Assembly: GCA_964420985.1 (NCBI GenBank)
Contig: CAYQUT010000002.1
Location: 47,546 to 111,545 of the forward strand
From: an uncultured Chryseobacterium sp.
Lineage (GTDB): Bacteria > Bacteroidota > Bacteroidia > Flavobacteriales_D > Sanyastnellaceae
Direction of reading: 5' to 3'
Length of the DNA: 64,000 nucleotides
Part shown: piece after piece, positions 1 through 64,000 of the stretch
Numbering within the stretch: position 1 is the first letter of the stretch
Layout of the letters: each line of letters begins with the position of its first letter
Program-made: the position numbers and the translations under genes
The notes under the pieces: generated by a model
Seen by the model: only the letters and a program-made list of their open reading frames with translations
Databases searched by the model: none
What the model was told of the DNA's origin: nothing

Positions 1-1302
1 AGTAACAAAATCAGCAAACTGCATTTCCACCATGGCCTTCCAACCTTTGATGCTCAATCCCAAACCTGTACCCACTATAGCCGATTCACACAACGGCGTG
101 TTGCGCACCCTGTCTTTGCCGAAGGTTTCCACAAATCCCTCTGTTACCTTAAACACTCCACCATATTCAGCAATGTCCTGTCCCATCAACACCAAGTTGT
201 CGTGCTTTTTCATAGACTCTCTTAACCCATCGGTGATGGCATCGATGAATCGCATGTTGACTTTATGGCCAACAGGGGATGTTGGAGTTTGATGGAATGG
301 GGCAAAAACATCTCTTTGCTCTTCCATTTCATCAGGAGTTATTTCAGGCAATGCATACACGGTTTTCAATGCATTGTTGATCTTGAGCTTGATTCCCTCA
401 CGCATGGCTTCTGCATCGTTAAGAGAAATATACTTTTGTGCTATAAGCCAATTTTCAAAATTGTCTACAGGATCTTTTTTTGTCCATTCATCAATTAATC
501 CTTGAGGATAATATTTGGTCCCGCTGGCTTCTTCATGCCCACGAATACGGAATGTCATCAATTCAAGAATAATGGGCCTGGGATTGTGCCTAATACTCTC
601 GAGTAAACGCTTGACAGTGGAATACACTTCAAGAATATTGTTCCCGTTGATTTGTACAGCATCCTCTGTAGGAATACCGTATCCTATGGCTTTATCAATG
701 AATTGCTTGCAACGAAATTGTTCATTGCTCGGCGTGGATAGTCCCCAGGCGTTGTTTTCTATGGCAAAAATCACAGGCAATTGCCAAACAGCGGCAACAT
801 TGAGTGCTTCATGGAAGTCGCCCTCACTGGCTCCGCCATCTCCGGAAAAAACCACGGTGCCTTTGGGATTTTTTTCTAGTTTTTGCGCCAAGGCAATTCC
901 ATCGGCTATCCCCAACTGAGGGCCAAGGTGGGAAATCATACCAACCAAGTGATGGGCTTTGGTCCCAAAGTGAAAAGAGCGGTCACGTCCTTTGGTGAAT
1001 CCCGTTTTTTTACCTTGAAATTGGGCAAACAATTGTTCCAAATCCAGTTGTCGAGAGGTAAATACCCCTAGGTTTCGGTGCATGGGCAATATGAATTCAT
1101 CATGTTCCATGGCTTCCGTGATTCCTACGGAAATGGCTTCTTGACCGAATGAGCTAAACCATTTGGAAATTTTTCCCAAACGCAATTGACTCAACATTTT
1201 TTCTTCAATCATACGGGGAAGCAAGATGGCTTCATAGAGCTTGAGTACCTCCTCTTTGGGGAGGTTTCCTTGCTCAAAAGGGATGGCAATTTCTTTATCC
1301 AT
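1..1302 (-). CDS. 2-oxoacid dehydrogenase E1 component, fused alpha+beta subunits (TPP-dependent); partial, continues past window start
   Basis: Absent from the ORF track because it is open at the window edge. My reverse-strand translation from the ATG (cat at 1300-1302) reads MDKEIAIPFEQGNLPKEEVLKLYEAILLPRMIEEKML...GDGGASEGDFHEALNVAAVWQLPVIFAIENNAWGLSTP, a TPP-binding E1-alpha motif. It runs without a stop into an E1-beta-like segment, MRFIDAITDGLRESMKKHDNLVLMGQDIAEYGGVFKVTEGF. The + strand ORFs at 32-1380 are shadow ORFs. Confidence 0.85.
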   Translation of the reverse strand, partial: MDKEIAIPFEQGNLPKEEVLKLYEAILLPRMIEEKMLSQLRLGKISKWFSSFGQEAISVGITEAMEHDEFILPMHRNLGVFTSRQLDLEQLFAQFQGKKTGFTKGRDRSFHFGTKAHHLVGMISHLGPQLGIADGIALAQKLEKNPKGTVVFSGDGGASEGDFHEALNVAAVWQLPVIFAIENNAWGLSTPSNEQFRCKQFIDKAIGYGIPTEDAVQINGNNILEVYSTVKRLLESIRHNPRPIILELMTFRIRGHEEASGTKYYPQGLIDEWTKKDPVDNFENWLIAQKYISLNDAEAMREGIKLKINNALKTVYALPEITPDEMEEQRDVFAPFHQTPTSPVGHKVNMRFIDAITDGLRESMKKHDNLVLMGQDIAEYGGVFKVTEGFVETFGKDRVRNTPLCESAIVGTGLGLSIKGWKAMVEMQFADFVT

Positions 1303-1344
1303 AATCAAGCGACGAAGATAGGAAATCTATGTGGGTCATTGGAC

Positions 1345-1352
1345 TATCTTTG
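1345..1352 (+). promoter_or_regulatory. candidate Bacteroidota -7 promoter box (TATCTTTG) for the 1377 CDS
   Basis: Exact match to TAnnTTTG, 24 nt upstream of the ATG at 1377, in a divergent 74-bp spacer. No clean -33 TTTG seen. Confidence 0.3.
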
Positions 1353-1376
1353 TTGCTTTCGGTTGAATAGACTGAC

Positions 1377-2936
1377 ATGAATCAAACAGTAGAAATAGTA
1401 GTGACGCCCGAACAAAGGGACGACGTTCATTGGATCCACCAATTGGCTTGCAAAAAAGCAGGGGTTGATCCAGAAAGTTGGTCGAGCACTATAGTAAAAT
1501 CCAGTATCGACGCCCGTAAGCGCCCCGTTTTTAGGTTGCAAATGGCCATACATGGTCACCAAGAACAGGGATTAGGCCTTTTGCCCATTCAATATCCCAA
1601 CGTGTCTCAATCGCCCATTCAGGTTTTGATTGTGGGTTCAGGACCTGCTGGACTTTTTTGTGCTTTGAAGCTCATTGAAAAGAGAATAAAACCCATTGTT
1701 TGGGAGAGAGGCCATGATGTGAGACAAAGACGCAGAGACTTGGCTGCCATTACTAAGAACCAAGAGGTGAATCCAGAATCCAATTATTGTTTTGGAGAGG
1801 GCGGAGCGGGTACTTACTCTGATGGTAAATTGTACACCCGTTCTACCAAACGAGGTGATGTCAAGTCTATCCTTCAATCTTTGGTGCAATTTGGAGCGGA
1901 TCAAAATATTCTCATTGAAAGTCATCCGCACATTGGTACCAATAAATTGCCCCAGGTAATAACGCAAATCAGAGAGCAGATAATTGCTTCAGGTGGCGAG
2001 GTTCACTTTTCGAAAAAATTTGTTGACTTTAAAGTCAATGAAAACAAAGATGTTCAAGCTGCTGATGGAGAAGGAAATTGGTTTTCTTTTCATGATATTG
2101 TATTGGCAACAGGGCATAGTGCGAGAGATGTTTTTGAATTATTGTACAAAAAAGGTTTTGAGATTGAATTCAAGTCCTTTGCTTTGGGTGTGCGTGTTGA
2201 ACATCCGCAATCCGTTATCGATTCTCAGCAATACCATTGTGAAGTGAGACATGATGCCTTACCTCCTGCGGCCTATGCCTGGGTGGAGCAGGTGGAGGGA
2301 AGAGGAGTTTATTCTTTCTGTATGTGTCCAGGTGGAATCATAGCCCCGTGCGCAACGGGCAAAGAAGAAGTCGTGACCAATGGTTGGTCGCCAAGCAAGC
2401 GCAATAATCCTTGGGCCAATTCGGGGATAGTTGTTCCGGTAATGTGGGAGGACATACCAGAGTTCCATCAATTTGGTCCGCTGGCAGGATTGCGTTTTCA
2501 GCAGCATGTTGAGAACACATGTTGGATTTCCGGAGGCAAAACACAACAAGCACCGGCTCAAAGACTGGTAGATTTTCTTCAAAATAAAACCAGTAAGCAT
2601 TTGCCTTCATGTTCTTATTTACCCGGTGTGGTGTCCAGAAATCTGCACGAAATTTTACCTCCTTTCATAGCCAAATCTTTGAAAAAAGGTTTTGAACAGA
2701 TAGGTAAAAAAATGAAAACCTATGTGCATGCCGATGCCATCTTGGTGGCGCCAGAATCTCGCACGTCATCACCTGTTAGAATTCCACGAGATCCAATTTT
2801 ACTCTCCCACCCGCAAGTACCCCAACTTTATCCTTGTGCTGAAGGCGCGGGATATGCGGGAGGGATTATTTCAGCAGCCATCGATGGAGTGCGGATAGCA
2901 GAATCCTTATCTTTGAAGCATGCAGACCGTATCTAA
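1377..2936 (+). CDS. FAD-dependent oxidoreductase (COG2509-type NAD(FAD)-utilizing dehydrogenase)
   Basis: 519-aa ORF. Dinucleotide-binding motif VLIVGSGPAGLFCALKL. C-terminal region ...CPGGIIAPCAT...PESRTSSPVRI...YPCAEGAGYAGGI is typical of this family. Confidence 0.75.
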   Translation: MNQTVEIVVTPEQRDDVHWIHQLACKKAGVDPESWSSTIVKSSIDARKRPVFRLQMAIHGHQEQGLGLLPIQYPNVSQSPIQVLIVGSGPAGLFCALKLIEKRIKPIVWERGHDVRQRRRDLAAITKNQEVNPESNYCFGEGGAGTYSDGKLYTRSTKRGDVKSILQSLVQFGADQNILIESHPHIGTNKLPQVITQIREQIIASGGEVHFSKKFVDFKVNENKDVQAADGEGNWFSFHDIVLATGHSARDVFELLYKKGFEIEFKSFALGVRVEHPQSVIDSQQYHCEVRHDALPPAAYAWVEQVEGRGVYSFCMCPGGIIAPCATGKEEVVTNGWSPSKRNNPWANSGIVVPVMWEDIPEFHQFGPLAGLRFQQHVENTCWISGGKTQQAPAQRLVDFLQNKTSKHLPSCSYLPGVVSRNLHEILPPFIAKSLKKGFEQIGKKMKTYVHADAILVAPESRTSSPVRIPRDPILLSHPQVPQLYPCAEGAGYAGGIISAAIDGVRIAESLSLKHADRI

Positions 2937-3537
2937 ATGGATTGAAGATGCCACTGAGCAAATGGCCACCCTACCGGGGATAGGCAAAAAGACGGCTATG
3001 CGCCTCGTACTGCACTTGTTGAGGAAATCAGAGGAGGAAGTGAACCATTTTGCGCAGGCATTGACGGCAGCCAAGCAGAATATTAAATCTTGTCAAACTT
3101 GCCATCAGTTGTGTGATGACGATACATGTGATATTTGTAAAAACCCCATGCGCAGTAAAGAAACAATCTGCGTTGTGCAAGACATTAGAGATGTAATGGC
3201 CATTGAGTCCACAGGACAATTTAACGGAGTTTATCACGTTTTGGGAGGCTTAATTTCACCAATGGACGGAATAGCCCCATCGGACTTGAACATGACAACA
3301 CTTTTATCACGGATTGATACACAAGGTGTCAATGAAGTAATCTTAGCGCTGAATGCCACCATGGAGGGGGAAACCACCTCATTTTACATTTACAAAAAAC
3401 TGGCCCAAACAGAGGTCAAGATTTCCAACATTGCCCGCGGAGTGGCTGTGGGAGGGGAATTGGAATATACCGATGAGGTAACCTTGGGTAGAAGCATTGT
3501 GCACCGTACTCCCTATGAAAACACGTTGAAACGATAA
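2920..3537 (+). CDS. recR: recombination protein RecR
   Basis: Helix-hairpin-helix LPGIGKKTAMRL, C4 zinc finger CQTCHQLCDDDTCDIC, and a Toprim-like ICVVQDIRDVMAIE. Overlaps the upstream CDS by 17 nt. Confidence 0.93.
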   Translation: MQTVSKWIEDATEQMATLPGIGKKTAMRLVLHLLRKSEEEVNHFAQALTAAKQNIKSCQTCHQLCDDDTCDICKNPMRSKETICVVQDIRDVMAIESTGQFNGVYHVLGGLISPMDGIAPSDLNMTTLLSRIDTQGVNEVILALNATMEGETTSFYIYKKLAQTEVKISNIARGVAVGGELEYTDEVTLGRSIVHRTPYENTLKR

Positions 3538-5417
3538 TGATGAAACTTTCTGTTGTTGTTGTTAATTACAACGTTCAATATTTTTTAGAGCAATGTTTGC
3601 ACAGTGTGCAACAGGCCCTCAAAGGTATTGATGCAGAAGTTTTTGTGGTTGACAATGTTTCGAAAGACGATTCTGTAGCCATGGTGCAGCAGAAGTTTCC
3701 TTGGGTAAAATTAATCGTGAATACAGAAAATGTTGGTTTTTCTAGGGCCAACAACCAAGCCATGCGTGTGGCAAAAGGTGAGTACGTTTTGCTCCTGAAT
3801 CCTGATACTTTGGTGGAAGAGGATACTTTTAAAAAGTGCATTCAATTCATGGATGAAAGACCTGACGCGGGTGCATTGGGAGTAAAGATGGTGGATGGGA
3901 AAGGGCAGTTTTTAGAGGAGTCAAAAAGGGGAATTCCTTTTCCTTCAACTTCCTTTTTTAAAATATCAGGCATTTATAGATTGTTTCCCCGATCCGCTTT
4001 TTTCAATCATTATTACTTGGGTCATCTTTCAAAAGAAGACAATCAAGAAATTGAAATTTTATCCGGCGCATTCATGTTTATGCGAAAATCTGCATTGGAT
4101 AAAGTGGGTTTGTTGGACGAGGAATTTTTCATGTACGGGGAAGATATTGATTTGAGTTGGCGAATTCTGCAAGGAGGATTTAAAAATCACTACCTAGCTG
4201 ATACGCGCATCATTCATTACAAGGGAGAAAGCACCAAGAAGGGAAGTTTGAATTATGTCTACGTCTTTTATCAAGCGATGGAAATATTTGCCAATAAACA
4301 CTTCGGAGGTTCTTATGCCAAGTGGTTTCATTGGATGATAAAAGTAGCCATTTGGATGAGGGCCGGCATTAGCTTTGGTAAGCGGATTGTCCAAAAAAGC
4401 TTCCTTCCCATTATGGACATTGGGGTTACTTTATCCGTTTGGTGGTTATTGAAGTCATTGTATTCAGATGTTACAGGAATTGTTATAAGAGACAATATTG
4501 CCATTCCTGCTTTTTGTATTGCAGGCTTGTTTTGGCTCATCCAGGGATGGATTCAAGGATTGTACGACACACCATTTAAGACACAGGGCGTGGTAAAAGC
4601 TTTGGGACGTGCTGGATTTTTTCTGCTTGTGCTGTATAGTTTACTTCCCGAGACTTGGCGCTTTAGCAGGTTGTTAATCATTGTGGGATCTCTATTGGCC
4701 ATGGTCGTTTTTTGGACCTTGCGCAGGCTGCTTCAGAAATGGCAATCCCGTGGATTAGCCGAGGTAAAAAAAGTTTTGATTATCGGTGAAACAACGGAGT
4801 CATCTCGGGTGAAATCACTCCTTTCACATTATGCTGAAAACACCGTTGATTTGTCTCCTTTGAATTTTAGAGAACTGCTGAGTGGTCATGCATTGTCTTC
4901 AAAAATTCGAATTGAAGAGTGGAATACCGTTGTGTTTTGTGCCAAAGATTTGACCAGTGAGGAAATCATTTCAGCGATGAGTCAATTGTCCTCATTGCAA
5001 ATTGAGATGAAAATTGCACCTCCTGAAACGTATTTTCTTATCGGAAGTCAAACCATTGATGGAGTGTACCATACGCCTATTGTGGAGTTGAATAGCATTG
5101 CGAGCAAAGAGAATCAGCGGAAGAAGCGATTATTGGATGTTTTGGTCTCTTTGTTTTTAATGACAACGGGTTGGATTTGGATGAAGAAATTTGGATTTAA
5201 GTTGGGACATTGGTCCATCCAGGTACTGTTTAGACAAAAATCATGGGTGAGCTATTCTAACCATGTGCCCTCATTACCCTCATTACCCATTGGTTTTTTT
5301 AATCCCTCTGCGGCTTCAGAGCCTAATCAAGATAGTGAAAAGGCAGACATGTTGTACGCCAAAGACTACCATTGGTCTAAGGACTTAAGATTGATTTGGG
5401 AATGTCTTTCTCGTTGA
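3537..5417 (+). CDS. family 2 glycosyltransferase with a long C-terminal membrane domain
   Basis: N-terminal GT-A signature (LSVVVVNYNVQYFLEQCL, VDNVSKDDS, LLLNPDT, FMYGEDIDLSWR) followed by about 330 aa with several hydrophobic helices. ATGA overlap with the recR stop. Confidence 0.8.
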   Translation: MMKLSVVVVNYNVQYFLEQCLHSVQQALKGIDAEVFVVDNVSKDDSVAMVQQKFPWVKLIVNTENVGFSRANNQAMRVAKGEYVLLLNPDTLVEEDTFKKCIQFMDERPDAGALGVKMVDGKGQFLEESKRGIPFPSTSFFKISGIYRLFPRSAFFNHYYLGHLSKEDNQEIEILSGAFMFMRKSALDKVGLLDEEFFMYGEDIDLSWRILQGGFKNHYLADTRIIHYKGESTKKGSLNYVYVFYQAMEIFANKHFGGSYAKWFHWMIKVAIWMRAGISFGKRIVQKSFLPIMDIGVTLSVWWLLKSLYSDVTGIVIRDNIAIPAFCIAGLFWLIQGWIQGLYDTPFKTQGVVKALGRAGFFLLVLYSLLPETWRFSRLLIIVGSLLAMVVFWTLRRLLQKWQSRGLAEVKKVLIIGETTESSRVKSLLSHYAENTVDLSPLNFRELLSGHALSSKIRIEEWNTVVFCAKDLTSEEIISAMSQLSSLQIEMKIAPPETYFLIGSQTIDGVYHTPIVELNSIASKENQRKKRLLDVLVSLFLMTTGWIWMKKFGFKLGHWSIQVLFRQKSWVSYSNHVPSLPSLPIGFFNPSAASEPNQDSEKADMLYAKDYHWSKDLRLIWECLSR

Positions 5418-5418
5418 T

Positions 5419-5868
5419 TTATTTGACAAACTTACTTTCGTAGAGCGAAATCCAATCTTTGGGGGTCATCTTTTTCATCAACTCACCAATAAGATTGTAT
5501 GGAATTTCTTCGACTTTCTTAAAACGAATACAACTTTTTCCCATGTCCAATTTGCTTTTAACGTGCTTGGGATATTCGTCTTGAAACCATTGAAGCAATT
5601 GGGGTTCTGCATAGATACCCATGTGATAGAGGGCAATGAAATTCTTTTGCGAGGCAACGGAAACAAAGGGAAGCGGAATTTTAGGATCACAATGATATCC
5701 TTTGGGGTATAAATCATGAGGCACGCAAAATCCAATCATCCCGTAACTGAAATCCATCGAAAATCCTTTGGGAAGATTTTTTTTCATGATGGCAATGATT
5801 TTTTCTATCACCACTTTGCGTTCCTCGGGGAGTGCAGCCAAATACGCCTCAATTTTTTCGTTGGACAT
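5419..5868 (-). CDS. DUF1801 (YdhG-like) domain protein
   Basis: 149-aa ORF with overall resemblance to the small YdhG/DUF1801 proteins. No catalytic motif recognised. Convergent with the GT2 gene with no spacer. Confidence 0.55.
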   Translation of the reverse strand: MSNEKIEAYLAALPEERKVVIEKIIAIMKKNLPKGFSMDFSYGMIGFCVPHDLYPKGYHCDPKIPLPFVSVASQKNFIALYHMGIYAEPQLLQWFQDEYPKHVKSKLDMGKSCIRFKKVEEIPYNLIGELMKKMTPKDWISLYESKFVK

Positions 5869-7499
5869 TACGACTTTTTATTGGATTTACTTTTCTTGTA
5901 TTGCAATGCAGCCTTTATAAAAGAAACAAATAATGGATGTGGATTCATCACAGTGCTCTTGTACTCTGGATGGTATTGTGCAGCCACAAAATAAGGGTGT
6001 GATGGAATCTCAATCACCTCCACCAATCCGGTGTCGGGATTCATTCCGGTGCAGCGCAATCCCGCTTTTTCAAAATCCGCTTTGTAGGCATTGTTGAACT
6101 CATAGCGATGGCGGTGCCGCTCTTCAATGATCTCCTGGCCATAAGCTTTATAGGCTTTGGACTTTTTATCCAATTGACAAGTGTATGAGCCAAGACGCAT
6201 GGTTCCTCCTTTGTTGACGACGGTTTTTTGCTCATCCATCAAGGCAATAACAGGATGTTTGGTGTATTCCTTCATCTCTGTGCTATGGGCATCTTTCCAT
6301 CCCAGCACGTTTCTTGCAAATTCTATGGTAGCCATTTGCATACCCAAGCAAATTCCAAAAAATGGAATATTGTTTTCTCGGACAAATTTGATGGCCTCAA
6401 TTTTTCCGTCAATCCCTCTTGAACCAAAACCGGGAGCTACCAATACTCCATCCAAATTTTTGATGGTATTGGAAACGTTTTTAGAGAACAAATTTTCTGA
6501 GTGAATCCAATGAACGTTCACTTTGGTTTCATTGGCGGACCCGCTATGATTAAAGGCTTCCGCAATGGATTTGTAGGCGTCCTTCAACTCAACATATTTA
6601 CCAATCAATCCAATGTTCACCTCATGTTTTGGTTCCTTATAGCGCTTTAAAAATTTATTCCACTGCGTCAAATTGGGTTTTTGTGTGGATTTTACTTTTA
6701 ACTTTTTCAGTACCACCTCATCCAACTTTTCCTTTTGCATCAACAATGGAACATCGTAAATGGTGGGAGCATCAATGCTTTCAATCACCGCGTCAGTTGT
6801 GACGTTGCAAAACTTAGCAATCTTAGATCGAATGGAAGGATGTATGGGGTGCTCGGTGCGACAAACCAAGATATCAGGTTGAACACCATTTTCCAATAGC
6901 ATTTTGACGCTGTGTTGCGTAGGCTTTGTTTTCAACTCGCCCGCAGCAGCGAGGTAAGGAACAAGCGTAAGGTGTATTACAATACAATCTTCTTCTTTTT
7001 CCCACATCAATTGTCTTACCGTTTCGATGTACGGTAAGCTCTCGATATCTCCCACTGTTCCACCAATTTCAGTAATGACAAAATCAAATTGTTTTTTATT
7101 ACCCAATATTTGAATGCATCGTTTGATCTCATCCGTGATGTGAGGGATAATCTGAACGGTTTTGCCCAAATACTCACCTCTACGTTCCTTTTCAATCACG
7201 CTTTGGTAAATTCTTCCGGTAGTGATATTGTTGGCTTGAGAGGTGGCAACGTTTAAAAATCTTTCGTAATGTCCAAGATCCAAATCCGTTTCGGCACCAT
7301 CATCGGTGACATAACATTCGCCGTGTTCATAGGGATTGAGTGTACCTGGATCAATGTTGATATAAGGATCTAATTTTTGAATAGTGACCTTAAAACCTCT
7401 GGCTTGTAATAGTTTAGCCAATGAGGCGGAGATGATTCCTTTGCCCAAAGATGAAGTTACCCCACCGGTGACAAAGATGTATTTAGTGTTATTGGACAT
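5868..7499 (-). CDS. pyrG: CTP synthase
   Basis: N-terminus KYIFVTGGVTSSLGKGI, glutamine amidotransferase Cys in FFGICLGMQ, and HRHRYEFN near the C-terminus. 543 aa. Confidence 0.97.
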   Translation of the reverse strand: MSNNTKYIFVTGGVTSSLGKGIISASLAKLLQARGFKVTIQKLDPYINIDPGTLNPYEHGECYVTDDGAETDLDLGHYERFLNVATSQANNITTGRIYQSVIEKERRGEYLGKTVQIIPHITDEIKRCIQILGNKKQFDFVITEIGGTVGDIESLPYIETVRQLMWEKEEDCIVIHLTLVPYLAAAGELKTKPTQHSVKMLLENGVQPDILVCRTEHPIHPSIRSKIAKFCNVTTDAVIESIDAPTIYDVPLLMQKEKLDEVVLKKLKVKSTQKPNLTQWNKFLKRYKEPKHEVNIGLIGKYVELKDAYKSIAEAFNHSGSANETKVNVHWIHSENLFSKNVSNTIKNLDGVLVAPGFGSRGIDGKIEAIKFVRENNIPFFGICLGMQMATIEFARNVLGWKDAHSTEMKEYTKHPVIALMDEQKTVVNKGGTMRLGSYTCQLDKKSKAYKAYGQEIIEERHRHRYEFNNAYKADFEKAGLRCTGMNPDTGLVEVIEIPSHPYFVAAQYHPEYKSTVMNPHPLFVSFIKAALQYKKSKSNKKS

Positions 7500-7569
7500 T
7501 CCCGTAAAAAGAAAATAGTGTTACGGGATTCAAAGATACTGCAGTATGACCCTGTGATTCAATTTAATT

Positions 7570-8649
7570 TTACATGTTCTTGGTCAGATTCTTTACCCAC
7601 TTGAATTCTATCAGCCATTCTCGAGCTGCAATTCTTAAGATGGTGTAAACAGGCAGAGCAACCGCCATCGCTGGAATACCGCCTACAGTTGCTGCTGCCA
7701 TTAACACAATAAATAGCTCCAATGGATGCACGCGAATACTGCCTCCCAAGATCAAAGGTTGAATGATGAAGGCATCCAGCGTCTGGGCAATCGAGTAGAC
7801 GATGATGATGCCCCAAAACAAATCGGATAGTTGGCCTCCCATGGTCAGTCCAGTAGACATGCCAATGACCATCGCAAATCCAAATGAAATCAATGGCCCT
7901 AAATAAGGGATAACATTGAATACTCCGGAGAATAGCGCTATCAACCATGCATTGGACACTCCCGCGATGCTCAGTCCAATACCAACCATCACAATCATCA
8001 ACAATATTTGAATGATCAAACCTCCGAAATAACGGGACAGCGTTTTTTTGGTATGAACAACAATGTTTTTCATTTTGTCTACATGCTCATCAGGAGTAAT
8101 AGAGAGCAGAATTTTGTAAAACAATTCCTCATCCTTCAAAAAGAAAAAGGACATGAATACCACAGAAATAAATCCGCCGATAATGCTGAACAACCATCCC
8201 AAAAGATTTTCAAAGTATTGCGCATAGTAGTTAAAACTCAATTTCGCTTGCACTTCTCTGAGGAGTTCAGCAAAAGCATCATGCCCATATCCCATTTGCT
8301 CCAACCAATTCATTTGCGCTGGAAACTGTTCAGTTAAGTTTTTTTCAATAATAAAAGGATCCAAGGATAAGATCATATCAATTTCAGAACGTACCAATGG
8401 CATAAACAGCAATACAATTCCGGTCAATGCCGCAATCATCATGACCAGGGTAATAAGCGCACCAACCCATCTGGGACATCTGAATTTTCCCCATTTTAAC
8501 TTCTCCCATTGGTCAACGATGGGGTCACCGATGAACCCAACAACAGCAGCCAAAACAACAAACAACAGAATTTTTCTAAACAAATAAATCAAGCCCAATG
8601 AGGCAACAATCAGTATGATCCAGAGCCAAAAATTGCGTTCTTTATTCAT
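7570..8649 (-). CDS. AI-2E family (PerM/UPF0118) transporter
   Basis: 359-aa polytopic membrane protein with about 8 hydrophobic helices. Layout and C-terminal half (VFNVIPYLGPLIS...) are typical of the AI-2E/PerM family. Confidence 0.8.
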   Translation of the reverse strand: MNKERNFWLWIILIVASLGLIYLFRKILLFVVLAAVVGFIGDPIVDQWEKLKWGKFRCPRWVGALITLVMMIAALTGIVLLFMPLVRSEIDMILSLDPFIIEKNLTEQFPAQMNWLEQMGYGHDAFAELLREVQAKLSFNYYAQYFENLLGWLFSIIGGFISVVFMSFFFLKDEELFYKILLSITPDEHVDKMKNIVVHTKKTLSRYFGGLIIQILLMIVMVGIGLSIAGVSNAWLIALFSGVFNVIPYLGPLISFGFAMVIGMSTGLTMGGQLSDLFWGIIIVYSIAQTLDAFIIQPLILGGSIRVHPLELFIVLMAAATVGGIPAMAVALPVYTILRIAAREWLIEFKWVKNLTKNM

Positions 8650-9112
8650 TGTTTCCGGGAATTTTATAGGCCAAGATAGTGGCTTTTCCTTTGACGATTA
8701 ATTCAGTATCCGTTTCCCTTTGCAAAAGAGCTACTGTACAGGGTTCAAAAGCGGTCCACAGCCCAGTGAGATATTGGTACAATTCACTAATGCCTGGGTT
8801 GTGCGCTATAACAACCAAGTGATTTTCATCCGCATGCTCCTCTATGCAATTCAGGAGCGTTTCCAGATCGGCGTTGTACAAATCAGAAACGATTTTTTGG
8901 CGCAGATTAGGTTGTTTCTTAAGCCAATACGATGCAGTCTCAAGTGTTCTTTCTGAGGGACTGATGAAAAGCACGGCATCGTCAGGCAGTGTCATCTTTT
9001 CACTTTGCCTTTTTGCCTCTTCCTTTCCTCTTGCAGATAACTGACGATGCAAATCAATTTTATTTATTCCTGCTTCTGCGTGAGCGTGTCGGATCAGTGT
9101 AATGGTTTTCAT
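8642..9112 (-). CDS. histidine phosphatase family protein (SixA-like)
   Basis: N-terminal catalytic motif TLIRHAHAE (RHG-type) and AHNPG. 156 aa. Overlaps the downstream gene by 8 nt. Confidence 0.7.
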   Translation of the reverse strand: MKTITLIRHAHAEAGINKIDLHRQLSARGKEEAKRQSEKMTLPDDAVLFISPSERTLETASYWLKKQPNLRQKIVSDLYNADLETLLNCIEEHADENHLVVIAHNPGISELYQYLTGLWTAFEPCTVALLQRETDTELIVKGKATILAYKIPGNNE

Positions 9113-9555
9113 GATGCGATTAATTTGTCAATCAATGCCTGCATGCGTTTGAGCTTTGTTTCTTCCCTTTTGGCTTCTTCAATGAATCTGATATTTTCTT
9201 TTTGTTGGGTGTAGCTCCATTTTTTAAAAGTTGCTTCTGTTCCAGAATGCTGAACAAAAACGGACTTTAACCACATGGGTATTTCTATTTTTCGTTCTTG
9301 GGTATCCAGGACAACTTGCACCCATACACTGTCTCCAAATTCCTTTCCCAATTGAATTCTGATGTCTTTTAATATCGGAATCATGGGGCCTTTCCCCATA
9401 TTGGCTATTCGGCCACGGTATTCTATCTTATTGTCATAAGTGACAACAACAGGAATGAGATTCTTTTTACCAAACAATGCCATTGTATCAAATGGAAAAA
9501 GAATGAAGGCTCCCCCTCCGCCTGCATTTTCAATGATTCCGTTATACGCTACCAT
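9109..9555 (-). CDS. DUF1905 / YdeI-like domain protein
   Basis: 148 aa. The N-terminal beta-rich part (FILFPFDTMALFGKKNLIPVVVTYDN..YRGRI) resembles DUF1905. The C-terminal helical YdeI/OmdA-like tail is recognised by family resemblance only. Confidence 0.55.
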   Translation of the reverse strand: MVAYNGIIENAGGGGAFILFPFDTMALFGKKNLIPVVVTYDNKIEYRGRIANMGKGPMIPILKDIRIQLGKEFGDSVWVQVVLDTQERKIEIPMWLKSVFVQHSGTEATFKKWSYTQQKENIRFIEEAKREETKLKRMQALIDKLIAS

Positions 9556-9563
9556 AATGGATC

Positions 9564-10388
9564 TTATGCACCCAGTCCTACATCCAGCATCATCATCACT
9601 AGAAATCCTGCAATGAATCCAAGGGTGGCAATGTCTGTGTATTTGTCTTGTTGGGTTTCAGGAATAACTTCCTCTACCACAACATAAATCATGGCCCCCG
9701 CGGCAAAGGCCAAGGCATAGGGAAGAATGGGCAACATTTGCATCACGGCCAAGGCGCCAATCACACCCGCAATGGGTTCAACAATGGCAGAAAGTTGTCC
9801 ATAGAAAAAACTTTTTTTGCGGGATAAACCTAGCCGACGCAAGGGGAAAGAAACAGCAATACCTTCAGGGAAATTTTGAAGACCAATACCCACTGCCAGT
9901 GCTACTGCACCTCCGATGGTGGCCTCTGGAACACCAGCTGCAGCACCTCCGAATAAAACCCCTACCGCTAAGCCTTCTGGAATATTGTGCAAGGTGATGG
10001 CCAGCACCAAAAGGATGGTTCCTTGCAAGTTGGTTTTGACACCCTCTTTTTTCTCCTCTGGAAAATTCAAATGCAAATGGGGAAGCCATTTGTCCAATGA
10101 GAAGAGAAACAGCGCACCTGCAGCAAAACCAACAGCTGCTGGAATGGCTTTGACAAAACCTTCACCCGGGCTCATTTCTATGGCAGGATTTAATAACGAC
10201 CAAAAACTAGCCGCAATCATTACTCCCCCCGTAAATCCTAACATGCCATCAAGCCATCTGCGGTGCAGCGTTTTAAAAAGAAAAACAAGCGCGGCCCCCG
10301 CGGCAGTCACCAACCATGTAAAGCATGTTGCATAAAATGCCGCCCATACAGGATCAATAGAACTCAGATAATCGACAACCATTTTCAT
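9564..10388 (-). CDS. ZIP family divalent metal transporter (ZupT-like)
   Basis: 274-aa polytopic protein with paired ZIP motifs HNIPEGLAVG and QNFPEGIAVS. Confidence 0.85.
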   Translation of the reverse strand: MKMVVDYLSSIDPVWAAFYATCFTWLVTAAGAALVFLFKTLHRRWLDGMLGFTGGVMIAASFWSLLNPAIEMSPGEGFVKAIPAAVGFAAGALFLFSLDKWLPHLHLNFPEEKKEGVKTNLQGTILLVLAITLHNIPEGLAVGVLFGGAAAGVPEATIGGAVALAVGIGLQNFPEGIAVSFPLRRLGLSRKKSFFYGQLSAIVEPIAGVIGALAVMQMLPILPYALAFAAGAMIYVVVEEVIPETQQDKYTDIATLGFIAGFLVMMMLDVGLGA

Positions 10389-10392
10389 ATCT

Positions 10393-10400
10393 CAAAGTTA
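10393..10400 (-). promoter_or_regulatory. candidate -7 promoter box (TAACTTTG on the - strand) for the ZIP transporter gene
   Basis: The reverse complement of caaagtta is TAACTTTG (TAnnTTTG). Only 4 nt separate it from the ATG at 10388, implying a leaderless or near-leaderless mRNA. Confidence 0.35.
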
Positions 10401-10502
10401 ATCTTTATTGGATTGGTTGGAGATATTTATGTGATAGTGTGCGTTGAGAAAGATTAATTACGAACTCCAAATCATTGCAAATTTCCTACAAAAGTGAAAT
10501 GG

Positions 10503-10678
10503 TTCATCGGTAAATCAGTAAATCAGTAAATCGGTAGATCAGTGAATCGGTGGATTGGAAAATCAGTAGATCAGTAGATTAGTAGATCGGTAGATCGGTA
10601 GATCGGTAGATCGGTAGATTAGTGAATCGGTAAATTAGAGAATAAGTAGATCGGTGAATCAGTATATGGGTGGAATTG
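10503..10678 (+). repeat. tandem array of 22 units of an 8-bp repeat (consensus GTRRATCR / TRRATCRG)
   Basis: Parsed by hand: ttcatcgg taaatcag taaatcag taaatcgg tagatcag tgaatcgg tggattgg aaaatcag tagatcag tagattag tagatcgg x4 tagattag tgaatcgg taaattag agaataag tagatcgg tgaatcag tatatggg tggaattg. One unbroken 8-nt register. The array ends 10 nt before the stop codon of the four-helix-bundle ORF. Confidence 0.95.
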
Positions 10679-10688
10679 AATGGGGTAT

Positions 10689-11042
10689 TTAGTTTACAAC
10701 TTGACGAAATGCTGAAATTCTTCTGGATAAAATACCTGTTTCCTCTATGAGCTTGTCGATATCAAATGCTTGATCATTGAGTTCTTGGATGATTCTGAGT
10801 GTGGCTCTGGTTTCCATGCATGAGGCAAATGCAATGGTCAAAAAATGTTCTTTTTCTTTTTTGGTTTTTCTGGACATTCCCTCGGCTATATTCAGGGTAA
10901 CAGAAGTAATGGATCTTCTTATTTGCTGTATCAATGATGCGTCAGTCCACCTGCTCTTGCGAATATTTTTATAGATGAAAATACTAAGTCTCAAAGACTC
11001 TTTCCAAATTTCCAATTTTTCGTAACTTATGTTCTCTGTCAT
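10689..11042 (-). CDS. four-helix-bundle protein, 23S rRNA-intervening-sequence protein family (PF05635 / TIGR02436; Avd-related)
   Basis: MTENISYEKLEIWKESLRLSIFIYK...IQQIRRSITSVTLNIAEGMSRKTKKEKEHFLTIAFASCMETRATLRII matches the family hallmarks (E.W..s..l...iy; QlrRs..Si..NIAEG..r.s.ke...fl.iA.gS..E). I prefer the ATG at 11042 over the track's TTG at 11060. Confidence 0.85.
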   Translation of the reverse strand: MTENISYEKLEIWKESLRLSIFIYKNIRKSRWTDASLIQQIRRSITSVTLNIAEGMSRKTKKEKEHFLTIAFASCMETRATLRIIQELNDQAFDIDKLIEETGILSRRISAFRQVVN

Positions 11043-11110
11043 ATTGCAAAACACAAGCAAAAAGAGGAATATCGAAATAAATTAAAAATAGGAATATCAT
11101 ATAAGTTATG

Positions 11111-11438
11111 CCATACACCCATCCACCGATATGCTGATCTACTGATTAACCGATTTACTGATTCACTGATTTACCAATTCACCGATTCACTGATCTACTG
11201 ATTAACCGATTCACTGATCTACTGATTCACTGATTTACCAATCCACCGATATACTGATCTACTGATTAACCGATTCACTGATTTACCATTCCACTGATCC
11301 ACCGATATACCGATCCACCGATATACCGATCTACTGATTAACCGATTCACTGATTTACTGATCCACCGATCCACCGATATACCGATCTACTGATTAACCG
11401 ATTCACTGATTTACCAATCCACCGATATACTCATCCAC
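11111..11438 (-). repeat. tandem array of 41 units of the same 8-bp repeat, inverted relative to the 10503-10678 array
   Basis: On the + strand the units read YGATNNAC (ccatacac ccatccac cgatatgc tgatctac tgattaac cgatttac ... caatccac cgatatac tcatccac). The reverse complement is GTNNATCR, the same unit vocabulary as the left array. There are no indels over 328 bp, and a block of about 48 bp recurs. Confidence 0.95.
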
Positions 11439-11445
11439 CTTTCCT

Positions 11446-11453
11446 TATCTTTG
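11446..11453 (+). promoter_or_regulatory. candidate -7 promoter box (TATCTTTG) for aspS
   Basis: Exact TAnnTTTG match, 19 nt upstream of the aspS ATG and 7 nt after the last repeat unit. The -33 region lies inside the array (only TTTC is seen there). Confidence 0.4.
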
Positions 11454-11472
11454 TCCTTCAAATTTTTTCACC

Positions 11473-13221
11473 ATGCATCGTACACATACCTGCGGAGAGC
11501 TCCGCGCTGAACATATTGGTCAAACCGTCACCCTGAGCGGTTGGGTGCAACGCAGCCGCGACCTGGGTGGTATGACCTTCGTCGATCTTCGTGATCGTTA
11601 TGGCATAACTCAACTGGCTTTCAACATGGAAACCCATGAAGCACTCTGTTTAGAAGCCAGAAAATGGGGCCGCGAATTTGTCATAAAAGCCACCGGTATA
11701 GTCATCGAAAGACATTCGAAAAATGCGCAAATGCCTACGGGAGATATCGAAATTCAAGTCACTGATTTTACATTGCTCAATACCTCTAAAACCCCACCAT
11801 TTACAATAGAAGATGAAAGCGATGGCGGGGATGATTTGCGCATGCAATGGCGTTTCTTGGACTTACGCAGAAATCCTTTGAAAAACAACCTTATGCTCCG
11901 TCACCGCATGGGAATTGTAGCCAGAAACTTTTTGGATCAACAGGGATTCTTGGAAATTGAAACACCTTATTTGATCAAGTCTACCCCAGAAGGAGCGCGT
12001 GACTTCGTTGTTCCCAGCCGAATGAATCCTGGGCAATTTTATGCTCTTCCCCAATCTCCTCAAACGTTTAAACAGCTCTTGATGGTAAGCGGTTATGATC
12101 GCTATTATCAAATTGTGCGCTGCTTCCGTGATGAGGATTTGCGCGCTGATCGTCAACCGGAGTTTACCCAAATTGACTGTGAGATGGCTTTTGTTGAGCA
12201 ACAGGACATCCTCAATATGTTTGAAGACTTGGTCAAAACTTTGTTCCGTGATGTAAAAGGAATAGAATTGGAAAATGTTCCGCACATGACCTACGCCGAT
12301 GCCATGCAGTACTACGGTTCTGATAAGCCAGATGTGCGTTTTGATATGAAGTTCAACGACCTCTCTGCGCTGATGCAAAACAAAGGTTTCCAAGTTTTTG
12401 ATGCGGCACAATGCGTTTTGGGAATTGTAGCCAAAGGTGCAGGGAATTACACCCGCAAACAATTGGATGAATTGACTGAGTGGGTCAAGCGACCACAAAT
12501 TGGAGCAAAAGGTTTGGTTTATTGCTTGTGCCAACCAGAGGGTGCTTTTAAATCTTCCGTGGACAAATTTTACAACCAAGAGCAATGGAAAGAAATTGCT
12601 GCGCAAATGGGCGCTGTAGAAGGTGATTTGATTTTAATACTATCTGGCGATCTGCACGCCACCCGCAAGCAATTGGGTGAGCTGCGCTTGCACATGGGCA
12701 ATTTATTGGGGTTGAGAAATCCAAACGTATTTAAGCCTCTGTGGGTGGTGGACTTCCCATTGGTGGAATGGAATGAAGAAGCACAACGTTGGTTTGCCAT
12801 GCACCATCCGTTTACTTCACCTAAGCCAGAGCACATTGACTTATTGGACAACAATCCTGGATCTGTAAATGCCAACGCATATGATTTTGTCATCAACGGC
12901 GTCGAAGTAGGCGGTGGATCCATTCGTATCCACGATAGAAATGTTCAGGCCAGAATGTTTGATCTTTTGGGATTCACCCCAGAGGAGGCACAAGCTCAGT
13001 TTGGATTCTTGTTGAACGCCTTTGAATACGGAGCGCCGCCACACGGTGGAATCGCTTTCGGTTTTGACCGCTTGTGTTCATTGTTTGGTGGTTCCGACAG
13101 TATCCGTGATTTCATTGCCTTCCCTAAAAACAACAGCGGAAGAGATGTGATGATTGATGCTCCATCGGTCATCGATCAAAAACAATTGGATGAGCTTTCC
13201 ATTGATGTAAAGGCACAATGA
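11473..13221 (+). CDS. aspS: aspartate--tRNA ligase
   Basis: 582 aa. N-terminal OB-fold ([10 protein letters not shown]...VTLSGWV), class II motif 2 [26 protein letters not shown], and motif 3 GIAFGFDRL. Confidence 0.97.
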
Positions 13222-13958
13222 AAACCCTGTTGGGACCAGTTTACTTTGTCTACAAACTCTGGATAGGGGCTGTATTTTGGGCGACATTACTGTTGCTTTT
13301 CCCTTTTTTCTGGTTGTTGTTGCAAAGTAAAAAGACATATTCTTTAGCGTTTTTATTGAAGCGATTTTGGTCTTGGTTGATTAGAACATTGATTTTTTGC
13401 CCTGTTGTAATAAAGAACAAATCATTTATTCCCAAAACAGCCTTTATAGCCACTAGCAATCACATCAGTTATCTCGATACGGTTTTTATGTACGCGGTAC
13501 TGGATCGGTACTTTTTATTTATCGGAAAAGCAGAGTTGCTGAAATGGCCCTTGTTCTCGTTGTTCTTCAGAAAGCAAGATATTCCAGTGCACAGAGGCAA
13601 TCCCCGTGAGGCTTATCTGTCATTGCAATTGGCAGGTGAGGCCTTGAACAGGGGAGAGAACATTGCCATTTACCCTGAGGGAACCATTCCCGATGAAGCC
13701 CCCATCATGCGAACTTTTAAAACGGGAGCTTTTAGATTGGCCATTGAAAAGCAAGTCCCCATTGTACCTGTTGTCTGGCACAACAACCACAAGGTAATGT
13801 TAGATCCTAGTAAACTTTTTTCTTTTTCGTTGCCGCAATTGGTGAGGGTTACCGTGTTGAAACCCATTTCAACCCTAGGAATGACAGAGGCAGATGTTGT
13901 AAGTTTGCGCGACAAAGTTTTTAAGAGCATTCAAGATTGTTTGAGAAATGAAAATTGA
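13218..13958 (+). CDS. plsC: 1-acyl-sn-glycerol-3-phosphate acyltransferase
   Basis: HX4D motif NHISYLD and YPEGT motif, with an N-terminal membrane anchor. ATGA overlap with the aspS stop. Confidence 0.82.
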
Positions 13959-14247
13959 CAAAGAAACCGTTGACCGTTTGGCTGAACTGGCCAAATTGGA
14001 ATTTGATGAAACCAGTAAAGAGGCCATGGTCAAGGATTTGACCAACATGTTGGCTTTTGTAGATCAGCTCAATGCCTTGGATGTAGAGGGTGTGGAGCCT
14101 TTGATTTTTGTCAATGAACGCAATAACAATGTTCTGCGTGAAGACAAGATAGAGCATCCCATTACACAGGCAGAAGCACTGAAAAATGCCCCACAAAAGG
14201 ACATGTATTATTTCAGAGTGCCCAAAGTTATTGGGCAAAGTGAGTAA
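13948..14247 (+). CDS. gatC: Asp-tRNA(Asn)/Glu-tRNA(Gln) amidotransferase subunit C
   Basis: 99 aa. [21 protein letters not shown]...MLAFVDQLNALDVEGVEPL is the typical GatC pattern. Overlaps the plsC end by 11 nt. Confidence 0.85.
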   Translation: MKIDKETVDRLAELAKLEFDETSKEAMVKDLTNMLAFVDQLNALDVEGVEPLIFVNERNNNVLREDKIEHPITQAEALKNAPQKDMYYFRVPKVIGQSE

Positions 14248-14308
14248 AGTGACCAAAGTTGCTGTTGTGTAAAGATTAGAATCAGATATTTGTAAAAAAT
14301 AAAGTAAG

Positions 14309-14722
14309 ATGTATCCTCCAGAATTAGTAGCACCGATGCGTGCGGAATTAGATCAATTGGGATTTGAACAAACCATGACTGTTGAAGCTGTCGATGCAGC
14401 TGTCAACTCCACAGGGACAGTATTAATGGTTTTGAATTCAGTGTGTGGTTGTGCAGCAGGAAGCATGCGACCCGGCGTTAGAAAATCATTGGAAGGAACC
14501 GCTAAGGCCCCTTCCAAGATGGTTTCTGCTTTTGCAGGTGTAGACAGAGATGCCGTTGTTAGGGCCAGACAGTATATGCTGCCTTATCCTCCTTCATCTC
14601 CCAGCATCGCCTTGTTCAAAGATGGCAAGTTGATGCACATGGTAGAACGCCACCACATTGAAGGAAGAACGGCCGATATGATTGCGGAACACTTGAAAAT
14701 GGTGTACGAAGAATTTTGTTAA
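14309..14722 (+). CDS. bacilliredoxin, BrxA/BrxB (YphP/YqiW, DUF1094) family
   Basis: 137 aa. The CGC redox motif sits in NSVCGCAAGSMRPG, with family-typical ends (MYPPELV...; ...IEGR.A..I...L). Confidence 0.8.
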   Translation: MYPPELVAPMRAELDQLGFEQTMTVEAVDAAVNSTGTVLMVLNSVCGCAAGSMRPGVRKSLEGTAKAPSKMVSAFAGVDRDAVVRARQYMLPYPPSSPSIALFKDGKLMHMVERHHIEGRTADMIAEHLKMVYEEFC

Positions 14723-14744
14723 AGAATACAACTTGGAAAACATT

Positions 14745-14770
14745 AAAATCGACTTCGGTCGATTTTTTTT
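14745..14770 (+). terminator. rho-independent terminator after the bacilliredoxin gene
   Basis: aaaatcgac-ttcg-gtcgatttt followed by a T-run (ttttttttg). Confidence 0.75.
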
Positions 14771-14801
14771 GTGAATAAACTGTTGATAAGCACTATCTTT
14801 G
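14768..14801 (+). promoter_or_regulatory. candidate -33 TTTG / -7 TATCTTTG promoter for the DEAD-box helicase operon
   Basis: TTTG at 14768-14771 and TATCTTTG at 14794-14801. The 22-nt spacer is slightly long. It would give a 5' UTR of about 100 nt containing a ccgagt...actcgg stem. Confidence 0.35.
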
Positions 14802-14910
14802 CCCCGAAATAATTGTGCGGCTACGATTTCTTTTTTTTGTTTTCCGAGTAAATGTTACGGATAGAATCAGGAAGAAGTTGTTATAACTCGGACAGCAAAA
14901 AAATTTATTA

Positions 14911-16431
14911 ATGAAGTCATTTGAAGAGCTAGGACTAGATACGTCTATCCTAAAGGCATTGAAAGATGCGGGATATGAAAATCCCACCCCAGTACAAGAA
15001 GGAACAATTGAGTGGGCCATTGAGGGCCAGGATGTTTTGGGTTGCGCCCAAACCGGTACTGGAAAAACAGCAGCGTTTACACTACCTGTATTGCATTGCT
15101 TGGCCAATCGCCAAGACAAAGGAATCAAAGCTTTGGTGTTGGCACCAACACGTGAATTGGCCATGCAAATTGGAACATCTTTGCGTGATTACTCCAAGTA
15201 CATGCGCATTCGCCACACTGTCATTTATGGAGGTGTTTCAGCTTATGAGCAAATCAAGAATCTTCGTCGTGGTGTGGATGTTTTAATTGCTACCCCAGGC
15301 CGTTTGTTGGATTTGCACAACCAAGGTCATGTCAATTTGAGTAAGGTTGAGTTTTTGGTTTTAGATGAAGCGGATCGCATGTTGGACATGGGATTTATTC
15401 ATGACATTAAGACCATCGAATCATTGTGCGCTGAGCAAAAGCAAACGTTGTTCTTTAGTGCAACTATGCCGCCAGACGTTCGCAAATTGGCCATGGGAAT
15501 TTTAAATGACCCCAAGCAATTGGATATTGCTCCATCTGAGCAAAGAGTGGACAGCATTGAACAGGAGATGGTGATTTTACGCAGAGACCGTAAGCGTGCA
15601 ATGTTAACCCAATGGTTGGATGACAACGCTGAAGGTCAAGTATTGATTTTCACCAAAACCAAGCGCGGAGCTGATCGTGTTGAGGAAGATTTACAAGAAC
15701 AAGGTTATCGTGCTGTCGCCATTCACGGGGACAAGAGTCAAGGTGCGCGCACAAGAGCTTTGGGTGATTTTAAAAGAAACAAGGCCAGAATTTTGGTAGC
15801 AACAGACGTGGCATCACGCGGAATTGATGTAGATCAACTTCCTTATGTCATCAACTTTGATATGCCAGAAAATGCTGAAACTTATGTTCATAGAATAGGC
15901 CGCACGGGAAGGGCTGGAGCAAAAGGTAAAGCAATTTCTTTTTGTTGTGAGGATGATCGTGATATATTGCACGAAATTGAAAAGCATTTAGATTTAGAAA
16001 TTGTTAAAAATACTGACCATCCTTTCGTACTTTCGGAGAGAGATTTGGCTGACGTGTTGGAAAAACCACAACGTGGTGGAAACAGAAGCGGTGGACCAAG
16101 CAGAGGTTACAAAGGAAAAGGCAGAGGATTTGGCGGTGGAGCAAGACGCAATGATTCAAGAGGTGGTGGAGCAAGACGCAACGATGGCAGAGGAGAAAAT
16201 AGAGGAGAGAGCAGAGGCTTTGGTGGTGGAGAAAATCGTGGTGGAGAAAATCGCGGTGGAGAGCGTAGAAGTGAGCCAAGAGGTGAAGGAAGAACAGAAA
16301 ACAGCGGAAACAGATCAAGCTACGGAAATAGCCATGGCGGCGGTTTTCAAGGTGGAAGATCAGGTTCAGCTGGACCAAATAAAGGCGGCGTAAAAAAGAA
16401 GTTTTTCAGTGGAGCAAAAAGAAGCAACTAG
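14911..16431 (+). CDS. DEAD-box ATP-dependent RNA helicase (RhlE/CsdA-like) with an RG/RGG-rich C-terminal tail
   Basis: Motifs AQTGTGKT, PTRELA, TPGRL, DEAD, SAT and HRIGRTGRAG. The last ~110 aa are low-complexity (GGGARRNDSRGGGARRNDGRGENRGESRGFGGGENRGGENRGGERR). Confidence 0.93.
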   Translation: MKSFEELGLDTSILKALKDAGYENPTPVQEGTIEWAIEGQDVLGCAQTGTGKTAAFTLPVLHCLANRQDKGIKALVLAPTRELAMQIGTSLRDYSKYMRIRHTVIYGGVSAYEQIKNLRRGVDVLIATPGRLLDLHNQGHVNLSKVEFLVLDEADRMLDMGFIHDIKTIESLCAEQKQTLFFSATMPPDVRKLAMGILNDPKQLDIAPSEQRVDSIEQEMVILRRDRKRAMLTQWLDDNAEGQVLIFTKTKRGADRVEEDLQEQGYRAVAIHGDKSQGARTRALGDFKRNKARILVATDVASRGIDVDQLPYVINFDMPENAETYVHRIGRTGRAGAKGKAISFCCEDDRDILHEIEKHLDLEIVKNTDHPFVLSERDLADVLEKPQRGGNRSGGPSRGYKGKGRGFGGGARRNDSRGGGARRNDGRGENRGESRGFGGGENRGGENRGGERRSEPRGEGRTENSGNRSSYGNSHGGGFQGGRSGSAGPNKGGVKKKFFSGAKRSN

Positions 16432-16440
16432 TTTTAACAC

Positions 16441-17505
16441 ATGAGTAAATTCACCTACAACCAAGAAGAGCACCCATTTTTTGATCGTTTGCAGAAAAAG
16501 GTTTATGCTTATTTTGAAGACAACAAAATTGAAATGACCGGAGGCTGGAAATTGTGGTCCAAAGCAATGTTTTATATTGTTGCAGCTGCAGTTAATTATT
16601 GGTTGATGGTGTGGATGGTACCTGCAGGTGTTTGGAGTGTTTTACTTTGTATATCAATGGGTCTACTATTGGCCGGTATAGGTTTTAATGTAATGCACGA
16701 TGGTGCCCACGGTTCTTTTTCAAAATACGCTTGGGTCAATAATGTTATGGGTTTCAGCCTTAACTTTATGGGAGGGGATGTCAATCTTTGGAAAATCAAA
16801 CACAATTTGGTGCACCATAGTTTCACCAACGTTGAAGGATTAGACGATGATATCGATATTGAGCCATTCATAAGAACCAACCCCCACCAAGAAAAAAAGA
16901 AGATGCATCGTTTCCAACACTGGTATGTCTCTTTCTTGTACGCAGTGACTTATTTGAATTGGATTTGGTGGGCGGACTTTGAAAAATATTTTAGTCAAAA
17001 AGTAGGGGGTGTAAAGTTCAGAAAATTGGATTTCAAATCGCATCTGACTTTTTGGATTGGTAAAGTAGGGTTCTTGGTTCTTGCATTGGTTATTCCCATT
17101 ATTGTTGTGGGTTGGGCAAAAGCCCTGGTGGGCTTTGCAATAGTCGCAGCAACAACGGGCATTCTAATCGCTTTGGTATTTCAAGTTGCGCACGTCGTAG
17201 AGTATACATCATTTATGAATGCTGAAGACAAGGCAACCAAGGATGAATGGGCCATAACGCAGTTAAAGGGTACTGCGAATTTTGCGACCAGCAATAGAGT
17301 TGTACTCTTCTTTACTGGCGGATTGAATCATCAAATAGAGCATCATTTGTTCCCGCGCATTTCTCATGTTCACTATCCTAAAATCAGTGCCATCGTGAAG
17401 GACACCTGCAAGGAATTTGGTATTCAGTATTATGAGTATAAAACATTCATCGGCGCTGTTGCTTCACACTATGCTCACTTGAGAAACATGGGAGTGGCAG
17501 CTTGA
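16441..17505 (+). CDS. membrane fatty-acid desaturase (three His-box, front-end-like third box)
   Basis: His boxes HDGAHG, HNLVHH and QIEHH (NHQIEHHLFP), with about 4 TM helices. Starts 9 nt after the helicase stop. Confidence 0.85.
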   Translation: MSKFTYNQEEHPFFDRLQKKVYAYFEDNKIEMTGGWKLWSKAMFYIVAAAVNYWLMVWMVPAGVWSVLLCISMGLLLAGIGFNVMHDGAHGSFSKYAWVNNVMGFSLNFMGGDVNLWKIKHNLVHHSFTNVEGLDDDIDIEPFIRTNPHQEKKKMHRFQHWYVSFLYAVTYLNWIWWADFEKYFSQKVGGVKFRKLDFKSHLTFWIGKVGFLVLALVIPIIVVGWAKALVGFAIVAATTGILIALVFQVAHVVEYTSFMNAEDKATKDEWAITQLKGTANFATSNRVVLFFTGGLNHQIEHHLFPRISHVHYPKISAIVKDTCKEFGIQYYEYKTFIGAVASHYAHLRNMGVAA

Positions 17506-17517
17506 GAATAAATCATT

Positions 17518-17548
17518 AAAAAAAAAACCCGCAACTGCGGGTTTTTTT
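17518..17548. terminator. bidirectional rho-independent terminator between convergent genes
   Basis: aaaaaaa-cccgc-aact-gcggg-ttttttt. The A-run and T-run flanks allow function on both strands. Confidence 0.8.
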
Positions 17549-17566
17549 GTTCTATTACAGATGGAT

Positions 17567-18706
17567 TTACAACGTCCCTCTTCTTTCCTGCTCACGTTCT
17601 ATGGATTCAAACAAAGCTTTGAAATTTCCTTTTCCAAAACTTTTGGCTCCTTTTCTTTGAATGATCTCAAAGAACATGGTTGGACGGTCCAAAACAGGTT
17701 TGGTGAATAGTTGAAGCAAATATCCTTCATCATCACGATCAATCAAGATACCCAATTCTTTCAACGGAGCAAGGTCTTCGTCGATTTGACCAACGCGATC
17801 CAAAACGTCATCATAATAGGATGGAGGAACGTATAAAAATTCAACACCTCCAGCCTTCAGACGCTTGACTGTCTCAATAATGTTCTCAGTTGCTACTGCA
17901 ATATGTTGCACGCCTGCGCCATTGTAAAAGTCAATGTATTCTTCGATTTGACTTTTTTTACGTCCTTCAGCAGGCTCATTGATTGGAAATTTAATTCGAC
18001 CATTTCCATTGGCCATAACCTTACTCATAAGTGCAGTGTACTCTGTACTAATGTCTTTATCATCAAAACTGACCAACTGGGTGAATCCCATTACTTTGGC
18101 ATAAAAGTCAACCCAAGTATTCATTTCATTCCAACCAACATTGCCCACCATATGGTCTATGTAAAGCAGTCCTGCATCAGTGGCTTTAAAATCTGGATTC
18201 CATGCTTGGTAACCAGGAAGGAAAATACCATTGTAGTTTTTTCTTTCAATAAAGTAATGCAAGGTCTCACCATAGGTGTGAATGGCTGAAACTACTACTT
18301 CTCCTTCATTGTCTTTCATTACAACTGGCTCCATGTTGCTCTTGGCGCCGCGTTGAGTAGTTTGTTCCCAGCTATATTTGGCGTCATCAACCCAAAGGGC
18401 AACAACTTTAACACCATCTCCGTGTGCGTTGATGTGTGCGTTGATGGGTCCATCTTGTTGCAAAGGAGAGGTCAATACCAAACGGATTTTATCTTGCTCC
18501 AGCACGTAGGAAACCCTGTCCTTAAGTCCAGTTTCCAATCCAGCATAAGCAACAGGTTGGAATCCCCAGGCACTCATGTAATAATGAGCTGCTTGCTTGG
18601 CATTGCCCACGTACAATTCAACATAGTCTGTACCTAAAATGGGCAAAAAGTCTTGCGCTTCAGCAAAGACCTTTTCTAGTTTTAATGAGGTAGTATCTGT
18701 TATCAT
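17567..18706 (-). CDS. hppD: 4-hydroxyphenylpyruvate dioxygenase
   Basis: 379 aa. Two VOC-fold halves and the conserved C-terminus FFEIIQRKGAKSFGKGNFKALFESIEREQERRG. Confidence 0.92.
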   Translation of the reverse strand: MITDTTSLKLEKVFAEAQDFLPILGTDYVELYVGNAKQAAHYYMSAWGFQPVAYAGLETGLKDRVSYVLEQDKIRLVLTSPLQQDGPINAHINAHGDGVKVVALWVDDAKYSWEQTTQRGAKSNMEPVVMKDNEGEVVVSAIHTYGETLHYFIERKNYNGIFLPGYQAWNPDFKATDAGLLYIDHMVGNVGWNEMNTWVDFYAKVMGFTQLVSFDDKDISTEYTALMSKVMANGNGRIKFPINEPAEGRKKSQIEEYIDFYNGAGVQHIAVATENIIETVKRLKAGGVEFLYVPPSYYDDVLDRVGQIDEDLAPLKELGILIDRDDEGYLLQLFTKPVLDRPTMFFEIIQRKGAKSFGKGNFKALFESIEREQERRGTL

Positions 18707-18709
18707 AAT

Positions 18710-19870
18710 TTATTTTTCTAACCAAGATTGTACATAATTGTCTAAGCTCCATGCCACGGCCTCTTGTGTCAATTTTAGGGGTTTGAAAGTGTCCACCATA
18801 ACGGCCAATTCCAACGTTTCTTTTTGGCCAATGCTTCTTTCGTATGCCCCTGGATGAGGCCCGTGGGGGATACCGCCTGGATGCAAACTTAAAAACCCTT
18901 TTTCCACATGGTTTCTGCTCATAAAATCACCGTCTACATAGTACAAAACTTCATCGGAATCAATGTTGCTGTGATTATAAGGCGCAGGGATGGATTGTGG
19001 ATGATAATCATAGAGTCTGGGACAAAATGAACAGATGACAAAATTGTGCCCCTCAAATGTCTGATGAATGGGAGGTGGCATGTGCACTCTTCCTGTGATG
19101 GGCTCAAAGTCATGAATGGAAAAAGCAAAGGGATAATTGTAACCATCCCATCCAGCTACATCAAATGGATGGCTGGCGTAAACTAGGGTGTGAAGAACGC
19201 CTTGTTTTTTGATTTTCATCGTGAATTCACCAAGCTCGTCATGGGTTTCAAGATCTTGAGGTCTCCTGATATCTCGTTCGCAAAACGGAGAGTGTTCGAG
19301 TAATTGTCCAAATTCATTGCGGTACCTGTGAGGAGTAACGATGGGACTGAAACTGTCTATAATGAGCAAACGATTTTCTGGAGTGTCGAATTCAATTTGG
19401 TAAATCATTCCTCTGGGAATAACCAAATAATCGCCGTAGCCAAAAGTTAAGTTACCCAATAAGGTTCTTAGTTTGCCCGTTCCTTGATGAACAAAAATCA
19501 CTTCATCCGCGTCGGCATTCTTATAAAAATAAGAAGACATGGTTGATGTAGGAGCAGCCACGCTAATGTGCAAATCGTTGTTAAACATAACAACTTTCCT
19601 GCTCTCCAAAAAGTCGGCTGTAGGAGCAGCCTGAAACCCTTTGATCATGTATGGGCTTATGTTTTTGTCAACAGCCGCAATAGGTTGAACATTCTGAGCG
19701 TGGCCAATGGATTTGATCATTGTAGGGCGATGCACGTGGTACAACAGTGACGCTGTTCCGCTAAATCCTTCAGTGCCAAAAAGCTGCTCGTAATGAATTC
19801 CTCCAGAAGCTTTTGGAAACACCGTATGTCGTTTGTGGGGGATGGACCCTAATTGATGATAGATGGGCAT
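18710..19870 (-). CDS. hmgA: homogentisate 1,2-dioxygenase
   Basis: 386 aa. Family-typical segments (YHQLGSIPHKRHT, GFSGTASLLYH, ...HPGGIPHGPHPG). Lies 3 nt upstream of hppD on the same strand. Confidence 0.9.
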   Translation of the reverse strand: MPIYHQLGSIPHKRHTVFPKASGGIHYEQLFGTEGFSGTASLLYHVHRPTMIKSIGHAQNVQPIAAVDKNISPYMIKGFQAAPTADFLESRKVVMFNNDLHISVAAPTSTMSSYFYKNADADEVIFVHQGTGKLRTLLGNLTFGYGDYLVIPRGMIYQIEFDTPENRLLIIDSFSPIVTPHRYRNEFGQLLEHSPFCERDIRRPQDLETHDELGEFTMKIKKQGVLHTLVYASHPFDVAGWDGYNYPFAFSIHDFEPITGRVHMPPPIHQTFEGHNFVICSFCPRLYDYHPQSIPAPYNHSNIDSDEVLYYVDGDFMSRNHVEKGFLSLHPGGIPHGPHPGAYERSIGQKETLELAVMVDTFKPLKLTQEAVAWSLDNYVQSWLEK

Positions 19871-19885
19871 GAAAAATTATTTTGT

Positions 19886-19893
19886 CAAATGTA
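19886..19893 (-). promoter_or_regulatory. candidate -7 promoter box (TACATTTG on the - strand) for hmgA-hppD
   Basis: The reverse complement of caaatgta is TACATTTG, 15 nt upstream of the hmgA ATG. Confidence 0.35.
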
Positions 19894-19925
19894 AAGTTTA
19901 GGTTTTTGCAATCAACTGACGATTA

Positions 19926-20360
19926 TCAATCTTTTTGATCATTCGAATTGATTTCAATCCTCGGTGGCTCCACCATATCGTCTACAATAAAAGAAGAGGG
20001 TATTTCTTTGCGAACCTCTTTTAAAGCCTCACGTGCTTCTACTTTGGAGAGGTAATTCCCCAAGCGCAAAACATGGTCAGGTATATTTTGGGAAAGGTAA
20101 ACCAATGCACCAGGATGATTGAAAATATAGTCCTGTCGGAATTTTTTTGCGTCATCCAAACTACCGATGAAAATTTGAATCCTGTAGCCCGGCTGTTCGG
20201 ATAGCTTTCTTGATTTTAATTCCAATTCCTGAACAGATGAGGGCACTTTCCACGTAACATAACCCGAATTTGTTTCATAAGACAAATTGGGCTGTGATTT
20301 GGCAGGTTGAAACAAAAACCACAACACAAGAACACAAATTATTTTGCATTTTTCAGTCAT
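19926..20360 (-). CDS. SPOR-domain (peptidoglycan-binding) secreted protein
   Basis: Signal peptide (MTEKCKIICVLVLWFLFQPAKSQ) and a C-terminal SPOR-like segment GYRIQIFIGSLDDAKKFRQDY...YLSQNIPDHVLRLGNYLSKVEAREAL. Confidence 0.6.
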   Translation of the reverse strand: MTEKCKIICVLVLWFLFQPAKSQPNLSYETNSGYVTWKVPSSVQELELKSRKLSEQPGYRIQIFIGSLDDAKKFRQDYIFNHPGALVYLSQNIPDHVLRLGNYLSKVEAREALKEVRKEIPSSFIVDDMVEPPRIEINSNDQKD

Positions 20361-20528
20361 GTTTCAAAGGTAGTTTTTTTTCACTTAGCTTAGTTCATAT
20401 CCGTTAAAAAAAGACACAAAGCGCACAAAATCAGCACTCTGTGAAATCTTGTGAAAACATTTTTATTTAGAATCATTTTAAATTAGAAAAATGCGTCTCA
20501 TGACAGTTCTATGATATACGTCTGTGGT

Positions 20529-20536
20529 TATTTTTG
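20529..20536 (+). promoter_or_regulatory. candidate -7 promoter box (TATTTTTG) for the act operon
   Basis: Matches TAnnTTTG, 39 nt upstream of the ATG at 20576. No -33 TTTG seen. It overlaps the track's TTG start at 20534, which argues against that start. Confidence 0.3.
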
Positions 20537-20575
20537 CGCTTGATTCCAAATTGGAAAAATTGTAAAATCCTAGAA

Positions 20576-21973
20576 ATGACAGGCTTTTCGAAAAGATTTT
20601 TTAGACTACTCATCGCCGCGGTGTTGATGGTAGGAATGAGTGCTCAGCAAGCTTACGCCTCTATTCACGAGGGTGGTGACGCTGCAAATGGTGAAAAATT
20701 GTTCAAGGCAAATTGTGCATCTTGTCACAAGATTACAGAGGAGGTCCTTGCAGCACCAGGTTTAAAGGGTATTGACCAACGCTGGGCGGGGAAAGACGCT
20801 TTGCTGATCAAGTGGATTCAGAATCCACAAGCAGCGGCAGGTTCAGGAGATCCCTACATCAAAGGTTTGGTAGATAAGTACGTCCCCCAATTTGGATGGA
20901 TGGCCGCGCAAGCTGTTGATGAAGGAGAGATCAAAGACATCATGGCCTACGTCAAGTCAGGCGGTGGTTCAGGTGGTGGCGATAAAAATGCTGCAGCTGC
21001 CTTGGCCGAAAAATGCCCAACAATTAATGACAAGATTGCTGCAGAATTTGAAGGTGAAAATGACAACAGTACCACCATTTGGTTGATTATTGTTGGAGTC
21101 ATTTTGGCCATCATTGGAGCCTCTGCTGCTAACATTTCCAAGTCATTGAAACAGGCTGTTCATGAGCGTGATGGCTTGGCTCCTGTTGAAGATAAAACCT
21201 ATTGGCAATCTGCTAGGTCATGGATGTGGACCAACAAAAAGTTTGTTGGCATTATTGGACTTTTCATCTTTTTGTATCTTGGCGTGGTAGGTTACCAAAA
21301 GTTATATAGAATCGGCATTAACCAAGGCTATATGCCTGATCAACCAGTATGGTTCTCTCACAACATTCATGCATGTCAAAATGAGATTGATTGTCAATAC
21401 TGTCACTCTTCAGCCTCCAAGTCAAAGCATGCTGGTATTCCCTCAGTGAATATTTGTATGAACTGTCACAAGGGGATTAAAAAAGGTGCTATTTCAGGCG
21501 AAAAAGAAATTGCTAAGATTTATGCAGCAATCGGTTTTGATCCTGCTACAGGGCAATACATTGACAATTATGAGCAGAAGCCTATCCAGTGGAATAAAGT
21601 TCACAATTTACCAGATCACGTAAACTTCAATCATAGCTTGCACGTTACTGGAGCCAAGTTGGATTGTAAACAATGCCACGGTCCTGTTCAAACATATAAT
21701 GTGGGTCGTTTAGCCCCTGTGGAAGAAATCAACGCACAAGAAGACGTTGTTGGTTTAATCAAATTAACCAAGCCAACATTGACCATGGGGTGGTGTATCG
21801 AGTGTCACAATAAGGCAAATATTGATTTGGCAAGTTCTGACTATTACGAAGAAATGCACAAGCGATTCAAATCATCAGCGGTTGGAAAGCGCACCTTGAA
21901 AGACATCATGGAAGATGGCGAGGTAACCGTGAAAGAGATGGGCGGATGGGAATGTGGTAAGTGTCACTATTAA
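20576..21973 (+). CDS. actA: alternative complex III subunit ActA: pentaheme cytochrome c with an additional N-terminal monoheme cytochrome c domain
   Basis: Six CXXCH motifs: CASCH (N-terminal domain) plus CQYCH, CMNCH, CKQCH, CIECH and CGKCH. A signal peptide follows the ATG at 20576 (MTGFSKRFFRLLIAAVLMVGMSAQQAYA). Two internal hydrophobic helices. First gene of the actABCDEF order. Confidence 0.88.
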   Translation: MTGFSKRFFRLLIAAVLMVGMSAQQAYASIHEGGDAANGEKLFKANCASCHKITEEVLAAPGLKGIDQRWAGKDALLIKWIQNPQAAAGSGDPYIKGLVDKYVPQFGWMAAQAVDEGEIKDIMAYVKSGGGSGGGDKNAAAALAEKCPTINDKIAAEFEGENDNSTTIWLIIVGVILAIIGASAANISKSLKQAVHERDGLAPVEDKTYWQSARSWMWTNKKFVGIIGLFIFLYLGVVGYQKLYRIGINQGYMPDQPVWFSHNIHACQNEIDCQYCHSSASKSKHAGIPSVNICMNCHKGIKKGAISGEKEIAKIYAAIGFDPATGQYIDNYEQKPIQWNKVHNLPDHVNFNHSLHVTGAKLDCKQCHGPVQTYNVGRLAPVEEINAQEDVVGLIKLTKPTLTMGWCIECHNKANIDLASSDYYEEMHKRFKSSAVGKRTLKDIMEDGEVTVKEMGGWECGKCHY

Positions 21974-21991
21974 TTTTTAGGATCTACGAAC

Positions 21992-24900
21992 ATGAGTAAC
22001 AATAAAAAATATTGGACCAGCTTGGAAGAATTCAGCAATCGCGAATCTTTCCAAGAAGCAGTTTCTCACGAGTTTGCTCCTGCAAGCAACGGATTGAATG
22101 CTTTTGCTGATGAAAAATTATCAAAAGCCAATACAGGACGTCGTGACTTCTTAAAGTTCATGGGTTTCAGTGTTGCTGCAGCAACATTAGCGGCTTGCGA
22201 AGCGCCCGTAGTGAAAAGTATTCCCTACGTTGTGAAGCCCGAGGATATCACGCCTGGTATCCCTAATTTCTATGCAACCACCTATTATGATGGTTCAGAT
22301 TACGCCAATATTCTAGTGAAGACACGTGAAGGTCGTCCAATCTTTATCAAAGGTAATAAGTCATACGGGTTGGGCAATGGGGCAATTAATGCGCGCATCA
22401 ACGCCTCTGTATTGGAGATTTATGATGAGGATCGTTTAAAAGGCCCAAAAGCAGGTTCAGCAGACATCACTTGGTCTAACTTAGATAAAGAGATGCTAGA
22501 GTTGTTGAATGCAGCTCAGAATGTGAGAATTATCTCCAATACCATTGTTAGTCAAACGACGAAGAACGCAATCAATGCGTTTGCCAACAAATACTCAGGT
22601 AAAGTAAAACACATTCAATATGATGTGGTTTCTTACTTTGGTATGACCAAAGCCAATCAAGAGGCTTTTGGTAAAGCCGTTGTCCCACAATACAATTTTG
22701 AGAAGGCTCAAGTTATTGTCAGTGTTGCTGCTGATTTCTTGGGTTCTTGGTTAACTTCCAATCTTTATCAAGGGGCATACGCCAATGGTCGCCGTCCGGA
22801 AAATGGAAACATGAGCAAACATTACCAGTTTGAGACAACGATGTCTTTGACAGGTTCCAATGCCGATGTTCGTGTAGCCATCAAGCCTTCTCAAGAAGGT
22901 CAGGTTCTGGCGGCAATTTACAACGCATTAAACGGAGCGAAGGCACAAGTGGAAGGCATCGAGTCTTCAGTTTTCACCAAGATGGCGGCTGAGTTGAAAG
23001 CCAACGCTGGTAAATCATTGGTTGTTGCTGGAAGCAATGATGCGGATGCTCAAAAAGTAGCGATTGCCATTAATCAGATGTTGAACAACTATGGTTCAAC
23101 CATTGATATGACCAACCATTTGAATCTGTTTGCGGGTAATGATGCCGAAGTGGAGGCGTTGGTAGCTGAGATGAACAATGGTTCGGTTGATGTTTTGATT
23201 GTTCACGGTAGTAACCCAGTTTATAATTTAGCTCACCTGAATTTTGGTGCAGCCATGTCCAAAGTAAAGACCAAAGTTTCAACTGCTTTGTTTGCAGATG
23301 AGACAGGCGCTTTGTGTAATTTCTTGGCACCAGACCATCATCAATTGGAATCATGGGATGATTTGAGTGCAGTAGTGGGTAGAACGGATTTGGTTCAACC
23401 TACCATCAACCCGCTTTATAACACCAGATCTGCTGGTCAGAACTATTTAGCTTGGTCAGGTAGCAATACCAGTTACTACGATTATCTAAGAACTACATTC
23501 AATGCCGGTTATACACCAGCAATGATGGAATCAGACTCTAACTGGTACACAGCTGTTCACAATGGTACTTTTGCGGCTAACACAGCTCCTGCTGTTGAGG
23601 CAGTGGATTTTGCTACAGCATCAGCCATGGCAGCAGTTGCTACTGCATTGCCAACGGCAACAGCTTCAGTTTCTTCTGTGAATGAAAGCTTGTCAAAGAT
23701 TTCTAGTAAGAAAGGTGGCAAGTGGGAAATGTCATTGTACACGTCAGTGAATCTTGGTTTAGGTAACCATGCCAATAATCCTATGTTGCATGAGACTCCA
23801 GATCCGATTACCAAAGTAACCTGGGACAATTATGTTGCCATGGCACCTGCGGATATGGAGGAAATGGGGTTGAATTTGTACATCGGAGAACAAGAGGAAT
23901 CATCCTTAGTAAAGGTAGTAGCCAATGGAAAGGAAATTGTTCTTCCAGCTGTAGCAACTCCTGGTCAGAAGAGAGGTACATTGAGTATCGCTCTGGGTTA
24001 TGGACGTGGAGCCAATGATGAAGTGATTGGAAAGGCGGCTTATCAGGTGGATGGTGATGGTGATTACATCATGGATGGCGAAAAGCGCATGACCATTGGT
24101 AAAAACGCTTTCGCATTGATTAACAAAGGAATCTATGCTGCATATGATGTGAGCATTGAAGATACCAAAGAAAAATATCCAATGGCCTCTACACAGTTGC
24201 ATAGCACTGTGATGGGTCGTGACTCTGTTGTAAAAGAAACAACTTTAGCTGCTTACTTGAAAGAGAAATCAGCCGAGAAAGGAAAAGCTTCATGGAATAC
24301 AGCCAATACTTTGCCTGTTCATCATGACGTAAATGGTGATGGAGAAATCACAGCCAAGGGTGACCGCGTTCCTGTGAGAGAAATGGATTTGTGGGCTGAT
24401 CATCCTGTAGAGAATGTTGGACACCGTTGGGGAATGACCATCGACTTGACGAGTTGTATTGGTTGTGGTGCGTGTATTACTGCTTGCCACACTGAGAATA
24501 ACGTTCCAGTGGTAGGTAAAGATGAAGTTCGTCGTCACCGCGATATGCATTGGATGCGCATTGACCGTTACTTCACTTCCGATTTTACAACATTAGAAGA
24601 GACTAAAGAAAACAAAGGTTTGGGAACCATTGCTGCTTACGGCGATATGGAAATCCCAACAGAAAATCCCCAAACTGTTCACATGCCTATGATGTGTCAG
24701 CACTGTAACCATGCTCCTTGTGAGACGGTTTGTCCAGTTGCCGCTACAACACATAGCAATGAAGGCTTGAACAATATGGCTTACAATCGTTGTATCGGTA
24801 CACGTTATTGCGCCAACAACTGTCCATATAAAGTTCGTCGCTTCAATTGGTTCAATTATGTAACCAATGACAAGTTTGCGAAATTTAATCCATCTCAAGA

Positions 24901-25228
24901 CGAAACCATGCGTATGGTCTTGAACCCAGATGTTACAGTTCGTACACGTGGGGTAATGGAGAAATGTAGCATGTGTCAACAGCGCATTCAGGCAGGTAAG
25001 ATTGAATCCAAGAAGCGTGGTGAAGTTGTAGCAGATGGTGCGATTGTTACAGCATGCGCTGAAGCTTGTCCTACACATGCCATCGTGTTTGGTGACTTGA
25101 ATGACACGGCCAGCGAAAACACTGCACGTTCTAAGAACAACCGTTCTTACCATGCACTTGAAGAGGTAGGTATTCAACCCAATATCTACTACATGACAAA
25201 AGTTAGAAACATTGAAACCGAAGCATAA
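21992..25228 (+). CDS. actB: alternative complex III subunit ActB (molybdopterin-oxidoreductase-like domain fused to a 4Fe-4S ferredoxin domain)
   Basis: 1078 aa. Tat-type motif GRRDFLKFMGFS. C-terminal Cys clusters CIGCGACITAC, CQHCNHAPCETVCP, CIGTRYCANNCP and CSMCQQR...CAEACP. Confidence 0.92.
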   Translation: MSNNKKYWTSLEEFSNRESFQEAVSHEFAPASNGLNAFADEKLSKANTGRRDFLKFMGFSVAAATLAACEAPVVKSIPYVVKPEDITPGIPNFYATTYYDGSDYANILVKTREGRPIFIKGNKSYGLGNGAINARINASVLEIYDEDRLKGPKAGSADITWSNLDKEMLELLNAAQNVRIISNTIVSQTTKNAINAFANKYSGKVKHIQYDVVSYFGMTKANQEAFGKAVVPQYNFEKAQVIVSVAADFLGSWLTSNLYQGAYANGRRPENGNMSKHYQFETTMSLTGSNADVRVAIKPSQEGQVLAAIYNALNGAKAQVEGIESSVFTKMAAELKANAGKSLVVAGSNDADAQKVAIAINQMLNNYGSTIDMTNHLNLFAGNDAEVEALVAEMNNGSVDVLIVHGSNPVYNLAHLNFGAAMSKVKTKVSTALFADETGALCNFLAPDHHQLESWDDLSAVVGRTDLVQPTINPLYNTRSAGQNYLAWSGSNTSYYDYLRTTFNAGYTPAMMESDSNWYTAVHNGTFAANTAPAVEAVDFATASAMAAVATALPTATASVSSVNESLSKISSKKGGKWEMSLYTSVNLGLGNHANNPMLHETPDPITKVTWDNYVAMAPADMEEMGLNLYIGEQEESSLVKVVANGKEIVLPAVATPGQKRGTLSIALGYGRGANDEVIGKAAYQVDGDGDYIMDGEKRMTIGKNAFALINKGIYAAYDVSIEDTKEKYPMASTQLHSTVMGRDSVVKETTLAAYLKEKSAEKGKASWNTANTLPVHHDVNGDGEITAKGDRVPVREMDLWADHPVENVGHRWGMTIDLTSCIGCGACITACHTENNVPVVGKDEVRRHRDMHWMRIDRYFTSDFTTLEETKENKGLGTIAAYGDMEIPTENPQTVHMPMMCQHCNHAPCETVCPVAATTHSNEGLNNMAYNRCIGTRYCANNCPYKVRRFNWFNYVTNDKFAKFNPSQDETMRMVLNPDVTVRTRGVMEKCSMCQQRIQAGKIESKKRGEVVADGAIVTACAEACPTHAIVFGDLNDTASENTARSKNNRSYHALEEVGIQPNIYYMTKVRNIETEA

Positions 25229-25237
25229 TAAAATCCT

Positions 25238-26617
25238 ATGTTAAAAGAAGCTTCTATCCGTCAACCCCTCATCTTAGGTCACAAGACCTATCATGACATC
25301 ACGAAGGACATCTGTGGACCCATTGAAGGGCCTGCTCCACGTGAATGGAAAATTGCTATCACCATAGCCGCAATCATTGCCATTTATGGTATAAGCTGTA
25401 TTGCCTACCTTGTGGGAACCGGTATCGGTGCATGGGGTTTGAACAAGACAGTAGGTTGGGCATGGGACATCACCAACTTCGTTTGGTGGGTGGGTATCGG
25501 TCATGCTGGTACTTTGATCTCTGCGGTATTGTTGTTGTTCCGTCAGCGTTGGAGAATGGCGATTAACCGTTCTGCTGAGGCGATGACCATCTTTGCGGTA
25601 ATCATGGCGGCCATATTCCCCGTGTTTCACATGGGTCGTGTTTGGATGGCTTATTGGACTTTGCCTTTGCCTAACCAATTTGGATCACTATGGCCCAACT
25701 TCAACTCAGCTTTGATGTGGGACGTATTCGCAATTTCAACCTACTTCTCAGTATCACTGGTTTTCTGGTACATTGGTTTAATTCCAGATTTTGCCACCAT
25801 TCGTGATAGAATGGTGAAGCCAGGCATGAAACGATTCTATAGCATCCTTAGTTTTGGGTGGTCTGGTAGAGCTAAAAACTGGACTCGTTTTGAAGAGGTT
25901 TCTTTGGTATTGGCAGGTATTGCCACACCTTTGGTATTCTCTGTTCACTCTATTGTATCCATGGACTTTGCTACCTCGGTAGTACCTGGATGGCATACTA
26001 CCATCTTCCCTCCTTATTTCGTATCTGGAGCAATTTTCTCGGGATTCGCAATGGTATTGACATTGTTGTTGATCATGCGCAAGACCATGAATTTAGAGGC
26101 TTACATTCACGTGAAGCACGTGGAATACATGAACATTGTAATTATCGTTACAGGATCAATTGTAGGGGTTGCTTACTTGACGGAGTTGTTTATTTCATGG
26201 TATAGCGGAGTAGAGTATGAGGCTTACGCCTTCATCAACCGTTTCTCTGGTCCATACAGTTGGTCGTATTGGATGATGATGACGTGTAACGTTATCAGTC
26301 CTCAATTGTTCTGGTTCAAGAAAATCAGAACCAATTTAGCCGCAACATTCGTTTTGTCTATCGTTGTGAATATCGGTATGTGGTTCGAGCGTTTTGTAAT
26401 CATCGTTACTTCAATTCACAGAGATTATGTACCCGGTGCTTGGGGTGAGTTTCACCCATCTGGAATTGATGTGGGTATGTTCATAGGAACCATTGGAATC
26501 TTCTTCACTTTGTTCTTATTGTTTGCCCGATACTTCCCGGTGCTAGCTTTGAATGAATTGAAAACCATCTTGAAGATGAGCGGTGAGTCTTACAAAAAAG
26601 AAGCAGAAAAACACTAA
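25238..26617 (+). CDS. actC: alternative complex III subunit ActC (NrfD/PsrC-like quinol-interacting membrane subunit)
   Basis: 459-aa polytopic membrane protein immediately after actB. NrfD-like helix pattern. Confidence 0.88.
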   Translation: MLKEASIRQPLILGHKTYHDITKDICGPIEGPAPREWKIAITIAAIIAIYGISCIAYLVGTGIGAWGLNKTVGWAWDITNFVWWVGIGHAGTLISAVLLLFRQRWRMAINRSAEAMTIFAVIMAAIFPVFHMGRVWMAYWTLPLPNQFGSLWPNFNSALMWDVFAISTYFSVSLVFWYIGLIPDFATIRDRMVKPGMKRFYSILSFGWSGRAKNWTRFEEVSLVLAGIATPLVFSVHSIVSMDFATSVVPGWHTTIFPPYFVSGAIFSGFAMVLTLLLIMRKTMNLEAYIHVKHVEYMNIVIIVTGSIVGVAYLTELFISWYSGVEYEAYAFINRFSGPYSWSYWMMMTCNVISPQLFWFKKIRTNLAATFVLSIVVNIGMWFERFVIIVTSIHRDYVPGAWGEFHPSGIDVGMFIGTIGIFFTLFLLFARYFPVLALNELKTILKMSGESYKKEAEKH

Positions 26618-26635
26618 TTGGTATAAAATACAACC

Positions 26636-27169
26636 ATGGCAAATAAAGTATTTCACGTAATGTACGATGACGACCAGAAGTTAATGGATGGAGCTCGTGC
26701 GTTGGTTGCAAAAGGAATTCGTGTAAAAGACGTATTCTCTCCTTTTCCAGTTCACGGATTAGATCCTGTAATTGGTGTTAAGCGTACACGTTTGGCAATA
26801 GCCTCATTTATGTATGCCTCTACCGGAACAGCTTTGGCGATTTTGGGGACTTGGTATTTCATGATTCACGATTGGCCAATGAATATAGGTGGTAAGCCCA
26901 GTTTTTCTTGGATTGAAAATGCACCTGCTTTTGTTCCAATTATTTTTGAATTTTCAGTCTTTTGTGGTGCACACGGAATGGTGTTGACCTATTTGTTGCG
27001 CAATGGAACTTTACCAGGCATGCCAGCTAGTAATCCAGACCCTAGAACCACTGATGATAAATTTGTCATGGAAATTACCACTGATCAAAACAGTGGTATG
27101 TCAGAGTCCGATATCGAGGCTTTGATCAACACAACAGATGTTTATGAATTAAGCATAAAGAATTATTGA
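26636..27169 (+). CDS. actD: alternative complex III subunit ActD (DUF3341)
   Basis: 177 aa. A soluble N-terminus plus two TM helices. Position in the operon. Confidence 0.8.
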   Translation: MANKVFHVMYDDDQKLMDGARALVAKGIRVKDVFSPFPVHGLDPVIGVKRTRLAIASFMYASTGTALAILGTWYFMIHDWPMNIGGKPSFSWIENAPAFVPIIFEFSVFCGAHGMVLTYLLRNGTLPGMPASNPDPRTTDDKFVMEITTDQNSGMSESDIEALINTTDVYELSIKNY

Positions 27170-27171
27170 TT

Positions 27172-27912
27172 ATGAAGCGCCCATTGATTAAAATTACAGC
27201 AGCCTTGGCTGTAGTATTGGCAGTCACTTCATGCCGTGTAGATCCCAATTCTGCTGGTTATGAATACATGCCTGACATGTATCGCTCCCCCGCTTTGGAA
27301 GCTTACGTGGATTACGGAAGCAATAAGCACATGGATTGGACTTGGCAACAGAAATCAGATGCTGGTGTAGTAACCAAGTTATCGAGAAAGCCTGCTGTTG
27401 GAACCGTTCCTTTCATGGAGGCAGATATGAAACGCGCAGAGAAATTGACCAGTGCTGGTTCTTCCTTTATGATCATGCCTTATGCTTTGAAAAATACGCC
27501 TGAGGATTATGAGCGTGCAGCGTTAGAAATTAAATCCCCATTGTTGAGCAATAAAACAAACATCGAGAAGGGTGCAGAGCTCTATCAAAAGATGTGTGCG
27601 CATTGCCATGGAAAGGAAGGAAAGGGCGATGGTGCCATTTCTGCAAGCGGAAAGATTGTTGCTCCAGATTATCCGGGTAAATTGAAAGATTTGGCTGAGG
27701 GTAAAATGTATCATTCCATCCAGTATGGAAAAGGTTTGATGGGATCGCACGCTTCTCAAATGACTAAGTTGGAACGTTGGCAAGTTGTTGAGTATGTTAA
27801 GTGCCTTCAAAAAGGTGTTCCTGCTCCCACTTATGATAAAAACGATATGGTGGTATTGGCTGCAGCAGAAGCTGCACCAGCTGCAGAAACTTCAGAAACA
27901 GCCAAACCCTAA
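27172..27912 (+). CDS. actE: alternative complex III subunit ActE (monoheme cytochrome c lipoprotein)
   Basis: Lipobox LAVTSC and a single CAHCH with a distal Met region (GLMGSHASQM). The ATG at 27172 is preferred to the TTG at 27166. Confidence 0.85.
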   Translation: MKRPLIKITAALAVVLAVTSCRVDPNSAGYEYMPDMYRSPALEAYVDYGSNKHMDWTWQQKSDAGVVTKLSRKPAVGTVPFMEADMKRAEKLTSAGSSFMIMPYALKNTPEDYERAALEIKSPLLSNKTNIEKGAELYQKMCAHCHGKEGKGDGAISASGKIVAPDYPGKLKDLAEGKMYHSIQYGKGLMGSHASQMTKLERWQVVEYVKCLQKGVPAPTYDKNDMVVLAAAEAAPAAETSETAKP

Positions 27913-27925
27913 TTGATTGACCATT

Positions 27926-29137
27926 ATGACACAAGATAAATTACAATTTCAAATTCCGAGTGGGGTCAGCAAATGGACCAACATCGGTATGGGTATTGGT
28001 TTGGTTGCTTTAATTGGCGGCTGGTTAGTGGACCATACAGAACATCATCAGTATTGGTGGGCCAACATCCTCATCAACGGTTTTTTCTTTTTTGCCATTT
28101 CTTTGGGAGCAATGTTCTTTTACGCTCTGCAATACGCCACTGAAGCTGCTTGGTCAGCTATGGTGAAGCGAGTTTTTGAAGCAATGTTCCAGTTTATTCC
28201 TGTTGGTGTAGCCATTGTTATCGTGGTTGTACTTGCTGGTCAGTTTCATTTGAATCACTTGTATCATTGGATGGATCCTGAATTGCATGATGTCAATTCA
28301 CCAGCTTATGATGAGATTATTGCCAATAAAAAACCCTATTTGTCAGCTTGGTTCTTCTGGTTAAGAATGTTGGCATATGCAGGGACTTTCATTTACTTCT
28401 CACGCAAATTCCGCGAGTGGTCTATTCAAGAAGATACCGAGGGAGGAACTGTTTTACATTACTTGCAATACCGAAAGAGTGCAGTGTTTTTGGTTTTCTT
28501 TGCTGTGTTCTCTTCAACCATGTCTTGGGATGTTTTGATGAGCATTGATACACACTGGTATTCTACCATGTACGGTTGGTATATCTTTTCTGGAATGTGG
28601 GTAACCACCATGATTTTCGCAACGCTTTCTATCGTTTGGATGAAGAACTTGGGATATTTCCAGAATTTGAACAATTCACATATTCATGATTTGGGCAAAT
28701 GGATTTTTGCAATTTCTATGTTGTGGAGCTATCTGTGGTTCTGCCAGTATATGTTGATTTGGTATTCGGATATTCCAGAGGAGGTTACTTATTTCAAAAC
28801 ACGTTATGAGCACTATATGGGCATGATGTGGACCATCTTCTTTGTGAACTTTGTCGTTCCTTTCTATGTATTGTTGTCACGTGATGCAAAGCGCAATACC
28901 AAGTATTTGACACGAGTGGGTGTTATCATTTTCGTATCTCATTTCTTTGATTTGTATTTGGCTGTAGTGCCAGGAACAAATCATGGACACGAAACTTTTA
29001 CATATTGGTTCGAATTTGGTTTGTTTATTGGTTTTTTAGGTTTATTTGTACGCATGTTTACAACGGCATTAACAAAAGCAAACCTTATCCCAACGAAACA
29101 CCCATTTTTAGAGGAAAGTGAGCACCATAGCATTTAA
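27926..29137 (+). CDS. actF: alternative complex III subunit ActF (second NrfD-like membrane subunit)
   Basis: About 400-aa polytopic membrane protein following actE. The ATG at 27926 is preferred to the TTG at 27917. Confidence 0.82.
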   Translation: MTQDKLQFQIPSGVSKWTNIGMGIGLVALIGGWLVDHTEHHQYWWANILINGFFFFAISLGAMFFYALQYATEAAWSAMVKRVFEAMFQFIPVGVAIVIVVVLAGQFHLNHLYHWMDPELHDVNSPAYDEIIANKKPYLSAWFFWLRMLAYAGTFIYFSRKFREWSIQEDTEGGTVLHYLQYRKSAVFLVFFAVFSSTMSWDVLMSIDTHWYSTMYGWYIFSGMWVTTMIFATLSIVWMKNLGYFQNLNNSHIHDLGKWIFAISMLWSYLWFCQYMLIWYSDIPEEVTYFKTRYEHYMGMMWTIFFVNFVVPFYVLLSRDAKRNTKYLTRVGVIIFVSHFFDLYLAVVPGTNHGHETFTYWFEFGLFIGFLGLFVRMFTTALTKANLIPTKHPFLEESEHHSI

Positions 29138-29168
29138 TGTTTAAGTAGGAAAGTAAAAAAGAAAAACA

Positions 29169-30398
29169 ATGAATCTATTCATTCTTTTAGTGTTGGTCTT
29201 GGCAATTATAGCGATTGCGCAATTGACAAAAGTGTATGACTTATCTCGCAGTTTGAGAAATACACGTGAGGAGGAAATAACTGCCGCGGACAATCGATTG
29301 AATGCTAACGCATGGATCGTTTGGATGATTGCGTTCTTTTCAGGAGTAATTTATCTCTATGTGAAATACGGAGATTATTTGCCCGAGTCCGCTTCAGAAC
29401 ACGGCGTCGCTGTGGATAAATTGATGTCTGTGAATATATGGATGATCACAATTGTATTTTTCGTAGTGAATTATTTCTTGTTCACGTTTGCCAATAAATA
29501 CCGTTTTAATCCAGCAAGGAGAGCAAAATTCTTTGCACATGACAATCGTTTGGAAATGATTTGGACATTGGTTCCTGGTGTTACCATGGCATTCATCATC
29601 GTATACGGATTAATTACATGGAACAATATGACGGGTGCTGCTTCTCCTGAAGCAATGCAAATTGAGTTGTATTCTAAGCAGTTTGACTGGACAGCTCGTT
29701 ACCCCGGAGAAAACAAGGTTTTTGGTGCCGCTGATTTTAATTTAATCGGAACAACCAATGGTTTGGGTTTGGTAACAGAAGAGGGTGTTGCCGCTAAATT
29801 GGCAGAAATCGACCACAACATTGCTGAAACTGAAAAGGCAATCGCCAATGGAGTGGCAGAAGGAACAATGCCCGATAGCTACAAAGAAAGTTTGGAAGAT
29901 CAGTTGTACAAATTGAAGCGCCACAAGCAACGCATTTTGGATTTGAAAGAAAATGAATTGAACGGCATCAGCCAATGGAAAGCGGGTGCAGATGATAAAT
30001 TGGTAAAAGGGGAGTTCCACATTCCTGTGGGTCAAGAGATTGAGTTTGTTTTCCGTTCGCAAGACGTTATTCACTCAGCTTACATGCCTCATTTCAGAGC
30101 TCAAATGAATACTGTACCGGGCGTCCCAACACGTTTCAAAATGAAGCCAACCATTACTACTGCTGAAATGAGAAAGAAGTTGGGTAACGATAAGTTTGAT
30201 TACATTTTGTTATGCAACAAAGTTTGTGGCGCTGCGCATTTCAACATGAAAATGACAGTGGTAGTGGATACCCCTGAAGATTATGCCGCTTGGTTGGCAG
30301 AGCAAAAGTCTTTTGGTGGAGACAAGAATGAGAAGAAAGAAGAAGCCCCTGCTTCGCCTGCAGCGGATACTACAAAAACAATGGCATCAATTAATTAA
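29169..30398 (+). CDS. cytochrome c oxidase subunit II (CuA subunit, no fused heme c domain)
   Basis: Two to three N-terminal TM helices. Cupredoxin segment with CuA ligands DVIHSAYMPH and CNKVCGAAHFNM. No CXXCH. Confidence 0.9.
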   Translation: MNLFILLVLVLAIIAIAQLTKVYDLSRSLRNTREEEITAADNRLNANAWIVWMIAFFSGVIYLYVKYGDYLPESASEHGVAVDKLMSVNIWMITIVFFVVNYFLFTFANKYRFNPARRAKFFAHDNRLEMIWTLVPGVTMAFIIVYGLITWNNMTGAASPEAMQIELYSKQFDWTARYPGENKVFGAADFNLIGTTNGLGLVTEEGVAAKLAEIDHNIAETEKAIANGVAEGTMPDSYKESLEDQLYKLKRHKQRILDLKENELNGISQWKAGADDKLVKGEFHIPVGQEIEFVFRSQDVIHSAYMPHFRAQMNTVPGVPTRFKMKPTITTAEMRKKLGNDKFDYILLCNKVCGAAHFNMKMTVVVDTPEDYAAWLAEQKSFGGDKNEKKEEAPASPAADTTKTMASIN

Positions 30399-30415
30399 AA
30401 AATAGACAGAGAGAA

Positions 30416-32185
30416 ATGGGAGCACATTCACACGATCACGGACATCACGAGGAAAGCTTTATCTCGAAATATATCTTTTCTCAAGATCATAAGATGATCT
30501 CCAAGCAGTTTTTGGTAACTGCTATTTTCATGGGAGTCATCGCAGTAATGTTGTCTATTTTCTTCCGCCTTCAATTGGGATGGCCAGGAGAAAAGTTTGG
30601 TATTCTAAACGCCTTTCTTGGAGACAAATGGGCACCAGATGGAATTTTGGATAAGAATGCTTATTTGGCAATGGTGACTATTCATGGTACCATTATGGTA
30701 TTTTTTGTGTTGACAGGAGGTTTGTCAGGAACTTTTGCCAACTTGTTGATTCCATTGCAAATTGGTGCCCGTGATATGGCATCTGGATTCATGAATATGT
30801 TGTCTTATTGGTTTTTCTTGGTATCCAGTTTAATCATGGTAGCTTCCCTCTTTGTGGAAGGAGGTGCTGCATCAGGTGGTTGGACAATTTATCCTCCATT
30901 ATCTGCCCTTCCTCAGGCTATGCCAGGTTCTGGTACGGGTATGACCTTGTGGTTGATTTCAATGGTTCTTTTCGTCGCATCATCTTTGTTGGGTGGTTTG
31001 AATTACATTGTAACCATCATCAATTTAAGAACCAAGGGAATGAAAATGACCCGTCTTCCTTTGACCATTTGGGCGTTATTGGTTACCGCGATATTGGGCG
31101 TGTTGTCATTCCCTGTGTTGGTGTCTTGTGTGGTTCTATTGATCATGGACCGTACAATGGGTACAGCCTTCTATTTGTCTGATATTTTCATTCAAGGTGA
31201 AGCTTTGGATGTAACTGGAGGGTCACCCATTTTGTTCCAGCATTTATTCTGGTTCTTGGGTCACCCTGAAGTTTATATCGTATTGTTACCTGCACTGGGT
31301 ATTTCATCTGAGATCATTGCAACCAATTCACGTAAACCCATCTTCGGTTACAAGGCGATGATTGGTTCAATCTTGGCCATTGGTTTCCTTTCTTTCATCG
31401 TATGGGGTCACCATATGTATGTGACAGGAATGAATCCCTTTATCGGTTCCGTTTTCGTTTTCACCACGTTGTTGATCGCTATTCCTTCCGCAGTAAAAGC
31501 GTTTAATTATATTACAACCTTATGGCAAGGTAATATCAAATTTACCCCCGCCATGATGTTCTCAGTTGGTTTGGTGAGCACTTTTGTAACGGGTGGATTG
31601 ACAGGTATCATTTTGGCTGACTCTGCTTTGGACGTGAACGTTCATGATACTTATTTTGTAGTTGCTCACTTCCACATTGTAATGGGTATGTCCGCTATAT
31701 TTGGGATGCTAGGTGGTGTTTATCATTGGTTCCCTAAAATGTATGGCAGAATGATGAATTCTAAATTGGGTTATGCACATTTCTGGTTGACGATGGTTTG
31801 TGGTTTTGGTGTGTTTTTCCCGATGCACTTTGTCGGTATTGCTGGTGCCCCACGTCGTTATTATGATTACTCCGAATTTGATTACTTGGATGCTGTGATG
31901 GATCTGAACCCTTTGATTTCTACCTTTGCGATCATCGGTGGCGCGGCTCAATTGTTGTTTATATTTAATTTCTTTCATAGTATTTGGTATGGCCAAAAGG
32001 CAACTCAAAATCCTTGGAACTCAAACACATTGGAATGGACTACTCCAGTGGCTCATATCCATGGTAACTGGCCAGGAGCACTTCCAGAAGTTCACCGTTG
32101 GGCTTATGATTATTCAAATCCAGAGCACGAAGAGGATTTTGTCTCACAAATTGTCCCTTTGAAAGCAGGTGAACACGCGCATTAA
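30416..32185 (+). CDS. cytochrome c oxidase subunit I
   Basis: 589 aa. Heme-copper oxidase signatures (WFFGHPEVY-type LFWFLGHPEVYIVLLP; VWGHHMY; HDTYFVVAHFH). Confidence 0.96.
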   Translation: MGAHSHDHGHHEESFISKYIFSQDHKMISKQFLVTAIFMGVIAVMLSIFFRLQLGWPGEKFGILNAFLGDKWAPDGILDKNAYLAMVTIHGTIMVFFVLTGGLSGTFANLLIPLQIGARDMASGFMNMLSYWFFLVSSLIMVASLFVEGGAASGGWTIYPPLSALPQAMPGSGTGMTLWLISMVLFVASSLLGGLNYIVTIINLRTKGMKMTRLPLTIWALLVTAILGVLSFPVLVSCVVLLIMDRTMGTAFYLSDIFIQGEALDVTGGSPILFQHLFWFLGHPEVYIVLLPALGISSEIIATNSRKPIFGYKAMIGSILAIGFLSFIVWGHHMYVTGMNPFIGSVFVFTTLLIAIPSAVKAFNYITTLWQGNIKFTPAMMFSVGLVSTFVTGGLTGIILADSALDVNVHDTYFVVAHFHIVMGMSAIFGMLGGVYHWFPKMYGRMMNSKLGYAHFWLTMVCGFGVFFPMHFVGIAGAPRRYYDYSEFDYLDAVMDLNPLISTFAIIGGAAQLLFIFNFFHSIWYGQKATQNPWNSNTLEWTTPVAHIHGNWPGALPEVHRWAYDYSNPEHEEDFVSQIVPLKAGEHAH

Positions 32186-32200
32186 AAAATTGATTCTTTT

Positions 32201-32236
32201 AAAAAAAATCCGCAACCTGAGTTTGCGGATTTTTTG
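32201..32236 (+). terminator. rho-independent terminator after cox subunit I
   Basis: A-run, then atccgcaa-cctgagt-ttgcggat, then ttttt. It overlaps the 5' end of the next ORF as drawn in the track. Confidence 0.75.
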
Positions 32237-32855
32237 TTTCTGCGCACTGAAACTCGCTTTTTTCAGAGCCGATGCTCAAGTGTACACATTGGGTGACACA
32301 TTAAAGGCTCATTTGTCAGTGCCCCCTAAACCAACCTTTTATTGGTCCAGTTACAATTCCTTTATGACAGGCAGAAGAATAGGTATTCAAGCCCTAAAGG
32401 CTGGGCTTATTTTTAACAAACGACTGACTTTAGGGATAGGTTATCATTGGATGGAGAAGGGTGTTGATGAGTTTGTAAGCAGTCAGAATAAAATGGTACC
32501 CCTCAAGATGCGGTACGCCTCTTTGTTTGGAGAATTTGTATTCTATAACAAGAAAAAATGGATTGGTACCCTCCCGGTTCAATTGGGTTGGGGAAGATCA
32601 TTCTTGCATTGGAAAATGGATGGAGAGAATATAAAATGGAAAGAAGGATGGGTACTCTTGTATGAGCCATCAATTTCTATTGAGTATAAGTTTTCGCCTT
32701 GGATAGCAATAGGAATGGGCTATGGCTACAGGATAATGTTAAAAAACAACCGCGAAATTGACCAGAACTTTTATGCTCCATTATATGTTTTCAAGGCAAG
32801 AATATTGTTTGAAGACTTGTGGGAGAGATATCAGGATAGAATCTTAAAGGATTAA
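32223..32855 (+). CDS. hypothetical secreted or outer-membrane protein (beta-rich)
   Basis: Long ORF with alternating hydrophobic/aromatic strands (IGIGYHWM, ASLFGEFVFY, WIAIGMGYGYRIM). The start is uncertain. The track's GTG at 32169 overlaps coxI and the terminator. A TTG at 32223 gives a plausible signal peptide, MRIFCFCALKLAFFRADA/Q. Confidence 0.5.
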   Translation: MRIFCFCALKLAFFRADAQVYTLGDTLKAHLSVPPKPTFYWSSYNSFMTGRRIGIQALKAGLIFNKRLTLGIGYHWMEKGVDEFVSSQNKMVPLKMRYASLFGEFVFYNKKKWIGTLPVQLGWGRSFLHWKMDGENIKWKEGWVLLYEPSISIEYKFSPWIAIGMGYGYRIMLKNNREIDQNFYAPLYVFKARILFEDLWERYQDRILKD

Positions 32856-32857
32856 CT

Positions 32858-32865
32858 TAACTTTG
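32858..32865 (+). promoter_or_regulatory. candidate -7 promoter box (TAACTTTG) for ruvB
   Basis: Exact TAnnTTTG match, with 5 nt between the box and the ruvB ATG (32871). Confidence 0.35.
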
Positions 32866-32870
32866 TCTAT

Positions 32871-33890
32871 ATGTCTGAATTTGATATCCGTGAGCAGGCG
32901 GAAAATGGCGGTGATCGCGATTTTGAGAGAGCCTTAAGGCCCAAAATGTTTGATGATTTTACTGGGCAGCGCCAAGTTCTTGAGAATCTTCAAATTTTTG
33001 TTTCTGCCGCAAAATTGCGAGAGGAGAGTTTGGATCATGTACTCCTTCATGGACCTCCCGGTTTGGGTAAAACGACATTAGCCAATATCATCGCCAATGA
33101 AATGGGAGTAGGGATAAAAACTACTTCAGGTCCCGTATTGGACAAGCCTGCTGATTTGGCAGGGCTATTGACCAATCTCGAGCCCAATGATATCTTATTC
33201 ATAGACGAGATTCATCGTTTGAGCCCGGTGGTTGAAGAATATTTGTACTCTGCAATGGAGGATTTTAAAATAGATTTGGTTATTGACACAGGACCCAATG
33301 CGAGAACGGTTCAAATAGCGTTGAATCCATTTACTTTGGTGGGGGCTACAACAAGATCAGGTTTATTGACATCACCATTAAGGGCAAGGTTTGGAATCAA
33401 CGCTCGGTTATCCTACTACGATGCTAAAATTTTGACAGATATCGTAGAGCGCAGTGCTGGAATATTGGGTATACCCATTCATGAAACAGCCGCTTTTGAA
33501 ATGGCCAGAAGAAGCCGTGGTACCCCAAGGATTGCCAATGCCCTTTTGAGAAGAGTTAGAGACTTTGCTCAGATCAAAGGAGATGGAACCATTGCCTTGG
33601 ATATTACCCAAACTGCTTTGAGTGCGCTGAATGTGGATACTTTTGGATTGGATGAAATGGACAACAAGATTCTAACTTGTTTAATGGACAAGTTTAATGG
33701 AGGTCCAGTTGGTCTCACAACCATAGCCACCGCTGTGGGAGAGGATTCGGGAACGATTGAAGAAGTATATGAGCCTTTTCTTATTCAAGAAGGGTTTCTC
33801 ATTAGAACACCAAGAGGAAGACAGATTACTGATAAAACCTATTCTCATCTTGGAAAGGGAACGAAGAGAAACCCTGGACAGTTGTTTTAG
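32871..33890 (+). CDS. ruvB: Holliday junction branch migration helicase RuvB
   Basis: [12 protein letters not shown], Walker [10 protein letters not shown], Walker [10 protein letters not shown], and [17 protein letters not shown]. Confidence 0.97.
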
Positions 33891-33892
33891 TT

Positions 33893-34819
33893 ATGGATCT
33901 CATTGCGCAGCGGCGGAGTCAACAATTGAAGGCATGGGCAAAAGACCTGGGATTTATCGGTTGTGGCATCAGTAAATCAGGATTTTTAGAGGAAGAAGCT
34001 CCGCGTCTGGAATCTTGGCTGAAAAATGGTCATCATGGAAAGATGGCCTACATGGAACGTTATTTTGACGAGCGGCTGGATACAAGAAAGTTGGTGAACG
34101 GAAGCCAATCTGTTGTCAGTTTATTGTACAATTATTTCCCTGAAAAGACGATACAGGCGGAAGATGTGAAAATAGCCAAGTATGCCTACGGAGAAGATTA
34201 TCATGTTGTTATTAAAGACAAATTAAGAGGGTTATTGAACACCATCCAATCCAATTGGGGACAGGTAGAAGGAAGATGTTTTGTGGACAGTGCGCCAATT
34301 TTAGAAAAGGCTTGGGCAGCCAAGTCAGGGCTAGGTTGGGTGGGAAAAAATGCTAATTTGATACAGAGGAAAGTAGGCTCATTTTTTTTTCTAGCGGAAT
34401 TAATCATCGATGTTGCATTAGAACCGGATGGGCCAACTACTGACCATTGCGGAACCTGCACAAAATGCATCGATGCATGTCCTACTGAGGCCATCGTTAG
34501 CCCGAATGTCGTGGACGGAAGTAAGTGCATTTCTTATTTTACCATTGAGTTGAAAGATTCTATACCTCATGCTTACAAGGGACAATGGAATGATTGGGCA
34601 TTTGGTTGTGATATTTGCCAGGACATTTGCCCTTGGAATAGATTTTCAAGGTCTCACGTTGAAAACCGGTTTGAACCCAATGTGACGATCTTAAGTAAAA
34701 ACCAAAAAGATTGGATGCAAACAACAGAGGAGGAGTTTAAAAAGTTGACCAAAGGAACACCACTAGAGAGGGCAAAATGGAGCGGAATGATAAAAAACAT
34801 CCAACATTTAATGACATAG
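33893..34819 (+). CDS. queG: tRNA epoxyqueuosine(34) reductase
   Basis: 4Fe-4S motifs [13 protein letters not shown] and [19 protein letters not shown] segment typical of QueG. Confidence 0.9.
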
Positions 34820-34894
34820 ACAATTAAAGGTTGCTTATTTGATGAAACTATTTTACATTTATAGCGTTTTAAGACCAAACCTAAATATTCCTGT

Positions 34895-35797
34895 ATGAAG
34901 AAAAGATTGATTGGTTTTGTTGTATTGAGCGGATTGGCCATTTCGGCTTTGCAGTTCACCTCTTGTGGAGGATGTCAACAAAGCGCACAGCAACAACCAC
35001 CAATGGATGCCAAGAAGGATTCCATGGATCAAGCGCGCATTGAGCAATTGAAGAAAATATTTTTCAATATACCTTCTCCCATCGAGATGGCTTCTTTAAT
35101 CAAAAAAGAAGGCTATGCCTACGATAAGAAGATGCTTAATCCTGTAGAGAACGTAAACAAGTACATTGGCGAAGCAAAACAGGCCATCAATTTGGGTATT
35201 TATGGTGCAGACTTGAGCTACGCTTCCATATTTGATCAGAAACAAGAGAGTATGATTTATTTTGCTGCTGCCAAGAAATTGGCTTCGGCGATGTCCATTG
35301 ATGGAGGAATCAACGATTCAGTGGTTACCAAGCTTGCTGAGAATCAAGACAACCGCGACAGTATTCTGAAAATTGTTACTGCTGCTTATGGAGATCTAAA
35401 TGGTTATTTGAAAGAAAATGACAGAATTGAGATTTCTGCATTGGTCATTTCAGGAGGCTGGTTAGAGGCTTTGCATTTGAGCTTACAATATGCGCAGAAG
35501 GCAAAAGGAGATGCTTTGAAAACCAGAATTGGTGAACAAAAACTGGTCTTGGAGAATCTATTGAACTACTATTCCAGCTTTGATTCAAAACCCGTTCTAA
35601 ACGAAATGAAGAACGATCTTTTGGAAATTCAAAAAGTTTTGGGTCAAGTGGAAATGTCGTCTCAAAAGACAACTACAACCAAGGCGGAAGATGGCGTAAT
35701 GGTCATTGGCAACGGCGCAAAAACAGCTGTGAAAGATGATACCTTAAATGCCCTTACTGAAACCGTGAAAAAGATCAGAACCAAGTACACCTCTTAA
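34895..35797 (+). CDS. hypothetical lipoprotein
   Basis: Lipobox LQFTSC after a signal peptide. The mature part is mostly helical. No family recognised. Confidence 0.6.
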   Translation: MKKRLIGFVVLSGLAISALQFTSCGGCQQSAQQQPPMDAKKDSMDQARIEQLKKIFFNIPSPIEMASLIKKEGYAYDKKMLNPVENVNKYIGEAKQAINLGIYGADLSYASIFDQKQESMIYFAAAKKLASAMSIDGGINDSVVTKLAENQDNRDSILKIVTAAYGDLNGYLKENDRIEISALVISGGWLEALHLSLQYAQKAKGDALKTRIGEQKLVLENLLNYYSSFDSKPVLNEMKNDLLEIQKVLGQVEMSSQKTTTTKAEDGVMVIGNGAKTAVKDDTLNALTETVKKIRTKYTS

Positions 35798-36234
35798 TGA
35801 TTATTCCAATGAAGAAAATATTTTTCTCTCTTGCTCTAAGTGTGATAATGGCTTCGGCCGCAAGCGCACAATGCAGAGCATTTACCAAGAACAGAGTATT
35901 ACCCAACTTGTCAGGATATATTCAAAATGAAAATTACAATGCTGCACTTTTCATGGAAGGTGATGAAGCGGAAGTATTGATGACATTTTATGGTGGCAAG
36001 GACTATCGTTTGGTGGTTATGGCTCACCCCGTATTGCCTGAAGTTGAGTTTGAAGTTTTGGATACCAACGATGAGTTATTATATACCAATAAAACGGCAA
36101 CCAATAAATCAAGTTTTGACTTTAGAATGGCCAATACGCAGCAATTGAAGGTGCGTGTCCGCGTGCCTGACTCCGGAGGGACAATCGTCCGTCAAGGATG
36201 TGTTACTGTTGTGGCAGGTCACAAAGAAAAGTAA
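35797..36234 (+). CDS. hypothetical secreted protein
   Basis: Signal peptide (..LSVIMASAASA/Q). 145 aa, beta-rich. ATGA overlap with the upstream lipoprotein gene. Confidence 0.55.
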   Translation: MIIPMKKIFFSLALSVIMASAASAQCRAFTKNRVLPNLSGYIQNENYNAALFMEGDEAEVLMTFYGGKDYRLVVMAHPVLPEVEFEVLDTNDELLYTNKTATNKSSFDFRMANTQQLKVRVRVPDSGGTIVRQGCVTVVAGHKEK

Positions 36235-36248
36235 ATAAAAAAGTTTTT

Positions 36249-36275
36249 GAAAAGGACCGTAAGGTCCTTTTTTTA
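36249..36275. terminator. bidirectional rho-independent terminator
   Basis: aaaaggacc-gtaa-ggtcctttt plus a T-run, between convergent genes (35797-36234 + and birA -). Confidence 0.8.
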
Positions 36276-37001
36276 TTCCCAAATCCATTGAATCTCGCCG
36301 GATTGAAAATGGTGGATTCTTTTCTCGATAGAGAAGATTAATCTTCCCCACTCATCAACGCCCTGAATGTATCCATGAATCACTTGCTCATTGTGTTTTA
36401 ATGCAATGAGGTCCTTTGAACGGAAAAGGTGGAGAAGGTATTGTTCTCTTATCACAAAAGGGTTAAGTTTTAATTCCTCTAGTTTTTCTAGTAAATTTTT
36501 ATGGAGTGTTTGGAGAAAGGAATCTGTCGAGGCAATATCTGATCCCGCTAATACCAGTGATGTAGCATGAGGAAATGAAAACTGAGTTTGAAAAATATTT
36601 ACTCCAATTCCACATAGTGATGATTTAATATCATCCCCTTGAATATAATTTTCAATGAGAATTCCAGCAATTTTTTTATCGTTCACAATGATATCATTGG
36701 GCCATTTGATGAAAACTTCTTGATTGATCCAGTCATGGATACTTTGACACACCGCCAATGCAATGGATTGATTGTAAACGAAACCATTGGCAACTTTAAG
36801 GTCCTTAAAATGAAAAATCCATGTTGCTGCTAAATTTTGATCAGATGCTCCCTCCCACGAATTCTCACGTTGCCCTCTGCCTTGGGTTTGAAATTGCGCC
36901 GTTATGACAGTTCCGTGCGGCAATCTTTCCGATTTCATTAAATTGGAGGCATAGTTGTTTGTTGAATCTATCTCTAAAAGTGAAATGCGGTTAATTTCCA
37001 T
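36273..37001 (-). CDS. birA: biotin--[acetyl-CoA-carboxylase] ligase
   Basis: LLEIDSTNNY and the biotin-binding loop TQGRGQRENSW, plus KWPNDI. I prefer the ATG at 37001 (MEINRISLLEIDSTN), because the track's 37130 start would overlap rsfS and its promoter. Confidence 0.85.
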   Translation of the reverse strand: MEINRISLLEIDSTNNYASNLMKSERLPHGTVITAQFQTQGRGQRENSWEGASDQNLAATWIFHFKDLKVANGFVYNQSIALAVCQSIHDWINQEVFIKWPNDIIVNDKKIAGILIENYIQGDDIKSSLCGIGVNIFQTQFSFPHATSLVLAGSDIASTDSFLQTLHKNLLEKLEELKLNPFVIREQYLLHLFRSKDLIALKHNEQVIHGYIQGVDEWGRLIFSIEKRIHHFQSGEIQWIWE

Positions 37002-37024
37002 GAAAGGCGAAGATAAACCACATT

Positions 37025-37051
37025 TTTGAGGCGTGGAAGATTGTACATTTG
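37025..37051 (+). promoter_or_regulatory. candidate -33 TTTG / -7 TACATTTG promoter for rsfS-ftsH
   Basis: TTTG at 37025-37028 and TACATTTG at 37044-37051. The 15-nt spacer is short. The box lies 13 nt before the rsfS ATG. Confidence 0.35.
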
Positions 37052-37064
37052 CACAAATTAGATT

Positions 37065-37436
37065 ATGGCTAAAAAAGTAAAAAAAGCGGGTGATGAGCAG
37101 CTCATTGATGTCATCGTACAAGGAATGCAAGAGGTGAAGGCTACCAATATTGTGATAATGGATTTGAGAGAAATTGAGTCAGCGGTCGCCAACTACTTTG
37201 TTATCGCCACAGGTAATAGTTCAACCCAAGTGGAAGCCATTAGCAATTCAGTGGATCGATTCACAGAAGAAAATTTGGATGATAGTCCCAGACGCATCGA
37301 GGGAAAACGCAACGCGAAATGGATTTTGATGGATTATTTTACGGTGTTGGTTCACATTTTTGATGAAGAAACCCGTACATTTTACAACCTAGAACAATTG
37401 TGGGGTGATGCCCAGTTTACAAGAATCGAAGAATAA
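37065..37436 (+). CDS. rsfS: ribosome silencing factor RsfS (iojap family)
   Basis: 123 aa. ...DLREIESAVANYFVIATGNSSTQVEAI...KWILMDYFTVLVHIF is the typical RsfS core. Confidence 0.9.
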   Translation: MAKKVKKAGDEQLIDVIVQGMQEVKATNIVIMDLREIESAVANYFVIATGNSSTQVEAISNSVDRFTEENLDDSPRRIEGKRNAKWILMDYFTVLVHIFDEETRTFYNLEQLWGDAQFTRIEE

Positions 37437-37445
37437 AAAAATTAA

Positions 37446-39491
37446 ATGGCGACAGACAAAAACAAAAAAGCAAAGCCTAAGATGCCAGAGGCTCCCAAGA
37501 ATGTCAATTTTTATTGGGTCTATGGTGTTATAGCTGCGATACTCATTGGAACAATGTTTTTTAACAGTTCTAGTGATGGAAGAGAAACGGATTTTGCAAG
37601 ATTCAAGCAATTTGCAGATAAACATCTGATTGAGAAACTGGAGTATGATGGCAATATAGCCATGATTTATCTGAATGCAAAAGGACAAGACTCTCTAAAA
37701 AATGAAATTGGCACAAATAACAACATGTCTCGTTTTTCGAGAAATGCTGATTATTGGTTTAATATTCCTCCAGGGGATGAATTTGTAAAGGAGATTCAAG
37801 GCACGGGAGAGAAGAATGGTTTTGTAGTGCGCTACCAACCGCCCAATGAAACCGCTCAGGGATTAATCTGGTGGATTATTATGTTGGGTGTAATGATTTT
37901 AGGATGGGTACTCATCATGCGTCGCATGGGCGGTGGTGGCGGTGGCGGCGGGCAAATCTTTAACATTGGAAAGTCAAAGGCCACTCTTTTTGAAAAAGGA
38001 AAAGGAACGCAGGTCACTTTTAATGATGTCGCAGGTTTAGAAGGTGCCAAAGAGGAGATTCAAGAAATTGTAGAGTTTTTGAAGAACCCTAAGAAATACA
38101 CAGAGTTGGGGGCAAAAATACCCAAAGGTGCATTGCTTGTTGGATCTCCAGGAACTGGAAAGACGTTATTGGCCAAAGCTGTCGCAGGTGAGGCGCAAGT
38201 TCCTTTTTTCTCTCTTTCTGGAAGTGATTTCGTCGAAATGTTTGTGGGCGTTGGGGCTAGTCGTGTGCGTGACCTATTTCGTCAAGCCAAGGAGAAAGCT
38301 CCAGCCATTATTTTTATCGATGAAATTGACGCCATAGGAAGAGCCAGAAGTAAAAATTTGAATTTTGGAAGCAATGATGAGCGGGAGAATACCCTCAATC
38401 AGTTGCTAACAGAAATGGACGGATTTGGAACAAATTCAGGAGTTATTATTTTGGCAGCAACCAACCGAGCAGATATCCTAGATAAAGCACTGTTACGTGC
38501 AGGAAGGTTTGATCGACAAATCTATGTGGACATGCCTGATGTGAAGGAGCGCGTTCAGATTTTCAATGTCCATTTGGCCAATATTAAAAAAGGTACTGAG
38601 TTGGATGTTGAATTCTTGGCTAAACAAACACCAGGTTTTAGTGGAGCAGATATCGCCAATGTTTGTAATGAAGCCGCACTTATCGCTGCAAGAAAAGGCC
38701 ACACTGAAGTGGGTAAGCAAGACTTTTTAGATGCAGTAGATCGCATCATTGGCGGATTGGAAAAGAAGAATAAAATTATATCTGTTGACGAGAAAAAGAC
38801 CATAGCTTACCATGAGAGTGGACACGCTCTAGTCAGCTGGTTATTGCGTTACGCTTCACCTTTGGTAAAAGTGACCATTGTACCTCGTGGAAGATCTCTT
38901 GGAGCGGCGTGGTATTTACCAGAGGAGCGTCAAATAACGACTACGGAGCAAATATTGGATGACATGTGCGCAGCCCTTGGAGGAAGAGCGGCTGAAGAAG
39001 TAGCTTTTGGGAAAATTTCAACAGGAGCATTATCTGATTTGGAGAAGGTAACCAAACAGGCCTATGCCATGGTGAGCATTTATGGTTTAAATGAGAAGAT
39101 AGGCAACCGTAGTTATTACGATAGTACGGGAGATTCTCAGTTTCAAAAACCCTATAGTGATGAAACGGCAAGAATAATTGACGAAGAAGTCAGTAAGATC
39201 ATAGAAGAAACGTACGTTAAGGCCAAAGAGTTGTTAAGTGCACATAAAGAACAATTGGATAGATTGGCTGCAAAGCTTTTGGAAAAAGAAGTTATTTTTA
39301 AAGATGATTTGATTGAAGTATTGGGCCCGAGACCTTGGGAGGAAGAAATCAAACCTGTAGAGATCGAAAAGACAGTAGAAGAAGGTTTACCAAAGGCAAC
39401 ACCTGAATCCTCTAATGAAGTTTCGGTTGACAATGATGAAATAAAACCAGTAGATCCAATCGCTGAATCACCAGCAAGTAGCAATGAGTAA
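37446..39491 (+). CDS. ftsH: ATP-dependent zinc metalloprotease FtsH
   Basis: Two TM helices, Walker A GSPGTGKT, Walker [13 protein letters not shown] region, and zinc motif HESGHAL. Confidence 0.97.
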
Positions 39492-40311
39492 TCTTGTTAT
39501 AAGATCCATAACCGGACTAATATTTGGACTAGCCATGATTGGTGCCTTTCTTTGGGGACCTACTGCAACGGCTGTTTTATTCTTGCTTTGGGTTTTTGTC
39601 GGATCTCATGAATTTTATCAATTGACGGGAGCATCCTCTCATCGCGCCTGGGGAGGCATAGTTCTCGGGGTAACATTTTACATTTTTTTCTTTTTAATAG
39701 GCTCAGAAGTCTTGACCTACCGAGATTTGGTTTTTTTGTTGCCTGTATTTGTGTTGCTGATGACCCTGGAGTTGGTGGTTTTAAGGCCTCACTTTGCAAT
39801 GGATTTTGCCAGGGTATTGATGGGGTGGGTATACGTAGCTTTACCGATGTCTTTGGTGAGCTCATATGCCTTTCTGCCCGGTGAATACACCCCTTGGTTG
39901 CCGATAACATTCTTTGCTTTGTTGTGGGTCAACGATTCCGGTGCCTATTTTGTCGGGAGGTCTTTGGGCAAAACGAAATTGTTTGAGAAAGTTTCTCCCA
40001 AGAAAACTTGGGAGGGTTTTATTGGAGGTTTATTGGCGACTGTCGCCTGCGGTTTGGCTTTTAGTCAATTCGACATGATTCAAAATGATTTGTTTTTAAT
40101 GACAACCCCTCATTGGATAATTTTGTCATTGATTATTTCCATATTTGGTACCATCGGTGATCTGATAGAATCACATTTGAAGCGAACGGCCAATGTCAAG
40201 GACTCTGGTGTTTTAATACCAGGTCATGGAGGAGTTTTAGATCGATTTGATGGGTATTTAATGGCCATGCCTATGGCCTACACTTTTGTTTATTTAATTT
40301 ATCGCATATGA
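39484..40311 (+). CDS. cdsA: phosphatidate cytidylyltransferase
   Basis: Polytopic membrane protein with the CdsA signature SHLKRTANVKDSGVLIPGHGGVLDRFD. Confidence 0.9.
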   Translation: MSNLVIRSITGLIFGLAMIGAFLWGPTATAVLFLLWVFVGSHEFYQLTGASSHRAWGGIVLGVTFYIFFFLIGSEVLTYRDLVFLLPVFVLLMTLELVVLRPHFAMDFARVLMGWVYVALPMSLVSSYAFLPGEYTPWLPITFFALLWVNDSGAYFVGRSLGKTKLFEKVSPKKTWEGFIGGLLATVACGLAFSQFDMIQNDLFLMTTPHWIILSLIISIFGTIGDLIESHLKRTANVKDSGVLIPGHGGVLDRFDGYLMAMPMAYTFVYLIYRI

Positions 40312-40961
40312 CCATTCACAAGGAAGGAAGGGGGTTGGTAATTGTTACAACACTCATTTTAGGTTTAGTTGTATTTTGGATCAAACAGACAGAGGGTTTG
40401 TTTTGGTTGAAATTTTTTGTCACCGCAGCGGTGGTTTTTTTATGGGTATCCTTTCTGCAATTTTTTCGTTTGCCCAATAGAAAGAACCAAGCCAATTCCA
40501 ATGAGTTGGTTGCGCCTTGTGATGGAAAAGTTGTTGTCATTGAGGAAGTGGAGGAACCAGAATATTTTCAAGACAGAAGAATCCAGGTTTCTATTTTTAT
40601 GTCTCCAATAAATGTTCATGCCAATTGGACGCCTATTGCTGGTGATGTGACCTACGTGAAATACCATCCGGGTAAATATTTGGTGGCATGGCATCCAAAG
40701 AGCTCTACTGAGAATGAACGCACTACTGTTGTTGTTAAAGCCAATAATGGAAAGGAGGTTTTGTTTAGACAAATAGCTGGAGCTTTGGCTCGAAGAATTT
40801 GTTATTATGTTCAGCCCAATCAGAAAATCGCACAAGGTGAAGAGTTTGGATTCATTAAGTTTGGTAGTCGTGTAGATTTGTATTTCCCGCTGGGTACCAA
40901 TATCCAATGTAAAATAGGTGATGTTACTACTGGAAATCAAACTGTGATTGCCAACTGGTAA
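40308..40961 (+). CDS. psd: phosphatidylserine decarboxylase (short, membrane-anchored type)
   Basis: N-terminal TM helices and a self-cleavage-type FGSRVD motif near the C-terminus. ATGA overlap with cdsA. Confidence 0.85.
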   Translation: MTIHKEGRGLVIVTTLILGLVVFWIKQTEGLFWLKFFVTAAVVFLWVSFLQFFRLPNRKNQANSNELVAPCDGKVVVIEEVEEPEYFQDRRIQVSIFMSPINVHANWTPIAGDVTYVKYHPGKYLVAWHPKSSTENERTTVVVKANNGKEVLFRQIAGALARRICYYVQPNQKIAQGEEFGFIKFGSRVDLYFPLGTNIQCKIGDVTTGNQTVIANW

Positions 40962-40983
40962 AATTTTTTAGGTATAGAGAAAT

Positions 40984-41012
40984 AAAAAGGGGATCCACAG
41001 ATCCCCTTTTTT
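40984..41012. terminator. bidirectional rho-independent terminator
   Basis: aaaa-ggggatc-caca-gatcccc-tttttt between convergent psd (+) and the usp gene (-). Confidence 0.8.
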
Positions 41013-41031
41013 CATAGAAACAAAGCAAAAT

Positions 41032-41871
41032 TTATTTGATAAATTCCACGTCTTTAATGGTTGTACTGATGGCATTAACACAAAGCACAGGAATTTGAGC
41101 ATCATTGTTAATCACTTGTTGTTCTTCAGAGGAGCTAAACATTCCCATAAAGCCGCTGTCATGTGAGTTCACGATACAAATCAAATCAGCCTCGATGGCT
41201 GCAGCATATTTAATCATGGATTTGACAAAAGACTTGTTTTCGGTAATTTCAACTTCATAGTCAATTCCTCTTCCCTCCAAGTATTCCGCGGCAAAGGCTA
41301 GATTGCGTTCCAATTGATTTTTAAGAAACTCGTCTGTTTCATTTGGTGATACCAAATAGACTTTTGAGTTAAAATATTTTGCCATGTTACCAACAGAAGT
41401 CAACTTTTGTTTGGTTTCCTTTTGTAGATCCATTGGAACCACGAGCTTGTGATAACCATGTGTACGAATTGTTCTTTCTTGTGTTACAATAAAGGGTACC
41501 AAGGATTCAGTCACAATTTTCAACGCACGGCTTCCTGTTAAAAATTGCATTCCTCTGATACCATGGGTTCCCATGATAATAAGGTCAGCTTCCATTTCAG
41601 AAGATACTTTATCGATGTCTTCAAAAATGTTCCCGATGCGAACAATTGTTTCAATGTTTTCTCCTTTCTCTGATCTGACCCATTCCTTCAAAGCGCTCAT
41701 CTTTGCCTTGGCTTCTGACACTTGAAATTTATTGTCGATGATGTGGGTAACATAAACAGTGGCCTTAATTGTTTTTCCCATGAGCAAAGCATGCTCCAAA
41801 GCAACTTCGCTGACACGAGTAAAGTCATATGGGGTGATAATCTTCTTTTCCATAACCATAAATTTCCTCAA
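41032..41871 (-). CDS. universal stress protein (tandem UspA domains)
   Basis: 279 aa. Two Usp-like halves with ...DLIIMGTHG..G and ...DLICIVNS. The start could be the internal MEKK. Confidence 0.75.
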   Translation of the reverse strand: MRKFMVMEKKIITPYDFTRVSEVALEHALLMGKTIKATVYVTHIIDNKFQVSEAKAKMSALKEWVRSEKGENIETIVRIGNIFEDIDKVSSEMEADLIIMGTHGIRGMQFLTGSRALKIVTESLVPFIVTQERTIRTHGYHKLVVPMDLQKETKQKLTSVGNMAKYFNSKVYLVSPNETDEFLKNQLERNLAFAAEYLEGRGIDYEVEITENKSFVKSMIKYAAAIEADLICIVNSHDSGFMGMFSSSEEQQVINNDAQIPVLCVNAISTTIKDVEFIK

Positions 41872-41894
41872 AAATACGGATAAAAAAACAAAGA

Positions 41895-42671
41895 TTAATC
41901 AGATTTAACGACTTCAAGAAAGGCAAGGATGATGGATAAAAATTCTTGAGGGGCTTCTGCATGAACCCAGTGCCCTGCTTTTTCAATGGATTGGAATGTT
42001 GCATTGGGAAATCCATTCTCGATGGATGGATAATCTTCGGGAAGAATATAATTGGATTGACCGCCCCTGAGGAAAAGTGTTTCCAAGTCAACATTTACAG
42101 GTGGGACGGCTTGAAGAATATTGTTGATGTTTTTTTCCAAAACAGAAGCATTGAAACGCCAAGCTAATATTCCTTCTTCTATCCAATACATGTTTTTCAG
42201 GATAAACTGTTGGGTTGAAACATCAGGAATGAAAGGTGAAATGCGCAACTCGGCTTCTTTTCTGCTGGGGCAATGTTCAATATCCACTGCATGTATGGCA
42301 TTAAAAATAGGACCATGATGGGGAGGATACGCTTTAATTCCCATATCAATCACCATCAATTTATTGATTTTTTCAGGGTAGATTTGCGCAAAGAACATTG
42401 CTGTTTTCCCACCCATAGAATGACCCATAAGATGCGCCCTTGAAATTCCAAGGGACTCCATAGTTTCAGCCAAATCTTTTGCCATCAATGGGTAATTCAT
42501 TTCATCAGAGTGAGCGCTATGGCCGTGATTTCTTTGATCAATCAGCGTCACCTTGTACCACTGGCTCAGATACCTGGCGTGCGTTTGCCAATTATCACCA
42601 GAGCCAAACAATCCATGCAAAATGATTAAATCGTCTCCTTCGTCTCCTATTGTTCTATGATACAACTTCAT
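41895..42671 (-). CDS. alpha/beta hydrolase (YbfF-like esterase)
   Basis: HGLFGS oxyanion region and nucleophile elbow GHSMGG. A C-terminal His is in AGHWVH. Confidence 0.8.
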   Translation of the reverse strand: MKLYHRTIGDEGDDLIILHGLFGSGDNWQTHARYLSQWYKVTLIDQRNHGHSAHSDEMNYPLMAKDLAETMESLGISRAHLMGHSMGGKTAMFFAQIYPEKINKLMVIDMGIKAYPPHHGPIFNAIHAVDIEHCPSRKEAELRISPFIPDVSTQQFILKNMYWIEEGILAWRFNASVLEKNINNILQAVPPVNVDLETLFLRGGQSNYILPEDYPSIENGFPNATFQSIEKAGHWVHAEAPQEFLSIILAFLEVVKSD

Positions 42672-43393
42672 AAATGGCTTGGATTGAGTTGATGCAGATA
42701 CATTTTGATGGTGTTGTCTAATCCAAAGTAGAGAGCATCGGATATTAAGGCGTGACCAATAGATACCTCATCGATGAATGAAATCTGCTCTCCAAAGAAT
42801 CTCAAATTTTCAAGTGATAAATCATGTCCAGCATTAATGCCCAACCCTAATTCCTTTGCTAAAGCAGCTGCAGATAGGTATGGGGCAATCGCGTGGTCTC
42901 GATTTTTATTGTAATCGGATGCAAAAGATTCGGTGTATAGTTCAATGCGATCGGTTCCGGTATTTTTGGCACCCTCTATTTGCGCGGAAATGGGATCTAC
43001 GAAAATACTGGTACGTATTCCATGCTTTCTGAATTCTGATATAACCTCTCTTAAGAAACCTTGATTTTTGATGGTATCCCAGCCTGCGTTTGAGGTCAGC
43101 GCCTCTGGAGCATCAGGAACCAAAGTTACTTGATGGGGTTGGGTTCGAATGACCAATTGAATAAAATCATCCGTAGGATTGCCTTCAACATTGAGCTCTG
43201 TTTTCACCACACTTTTCAGATCTAATACGTCTTGATAGCGGATGTGTCGCTCATCTGGTCTTGGATGAACGGTTATGCCATGTGCACCGTAGGATTCTAT
43301 TTTTTGTGCTGCCGCCAAGATATCTGGGGTATTTCCACCTCGGGCATTTCTTATGGTAGCTATTTTGTTGATGTTGACACTCAGTTTGATCAT
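42668..43393 (-). CDS. pdxJ: pyridoxine 5'-phosphate synthase
   Basis: MIKLSVNINKIATIRNARGG...HPRPDERHI...VEGNP...IGHALI. The ATG at 43393 is preferred, because the track's 43501 start adds 36 non-homologous residues and overlaps the divergent gene. Confidence 0.92.
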   Translation of the reverse strand: MIKLSVNINKIATIRNARGGNTPDILAAAQKIESYGAHGITVHPRPDERHIRYQDVLDLKSVVKTELNVEGNPTDDFIQLVIRTQPHQVTLVPDAPEALTSNAGWDTIKNQGFLREVISEFRKHGIRTSIFVDPISAQIEGAKNTGTDRIELYTESFASDYNKNRDHAIAPYLSAAALAKELGLGINAGHDLSLENLRFFGEQISFIDEVSIGHALISDALYFGLDNTIKMYLHQLNPSHL

Positions 43394-43488
43394 ACTGTTG
43401 GCAAAAATGCGGCTAAATGCATTTAACTTCAATTGTTTTTTAAAAATTTGAAAGTGGAGACATTCTTTTCCTTTCTTTGCTCTTGAAA

Positions 43489-44145
43489 ATGAAAACGGCA
43501 TCTCAAATTATCGACGCCCAAGTCCCTACTTTAAGTGAGGATTTTGAGGTTTCCTTGGCTTTGCGTTTGATGGATGAATGCGGCGTGACAGAGTTGCCTA
43601 TTGTGGTAAATGAAGTATTCAAAGGTCTAATCAGCGAGAGTCAATTATTGGACATTGATGGTGATGATACTTTTATCATGCCCGCTTTATCTCATTGGAA
43701 CATGGGTTCTGATGATCACTTTTTCACAATGGTTCACCAATTTGCTCGATATCAAACATCCATTGCTCCTGTTGTAGGTAAGGACAACCGATACTTGGGT
43801 TGTGTTACACGTGAAGATTTGGTTGATGTATTGAACGATATGACGTCAGCTCAGATAGATGGTGGAGTTGTATTGTTGGAAATGAACCCAAGAGATTACA
43901 CTCTTCAGCAAATAGCACGAATTGTTGAGGAGAACGATGCCAAAGTTTTGACTCTTTTTGCCTATCCCAATGAAAGAGGTATGACGGAGGTTGTTTTAAA
44001 ATTGGATGTGAAAAATGTCAATGCCATCATTCGAAGTTTGGAGCGTTTTGAATATCGGGTTCGGGCTACCTTTCAGCACCCAGAAGCCAACATTGATCTG
44101 TTGGATCGATATGATACGTTGATGCGATTTTTGGATGAAGATTAA
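43489..44145 (+). CDS. CBS domain pair protein
   Basis: Two CBS-like repeats (VTELPIVVNEVFKGLISESQLL; SIAPVVGKDNRYLGCVTREDLV) plus a C-terminal ACT-like part. The ATG at 43489 is preferred. Confidence 0.7.
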   Translation: MKTASQIIDAQVPTLSEDFEVSLALRLMDECGVTELPIVVNEVFKGLISESQLLDIDGDDTFIMPALSHWNMGSDDHFFTMVHQFARYQTSIAPVVGKDNRYLGCVTREDLVDVLNDMTSAQIDGGVVLLEMNPRDYTLQQIARIVEENDAKVLTLFAYPNERGMTEVVLKLDVKNVNAIIRSLERFEYRVRATFQHPEANIDLLDRYDTLMRFLDED

Positions 44146-44148
44146 ACC

Positions 44149-45024
44149 ATGAAGATTTTTCTCTATTCTCGGAAGTTAGAAATGGACCACTTGGAGTACA
44201 TCAATCAGTGGGTGGAATTCTTGGTTAGACGTGGATGCCAATTGTTTGTTCAGGAGAATTTCTTGTCTGCTAATCTCAGTTTTTCTCCTTGGAGAGAGCA
44301 CTTTCATTTGGTGACGGAAAATAACCAAATAGAAGATGTGGATTTAGCCGTTGGTATAGGTGGAGATGGAACATTATTGGAGCTTTCAAGATTTATTGGC
44401 AATTATCGCATTCCCATTATCGGGGTGAATACAGGCAGATTGGGTTTTCTATCGGTTGTTCAGTTGCATCAGGCCAAGGAGAGTTTTGAGTGGATTTTGA
44501 ATCAAGAATTTGAGATTGAACACAGAAGTTTTATTTCTGTTTCCCAATCAGATAATGAGGAAGTTATATTTCCCAATGCGCTCAACGAAATTGTTATTGT
44601 AGGGTATCCTCACAACACCATGATTTCCGTTCATGCGTACGTGAATGATAGATTTTTGGCTACTTACTGGGCGGATGGCTTAATGTTAGCTACCCCTACG
44701 GGTTCAACCGCTTACTCCCTAAGTTGTGGAGGTCCTATCGTTTCTCCAGATACCAATAGTTTTATCATTACTCCCATTGCTCCGCATAATCTGAATGTAC
44801 GCCCATTGATTATCCCCATGTCGCAAAAGGTAACCTTTATTCCAGAGAGCAGGGAAGGAAAGTTCATGATGAATATTGATGGCCAAGGTCACGTGATTCA
44901 AAGCGGATCAAGAATGGTTATGGAAAGGGCACAAAACGAATTACGTTTGGTAAAGCTCAAAGGGTCCGATTTCTTTGATACCATCAGAAATAAGATGGGT
45001 TGGGGTTTTGATCAACGCAATTGA
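44149..45024 (+). CDS. nadK: NAD+ kinase
   Basis: GGDGT motif (VGIGGDGTLL), NEIVI, and TPTGSTAYSLSCGGPIV. Confidence 0.93.
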   Translation: MKIFLYSRKLEMDHLEYINQWVEFLVRRGCQLFVQENFLSANLSFSPWREHFHLVTENNQIEDVDLAVGIGGDGTLLELSRFIGNYRIPIIGVNTGRLGFLSVVQLHQAKESFEWILNQEFEIEHRSFISVSQSDNEEVIFPNALNEIVIVGYPHNTMISVHAYVNDRFLATYWADGLMLATPTGSTAYSLSCGGPIVSPDTNSFIITPIAPHNLNVRPLIIPMSQKVTFIPESREGKFMMNIDGQGHVIQSGSRMVMERAQNELRLVKLKGSDFFDTIRNKMGWGFDQRN

Positions 45025-45052
45025 TTTTCACAATTTGCGTTACCTTAGTGGC

Positions 45053-45901
45053 ATGAAGATTTGGGGCATTATATTGACAATTTTTATTTTTATCGGTCTC
45101 GATCTTTCATCAATTGCTCAGACGAGCAGAAAAAATAAAAGTCACGAGCTAGGATTCAATTTCGGGGGTGGGTATTACATCGGAGAAATCAACCCGCATT
45201 ATGAAAATATCTTTCAGCAGTCCAAATTTAGTTTTGGGATGAGCTACAAACGTTTTTTTAGCAAGCGTTGGGGGGTGCGGGCTTCTGCAATATATGGCAA
45301 TACTGAGGCCTGGGATAAGAATAGTGCTGATCCATTGCAGCAATACAGAAATTTGAATTTCAGAAATCGATTCTATGAATTTGGATTGGTGGGTGAAATT
45401 AATTTTTTTGATTACCAGATGAATTCAAAGGAGTGGATTACCCCATACATGTTTGGTGGAATGGCCTACTACATGATGAATCCTGAAGGATTTTATCAGG
45501 GAGGATGGATTCCGCTTCAAACAATGTATACAGAAGCTCAAACGCCGGCTACTCAATACAAATTAAATGGACTTGCTCTTCCTTTTGGGGTAGGTTTTAA
45601 GTTTAATGTTCTTGGGGCATTGGGCTTTTCTTTTGAATGGAGTATGAGAAAAACGTGGACAGATTATTTTGATGATGTCTCAGGTATTTATCCTGATAAA
45701 CAATTGCAAATGGCGCAATATGGACCTTTAAGTGCTGGTCTGTCTGACCCTTCCTTGCAAGGGCAAATTGCAATGGGTAATGGAGTATACACCAATAACA
45801 ATATTCAAAGGGGTGATCCGTCAAACAATGATCATTATGGATTCTTTTTGGCATCCCTCATGATAAGATTGGATAAACCCGCCACCAATTGCTTCAAATA
45901 G
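45053..45901 (+). CDS. outer-membrane beta-barrel protein (DUF6089-like)
   Basis: Signal peptide from the ATG at 45053 (MKIWGIILTIFIFIGLDLSSIAQ). Aromatic-rich alternating strands. Conserved position between nadK and uppS. Confidence 0.65.
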   Translation: MKIWGIILTIFIFIGLDLSSIAQTSRKNKSHELGFNFGGGYYIGEINPHYENIFQQSKFSFGMSYKRFFSKRWGVRASAIYGNTEAWDKNSADPLQQYRNLNFRNRFYEFGLVGEINFFDYQMNSKEWITPYMFGGMAYYMMNPEGFYQGGWIPLQTMYTEAQTPATQYKLNGLALPFGVGFKFNVLGALGFSFEWSMRKTWTDYFDDVSGIYPDKQLQMAQYGPLSAGLSDPSLQGQIAMGNGVYTNNNIQRGDPSNNDHYGFFLASLMIRLDKPATNCFK

Positions 45902-46680
45902 GTGGTTTCTTTTTACTTTTGCCCGTCATATTGCAAGTGAGCCAGAGTTTATTCGATCATATCAAGCCGGAATTCGTTCCTCAGCACGTCGCCATCATTA
46001 TGGATGGCAATGGACGTTGGGCCAAACAACAGGGCAAAGATCGCGTTTTTGGTCATTTTCAAGGTGTAGAATCTGTTAGAAGCGCTGTAAAAGCGGCCAT
46101 CAAGTCCAAAGTAAAATTTTTGACTTTGTATGCTTTTTCTACTGAGAATTGGAACAGACCTAAGGAAGAAGTGGATGCCTTGATGGAATTGTTGGTGAAT
46201 ACCATCCTCAGAGAGGTCCCATCACTGAACGAGCAAGGAATACGACTCCGTTTCATTGGAGACAGAGCAAGTCTTCCTGCATCTTGCGTTGCCGCTATGG
46301 TTGAGGCAGAGAATTTAACCCATCAAAACAACACTCTACAGTTGATTCTTGCTTTAAGTTATAGTGCCAGATGGGAAATAACCCAAGCGGTGAAAAAAAT
46401 GTTGGACGACAACGTTAAAAGTGATGAGGTGAGTGACGAATTGTTCTCTAATTACCTTGACACCAAAGATATCCCAGATCCTGAACTACTCATTAGAACC
46501 AGTGGAGAATTGCGCATTAGCAATTTTTTGCTTTGGCAAATTGCCTATGCGGAGCTATTTTTCACCCAGGCTTTTTGGCCTGACTTTAATGAAGAATTAT
46601 TTTTTGAAGCTATACTATCTTATCAAAGCAGAGAGCGCCGTTTTGGCAAAACATCTGACCAAATGAAACCAACAGCATGA
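45889..46680 (+). CDS. uppS: isoprenyl transferase (undecaprenyl-diphosphate synthase)
   Basis: HVAIIMDGNGRWA, FSTENWNRP and RTSGELRISNFLLWQ. The true start is probably internal (TTG 45931 or GTG 45937), since the track's TTG at 45889 overlaps the upstream gene. Confidence 0.9.
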   Translation: MLQIGGFFLLLPVILQVSQSLFDHIKPEFVPQHVAIIMDGNGRWAKQQGKDRVFGHFQGVESVRSAVKAAIKSKVKFLTLYAFSTENWNRPKEEVDALMELLVNTILREVPSLNEQGIRLRFIGDRASLPASCVAAMVEAENLTHQNNTLQLILALSYSARWEITQAVKKMLDDNVKSDEVSDELFSNYLDTKDIPDPELLIRTSGELRISNFLLWQIAYAELFFTQAFWPDFNEELFFEAILSYQSRERRFGKTSDQMKPTA

Positions 46681-49226
46681 AACGATTTCTAATCTCTACC
46701 TTTCTGTTGGTAGTACTTGTTTTTTTAAATTATTGGAATGGTGCCGTAAATGCGCAGAAGGTAATTGGTGGTGATATCAATTATGCTGAACCACTCAAAT
46801 ACAAACTGTCAGGTTTAACGGTACTGGGAACGGAATTCACCGATGCCCAAGCCATAAAAGTTTTTTCTGGTTTAGAGGAAGGAAAGGAAATAATGGTACC
46901 TGGTGATGCCATTACCGAAGCTGTGAGAAAACTTTGGAAACAAAAGTTGTTCAAGGATATTCAAGTAAAGGTTGCTGAGATTAGGGGTTCAGAGATTTTT
47001 TTGGTCATTGAAGTCAAAGAGATGGAACGCTTGGGCACCTTCCGATTTGAGGGCATCAAAAAGTCAGAGGCAGATAATATCAGAGAAAAATTGGATTTAA
47101 GATCAGGTCGCGTTTGTGATGAGAATCTTAAAATGACCGCTAAAAATGAGATTATAGACTACTACGTTGACAAAGGTTTTTTTAGTGCCGAAGTAGTCAT
47201 CAAAGAAACGCCAGATCCCATTGTAAAAAACGGGGTGCAGTTAACCTTTGATATCAAAAGGGGTGAGCGTGTCAAATTAGAGAATATTGTGTTTGAAGGA
47301 AATGAGTTGATGGAAGCCAAGAAATTGGCTAGAAGTATGAAAAATACCAAGGAACAAGCTTGGTGGAGATTCTGGAAGGCCTCTAAGTTTATTCAAAAAG
47401 ATTTTGAAGAGGATAAAGCTGCTATTGTCGCAAAATACAACAAGGAAGGTTTCAGAAATGCCAAGATTTTAAAAGATAGTTTGTACAAGGTCTCTGATAA
47501 CAGAATGGTACTTGTGCTCAAATTGGAAGAAGATAAAAAGTTTTATTTTGGGGATATCACTTTTGTCGGAAATACAAAATACCAGCGCTCAACATTGGAC
47601 AGTGTATTGAGTATAAAGAAGGGTGATTTGTATAACTTAGAACTACTCAATTCGAGATTGAGTTTTAATCCCAATGGCAGAGACATCAGCTCGTTGTACA
47701 CAGATGATGGTTATTTGAATTTTTACGCATATCCATTGGAAACTTTGGTTCTCCCAGATACCATCAATGTTGAGGTAAGAATGGGAGAGGGCAAGCAGTT
47801 TAGGATTGGTGATGTAAGTGTAAGTGGCAATACCAAAACCAATGACCATGTCATTTATCGTGAAATTAGAACCAGGCCAGGCGATCTTTTTAATCGTTCG
47901 GATTTAATGCGCTCACAAAGAGAATTGAATGCCATGGGTTTTTTCAATCCTGAAGCTTTTGATATTCGTACCAACCCCAATGCAGACAAGGGAACCGTGG
48001 ATTTAGAGTACGTGGTGGAAGAAAAGCCCAGTGATCAAATTCAACTGAGCGGCGGATGGGGTGGTGGCCGTGTCGTAGGTTCATTGGGACTTACCTTTAA
48101 TAATTTCTCATTGCGTAATATTGGAAAGAGAGATTCTTGGACCCCATTGCCATCAGGAGATGGTCAAAGATTGTCTATCAATGCAGTTTCTAACGGGATC
48201 TTTTTTCAGTCCTATAATTTCTCTTTTACTGAACCGTGGTTAGGAGGAAAGAAACCCAATTCTTTGACATTCTCTGCCTATCATTCCGTTCAGAGTAATG
48301 GGCAAAAGAAATATATCAATGATGTTCTCAATCCTAACCGACAATCTTTGATTATTACAGGTGCATCTTTTTCTTTCGGTCAACGATGGCAGCGCCCAGA
48401 TGATTGGTTTATTTTCCAAAGTGGAATTACCTACCAGCATTTTGATTTGAATAGATATGGTTCATTCTTTAGTTTTTCTCAAGGATATTCAAATATATTA
48501 TCGGCTAATTTCACCATTGAACGCAATTCAGTTTCAGATCCCATTTATCCTACTTGGGGTTCTAAGATTACCTTGACCACCAAAGCAACCTTGCCGTATA
48601 CACTCATTGGTGAGCGAATTCAGGGTAAAGAATATGATTACGCCAACATGACCGATCAGGAGAAAGTGGACTGGGTAGAATTTTATAAGGTAAAGTTTAC
48701 GGCCAAATGGTACACAGCACTGAACAAACACAAGACCAATAAATTTGTATTAAATACCAATGTGGGATTTGGTTTTTTGGGGGCTTACAATCAGAATCTT
48801 GGTCAATCTCCTTTTGAAAGATTTTATTTGGGTGGCGTTTTCTTGAGCGGTTTCTTGCTGGATGGGCGCGAGATTGTGAATCTCAGAGGTTACGATGATT
48901 TGTCTTTGACCACTCCTTCTGATAGAGTAGGAGCACCTGCCATCACCAAATATAGTTTGGAGTTGCGTTACCCATTGACCACCAATCCAAGTGCAACCAT
49001 CTATGCACTTACCTTTTTAGAGGGGGGAAGAACCTGGGCTGATTTTTCCAATTATGATCCCTTTAACTTATACAAGTCTGCAGGTGCAGGATTGAGAATT
49101 TTCTTGCCCATGTTCGGATTATTGGGATTTGATTACGGTTGGAGATTGGATGAAATCAATAAGTATCCCAATATGGCCAAAGGACAATTCCATTTTTCTA
49201 TTGGCATGAATCTTGGCGAACTCTAA
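46677..49226 (+). CDS. bamA: outer membrane protein assembly factor BamA
   Basis: 849 aa. Signal peptide, repeated POTRA-like modules, and a C-terminal beta-barrel ending in aromatic-rich strands (GFDYGWRL...FHFSIG). Confidence 0.92.
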   Translation: MKRFLISTFLLVVLVFLNYWNGAVNAQKVIGGDINYAEPLKYKLSGLTVLGTEFTDAQAIKVFSGLEEGKEIMVPGDAITEAVRKLWKQKLFKDIQVKVAEIRGSEIFLVIEVKEMERLGTFRFEGIKKSEADNIREKLDLRSGRVCDENLKMTAKNEIIDYYVDKGFFSAEVVIKETPDPIVKNGVQLTFDIKRGERVKLENIVFEGNELMEAKKLARSMKNTKEQAWWRFWKASKFIQKDFEEDKAAIVAKYNKEGFRNAKILKDSLYKVSDNRMVLVLKLEEDKKFYFGDITFVGNTKYQRSTLDSVLSIKKGDLYNLELLNSRLSFNPNGRDISSLYTDDGYLNFYAYPLETLVLPDTINVEVRMGEGKQFRIGDVSVSGNTKTNDHVIYREIRTRPGDLFNRSDLMRSQRELNAMGFFNPEAFDIRTNPNADKGTVDLEYVVEEKPSDQIQLSGGWGGGRVVGSLGLTFNNFSLRNIGKRDSWTPLPSGDGQRLSINAVSNGIFFQSYNFSFTEPWLGGKKPNSLTFSAYHSVQSNGQKKYINDVLNPNRQSLIITGASFSFGQRWQRPDDWFIFQSGITYQHFDLNRYGSFFSFSQGYSNILSANFTIERNSVSDPIYPTWGSKITLTTKATLPYTLIGERIQGKEYDYANMTDQEKVDWVEFYKVKFTAKWYTALNKHKTNKFVLNTNVGFGFLGAYNQNLGQSPFERFYLGGVFLSGFLLDGREIVNLRGYDDLSLTTPSDRVGAPAITKYSLELRYPLTTNPSATIYALTFLEGGRTWADFSNYDPFNLYKSAGAGLRIFLPMFGLLGFDYGWRLDEINKYPNMAKGQFHFSIGMNLGEL

Positions 49227-49260
49227 ACAATATCGTAAATTGCAGAACGTTAAGTTGCCA

Positions 49261-49902
49261 ATGAAAAATTTACTACTTTATATCGTTGTCTTTTTTGCCT
49301 CGACTGTTTTGTCAGCACAGAAATTTGGTTACGTTGATTCTAAATACATTTTGAGCCATGTTCAAGCGTATGCGGATGCTCAGGCAGAGATTGATCAAAT
49401 GAGTATAGAATGGCAAAAGGAGATTGAGCAGAAGTATGAGGCCATTGAAAAAATGGAGAAGTCATACCAAGCGGAAAAGATCCTACTGACAGGTGAAATG
49501 AAGAAGAAAAGAGAGGAAGAGTTGGAGGAAAAGCGCAAAGAGGCAAGAGAACTGCAAAAAAAACGTTTCGGTGTAGAAGGAGATCTTTTTAAAAAAAGAG
49601 AGGAATTGATCAAGCCCATTCAAGATGAAATTTACGCCGCCATACAAGATGTTGCCAGCCAAGGTGGCTTGATGGTTGTATTTGATAAAGCCACCAACAG
49701 CAACATTTTGTACTCAAATCCCAAGCATGATGTTAGTGATAAGGTGTTAAAGAAAATGGGATTGAAACCAGGAGAAACCAATGATGGTGGGGAAGAAGAG
49801 GATGGCGAAGAAAAGACAGATTCAGGAAAAGAAAAACCAGGAACCGGAACCAAACCTACCGGAAATAAAACTGGAACAACCAATACAAAGAGAAATCCAT
49901 AA
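49261..49902 (+). CDS. OmpH/Skp family periplasmic chaperone (with an acidic/Gly-Thr-rich tail)
   Basis: Signal peptide from the ATG at 49261 (MKNLLLYIVVFFASTVLSAQKFGYVD). Coiled-coil KE-rich core typical of Skp. Confidence 0.85.
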   Translation: MKNLLLYIVVFFASTVLSAQKFGYVDSKYILSHVQAYADAQAEIDQMSIEWQKEIEQKYEAIEKMEKSYQAEKILLTGEMKKKREEELEEKRKEARELQKKRFGVEGDLFKKREELIKPIQDEIYAAIQDVASQGGLMVVFDKATNSNILYSNPKHDVSDKVLKKMGLKPGETNDGGEEEDGEEKTDSGKEKPGTGTKPTGNKTGTTNTKRNP

Positions 49903-49922
49903 TCGTTTTTAAATTAGAATAC

Positions 49923-50462
49923 ATGAAAAAGTTAAGTTTAGTCGTAGTCATTTTGTTCAGTGCTGTTGTAATGAGTGCCCAGAAGGTGGGTCATACAGAT
50001 GGTCAAGTGTTGTTGTTCTCTATGCCAGAAATCACCAAGGTGAATGCTGATTTGGAAAAAATTTCAGGTGATTTTACCAATACCATGAATGAGATGCAAA
50101 AAGATTATCAAACCAAATTGCAAGAATTCGAAGGCAATAAAAATAGTTGGCCAGAAGCTATACTTCAGTCAAAGTACAAGGCCATTATGGATTTGGAAAA
50201 GAACATGACTGATTTTGAACAAACCGCCAATACTGAATTGGAAAAAAGCAGAAACGACTTGTTACAACCATTGATCGAGAAAATTGGTAAGGCCATAGAA
50301 GATGTAGCCAAGGAAGAAGGCTATTCATACGTAATTGATGCCAGTACCGGTGTATTGTTGTACCGTGGTGGTGATGATTTGACAGATAAAATCAAGGTAA
50401 AGTTGGGCATTCCCTTGACAGCTCCAACAGAAGCCAAGCCAACTCCCGCTCCTAAGAATTAA
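49923..50462 (+). CDS. OmpH/Skp family periplasmic chaperone (second copy)
   Basis: Signal peptide, QKVGHTD start of the mature protein, and a helical core. Paralogue of the preceding gene. Confidence 0.85.
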   Translation: MKKLSLVVVILFSAVVMSAQKVGHTDGQVLLFSMPEITKVNADLEKISGDFTNTMNEMQKDYQTKLQEFEGNKNSWPEAILQSKYKAIMDLEKNMTDFEQTANTELEKSRNDLLQPLIEKIGKAIEDVAKEEGYSYVIDASTGVLLYRGGDDLTDKIKVKLGIPLTAPTEAKPTPAPKN

Positions 50463-51271
50463 TGCCGCATTCGGGTCCAATAGGAATATTTGATTCGGGC
50501 ATTGGTGGAATGACAGTGGCTCAGGCCATTCGAAAAGCACTGCCCAATGAGCGTTTTATTTATTTTGGTGACACCGCGCACTTGCCATATGGTGATAAAT
50601 CGCCAGAAAGCATTAGGCATTATGCCGCTCGTATTACCCATTTTTTGTTGGAAAACAAATGCAAGGCGATTGTCATCGCATGCAATACTGCTAGCGCTCA
50701 CGCTTTTAAGACAGTATGTGATGTTGCAGGTCCAGAGGTTCCCGTTATCAATGTCATAGACCCTGTAGCGCAATATGTCGCTGAGAAATTCAGTAAGCAA
50801 AACATTGGAGTAATAGGAACCAAAGGAACAATAGCTTCAAGGGTATATGTCAACAGAATTGAGAAGTTGAATAAATCTCTCAAAGTGATTTCTAACGCTA
50901 CCCCACTATTGGCTTCGATGATTGAAGAGGGTTTTTATAACAACAAAATTTCCCAAACCATTATCAATAGTTATTTATCCAAACCCAACTTCAAGCATAT
51001 CCATGCGCTCATTTTGGCGTGCACACATTATCCTTTGATAAGAAAGGAAGTGGATTTGTATTACAAGAAAAAAATTGAAATTATTGATAATGGGGAAGTG
51101 GCGGCCATGGCTTTGAAAGAAAACTTGGAGCAGCGAAATTTATTGAACAACAGGAAAATCAAAACAAAAGATTTGTTCGTAGTTTCAGATTACACGGATG
51201 CTTTTGAGGTTTCAACCAAAATATTTTTCGGTGAGAAAGTTGTATTAAAAACAGCCAATATCTGGAAATAA
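50462..51271 (+). CDS. murI: glutamate racemase
   Basis: IGIFDSGIGG, catalytic Cys motifs IACNTAS and LACTHYP. Confidence 0.95.
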   Translation: MPHSGPIGIFDSGIGGMTVAQAIRKALPNERFIYFGDTAHLPYGDKSPESIRHYAARITHFLLENKCKAIVIACNTASAHAFKTVCDVAGPEVPVINVIDPVAQYVAEKFSKQNIGVIGTKGTIASRVYVNRIEKLNKSLKVISNATPLLASMIEEGFYNNKISQTIINSYLSKPNFKHIHALILACTHYPLIRKEVDLYYKKKIEIIDNGEVAAMALKENLEQRNLLNNRKIKTKDLFVVSDYTDAFEVSTKIFFGEKVVLKTANIWK

Positions 51272-52495
51272 TTATTGGCCAGCGGCGTAATCTGAAAGGT
51301 ATTCAAAGGCCGGAGTCAGTATTCCCTCATTGGTTTCCGTTCCCCCTTGTATCATGGGATTGTTAGTATCGAGCAGTGCTGGAATAACATGTGTCATGAG
51401 TTCATTTCCAAAATCCTCTGATGCATCTCTGGGCAATTCACAAGGTAAGTTGTCAATGGACATTACCATCACGGCTTGTTCCTCTTGCCAGTTGCATTCT
51501 TTTTTCTCAATGGGACAAAAACCAAAAAACGGTTCTGCTATTGTACTGGCTTTTATTGTGGACGCTATTGGACCGTTAACATCACAGCTGATATCGGCAA
51601 TAACCTTGCATTGATTATTAGGTTCAGCTAAATCGTCCGCGGTAATCAAAAATGGATTTCCAGATTTCCAAAGATGACAGGCAAAATAGATATCAGACAA
51701 TTTTACCCAATCCATTAAAACACTTTTGTACAATTCAGGTGATTGATAAAACTCTTTTTTATCAAATCCGCCGTCTGATATACGTTGGTAATATTGATGG
51801 GTATCCAGGTGGGTGTAAATACTTTTTGTTCCTTGATAGGTTTTGAATTCTTCTGGAGAAACGAGCTGGAGATCAAATCGTTTGATCATCTCTTCAGCGC
51901 CATGACCAACGCGACCATAGCCAGTGACCACTGCCTTGATGGGTCTTTTGAATAAATCCGAATGAATATGCGATTCCATTTCAGTGCGATCATGACACGA
52001 AATAGGAGAAGGCAATTGAAACCAGTTGTATTTTAAACCCAAAGCCCTAAAGCCTTCAAACACCCCAACAATTCCCGCGTATCGACCAAAACCAATCACG
52101 CGCTTTCCTTGGCTGTCTTTTAATACTTCATAGTCAATCAACGTTATCTTCTTGTCCATAATTGCCTTAAGCAATTTGGCGTTATAAGGCTGCTTTTTTA
52201 TGGTGTGGGAGAAAAAAAGATAAGTTTTATTGGGAATCAATTGGTCAATTGGCACTTCTTTTACACCAATGAGGACATCGCAATCTGCAATGTTGTCTAC
52301 AACATTAACGCCAGCATCTGTGTATTCTTGATCCGTGAATTTGCGTATCGAACTCGATTGGGCTACAATGGAAACGGAAGGGAATGAGCCCTTAATTTGT
52401 TGACATTGAGAAGGAGTAAGAGCTACCCTAAAGTCAGGAGGAGTTTTCCCCTCTTTGATTAATCCAATTTTTAAATCTCTCATAAATGCTGTCAT
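51272..52495 (-). CDS. alanine-dehydrogenase/PNT-fold oxidoreductase, lysine-ketoglutarate reductase (saccharopine dehydrogenase, L-lysine-forming)-like
   Basis: IGLIKEGKTPPDFRVALTP, FFSHTIKKQPYNAKLL, LIDYE and VTGYGRVGHGA (NAD-binding) resemble the LKR domain family. Candidate starts are 52507, 52495 and 52483. I chose 52495 because it sits just after the hairpin. Confidence 0.6.
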   Translation of the reverse strand: MTAFMRDLKIGLIKEGKTPPDFRVALTPSQCQQIKGSFPSVSIVAQSSSIRKFTDQEYTDAGVNVVDNIADCDVLIGVKEVPIDQLIPNKTYLFFSHTIKKQPYNAKLLKAIMDKKITLIDYEVLKDSQGKRVIGFGRYAGIVGVFEGFRALGLKYNWFQLPSPISCHDRTEMESHIHSDLFKRPIKAVVTGYGRVGHGAEEMIKRFDLQLVSPEEFKTYQGTKSIYTHLDTHQYYQRISDGGFDKKEFYQSPELYKSVLMDWVKLSDIYFACHLWKSGNPFLITADDLAEPNNQCKVIADISCDVNGPIASTIKASTIAEPFFGFCPIEKKECNWQEEQAVMVMSIDNLPCELPRDASEDFGNELMTHVIPALLDTNNPMIQGGTETNEGILTPAFEYLSDYAAGQ

Positions 52496-52528
52496 TGAGC
52501 GTCGCAAAAATAACGTTTGCGACGCTCA
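52496..52528 (-). promoter_or_regulatory. perfect 13-bp stem / 7-nt loop hairpin between the paaA stop and the next CDS
   Basis: The + strand reads tgagcgtcgcaaa-aataacg-tttgcgacgctca. There is no U-tract on the transcribed (-) strand, so this is not a canonical intrinsic terminator. Confidence 0.5.
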
Positions 52529-52540
52529 GATAGCATATTA

Positions 52541-53479
52541 TTATGCGGCAGCTGCATTCTTTTTTGCGGCTTGCTTGTTGGCATAGGCAACAGCAGCCTC
52601 TCTTACCCATGCGCCATTGTCATAGGCATTTTTTCTTGTGGCAACACGTTGTTTATTGCAGGGTCCGTTGCCTTTAACTACCTCATTGAACTCTGTCCAA
52701 TCGATTTCCCCGAAATCATAATGACCTCTTTCCTCGTTCCATTTCAAATGCGGGTCAGGTAAAGTTAAGCCTAGGTATTCAGTTTGAGATACAGACATGT
52801 CTACAAACTTCTGACGCAATTCATCATTGCTGTGACGCTTGATTCTCCATGTCATGTTTTGCGAACTGTGCGCTGATTCTTTGTCACTTGGTCCAAACAT
52901 CATCAAACTGGGCCACCACCAACGATTCAATGCATCTTGTGCCATTTGTTTTTGAGCTGGGGTTCCTTTGGCCAACGCAATCATGATTTCATAGCCTTGA
53001 CGTTGATGGAAGGATTCCTCCTTACAAATTCTAATCATGGCCCTGCTGTAAGGCCCGTAACTGGTGCGTTGTAGAGAAACTTGGTTTACAATGGCAGCGC
53101 CATCAACTAACCATCCAATGGCGCCAATGTCTGCCCAGGACAATGTTGGGTAATTGAAGATACTGGAGTACTTGGCTTTCCCTGAGTTTAACTCCTCAAT
53201 CAAGGTATCTCGGTCAACGCCCAAGGTCTCTGCAGCGCTGTACAAATACAATCCATGACCACCTTCGTCTTGGACTTTAGCCAATAGTATGGCTTTTCTT
53301 CTCAGCGACGGAGCGCGTGTTATCCAATTTCCCTCAGGCAACATTCCTACAATCTCACTGTGGGCATGTTGTGCAATTTGACGAATCAAAGTTTTGCGGT
53401 ATCCATCTGGCATCCAGTCCTTGGCCTCCACTTTATTTTCCGCGGCCACATAGGCTTCAAAACGTTCCAAGTTCTCCAT
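52541..53479 (-). CDS. paaA: 1,2-phenylacetyl-CoA epoxidase catalytic subunit A
   Basis: 312 aa. Diiron ferritin-like motifs QDEGGHG and [10 protein letters not shown]-terminal [10 protein letters not shown]. Confidence 0.85.
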
Positions 53480-53582
53480 GATTACTTAAAATTTTAAGCA
53501 ATGTTAGGAAAGGAAAGCTTAATCAGGATAGGAATTGGCCAAAATCATCAAAAAAAATGATCAAAGCACTTATTTTCGCAGC

Positions 53583-54653
53583 ATGGCAAGACCCGTTTTT
53601 CATTCTCTTCGCGTTCATGAAGTGCGCAGAGAGACCTCAGATTCTGTTTCAGTAGCCTTTCAAATTCCCGTTGAATTGAGAGAGGCCTTTCAATATCAAC
53701 CGGGTCAGTATTTGACTTTAAGAACAACCATTGATGGTCAAGACATCAGAAGGTCCTACTCCATTTGCAGCGCACCCTTTGAGAGTCTGTGCCGTGTGGC
53801 CATAAAAAAAGTGGATGGAGGGGTTTTCAGCTCTTGGGCCAATGAACATCTGAATGCCGGTATGGAATTGCAAGTCATGACACCGATGGGACATTTCACC
53901 ACACAAATAGAAGAGTCCAATGCTAAGCATTATCTTTTTATTGGAGCGGGAAGTGGTGTAACACCTTTGATTTCGTTGGCAAAAACCATTTTGAGAAATG
54001 AACCCCAAAGTAGTGTGTCCATGATCCTTGGCAATCGTCAATTTCACAGCATCATTTTCAGGGATGAACTAGAGGATTTGAAAGATCTTTACCTAGGTCG
54101 TTTCAGAATGTTTCATGTCTTGAGCAGTGAGCCCAATGATGTTACCTTGTTGCATGGAAGAATTGACAATGAAAAAATAGAAGGATTCTTAAGAACTTTT
54201 CTTGCTTATCCACCCATAGACGAGGTATTTCTATGTGGACCGCAAGCCATGACAGAGGGAGCCCGTGATTTGTTTTTATCTAAAGGAATGAATCCTGAAT
54301 GCGTTCATTTGGAATTGTTTGGTACTGCATTGCCCCAGGGAGCCGCAAAAAAAGTTGTTCTAGAAGACAAAGGGGAAATGTGTGAGGTGTCTGTGATTTT
54401 TGACGGACAACAAACGGATTTTAAAATGCCAAAAACCCAAGCCGTGTTGGATGCTGCGCAGGCAGCGGGTGTCGATATTCCATTCAGTTGCAAAGGAGGA
54501 ATGTGCTGTACTTGTCGCGCCAAAGTTATGGATGGCAAGGCTGAAATGATAGTCAATTATGCGCTAGAGCCAGGTGAAGTAGAGTCAGGGTATGTGCTTA
54601 CTTGTCAAGCTTTGCCCAAATCGGACAAGTTGATTGTGGACTTTGATCAATAA
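53583..54653 (+). CDS. paaE: phenylacetyl-CoA epoxidase reductase subunit (FNR-like domain plus plant-type 2Fe-2S ferredoxin)
   Basis: FAD-binding RSYSICS, NAD-binding FIGAGSGVTP, and C-terminal CKGGMCCTCRAKV...LTC. The ATG at 53583 (MARPVFHSLRV) is preferred to the track's TTG at 53535. Confidence 0.85.
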   Translation: MARPVFHSLRVHEVRRETSDSVSVAFQIPVELREAFQYQPGQYLTLRTTIDGQDIRRSYSICSAPFESLCRVAIKKVDGGVFSSWANEHLNAGMELQVMTPMGHFTTQIEESNAKHYLFIGAGSGVTPLISLAKTILRNEPQSSVSMILGNRQFHSIIFRDELEDLKDLYLGRFRMFHVLSSEPNDVTLLHGRIDNEKIEGFLRTFLAYPPIDEVFLCGPQAMTEGARDLFLSKGMNPECVHLELFGTALPQGAAKKVVLEDKGEMCEVSVIFDGQQTDFKMPKTQAVLDAAQAAGVDIPFSCKGGMCCTCRAKVMDGKAEMIVNYALEPGEVESGYVLTCQALPKSDKLIVDFDQ

Positions 54654-54681
54654 AAAATAGTATTGATGCCTGCTCTCCATG

Positions 54682-54689
54682 TAAATTTG
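54682..54689 (+). promoter_or_regulatory. candidate -7 promoter box (TAAATTTG) for valS
   Basis: Exact TAnnTTTG match, with only 4 nt between the box and the valS ATG (54694). Confidence 0.35.
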
Positions 54690-54693
54690 TGAC

Positions 54694-57309
<2,616 letters not shown>

Positions 57310-57352
57310 CTCGGTATAATTACGGATTGGCCATTGAAAAAAAGAAAATAGT

Positions 57353-57382
57353 TTTGAGAACATCACTAACCGCTTATATTTG
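57353..57382 (+). promoter_or_regulatory. candidate -33 TTTG / -7 TATATTTG promoter for the M43 protease gene
   Basis: TTTG at 57353-57356, an 18-nt spacer, and TATATTTG at 57375-57382. The box lies 18 nt before the ATG at 57401 and overlaps the track's TTG start at 57380. Confidence 0.45.
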
Positions 57383-57400
57383 CGATTACGACGAAAAATT

Positions 57401-60136
57401 ATGAAAAAGATATATTCTTTGATTGCAGCGTTGCTAACATTGACAACGCTTACTACTTGGTCACAACATGTGCATGATTTCAAATGTGGACATGCCCATC
57501 AACATGCCAAGTTGTTGCAGGAAAACCCTCAAATTGCCCAATGGCAGGCTCTTTCGGACCTTTACATTGCAGAGTTTTTGAGGAATAATCCAGGATTGGA
57601 TCGAAACGATTCAACTCAGATTTACACTATTCCTGTTGTGTTTCACATCATTCACAATTTTGGTCCTGAGAACATTCCAAACGAGAATGTTTACAATCAG
57701 GTAGCCATTTTAAACCGTGATTATCAAAAGTTGAATGCGGACACAAGTGTTGTTGTCAATGCTTTCCGTTCAAAGATTGCCAATTGTGGATTTCAGTTTA
57801 AGCTAGCCACCATTGACCCTATGGGCAACTGTACCAACGGTATTGATCGCATCGTTTCTCCTTTGACCAATATCGGTTCCGATATTGCCAAGTTGAATCC
57901 ATGGCCAAGACATAAGTATCTGAACGTTTGGGTTGTCAACAACATGGAAGATGGAGTAGCGGGTTATGCTTTCTACCCTTCCGCTGTAGCAGACCCTTTC
58001 TCAGCATGGAGAGATGGAATTATTATTCGTTACAACTACATTGGGGCTTTGTCCCCTTCAAGTCCCGGCACAAGCCGTGCATTGACGCATGAAATTGGTC
58101 ACTGGTTAGATTTGTCTCACACATGGGGCAATACCAATGATCCAGAAGTTGAGTGCGGTGATGATAATGTTGAGGATACACCTCCAACAGCGGGTCATGA
58201 CAACTGTGGTAATGTAGTGGATTACGAATGTGATACGGAGACATTGCCTTTGACCAATGAAACCAATCAATCTGTTTATGTTTTCACTGGTTTCACTGCA
58301 GCGCAAGGCACTGCTGATTCTGTAGCTGTACCAGCGATGGAAGACGGTGGAATTGTCTTTTCGAATTTCACGGCCAACGGAGTTGCTGAGGCTACTTCAG
58401 AAAATGATAAGTTTTCTTTTGCAGGTTGGGATTTGGGAGCCAATAATGGTTTAACCAGTTATCCCAATTTAACGGGAGTGATTAATACAGGGAAATACTA
58501 CGAGTTTACAGTAAGTGATGATATCACGCAGTTGATGAACATGACAGCCTTGACTTTTGATGTGTCGAGAAGCGTTGATGGTCCAAGAACTTTCTCAGTG
58601 CGTTCAAGTGTAGATAATTTTACCTCGAACATAACTGGTTCAATTAATCCAGCCAATCCCGGTTTAAGTGTTCAAGGAAGCAATATTTTCTTCATAACTG
58701 GAGATAATGCAACCCAGCAAACGGGTTCAAGAATAACATTGGGTGGAAACAATTTTGCTTTGAATGATGGTTCAATCACCTTCAGAATCTATGCATGGAA
58801 TGCTGAAAGTTCAAATGGAAATTTTGCAGTGGACAACGTGGCATTGATAGGATCCTACGGAACCATCGAGAATGTTCAAAATTATATGGAGTATTCTTAC
58901 TGCTCTAGTATGTTCACACATGGTCAAAAAGAGCGTATGATTGGCGCTTTGAATGTGCCCATCGCCAGTCGCAATAATTTATGGAGTGCAGAAAATTTAG
59001 CAGCTACAGGTACGGATGGAATCAATGATTTGTCTTGTGCGCCAACTGCAGACTTTTACCCTGAATTTAATATTGCTTGCGAGGGCAGTAATGTTCAGTT
59101 CTTTGATTATTCCTCCGATGCTGACGCAACTACTTGGTCTTGGACTTTCCAAGATGCTACACCAGCAACAAGCACCGCTCAAAACCCAACTGTTGTTTTC
59201 AACGAGTTTGGTTGGAAGACCGTTACCCTTACTGCTGGTAATGCCAATGGAACGACAACCACTACCAATACCATGGCCATCTATGTTACACCAACTTCAT
59301 GGTGGGAAATCCCCGGTGTTTTGCAAGAGAATTGCACGTCAAATCCATTCTCCTATTTTGGTTGGAAGTCATATAACATAGCAGGCAACAACACTGATTT
59401 CGCTCATATCGCGAGTGTTGGTTTTGGTTCAGCAAACGGAGCCATTATTTTGGACAATGCCAATGCAGAGGCTTCACCAAACGGAATGATTGGATTTGAT
59501 TCAGACGAATTGGTTTCACCTGCAATGGATTTAAATGTTTTGTCTGGAGGTAAATTGACATTCCGTTACGCCTATTCAACGGGAGCTTTGACAGAAGCCG
59601 ATATTACAGAATCTTTGGAGGTTTGGTCAAGTCGTGATTGTGGCGAGACTTGGCAGTTGCGTACAACCATTGATGGAACTGATTTGGTAACAGCTGGTGC
59701 TGGCGCGTCTTATTTTGTTCCCAATACTTCAACGCATTGGGGATACAAAGAGGTGACCATCCCTTCAACTTATGAAACTGAAAATGTACGATTCAAATTT
59801 GTATTTAATTCTTCTATGTTCAGCAATAACTTGTACTTGGATGATATCAACATCACCGGTACTGTTGGTTTGGATGAGTTTGGAAAGCGCCGTCAGTTCA
59901 GCGTATATCCCAATCCTACAAGCGATGTATTGAATGTTGAGTTGCCAACTGATGGAGGTGTTTACACATCATTGAATGTGTTGGATTTATCTGGCCGTGT
60001 GGTTTATACACAAAACATCACGGCTCAATCGAAATTACAGATTTCTACATCCGTTTTGGCTGCAGGAATGTATGTGATTGAGCTCAATGGTACCACAGGT
60101 AAAGTGTCTCAACAATTCATGAAGGGTATTGAATAA
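57401..60136 (+). CDS. secreted zinc metalloprotease, M43 (pappalysin/cytophagalysin-like), with a PKD domain and a T9SS C-terminal sorting domain
   Basis: Signal peptide MKKIYSLIAALLTLTTLTTWSQ. Metzincin motif HEIGHWLDLSHTWG. PKD-like APTADFYPEFNIACEGSNVQFFDYS...WSWTF...GWKTVTLTAGN. C-terminal FSVYPNPTSDVLNVEL...GMYVIEL (TIGR04183-type). Confidence 0.88.
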   Translation: MKKIYSLIAALLTLTTLTTWSQHVHDFKCGHAHQHAKLLQENPQIAQWQALSDLYIAEFLRNNPGLDRNDSTQIYTIPVVFHIIHNFGPENIPNENVYNQVAILNRDYQKLNADTSVVVNAFRSKIANCGFQFKLATIDPMGNCTNGIDRIVSPLTNIGSDIAKLNPWPRHKYLNVWVVNNMEDGVAGYAFYPSAVADPFSAWRDGIIIRYNYIGALSPSSPGTSRALTHEIGHWLDLSHTWGNTNDPEVECGDDNVEDTPPTAGHDNCGNVVDYECDTETLPLTNETNQSVYVFTGFTAAQGTADSVAVPAMEDGGIVFSNFTANGVAEATSENDKFSFAGWDLGANNGLTSYPNLTGVINTGKYYEFTVSDDITQLMNMTALTFDVSRSVDGPRTFSVRSSVDNFTSNITGSINPANPGLSVQGSNIFFITGDNATQQTGSRITLGGNNFALNDGSITFRIYAWNAESSNGNFAVDNVALIGSYGTIENVQNYMEYSYCSSMFTHGQKERMIGALNVPIASRNNLWSAENLAATGTDGINDLSCAPTADFYPEFNIACEGSNVQFFDYSSDADATTWSWTFQDATPATSTAQNPTVVFNEFGWKTVTLTAGNANGTTTTTNTMAIYVTPTSWWEIPGVLQENCTSNPFSYFGWKSYNIAGNNTDFAHIASVGFGSANGAIILDNANAEASPNGMIGFDSDELVSPAMDLNVLSGGKLTFRYAYSTGALTEADITESLEVWSSRDCGETWQLRTTIDGTDLVTAGAGASYFVPNTSTHWGYKEVTIPSTYETENVRFKFVFNSSMFSNNLYLDDINITGTVGLDEFGKRRQFSVYPNPTSDVLNVELPTDGGVYTSLNVLDLSGRVVYTQNITAQSKLQISTSVLAAGMYVIELNGTTGKVSQQFMKGIE

Positions 60137-60153
60137 TGAAACGATAGATATTG

Positions 60154-60182
60154 AAAAAGGCCGTCACTGACGGCCTTTTTTA
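60154..60182. terminator. bidirectional rho-independent terminator
   Basis: aaaaa-ggccgtc-act-gacggcc-tttttt between the convergent protease gene (+) and hemL (-). Confidence 0.8.
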
Positions 60183-60201
60183 TTGAGAAAAACAATATTA
60201 T

Positions 60202-61497
60202 TTATTGGAAGACAGAGTGAAGAGCCACTTTAAAGGCCTCAATTGTTTTGGACAAATCATCCATCGTGTGAGATGCGGAGATGAACCCAACTTCATAGCC
60301 ACTAGGGCCAAGATATACGCCTTGCTCTAATAGCGCTGCATGAAGTGGCGCAAAGCGTTTCACTTCTTCAGCGTTGATTTCCTTCATTGATCTTACGGCG
60401 TCTGCAAAACCAAAAGACAACCAAAAGATGGATCCTACAGAGAATATTTTGAAAGCATAGTTATGCTCAATCGCAAAGGCATTGATTGCATTGACCATGT
60501 AATCTGTTTTCTCTTTGAGATCATGATAAAAATTGGGAGCTAAACAGGCCTTTAATTGAGCGATTCCAGCAGCCATGGCTACAGGGTTACCACTTAAGGT
60601 TCCTGCTTGATAGACAGGACCATCAGGTGCTACCTTTGACATGATTTCTGCCGATGAAGCGTAAGCACCTACCGGCATTCCACCGCCTATGATTTTACCG
60701 AAAGCCATGACATCGGGTTGAATCCCATAATATCCAGCAGCTCCCTCAAATCCAACTCTAAATCCAGATATGACTTCATCAAAAAGAAGCACGATGCCTT
60801 CTCTGGTGCAAATGGTCCTCAAATCCCGAAGAAACTGAACATTTTGAATCAAGAGTCCATTATTGGCTGGAATGGGTTCAATGGCAATTACAGCAATTTG
60901 ATTTTTATAAGTTTCAATTGCATTTTCAACGGATTGAATGTCATTTAATGGAAGGACAATAGTTTCCTTAGCGTACGACTCAGGAATACCCGCTGAATCA
61001 GAAGTACCTAAAGTGGCCAGTCCGCTTCCCGCTTTTACCAATAGACTATCGACGTGGCCGTGATAGCATCCTTCGAACTTGATGATTTTATCTCTTCCAG
61101 TGTATCCTCTTGCAAGACGAATGGCGCTCATTGCCGCTTCTGTTCCGCTACTTACAAATCGGATTTTTTCGATGTACCTGTGGTTGGAAAGGATCAATGT
61201 GGCCAGCTCATTTTCAAGTAATGTAGGCGCGCCAAAACTGCTTCCTTTTGCCACGGCATTGCCAATGGCTTCCACAACTTGATCTTGTGCATGTCCTAGA
61301 ATGAGCGGCCCCCATGAACAGCAATAATCAATGTATTCATTGCCATCAATGTCCCATACGTGCGAACCTTTACCTCTATCAAAAAAAATGGGATTTCCTC
61401 CTACGGATTTGAATGCCCTAACAGGTGAATTGACTCCACCAGGAAACAAGGCTTTTGCTACTTCAAAAGCCTCATTGGATTTATTTCTAAGCCTCAT
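60202..61497 (-). CDS. hemL: glutamate-1-semialdehyde 2,1-aminomutase
   Basis: 431 aa. GGVNSPVRAF, class III aminotransferase fold, PLP-Lys region FGKIIGGGMP. Confidence 0.95.
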   Translation of the reverse strand: MRLRNKSNEAFEVAKALFPGGVNSPVRAFKSVGGNPIFFDRGKGSHVWDIDGNEYIDYCCSWGPLILGHAQDQVVEAIGNAVAKGSSFGAPTLLENELATLILSNHRYIEKIRFVSSGTEAAMSAIRLARGYTGRDKIIKFEGCYHGHVDSLLVKAGSGLATLGTSDSAGIPESYAKETIVLPLNDIQSVENAIETYKNQIAVIAIEPIPANNGLLIQNVQFLRDLRTICTREGIVLLFDEVISGFRVGFEGAAGYYGIQPDVMAFGKIIGGGMPVGAYASSAEIMSKVAPDGPVYQAGTLSGNPVAMAAGIAQLKACLAPNFYHDLKEKTDYMVNAINAFAIEHNYAFKIFSVGSIFWLSFGFADAVRSMKEINAEEVKRFAPLHAALLEQGVYLGPSGYEVGFISASHTMDDLSKTIEAFKVALHSVFQ

Positions 61498-61748
61498 GCT
61501 ATTTCTTCAATAACAAAGCGGTATTGCTCCATTATTGCATTGCAGAGCAATTTTTGACAAGCTTGATCAATCATTTCAGCAGCGGCATCTTTTGAATCCG
61601 CCTCAATCCATACGGTCATGTGTTTGCCAATACGGACATTGCTGATTTGGTTTAACCCCAGATTACCCATGGCTGATGTAACAGCTTTTCCTTGAGGGTC
61701 CAATAATGCGTCCAACGGCATTACATCAATTTCTGCTTTAAATTTCAT
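61494..61748 (-). CDS. purS: phosphoribosylformylglycinamidine synthase subunit PurS
   Basis: 84 aa. MKFKAEIDVMPLDALLDPQGKAV...L is the PurS pattern. 4-nt overlaps on both sides. Confidence 0.85.
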   Translation of the reverse strand: MKFKAEIDVMPLDALLDPQGKAVTSAMGNLGLNQISNVRIGKHMTVWIEADSKDAAAEMIDQACQKLLCNAIMEQYRFVIEEIA

Positions 61749-62422
61749 GATGATAATTTTTTAAAATGAAACATCGACAAAATAATGTACTCTGTTGCGA
61801 TGATCATTGTGGTGGCAAAAATAGACAATTCCAATCCTTGACAAATGAGTAAAGTCAATGCAGCCATTAAAATTAATATCCATCGGATTTCTTGACCTTT
61901 CCACACGAGACCTTTGAACTTTAAATTGAGCAATGGTAGCGTGGAGGCCATTAATAATGCAGTGAAAATCACAAAACATAGGAGGGCAACAGGTGAAAAT
62001 CGATATGTTTCCTCCCAGGCATATCCAAACACAGCGACCCAAACCAGTGCATTGGCCGGAACAGGGAGACCTTTGAAGTGTTCAACTTTAGAGGTGTCTA
62101 GATTAAAACGGCCCAATCGGTATGCTGCACCCACAGCGATGAGAAAAGAAAAGTTTTGTAGGGGATGGTGATCGAGCAATTGGTAAGCCCACAATGATGG
62201 AACCACGCCAAATGAAACTACATCTGCTAAAGAGTCTAATTGACCACCTAAAGCGGAGGAAACTCCCAAGGCGCGTGCAGCTAATCCATCAAAGAAATCA
62301 AGAACAGCAGCAGTAATGACCCAAAGGATGGAGAGCATGGCATCTTCTTGAAAAGTCAAGATGGCCATGCATCCACAAACCAGGTTTCCCATGGTTATTG
62401 CATTGGGAATCCAAGACCTCAT
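61745..62422 (-). CDS. pssA: CDP-diacylglycerol--serine O-phosphatidyltransferase (CDP-alcohol phosphatidyltransferase family)
   Basis: Motif DFFDGLAARALGVSSALGGQLDSLADVVSFG, i.e. D(x)2DG(x)2AR(x)8G(x)3D(x)3D. Polytopic, 225 aa. Confidence 0.85.
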   Translation of the reverse strand: MRSWIPNAITMGNLVCGCMAILTFQEDAMLSILWVITAAVLDFFDGLAARALGVSSALGGQLDSLADVVSFGVVPSLWAYQLLDHHPLQNFSFLIAVGAAYRLGRFNLDTSKVEHFKGLPVPANALVWVAVFGYAWEETYRFSPVALLCFVIFTALLMASTLPLLNLKFKGLVWKGQEIRWILILMAALTLLICQGLELSIFATTMIIATEYIILSMFHFKKLSS

Positions 62423-62424
62423 GC

Positions 62425-64000
62425 TTACAAAGTTTGTTTCACTTCAACTTCTTCAAAGGCTTCTATAATATCACCTACTTGAATGTCATTGAATTTATCG
62501 ATGTTCAATCCACATTCATAGCCTTTGGTTACGTCTTTCACATCATCTTTGAATCGTTTCAAAGAACCTAAATTTCCGGTATACACCACAATGCCATCTC
62601 TGATAATTCTGACCTTGTTGTTGCGGTTGATTTTTCCGTCTTGTACAAAACATCCGGCAATTGTACCCACTTTGGTAATCTTGAAAGTCTCGCGAATTTC
62701 AGCCGTTCCCACCACTTTCTCTTCAATCTTGGCGGACAGCATGCCTTCCATGGCTTCTTTGATTTCTTCAATGGCCTTGTAGATGATGCTGTATTGGCGG
62801 ATTTGAATTTCTTCGGCTTCAGCTAACTTGCGGGCACCTGTACTTGGACGCACCTGGAATCCAACAATGATGGCATCTGATGCAGAAGCCAACAATACAT
62901 CGCTTTCGGATATCTGTCCAACACCTTTGTGAACGATACTGACTTGTACTTTATCAGTAGAAAGCTTTTGCAAGCTATCTACTAAGGCTTCAACAGATCC
63001 GTCCACGTCACCTTTCACAATCAAGTTCAATTCTTTGAAGTCACCCAAAGCAATACGACGACCAATTTCTTCGATGGTCAAGTGCTTTTTGGTTCTAACA
63101 CTTTGTTCGCGTTGCAATTGCTGACGCTTGGTAGCAATCTCGCGCGCTTCGCGTTCATCTTCAAAAACAAAGAATTTATCACCTGCATTGGGTGCTCCTT
63201 CAAATCCAAGAATGGAAACAGGAGTAGCTGGACCGGCCTCGTCAATTTTTTGTCCACGTTCGTTGAACATTGCTCTCACACGACCGCTCCATTGTCCGGC
63301 AAGGATAGAGTCTCCAATGCGCATGGTTCCGGACGAAACCAAACAGGTCGTCACAAATCCTCGACCTTTGTCCAATGAGGCTTCGATAATGGTACCATTG
63401 GCACGTTTGTTTGGATTGGCTTTTAAGTCGAGCATTTCGGCTTCTAAGACAACTTTTTCTAAAAGTTTATCGATGTTTAATCCTTTCTTGGCTGCAATCT
63501 CTTGTGATTGGTATTTACCTCCCCATTCTTCAACCAATATATTCATGGCTGAAAGTTGCTCTCTGATTTTATCTGGGTTAGCACCTTCTTTATCTATTTT
63601 GTTGTAGGCAAAAATCATAGGAACGCCGGCTGCCAGAGCGTGAGAGATGGCTTCCTTAGTTTGCGGCATAACGTTGTCGTCTGCCGCAATGACAATAATA
63701 ACCAAGTCAGTAACTTGAGCACCACGTGCACGCATGGCAGTGAAGGCCTCGTGACCTGGCGTATCAATGAAAGTAATTTGCTTTCCTGTCGGTAACTTCA
63801 CGCTGTAAGCTCCCATGTGTTGGGTGATTCCTCCAGCTTCTCCTGCTACTACATTGGCTTTACGAATAAAGTCAAGCAACGATGTTTTACCGTGGTCAAC
63901 GTGACCCATTACAGTGACCACCGGGGGACGTGAAACCAATGCATCTTCCGTATCACTTTCCTCAAACGACGCCTCTGATACTTCTGCACTTACAAATTGT
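62425..64000 (-). CDS. infB: translation initiation factor IF-2; partial, N-terminus lies beyond the window end
   Basis: G domain [25 protein letters not shown] and NKID. The frame stays open upstream of the track's start (..[26 protein letters not shown]) to position 64000. Confidence 0.95.

Follow-up and report, generated by a model that had tools for sequence, protein, structure and literature searches.

Intervening sequences (IVSs) that contain an ORF occur in the 23S rRNA of Leptospira and of Coxiella burnetii, in which the ORF is S23p. To our knowledge, the origin and mobility of IVSs and the role of their conserved ORF are questions that have stood unanswered since the early 1990s, and we know of no function for the protein family PF05635 outside diversity-generating retroelements (DGRs). 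So-called '23S_rRNA_IVP' genes have been reported as CRISPR-associated, and the STRR sequences of cyanobacteria are dispersed short simple-sequence arrays. Excision of rRNA IVSs by RNase III has been shown in Coxiella and other species; in Coxiella the cut lies within the terminal stem, three to four tandem GACAGAT heptamers, variable in number, precede the S23p ORF, and the 5' cut falls at the first of these repeats (PMC4990558). PF05635 has been reported as resembling the DGR protein Avd (PMC10053308), and the family member XCC0516 is a homopentameric toroid (PMC4990558). Tandem arrays of short units have also been described: Xanthomonas campestris carries 186 GGGAATC arrays, one of which overlaps the start of XCC0516 (PMC4692102), and Geobacter metallireducens contains paired heptanucleotide arrays (PMC2700814). 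In the literature outside subscription journals, we found no paper that describes flanking tandem arrays as a general feature of PF05635 genes.

In the 64-kb window studied here (the whole stretch of DNA that was analysed), the spacer between a ZIP transporter gene and aspS contains a small self-contained cassette, a PF05635 gene between two inverted arrays of an 8-bp repeat. Like the ORF-bearing rRNA IVSs, it has a PF05635 protein encoded in the loop, sense to host transcription, termini that are inverted repeats making a closing stem, a total size of a few hundred bases and short tandem repeats of variable number beside the ORF (three to four GACAGAT units in Coxiella, PMC4990558; heptamers in Azospirillum). 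Unlike them, the window cassette lies outside any rRNA gene, its neighbours being aspS and the ZIP transporter gene; its arms of 176 and 328 nt consist entirely of tandem octamers, compared with 28 bp in Coxiella; it has a conserved leader, possibly with its own promoter; and purifying selection acts on its ORF, in contrast to the decaying ORF of Coxiella. REPIN-RAYT systems similarly place one small gene between inverted repeat copies; their repeat also occurs without the gene, as hairpin-forming doublets of fixed polarity spread over many intergenic regions, and gene-less arrays are present in the genomes of other PF05635 cassettes. The present protein, however, is a four-helix bundle (PF05635 only) and not a Y1 (IS200/IS605-like) transposase, the cassettes are built of tandem arrays of 6-10-nt units where REP is a unique 20-35-nt palindrome, and the PF05635 gene is often multi-copy, its action in trans being only putative. 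Avd of DGRs has the same fold, with five chains per structural entry and pentamers in the literature, but around the window gene there is neither a reverse transcriptase within 3 kb nor a template/variable repeat pair within 7 kb, and the sequence identity is about 11-13%. The arrays of Xanthomonas (PMC4692102) and Geobacter (PMC2700814), and the STRR arrays, are likewise intergenic 7-8-nt tandem arrays of variable copy number, often paired convergently, the G-rich strand being 5' on both strands, and start near the end of the upstream gene; in those papers they are candidates for G-quadruplexes or regulator binding and are not linked to PF05635, whereas here they are the termini of a gene cassette. 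With MITEs and small insertion sequences the cassette shares its form as a discrete block with inverted termini, its presence or absence between strains and its occurrence at multiple loci, but it has no transposase or visible target-site duplication, and its termini are tandem arrays of variable length.

The cassette between aspS and the ZIP transporter gene

The features of the cassette are listed in Table 1. On the gene strand, the 5' array is composed of purine-rich GGTRRATC-type units (GATYNACY on the + strand) and the 3' array of pyrimidine-rich GATYNACY-type units. Tandem Repeats Finder reported a period-8 array at 10506-10664 (19.9 copies) and a second array at 11134-11439 (periods 16, 24, 56 and 72), the periods of 56 and 72 nt in the 5' array being of higher order. 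An in-phase count of good octamer units gave 20 in 10501-10668 (-) and 40 in 11112-11439 (+), in agreement with the 22 and 41 inverted units between which an earlier note, made from the sequence alone, had placed the ORF. The best pairing of the two arms covers 181 nt at 78% complementarity, and other registers reach 70-76%. No other non-coding gap in the window is as large as the two that carry the arrays (430 and 300 nt), which upholds the view of the earlier note that the spacer is oversized; the remaining divergent spacers are of 63-215 nt. All 52 matches to a three-unit pattern (GATYNAYY x3, at most two mismatches) lie within the two arrays, against an expectation of 0.05, and the octamer pattern search detected no further period-8 octamer array in the 64 kb. 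A weak fourth match, at 20845-20884, was rejected as a chance occurrence inside the coding sequence of a 479-aa ORF.

Table 1. Positions of the cassette features in the window
Feature	Position	Strand	Remarks
Gene-upstream (5') terminal array	11111..11438	-	About 41 octamer units; Tandem Repeats Finder, unit count
Leader, 5' array to ATG	11043..11110	-	68 nt; kept among cassette copies at other loci
117-aa four-helix-bundle protein gene (PF05635 / TIGR02436)	10689..11042	-	Profile match; intact
Trailer, stop codon to first degenerate units of 3' array	10679..10688	-	Short
Gene-downstream (3') terminal array	10503..10678	-	About 22 octamer units; inverted partner of the 5' array

The ORF had been taken for a PF05635/TIGR02436 four-helix-bundle protein, and it scores above the curated cut-off of both profiles (PF05635, 6.2e-22, 78.3 bits, cut-off 33.8; TIGR02436, 3.7e-23, 81.8 bits, cut-off 24). 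The AlphaFold monomer model (pLDDT 90.2) predicts four helices, at residues 11-29, 35-57, 61-87 and 95-116. The protein is related to XCC0516, BT_0352 and DGR Avd, the closest structures being those of the non-DGR proteins XCC0516 and BT_0352: Foldseek with the model gave a TM of 0.87 to 2gsc (XCC0516) and of 0.77-0.83 to 2rld (BT_0352), and phmmer matched 2gsc_A at 2.9e-7. Likeness to Avd is found in the fold (TM about 0.75; 4dwl, 8ub7), with a sequence identity of only about 11-13%. The 2gsc, 2rld and Avd entries returned by the fold search hold five chains each, and in 8ub7 Avd is part of an RNA-protein complex with reverse transcriptase. Of the published family motif GxxRxxxSxxxNxxE (PMC3936711), the protein retains RxxxSxxxNxxE (R43, S47, N51 and E54), with Q40 in place of the leading G; alignments A1 and A2 show no variation at S47, N51, I52, A53, E54, G55 and R58. 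No match was obtained in the defence and phage libraries PADLOC and PHROGs. The gene is under purifying selection (dN/dS of 0.14 against the copy at locus L011) and belongs to a family of about 38,000 clusters at 50% identity.

Within the leader, the motif GATATTCCT occurs twice, at 11065-11073 and 11090-11098; in direct reading of the + strand it is AGGAATATC, the 9-bp direct repeat that the first reading of this DNA had noted here. A relaxed Bacteroidetes -7-like box, TCTTTTTG, is located at 11065-11058, and the conserved leader may provide the cassette with its own promoter in this Flavobacteriales clade. The conserved trailer sequence runs on into the degenerate units of the 3' array. Outside the cassette, aspS has a perfect Bacteroidetes-type -7 box (11446-11453) at 7 nt from the array end, and the Bacteroidetes-type -7 box of the ZIP gene (10400-10393) is approximately 100 nt away from the arrays. 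A scan for sigma-70 promoters and terminators gave nothing above chance, sigma-70 being the wrong promoter type for Bacteroidota. The only domains in genes within 3 kb on either side are GatC, Acyltransferase, tRNA-synt_2, Zip, DUF1905/OmdA, His_Phos_1 and AI-2E_transport; no transposase domain and no recombinase or invertase gene is present within this distance, and Rfam and tRNA scans detected no rRNA or tRNA in the window, no Rfam family reaching its gathering score.

Recurrence of the cassette in relatives and in other contexts

Copies of the cassette were located in three distinct Bacteroidota contexts, namely aspS/ZIP (the window, L001-L010 and L018), AsmA/CarbopepD_reg_2 (L011-L014) and a third locus (L016/L017), each with the order array, conserved leader, gene, trailer, array; L236 is probably a fourth context, its flanks looking unlike those of L016 when the two are compared by reading only. 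Between the window cassette and those of L018, L011 and L016, the leader is 81-88%, the coding sequence 72-92% and the trailer 75-83% identical, and beyond the arrays the flanks of the window, L011 and L016 contexts are unrelated. L018, which comes from a relative whose protein is 88% identical, keeps the ZIP-side and aspS-side flanks but carries the inner segment between them in the opposite orientation. The inverted form is confined to this diverged relative: the ten assemblies in which the encoded protein is identical all agree in orientation (10/10). Their array lengths vary in steps of 8 bp, with 32, 36, 38 or 40 units in the 5' array and 18 or 20 in the 3' array. The inner segment can thus invert between the arrays and array length changes by whole units, both of which the earlier note had put forward from the geometry of the repeats. 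An empty site for the window locus was not found, since synteny is broken at the cassette: the ZIP orthologues (85-97% identical proteins) have other upstream neighbours.

Empty and filled forms of one site are available in cyanobacteria. In Picosynechococcus PCC 7003, an array-ORF-array block of about 440 bp separates cas10 from cmr3; on pAQ6 of PCC 7002, whose flanks are approximately 90% identical, the two genes are 12 nt apart and arrays are absent, and cas10 adjoins cmr3 in other cyanobacteria as well. The cassette is therefore present or absent as a whole block between these sister strains, and the arrays are the ends of a conserved unit and travel with the gene. No target-site duplication is visible at the PCC 7003 / PCC 7002 junctions or at the array ends in the window. 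In Azospirillum lipoferum AZO_p2, a PF05635 ORF lies inside the LSU rRNA (Rfam, 1366 bits), flanked on both sides by heptamer arrays in inverted orientation that make up the terminal closing stem, so that the IVS-like topology proposed for the window locus is found within a 23S rRNA gene.

A family sample was assembled from the 80 metagenome loci that match the 117-aa protein best (34-50% identical relatives); being chosen in this way, it probably covers one PF05635 branch and not the DGR-linked Avd proteins. An array is present upstream in 52 of 74 loci and downstream in 60 of 76, and at 32 loci the upstream and downstream units are related as reverse complements, with periods of 7 (20 loci), 9 (eight loci) and 8 (four loci). 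Array density is 2.84 per kb adjoining the gene and 0.42 per kb further off, a sevenfold difference. Comparison of full-flank loci with 244 displaced controls, along the lines suggested in the earlier note, was strongly positive: the inverted-repeat score exceeds the 95th percentile of the controls in 52 of 62 loci (84%; 5% in controls by construction), the repeats being mostly tandem arrays of 7, 8 or 9 nt. The array-gene-array layout is hence the rule in the sampled branch, and the arrays are usual for the sampled relatives in settings from ordinary operons to rRNA intervening sequences. The cassette gene runs in the same direction as its upstream neighbour at 55 of 60 loci and as its downstream neighbour at 57 of 66, with a median distance of 80 nt from the upstream gene. 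Arrays begin at or within the upstream stop codon. Polarity is purine-5'/pyrimidine-3' in 29 of 34 cassettes.

The repeat unit follows the protein tree. It is common to all eight pairs with at least 80% protein identity, is the same in approximately 0-1% of pairs below 50% identity, and is retained by clades across a host G+C of 0.28-0.64. The octamer is not peculiar to the 117-aa protein: among its relatives the units are of many kinds, 6-10 nt long, and genes for very distant proteins can have the same octamer beside them, complete octamer cassettes with proteins only 26-28% identical to that of the window being found in Planctomycetota (L190) and Nitrospirota (L247).

Octamer arrays also occur alone. 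The earlier note would have given up the association had such arrays proved independent of PF05635 genes; in other genomes they are, 117 of 120 octamer-pattern loci from many phyla having no PF05635 gene in the 8-kb block, and the association itself stands (52 of 62). The link is therefore one-way: the gene is almost always accompanied by arrays, and the arrays are often without the gene. In the genomes of L247 and L236, gene-less arrays share the repeat unit of the cassette. Gene-less inverted doublets of the octamer are absent from the 64-kb window; elsewhere 14 gene-less close pairs were found, purine-5'/pyrimidine-3' in polarity by 14 to 0. Ordinary genes, too, have arrays beside them in some genomes, in either orientation. 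The idea that the gene-less hairpins are copies of a single MITE-like master was rejected, since the loops vary from copy to copy within a genome. On viral contigs, the loose pattern GATYNAYY x4 retrieved nearly exclusively (GATT)n and (GATTTATT)n microsatellites, and no PF05635 gene lay close to them, after which the octamer pattern was tightened for the genome scan.

Explanations for the array-gene-array layout

We consider the window locus to be, probably, an insertion-type cassette, the free-standing form of an ORF-carrying rRNA IVS, with an array stem that RNase III probably cleaves and with arrays that would recombine as DNA. Such a cassette would be laid out as a purine-rich tandem array, leader, PF05635 gene, trailer and inverse array. 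It would usually have no promoter of its own and be carried, sense-oriented, on host transcripts, in which the two arrays would pair in any register to form a long stem that encloses the ORF in its loop. Cleavage of this stem by RNase III, as in rRNA IVSs, would release an ORF-bearing RNA and leave the host RNAs usable, which is proposed as the reason that operons and rRNA can tolerate the cassette. In the DNA itself, recombination between the inverted arrays would result in inversion and in concerted evolution of the two arms, and probably also in deletion of the gene, leaving gene-less array hairpins.

Folding of the minus-strand RNA, which had been suggested earlier, pairs the two arrays in both the minimum-energy and the centroid structure, the energy for 10480-11460 being -331 kcal/mol against -229 +/- 7 kcal/mol for shuffles (z = -15). 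The arrays also close the predicted fold in the cas cassette and in the Azospirillum IVS; folded as a whole cassette, however, the cas-operon copy is no more stable than shuffles (z = -0.7). Duplex stability of the arm RNA shows no strand asymmetry (sense is favoured at 20 loci, antisense at 26; p = 0.33) and therefore no signature of RNA-level selection over a plain DNA inverted repeat, a result that counts neither for nor against such selection. Because the leader may hold a promoter and the upstream aspS is divergent, the main mRNA at the window locus may begin on the gene side of the 5' array, in which case the long stem would never form. The fixed purine-5'/pyrimidine-3' polarity is a property for which the stem model gives no account.

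Alternatively, though this is unlikely, the arrays could be binding sites of the PF05635 pentameric toroid, which would recognise the unit on DNA or RNA, used in autoregulation or in RAYT/REPIN-like spread in trans. Maintenance or spread by the protein in trans would account for the many gene-less arrays, among them those of the L247 and L236 genomes that carry the cassette unit, and the 186 GGGAATC arrays of X. campestris, one of them over the XCC0516 start (PMC4692102), are in keeping with this. Five-chain relatives (2gsc, 2rld and Avd) and the homopentameric toroid of XCC0516 (PMC4990558) are consistent with a ring that binds repeats, as are the RNA-protein complex of Avd with reverse transcriptase (8ub7) and the invariant polar motif (R..S..N..E, NIAEG), which resembles a ligand or nucleic-acid site (PMC3936711); the fixed polarity of all pairs suggests a directional process. 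The repeat unit co-varies with protein phylogeny, but common descent of gene and arrays predicts this equally. Moreover, the same GGTGAATC-type octamer flanks proteins that are only 26-28% identical, the loops of gene-less hairpins differ within one genome, unlike copies of a transposed master, and the protein has neither a known catalytic fold nor a match in the defence or phage libraries. A bolder proposal, to which we also give little weight, is that PF05635 cassettes are widespread unrecognised mobile elements whose only protein, an Avd-like pentameric ring, would recognise the array termini and enlist a polymerase, reverse transcriptase or recombinase of the host to copy or move the cassette, and would by this activity seed or maintain the gene-less heptamer and octamer hairpins of many bacterial genomes in a REPIN-RAYT-like manner, with the polarity as the footprint of a directional process.

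It is considerably more doubtful that the arrays, together with the segment that can invert, act as a local phase-variation switch in which slippage or inversion would alter expression of aspS and/or the ZIP operon, and to which the small gene would be incidental. Inversion between relatives, variation of unit number between samples and the proximity of the arrays to the -7 boxes (7 nt for aspS, approximately 100 nt for ZIP) would suit a switch, but both host boxes lie outside the arrays, so that slippage leaves the spacing between box and gene unchanged. The ten identical-protein assemblies have a single orientation, the inverted form being that of an 88%-identity relative, no invertase gene lies within 3 kb, and the same layout is found inside operons and rRNA genes, where a switch would be senseless.

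That the arrays are generic intergenic simple-sequence repeats of the STRR or GGGAATC kind, which lie beside the gene by chance and form no unit with it, is very improbable and largely refuted. Although 117 of 120 octamer loci are without a PF05635 gene in the 8-kb block and arrays flank ordinary genes in either orientation in some genomes, arrays are enriched sevenfold beside PF05635 genes, flanking inverted repeats occur at 84% of loci against 5% of controls, the unit follows the protein tree across very different host G+C, the filled/empty pair shows arrays arriving with the gene, and the 64-kb window contains no other such array. A DGR remnant that retains only its Avd gene is scarcely credible, despite the Avd-like fold (TM about 0.75) and the rank of PF05635 as the commonest Pfam family near DGRs (PMC10053308), and the earlier note had already set a DGR aside: no reverse transcriptase lies within 3 kb on either side and no template/variable repeat pair within 7 kb, positions 4000-18000 of the window contain no direct repeats of at least 40 nt besides the two arrays, no reverse-transcriptase pseudogene or TR/VR remnant is found in L001-L018, the nearest structures are non-DGR (XCC0516 and BT_0352), and the array layout is foreign to DGRs.

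The insertion-type cassette can be approached in tractable systems, namely the natural filled/empty pair PCC 7003 / PCC 7002 and the crystallized XCC0516 with an array at its start. If PF05635 genes do reside in a stereotyped cassette, the ORF-bearing IVSs, the heptamer and octamer arrays of Xanthomonas, Geobacter and others and the CRISPR-associated '23S_rRNA_IVP' genes would be one element, and a PF05635-family gene that lies within a cas or other operon may be an insertion and not a functional partner.

Arrays, gene and neighbours in the window

The cassette consists of a purine-rich array, a leader, a PF05635 gene, a trailer and an inverse array, and it occupies the spacer between two divergent host genes. 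The earlier note had described two mutually inverted octamer arrays of 41 + 22 units bracketing the gene; direct reading, Tandem Repeats Finder (TRF) and an in-phase unit count, in which a unit was kept if at least 4/5 core bases of GAT..AC. matched, show that the arrays are real and were correctly described. A three-unit pattern gave 52 matches (0.05 expected from shuffles), 52/52 of which lie inside the two arrays. A weak additional array match at 20845-20884 falls within a 479-aa ORF and was rejected as chance. The best register between the arrays spans 181 nt with 78% complementarity and many alternative registers reach 70-76%, so that the arms are independent mixtures of one unit family and not mirror copies. 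No other non-coding gap of the window is as large as the two that carry the arrays (430 and 300 nt); the other divergent spacers measure 63-215 nt. Just two perfect Bacteroidetes-type -7 boxes (TAnnTTTG) occur in the spacer, each immediately outside an array, so that the cassette fits exactly between the putative promoters of the host genes.

Coordinates of the cassette, its neighbours and features of related loci
Feature	Location	Coordinates	Strand	Details
ZIP transporter gene	window	9109-10388 (start 10388)	minus	
Perfect -7 box	window	10400-10393	minus	4 nt before ZIP ATG
ZIP-side flank	window	10381-10500		95/111 identical in L018, same strand
3' array	window	10503-10678	minus	
In-phase octamer units	window	10501-10668	minus	20 units
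Period-8 array (TRF)	window	10506-10664		19.9 copies
Trailer	window	10679-10688	minus	
PF05635 gene	window	10689-11042	minus	
Motif-bearing leader	window	11043-11110	minus	
5' array	window	11111-11438	minus	
In-phase octamer units	window	11112-11439	plus	40 units
Second array (TRF)	window	11134-11439		periods 16, 24, 56, 72
Perfect -7 box	window	11446-11453	plus	19 nt before aspS ATG
aspS	window	start 11473	plus	
Motif-bearing leader	L011	2792-2868		
Motif-bearing leader	L016	572-644		
Motif-bearing leader	L018	2035-2115		
Locus with ORF in 23S rRNA gene	L356, Azospirillum lipoferum 4B AZO_p2	NC_016586.1 13601-15536		
Locus with cassette in cas operon	L357, PCC 7003 plasmid	NZ_CP016476.1 125749-127690		
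tsaD-like gene	L247, Nitrospirota MAG	JACPZO010000097.1, ~4700-5850		

The assignment of the ORF to the PF05635/TIGR02436 four-helix-bundle proteins is confirmed by profile matches well over both cut-offs (6.2e-22 and 3.7e-23, respectively) and by an AlphaFold model with four helices (pLDDT 90, from 14 sequences). The best structural match is XCC0516 of Xanthomonas campestris (2gsc; TM 0.87); BT_0352 (2rld; TM 0.77-0.83) and Avd, a protein of diversity-generating retroelements (DGRs; 4dwl and 8ub7; TM about 0.75), also match. Every homologue at another locus has kept a complete 117-aa frame and dN/dS is 0.14 between the window gene and L011, so that the protein is functional. Searches of PADLOC and PHROGs gave no match to it, and neither rRNA, tRNA nor any other Rfam family was found in the window. 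With 37,916 clusters (50% identity) matched by the PF05635 profile at E <= 0.001, the family is very large. Among its representatives (P0163, P0200, P0207, P0212, P0240 and P0263), many called members have 130-200 aa with the domain starting at about residue 38 or later; gene callers may extend the ORF through the upstream array and so inflate protein lengths in databases.

Conservation, inversion and insertion of the cassette

An identical protein is encoded at the aspS/ZIP locus of at least ten metagenome assemblies, in which the gene-aspS gap is 358, 390, 414 or 430 nt (32-40 units) and the gene-ZIP gap 276 or 300 nt (18-20 units), every difference being a multiple of 8. They may reflect true variation among strains or, in part, arrays collapsed during assembly. 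Proteins that are 73-88% identical occur in other contexts, each bracketed by the same octamer family with unchanged polarity; 5 and 7 units are found between an AsmA-family gene and a CarbopepD_reg_2 gene (L011-L014), 18 and 3 at a third locus (L016/L017) and 9 and 13 in a Bacteroidota MAG (L236), the flanks of which, compared by reading only, seem unlike those of L016. Relative to the window, the leader (81-88% identity), coding sequence (72-92%) and trailer (75-83%) are conserved in L018, L011 and L016 while the sequence beyond the arrays is unrelated, and the arrays are therefore the ends of a conserved unit; the coding sequence of L236 is 72% identical. L018, whose protein is 88% identical, shares its outer flanks with the window. 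Its ZIP-side flank, however, adjoins the gene's upstream array, compared with the downstream array in the window, and the inner segment is thus inverted between the arrays, as the earlier note had thought their geometry would allow.

The cassette is at a synteny breakpoint. ZIP orthologues (L339-L352, 85-97% identical) have different upstream neighbours (a 355-aa protein or His_Phos_1), and the closest set, at 97% identity, is also without the DUF1905/OmdA gene that follows ZIP in the window. All Bacteroidota copies carry the leader motif TATAGGNTATTCCTATATTTTATG with a small dyad (AGGA-TAT-TCCT), which may serve as an operator or promoter component; the 9-bp direct repeat noted earlier in the leader proves to be the duplicated core GATATTCCT of this motif.

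A tblastn search of a plasmid collection detected family members in Nostoc, Calothrix, Stanieria, Riemerella, Azospirillum and others, annotated, if at all, as 'four helix bundle protein' or 'S23 ribosomal protein'. The gene has inverted arrays on its two sides in Riemerella (upstream GGTTTAA, downstream TAAACCT), Stanieria (AAGGCAG, CCTTCTG) and Picosynechococcus PCC 7003 (AGGAGATA, ATCTCCTA). Two identical four-helix-bundle genes (WP_010994075.1) on Nostoc PCC 7120 plasmids alpha and gamma (L353 and L354) each have a (TCTGCCC)n array downstream. Upstream lies a transposase gene, assigned to the ISL3 family in the gamma annotation, as though an inserted IS had taken the place of the 5' array.

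On AZO_p2, a 23S rRNA gene (Rfam LSU_rRNA_bacteria, 1366 bits) contains an unannotated PF05635 ORF, apparently at helix 45 to judge from the flanking sequence. The inverted heptamer arrays around it form the terminal stem of the fold (z = -10). This locus is an rRNA intervening sequence (IVS) with the cassette layout, which bears out the IVS-like topology suggested earlier. In the Coxiella IVS, RNase III cuts within a 28-bp terminal stem, and 3-4 tandem heptamers (GACAGAT), variable in number, lie upstream of the S23p ORF, the 5' cut falling at the first repeat (Warrier et al., 2016; PMC4990558). CPR bacteria have the domain in 16S and 23S insertions as well (PMC11270868).

In PCC 7003 a type III-B operon carries the cassette between cas10/cmr2 and cmr3. 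At the corresponding site of its sister strain PCC 7002 (pAQ6, L359; flanks about 90% identical), 12 nt separate cas10 from cmr3 and there are neither ORF nor arrays; the two genes are adjacent in other cyanobacteria and the PCC 7003 block (~440 bp) is therefore an insertion, within the first array unit of which the cas10 stop codon is re-created. Eighteen '23S_rRNA_IVP' genes have been reported in cas loci, one of them between cmr3 and cmr2 of Pleurocapsa (Zhang et al., 2014; PMC3936711), and the domain is found among CRISPR-linked proteins too (PMC10910872). The filled and empty sites suggest that these published genes are cassette insertions and not cas partners.

Arrays across the family and without the gene

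A metagenome scan with the family alignment supplied the best 80 loci, with relatives 34-50% identical. Short-period arrays (TRF) adjoin most of them, upstream in 52/74, downstream in 60/76 and on both sides in 38/70, and the two units are related as reverse complements (<=2 mismatches) at 32 loci. The periods are 7 (20 loci), 9 (8) and 8 (4), also 6 and 10, and arrays reach a density of 2.84 per kb in the 350 nt next to the gene versus 0.42 per kb at distances above 600 nt. Independently of TRF, local alignment of the upstream flank with the reverse complement of the downstream flank scored above the 95th percentile of 244 displaced control placements at 52/62 loci, so that the proposed co-occurrence is strong in the direction from gene to array. 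On the coding strand, 29/34 upstream units are rich in purines. The repeat unit tracks the protein tree, being common to 8/8 pairs with protein identity of at least 80%, to 44% of pairs at 65-80%, to 8% at 50-65% and to about 0-1% below 50%. A clade-specific unit is retained across hosts with flanking G+C of 0.28-0.64, which indicates that the arrays are a property of the element, not of the host genome. Neighbouring genes are mostly co-directional (upstream 55/60, downstream 57/66), the upstream one lies at a median distance of 80 nt and several arrays start at or within its stop codon; for most copies this leaves no space for a separate promoter, and they must depend on transcription together with host genes.

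The tie between arrays and family holds only in part in the other direction. A genome scan for GATYNACY x4 gave at least 120 loci in many phyla, which were searched with a profile from 76 family members. Although the gene is mostly array-flanked, the octamer arrays are often gene-less (117/120 among the matches listed); the 3/120 with a PF05635 ORF among these matches are complete cassettes from Planctomycetota (L190), Nitrospirota (L247) and Bacteroidota (L236), the first two with proteins 26-28% identical to that of the window. Among the matches listed, many gene-less loci are single arrays and 14 are close pairs of inverted arms separated by 0-85 nt. In 14/14 of these pairs (opposite polarity 0) the arm rich in purines (GGTGAATC type) lies 5' and the pyrimidine-rich arm 3', which is the cassette polarity. 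Their loops are unlike between copies of one genome, and in some genomes arrays flank ordinary genes. In the Planctomycetales MAG CSMAG_3057 (L199, L222 and L256) octamer arrays adjoin a second tandem-repeat class (GGGACTAG / CCAGGGAC types), and several array families may co-exist in one genome. Between a gene-less hairpin and the cassette of L247 lies a gene resembling tsaD by its translation only, with GC-rich palindromic units (GGGGAGAGGG / CCCTCTCCCC) within the reading frame.

X. campestris has 186 GGGAATC arrays, including 70 convergent pairs, mostly just downstream of genes (Rehm et al., 2015; PMC4692102); array 15 overlaps the start of XCC0516, the crystallized family member, and the PF05635 family is unmentioned there. 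Paired heptanucleotide arrays in the Geobacter metallireducens genome were listed as putative regulator sites (PMC2700814). Full-text searches of the literature outside subscription journals turned up no paper in which flanking tandem arrays are described as a general feature of the family.

Proposed mechanism and alternatives

The gene and its two arrays are inherited, inserted and inverted together as one unit, which lies in sense orientation within host transcription units, rRNA included; arm length changes by whole units and the protein is conserved by selection. In a read-through transcript, the purine-rich 5' array would pair with the pyrimidine-rich 3' array in any register, and the folds of the window, cas cassette and IVS point to a long imperfect duplex that loops out the ORF. 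RNase III would cut this duplex as in proven IVSs, and a promoter-less selfish cassette could use host transcription with the host RNA not blocked. Tandem repeats would be favoured because pairing survives slippage. At the DNA level, recombination between inverted arrays would give the L018 inversion and probably the gene-less pairs. The mechanism as a whole is partly supported. Its weak points are that arm pairing has no sense-strand bias and that no insertion machinery was found for the cassette; the stem model also gives no account of the fixed purine-5' polarity. The 68-nt leader of the window clade may contain a candidate promoter downstream of the 5' array, with a relaxed -7 box only.

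The main rival is a REPIN-RAYT-like relationship, in which a ring-shaped protein would recognize the repeat unit and work on arrays in trans. An invariant polar motif and the abundant gene-less arrays with the cassette's unit fit such a protein, as does unit-protein co-variation, for which common descent accounts equally; the same octamer beside very distant proteins argues against it. A DGR remnant is contradicted, and the earlier exclusion of a DGR upheld, by the absence of a reverse transcriptase domain within 3 kb of the gene and of a TR/VR-like repeat within 7 kb. A local phase-variation switch and a chance association with generic repeats are likewise contradicted.

With its 41 + 22 octamers, the window feature is a well-developed copy of a self-contained architecture. 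Within a very large protein family, this architecture is the general one in the branch sampled, and the classical ORF-bearing rRNA IVS is a case of it. This finding joins several so far unexplained observations and offers tractable experimental systems.

Follow-up and report, generated by a model that had tools for sequence, protein, structure and literature searches.

Inverted octamer arrays around a PF05635 four-helix-bundle gene as the probable arms of a foldback cassette

The window, a stretch of 64,000 nucleotides, contains two tandem arrays of an 8-nt unit that bracket a gene of the PF05635 four-helix-bundle (4HB) family. Probably, the pair of arrays forms the inverted arms of a foldback cassette that is built around the 4HB gene in the manner of an intervening sequence (IVS) and changes by whole units. 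The arms belong to a lineage-restricted octamer family with the core xGATxxAC. The arrays outlive the gene, the sites of the cassette differ between species, and the core of the cassette is found in either orientation. Within a single genus, we describe the octamer grammar of the whole family, its alleles among strains, and comparisons of filled, empty, flipped, and decayed sites, all of which are new here.

Results

Anatomy of the cassette

In gene orientation, the cassette consists of 41 GTNNATCR units, a spacer, the open reading frame (ORF), and 22 YGATNNAC units (Table 1). The encoded protein scores 81.8 bits against the TIGR02436 profile HMM (cut-off 24) and 78.3 bits against PF05635 (cut-off 33.8). 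A profile of 12 proteins of the genus matches PDB 2GSC (XCC0516) at E = 2.6e-16 and PDB 2RLD at E = 7.5e-07. Both entries are solved pentameric four-helix-bundle structures and are homologous to the 117-aa protein. An earlier note on this DNA had assigned the arrays to the gene that they enclose. In accordance, the inverted arms bracket the gene, and the layout is repeated at other loci of the family.

Table 1 Coordinates of the cassette and its flanking genes in the window
Feature	Position	Strand	Description
ZIP metal transporter gene	9564-10388	-	Flanks the cassette
3' arm	10502..10677	-	22 in-register octamers; YGATNNAC in gene orientation; starts ~11 nt past the stop codon
4HB gene	10689..11042	-	117 aa from ATG, pI 9.6; TIGR02436 / PF05635 (23S rRNA intervening-sequence protein family)
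Spacer, 5' arm to ATG	11043..11110	-	68 nt; conserved in orthologous cassettes of two other species
TTTG box	11047-11050, within GTGTTTTG at 11047-11054	-	4 nt upstream of ATG; candidate internal promoter
5' (promoter-side) arm	11111..11438	.	41 octamers; YGATNNAC on +, GTNNATCR in gene orientation
TATCTTTG	11446..11453	+	Matches the Bacteroidota -7 box (TAnnTTTG); putative promoter element of aspS, assigned by consensus
aspS	11473-13221	+	Flanks the cassette

Orthologous cassettes, designated clade A, encode proteins that are 73-85% identical and have the same arm unit, the same arm orientation, and a conserved spacer. The TTTG box 4 nt 5' of the ATG is kept in all three of them, and a near-leaderless 4HB mRNA may start from this candidate promoter. 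Because the box is so close to the ATG, the mRNA of the gene itself may exclude the 5' arm, in which case a hairpin would have to form at the DNA level or in read-through transcripts. On the other side of the 5' arm, the putative -7 box of aspS follows the final repeat unit at a distance of 8 nt, which would place the -33 region of this promoter inside the array.

The sense RNA of the cassette is predicted to fold with a minimum free energy of -325 kcal/mol (z = -12.8) and stem arms of ~180 nt, values that describe folding potential only. The outer 20 units of the 5' arm can pair with the 3' arm. The complementarity of the arms exists only at the consensus level (~70-78%). When the unit order of the 3' arm was compared with that of the 5' arm in a mirror-copy test, no offset exceeded chance (best identity 78%, reached by 225 of 2000 shuffles). 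Each arm evolves on its own, and what complementarity there is comes from the core that both share. Hairpin-templated homogenisation of the arms is accordingly unsupported, as the dinucleotide order in one arm is not mirrored in the other. In the consensus units of 21 loci, no clear G·U bias for sense-RNA pairing is seen by eye.

Other known classes of element do not fit. At E <= 1, Rfam gives no structured-RNA family over positions 10300-11600, where the sole match is a chance match of 16.8 bits to the trypanosomatid mitochondrial LSU rRNA model (gathering score 60 bits). PADLOC gives no anti-phage defence family at E <= 0.01. A CRISPR array is ruled out, since the units are contiguous and have no spacers.

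Unit, register, and composition of the arrays

The 41 octamers of the 5' arm are contiguous and share a single register with zero indels and the consensus Y-G-A-T-N-N-A-C. The 3' arm is also free of indels, and 19 of its 22 octamers match the strict pattern. These counts and the consensus reproduce the single, indel-free register that the earlier note had described for both arms. In the 5' arm, no unit departs from the consensus at positions 4 and 8, and a single unit does so at each of positions 3 and 7. G fills position 2 in 34 of 41 units, and position 1 takes either pyrimidine (C or T); nearly all variation sits in positions 5 and 6. The near-invariant core and variable dinucleotide proposed before are borne out by the information content of this arm, which is high in the core and low at positions 5 and 6 (2.0 bits at positions 4 and 8, 1.83 at 3 and 7, 1.17 at 2, 1.0 at 1, and 0.5-0.6 at 5 and 6), and the 8-nt period is borne out by the base autocorrelation of the arrays (0.71 at lag 8 versus ~0.2 off phase). 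Units with core changes are tolerated (8/41 and 7/21). The only ORF within the arrays is a chance frame of 51 codons, and the arrays are indeed non-coding, as had been claimed.

Tandem Repeats Finder reports period 8 for the 3' arm and higher-order periods of 56 and 72 bp. Self-identity at the level of units peaks at a lag of 7 units (0.26, matched by 1 of 5000 shuffles). The values at lags 8 and 9 (0.18 and 0.16) are above those at other lags, with lag 9 equalled by 227 of 5000 shuffles. The higher-order period of the array is thus 7-9 units (56-72 bp). The ~48-bp period suggested earlier has to be given up, since self-identity at the corresponding lag of 6 units is at background (0.06). The block AT-CT-TA-TC-TT-CC(-CC) that accompanied this suggestion does recur four to five times, but its spacing is variable.

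A recount of GATC gives 10 + 7 = 17 sites in 504 bp of arrays, where ~1.8 are expected from the composition of the arrays, in agreement with the excess of 17 over about 2 already noted. The excess arises because GAT is part of the core and C occupies the variable position 5 in ~40% of units. It is a by-product of the unit. Genome-wide, GATC is ordinary (3.1 per kb versus 3.7 expected).

Length alleles among strains and species

By exact look-up of the AspRS protein, we retrieved the same cassette from independent metagenome assemblies of the same species. The 5' arm has 41 units in the window and in four assemblies, 32 units in two assemblies, and 45 units in one assembly. In five further assemblies, contigs end inside this arm, and unit counts from short reads may include assembly error. 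The 32-unit allele is explained by the clean loss of one 9-unit block, and the 45-unit allele departs from the 41-unit form in its gene-proximal units and in an internal block. All length differences of the 5' arm are multiples of 8. The 3' arm varies among strains by one SNP and not in length.

The alleles of the 5' arm are linked to 8-9 SNPs in the unique flanks. The 32- and 45-unit alleles have eight SNPs in common in the unique DNA between the ZIP gene and the 3' arm, indicating that they are real haplotypes and not collapsed 41-unit copies. Within this haplotype, the array changed by 13 units and the flank by one SNP. The promoter-proximal units of the 5' arm are the same in all alleles, and the changes lie farther inside or at the far end.

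Short forms of the array occur at the aspS junction of two congeners. For convenience, the genome of the window is designated G000 and the congeners compared are designated G001-G012. G001 and G012 carry 3 and 4 units, respectively, at an identical junction (..AC followed by CTTTCCTTATCTTTG), with no 4HB gene there; the other congeners have hexamer arrays or degenerate repeats at this junction. Given these junctions and the whole-unit and block-wise differences between the alleles, the phase and the higher-order blocks are footprints of duplication and deletion.

A strict phase with patterned dinucleotides had been taken to imply a selected register. The 32-, 41-, and 45-unit alleles, which differ by whole units and blocks, make such selection unnecessary. 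What calls for explanation is the conserved core of five positions in eight; phase, blocks, and GATC need no selection.

The octamer family in the genome and the genus

Taking at least four consecutive YGATNNAC units as a family array, we find 17 arrays at ~10 loci in the genome. About nine of the loci are outside the cassette of the window, and most of these have no gene. Eight contig ends of the genome fall within or beside the arrays. The 240 units outside the cassette show the same division as those within it into conserved positions (2, 3, 4, 7, and 8, with 1.3-1.9 bits) and variable ones (1, 5, and 6, with 0.4-0.7 bits). Positions 5 and 6 almost lack G, and the subset of variable dinucleotides differs from array to array. 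Therefore, the grammar is a property of the repeat family and not of one locus.

The repeat family is present in 5 of 13 other species of the genus, and none of the 27 genomes examined from other genera of the same taxonomic family and order has it. The recurrence of five conserved and three variable positions in the 240 outside units and in the five other species upholds the earlier view that the arrays exceed random slippage debris. In a sample of 400 genomes of the phylum, we find only short, homogeneous CGATRAAC arrays, and no 4HB gene lies within 1.2 kb of them in the seven genomes concerned, which belong to a distant family.

In addition, the clades of the 4HB protein track the families of units. 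The three clade-A proteins share GTNNATCR/YGATNNAC arms in the same orientation to the gene, and other clades in the genus carry other repeat units.

Inverted arrays around the gene family elsewhere

All four TIGR02436 genes of the genome are flanked by short repeats, with a unit of its own at each locus, and three of the four are bracketed by inverted arrays of 7- or 8-nt units. One locus, with TACTGAG-type heptamers, adjoins the 3' end of the tmRNA gene, and another is bracketed by GGGAAAC/CCCCTTT heptamers. A truncated copy of this last gene, at a contig end, makes up the fourth and has only short upstream repeats. Across the genus, arrays of 6-8-nt units flank at least 14 of 18 TIGR02436 genes.

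The four genes and the 450 bp around each make up ~0.1% of the genome and contain 7 of its 46 arrays of period 6-9, an enrichment of more than 100-fold beside 4HB genes. Periods 7 and 8 together account for 35 of the 56 tandem arrays of at least 4.5 copies in the genome, where heptamer families coexist with the octamers.

To cover more distant relatives, one genome per species (185,579 species) was scanned with the profile of the genus proteins, and the best 80 loci were taken. These are the top matches to the proteins of the genus, not a random sample of the family, and they are spread over Chloroflexota, Patescibacteria, Acidobacteriota, Proteobacteria, Firmicutes, Planctomycetota, Actinomycetota, and Bacteroidota. 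In 52 of the 80, the gene has an array of 3.5 or more copies within ~400 bp. Among the 87 arrays at these loci, 67 have period 7 and 10 have period 8. Arrays of the same period are present on both sides of the gene at 21 loci, and the 3' unit is nearer to the reverse complement of the 5' unit at 18 of them, nearer to the direct unit at one, and tied at two.

Sites, inversion, and decay across species

The cassette occupies different sites in different species. In G000, it lies between the ZIP gene and aspS. In G001, it directly follows a gene for a small secreted protein; in G012, it lies between this gene and a convergent response-regulator gene; and in G011, it lies beside the response-regulator gene, after an extra gene of 211 aa. 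The secreted-protein and response-regulator genes are only 6 bp apart in G000, and the region aligns without interruption in G002, G004, G005, G008, and G009; it has contig breaks in G003 and G007. By flank identity, G000 is nearer to array-free species (including G002, G004, and G005) than to G001, G011, and G012. The distribution is therefore patchy, which suggests either horizontal spread or repeated loss.

In G001 and G012, the arm at the secreted-protein gene begins with the same units, and the spacer-plus-ORF core is reversed. Such an inversion of the core would be the product expected of recombination between inverted arms. Two independent insertions behind opposite cores in G001 and G012 are a possible alternative.

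Decay of the gene is seen as well. The clade-A gene of G012 has lost ~180 bp inside the ORF, with both arms kept, and many arrays are present in this genome. G003 has arrays, and no clade-A gene was found there.

Contig C6 of G000 carries a foldback without a gene, in which ~18 units, a loop of 28-30 nt, and then 56 units follow one another. The orthologue in G012 has a recognisably conserved loop and arms of 12 and 3 units, and at this site in G012 a secreted-protein gene of 1.5 kb lies between two direct arrays. At the C6 site, the contigs of G001 and G011 break off, G006 has a mini-hairpin of one unit, and G003, G004, G005, and G008 have a 43-bp hairpin resembling an intrinsic terminator. 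The stem of this 43-bp hairpin resembles half-units of another octamer family of the genus. Precise excision of a cassette was considered as the origin of the C6 foldback and rejected, since the loop has its orthologue in the loop that G012 carries at this locus; local alignment of the loop (30 bp) to the inner junctions of the cassette gives a weak match.

From the filled, empty, and different sites across species, we infer that the cassette has moved. At the cassettes and compared sites, we find no recombinase, no target-site duplication, and no direct excision or insertion event, and there is no enzyme gene within or beside the cassettes. Comparison of filled with empty junctions shows no evident duplication, and the junction sequences have diverged.

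Discussion

Origin and maintenance of the arrays

We propose that replication slippage, together with unequal or ectopic homologous recombination between arrays, drives the changes of the foldback cassette. These processes would yield the 8-nt phase, the 56-72-bp blocks, the inversion of the core, and the breaks in assemblies. Relocation would be to sites that already hold a few units, and the aspS site in relatives would offer such homology. The arms would act as a long hairpin, either a DNA cruciform or an RNA stem, as the stems of IVS do, and not as a positional code. However, slippage and recombination alone do not account for the restriction of variation to positions 1, 5, and 6. The variation at positions 1 and 2 (CGAT to TGAT or CAAT) in part looks like transitions at the CG step. 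It may be that only units keeping G-A-T..A-C were propagated. Recognition by a protein would be the most likely reason, and the obvious candidate for the recogniser of the core is the basic 4HB protein of the cassette itself.

Tentatively, this may be taken one step further, to a proposal that we think rather unlikely as it stands. Each PF05635 4HB protein would recognise the core of its own unit, in DNA or RNA, and protein and arms together would be a self-contained element that seeds, maintains, and relocates arrays. If so, the arrays without a gene would be footprints or trans-acting sites of a PF05635 element, and the intervening sequences of rRNA and the excess of 7-8-nt tandem repeats in bacterial intergenic DNA would have a common cause.

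A different account of the conserved core is that the arrays offer the encoded basic 4HB protein phased sites for multimeric binding, with selection for binding keeping both core and register and with a cognate unit for each clade. Five of eight positions are conserved in the 41 + 22 + 240 units at ~10 loci, as well as in five other species, and G is almost excluded at positions 5 and 6. The protein is basic (pI 9.6), and its solved relatives form a pentameric ring. The tracking of unit families by protein clades is also consistent with this account, but it is equally expected from simple co-inheritance within cassettes. Several observations are harder to reconcile with selection for binding. 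Arrays persist beside the internally deleted gene of G012, at loci without a gene, and in G003, and core-changed units are tolerated in both arms. The literature searched gives no binding data for any member of the family outside diversity-generating retroelements (DGR). The CGATRAAC arrays of the distant family, with no 4HB gene within 1.2 kb, are compatible with cognate pairing but are no evidence for it. On balance, we regard phased binding sites as a doubtful explanation, although one to be taken seriously.

It is considerably less likely that the arrays are neutral slippage repeats, devoid of function and placed beside the gene only by chance or by a shared preference for intergenic DNA. 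Their length varies freely among strains and species (3, 4, 32, 41, and 45 units), the closest relatives by flank identity (G002, G004, and G005) entirely lack YGATNNAC arrays, and slippage has been invoked to explain why heptamer repeats are in excess in bacteria (cited in PMC4692102). However, chance placement would not account for the more than 100-fold enrichment of period 6-9 arrays beside the 4HB genes of this genome or for the reverse-complementary arrangement of two-sided arrays at 18 of 21 loci of relatives. Nor would neutral slippage account for a unit grammar common to ~10 unlinked loci, for the share of periods 7 and 8 among the tandem arrays of the genome (35 of 56), or for variation that is restricted to certain positions and not uniform.

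Least likely is a regulatory or epigenetic array. It would be a cluster of GATC (Dam-type) methylation sites, or else a spacer whose phase-variable unit number adjusts the two divergent promoters, of aspS and of the 4HB gene. In favour of this, the array stops 8 nt short of the putative aspS -7 box and would supply the -33 region, it varies in unit number among strains, and its 17 GATC sites coexist with one D12-class adenine methyltransferase encoded in the genome, but the promoter-proximal units are identical across alleles, GATC occurs in only ~40% of units and at an ordinary frequency genome-wide, other loci use GATC-free units (AT, TT, and AC types), and the same arrays also lie at terminator-like positions away from promoters.

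Taken as a whole, the earlier note was right that the arrays are non-coding, linked to the gene, and constrained in their core. It over-read the phase, the block pattern, and GATC, for which unit-wise expansion of the arms of the foldback cassette suffices.

Dispersed repeats of 7-8 nt and S23p/PF05635 genes have each gone unexplained for decades and are treated separately in the papers examined. The locus described here presents the two as one object. A single lineage offers side by side filled, empty, and decayed sites, both orientations of the core, and three strain alleles. In addition, ~10 arrays of the same unit are served by a single intact gene, which makes recognition of the repeat by the protein directly testable. 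There are also practical consequences, as the arrays break short-read assemblies, with eight contig ends of this genome in or beside them, and hypervariable DNA is set directly against the promoter of aspS, an essential gene.

Comparison with known systems

The ORF-bearing IVS in the 23S rRNA of Coxiella burnetii and Leptospira likewise have a PF05635 gene in the loop of an inverted-repeat stem. In Coxiella, RNase III cuts the 28-bp terminal stem of the stem-loop that contains the S23p ORF, and the number of tandem GACAGAT heptamers upstream of this ORF differs from strain to strain (PMC4990558). ORF-bearing IVS of 23S rRNA have been proposed to be selfish or mobile (PMC4990558). The cassette shares with them inverted repeats that could form a long stem around a PF05635 gene. 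However, it lies between protein genes (ZIP and aspS) and not in an rRNA helix, and positions 10300-11600 contain no credible rRNA match. Its arms are tandem arrays of 176 and 328 bp with an 8-nt unit, compared with the 28-bp stem in Coxiella, and its probable internal promoter may leave the 5' arm out of the mRNA.

A second relative of the encoded protein is Avd of DGR, a nucleic-acid-binding member of the PF05635 family. Avd and the cassette protein are both small, basic four-helix bundles. In contrast to DGR, the cassette has no template or variable repeats. A role like that of Avd in a DGR is excluded, as the whole genome (99.9% complete) has no match to reverse transcriptase (PF00078). 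The literature treats the PF05635 family as uncharacterised, including where it occurs in cas loci and in rRNA insertions of CPR.

Foldback and MITE-like palindromic elements, including the foldback elements of eukaryotes, resemble the cassette in form. They have long inverted termini made of tandem short repeats, occur as dispersed copies with or without an ORF, and undergo inversion and rearrangement at the arms. For the cassette, no transposase or target-site duplication was found, and the sole protein that it encodes is a helical bundle of 117 aa.

The arrays also resemble the STRR heptamers and the GGGAATC and TAACTGA families, which are likewise intergenic, present at multiple loci, lineage-specific, variable in length between close relatives, and often arranged as inverted pairs. 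STRR lengthen a helix in cyanobacterial RNase P RNA, and Vioque reportedly described STRR inside the RNase P RNA gene of cyanobacteria in 1997. GGGAATC arrays form 70 convergent pairs in Xanthomonas campestris, with 'a potential functional role ... still to be elucidated' (PMC4692102). TAACTGA arrays are found in Beggiatoaceae, Cyanobacteria, and five Bacteroidetes, with 'no mechanism evident' (PMC4679880). These two repeat papers (PMC4692102, PMC4679880) make no mention of PF05635. In the cassette, by contrast, the link to PF05635 is direct, and arrays of the same octamer without a gene coexist with the gene-bearing cassette. It shares the dispersed arrays of STRR-type repeats, but its unit has 8 nt, with three degenerate positions, and is not a heptamer. 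As the cassette is neither in rRNA nor built of heptamers, we file it as a new variant, a member of neither the IVS nor the STRR. It is an octamer-based, intergenic variant that works like both.

Repeat families and 4HB cassettes

In the whole genome of the window (G000), tandem arrays with at least 4.5 copies have mostly a period of 7 (14 arrays) or 8 (21 arrays), and all other periods are far rarer. The period-7 and period-8 arrays sort into approximately four families of units: YGATNNAC, CCTCATCC/GGGATGAA, purine-rich GGGAAAC/AAGAGGA, and TACTGAG/TCAGTAT. In one array, the CTCTCTT unit reaches 52 copies.

The window's cassette, a gene for a four-helix-bundle (4HB) protein between inverted YGATNNAC arms, is wedged between two divergent promoters, those of aspS and the ZIP gene. 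A second 4HB cassette of G000 has TACTGAG-type heptamer arms and is located on contig C18, which begins within its outer arm. This cassette ends at a distance of 5 nt from the tmRNA gene's 3' end, a classic integration site of mobile elements.

Decayed copies are also present. In another species of the genus (G012), ~180 bp are deleted inside the orthologous (clade-A) 4HB gene, and the start is fused to the C-terminal part, with the spacer and both arms intact. A truncated 4HB copy lies at the end of G000 contig C12 (L004).

Features and their coordinates
Feature	Location	Strand	Remark
Predicted aspS -7 box	window 11446-11453		8 nt from last repeat unit
ZIP gene -7 box	window 10393-10400		~100 nt from the cassette's other arm
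Region with TACTGAG-type cassette	L002:1-1039		G000 C18
tmRNA gene	L002:639-1039	-	Rfam RF00023, 111.9 bits
CTCTCTT array	C14:61225-61586		G000
4HB gene with internal deletion	L170:740-990		G012 C64
Octamer foldback, 640 bp	C6:35689-36324		G000
GC-rich element	L057:1335-1425		G001, upstream of aspS
GC-rich element	L058
GC-rich element, two copies	C21:51985-52082 and 52189-52286		G000
Region with 1.5-kb secreted-protein gene	L178:100-2000 (C75:49350-51250)		G012; flanked by two direct GTNNATCR arrays

Possible origin and growth of the arrays

In four other species of the genus (G004, G005, G003 and G008; L172-L175), the site orthologous to the 640-bp octamer foldback of G000 is occupied by a 43-bp hairpin that resembles an intrinsic terminator and is followed by a T-run. 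Its stem, which reads GGGATGAATGAG / CTCATTTTTCCC on the transcribed strand, is reminiscent of half-units from the other octamer family of the genus. The presence of such a stem at the orthologous site suggests that ordinary terminator stems grow into long foldbacks.

A GC-rich element, ~98 bp long and containing two hairpins (CCCCTCC..GGAGGGG and TCCCGAC..GTCGGGA), directly abuts octamer arrays and alternates with them, and contig C3 has a partial copy flanked by two other arrays. Since its terminal bases (..GAGATTTMC) are similar to a repeat unit, octamer arrays may start from the end of this element.

In G012, a gene for a secreted protein, preceded by a TTTTGGG array of seven copies, is found inside a foldback whose G000 counterpart has no gene. 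The arrangement resembles the capture of a gene, or its insertion, inside a repeat arm.

GAC in heptamers of unrelated phyla

Among the 80 loci that best match the 4HB profile of the genus (L084-L163), GAC recurs in many heptamers of the 5' arms across unrelated phyla, including GACCGCC, GACGGAC, GACGATG, GACTACC, CAGACAA, and TGAGACG. GAC is present in ~15 of 27 units, compared with ~11% expected (counted by eye and uncorrected for relatedness). The Coxiella heptamer, GACAGAT, likewise carries GAC.
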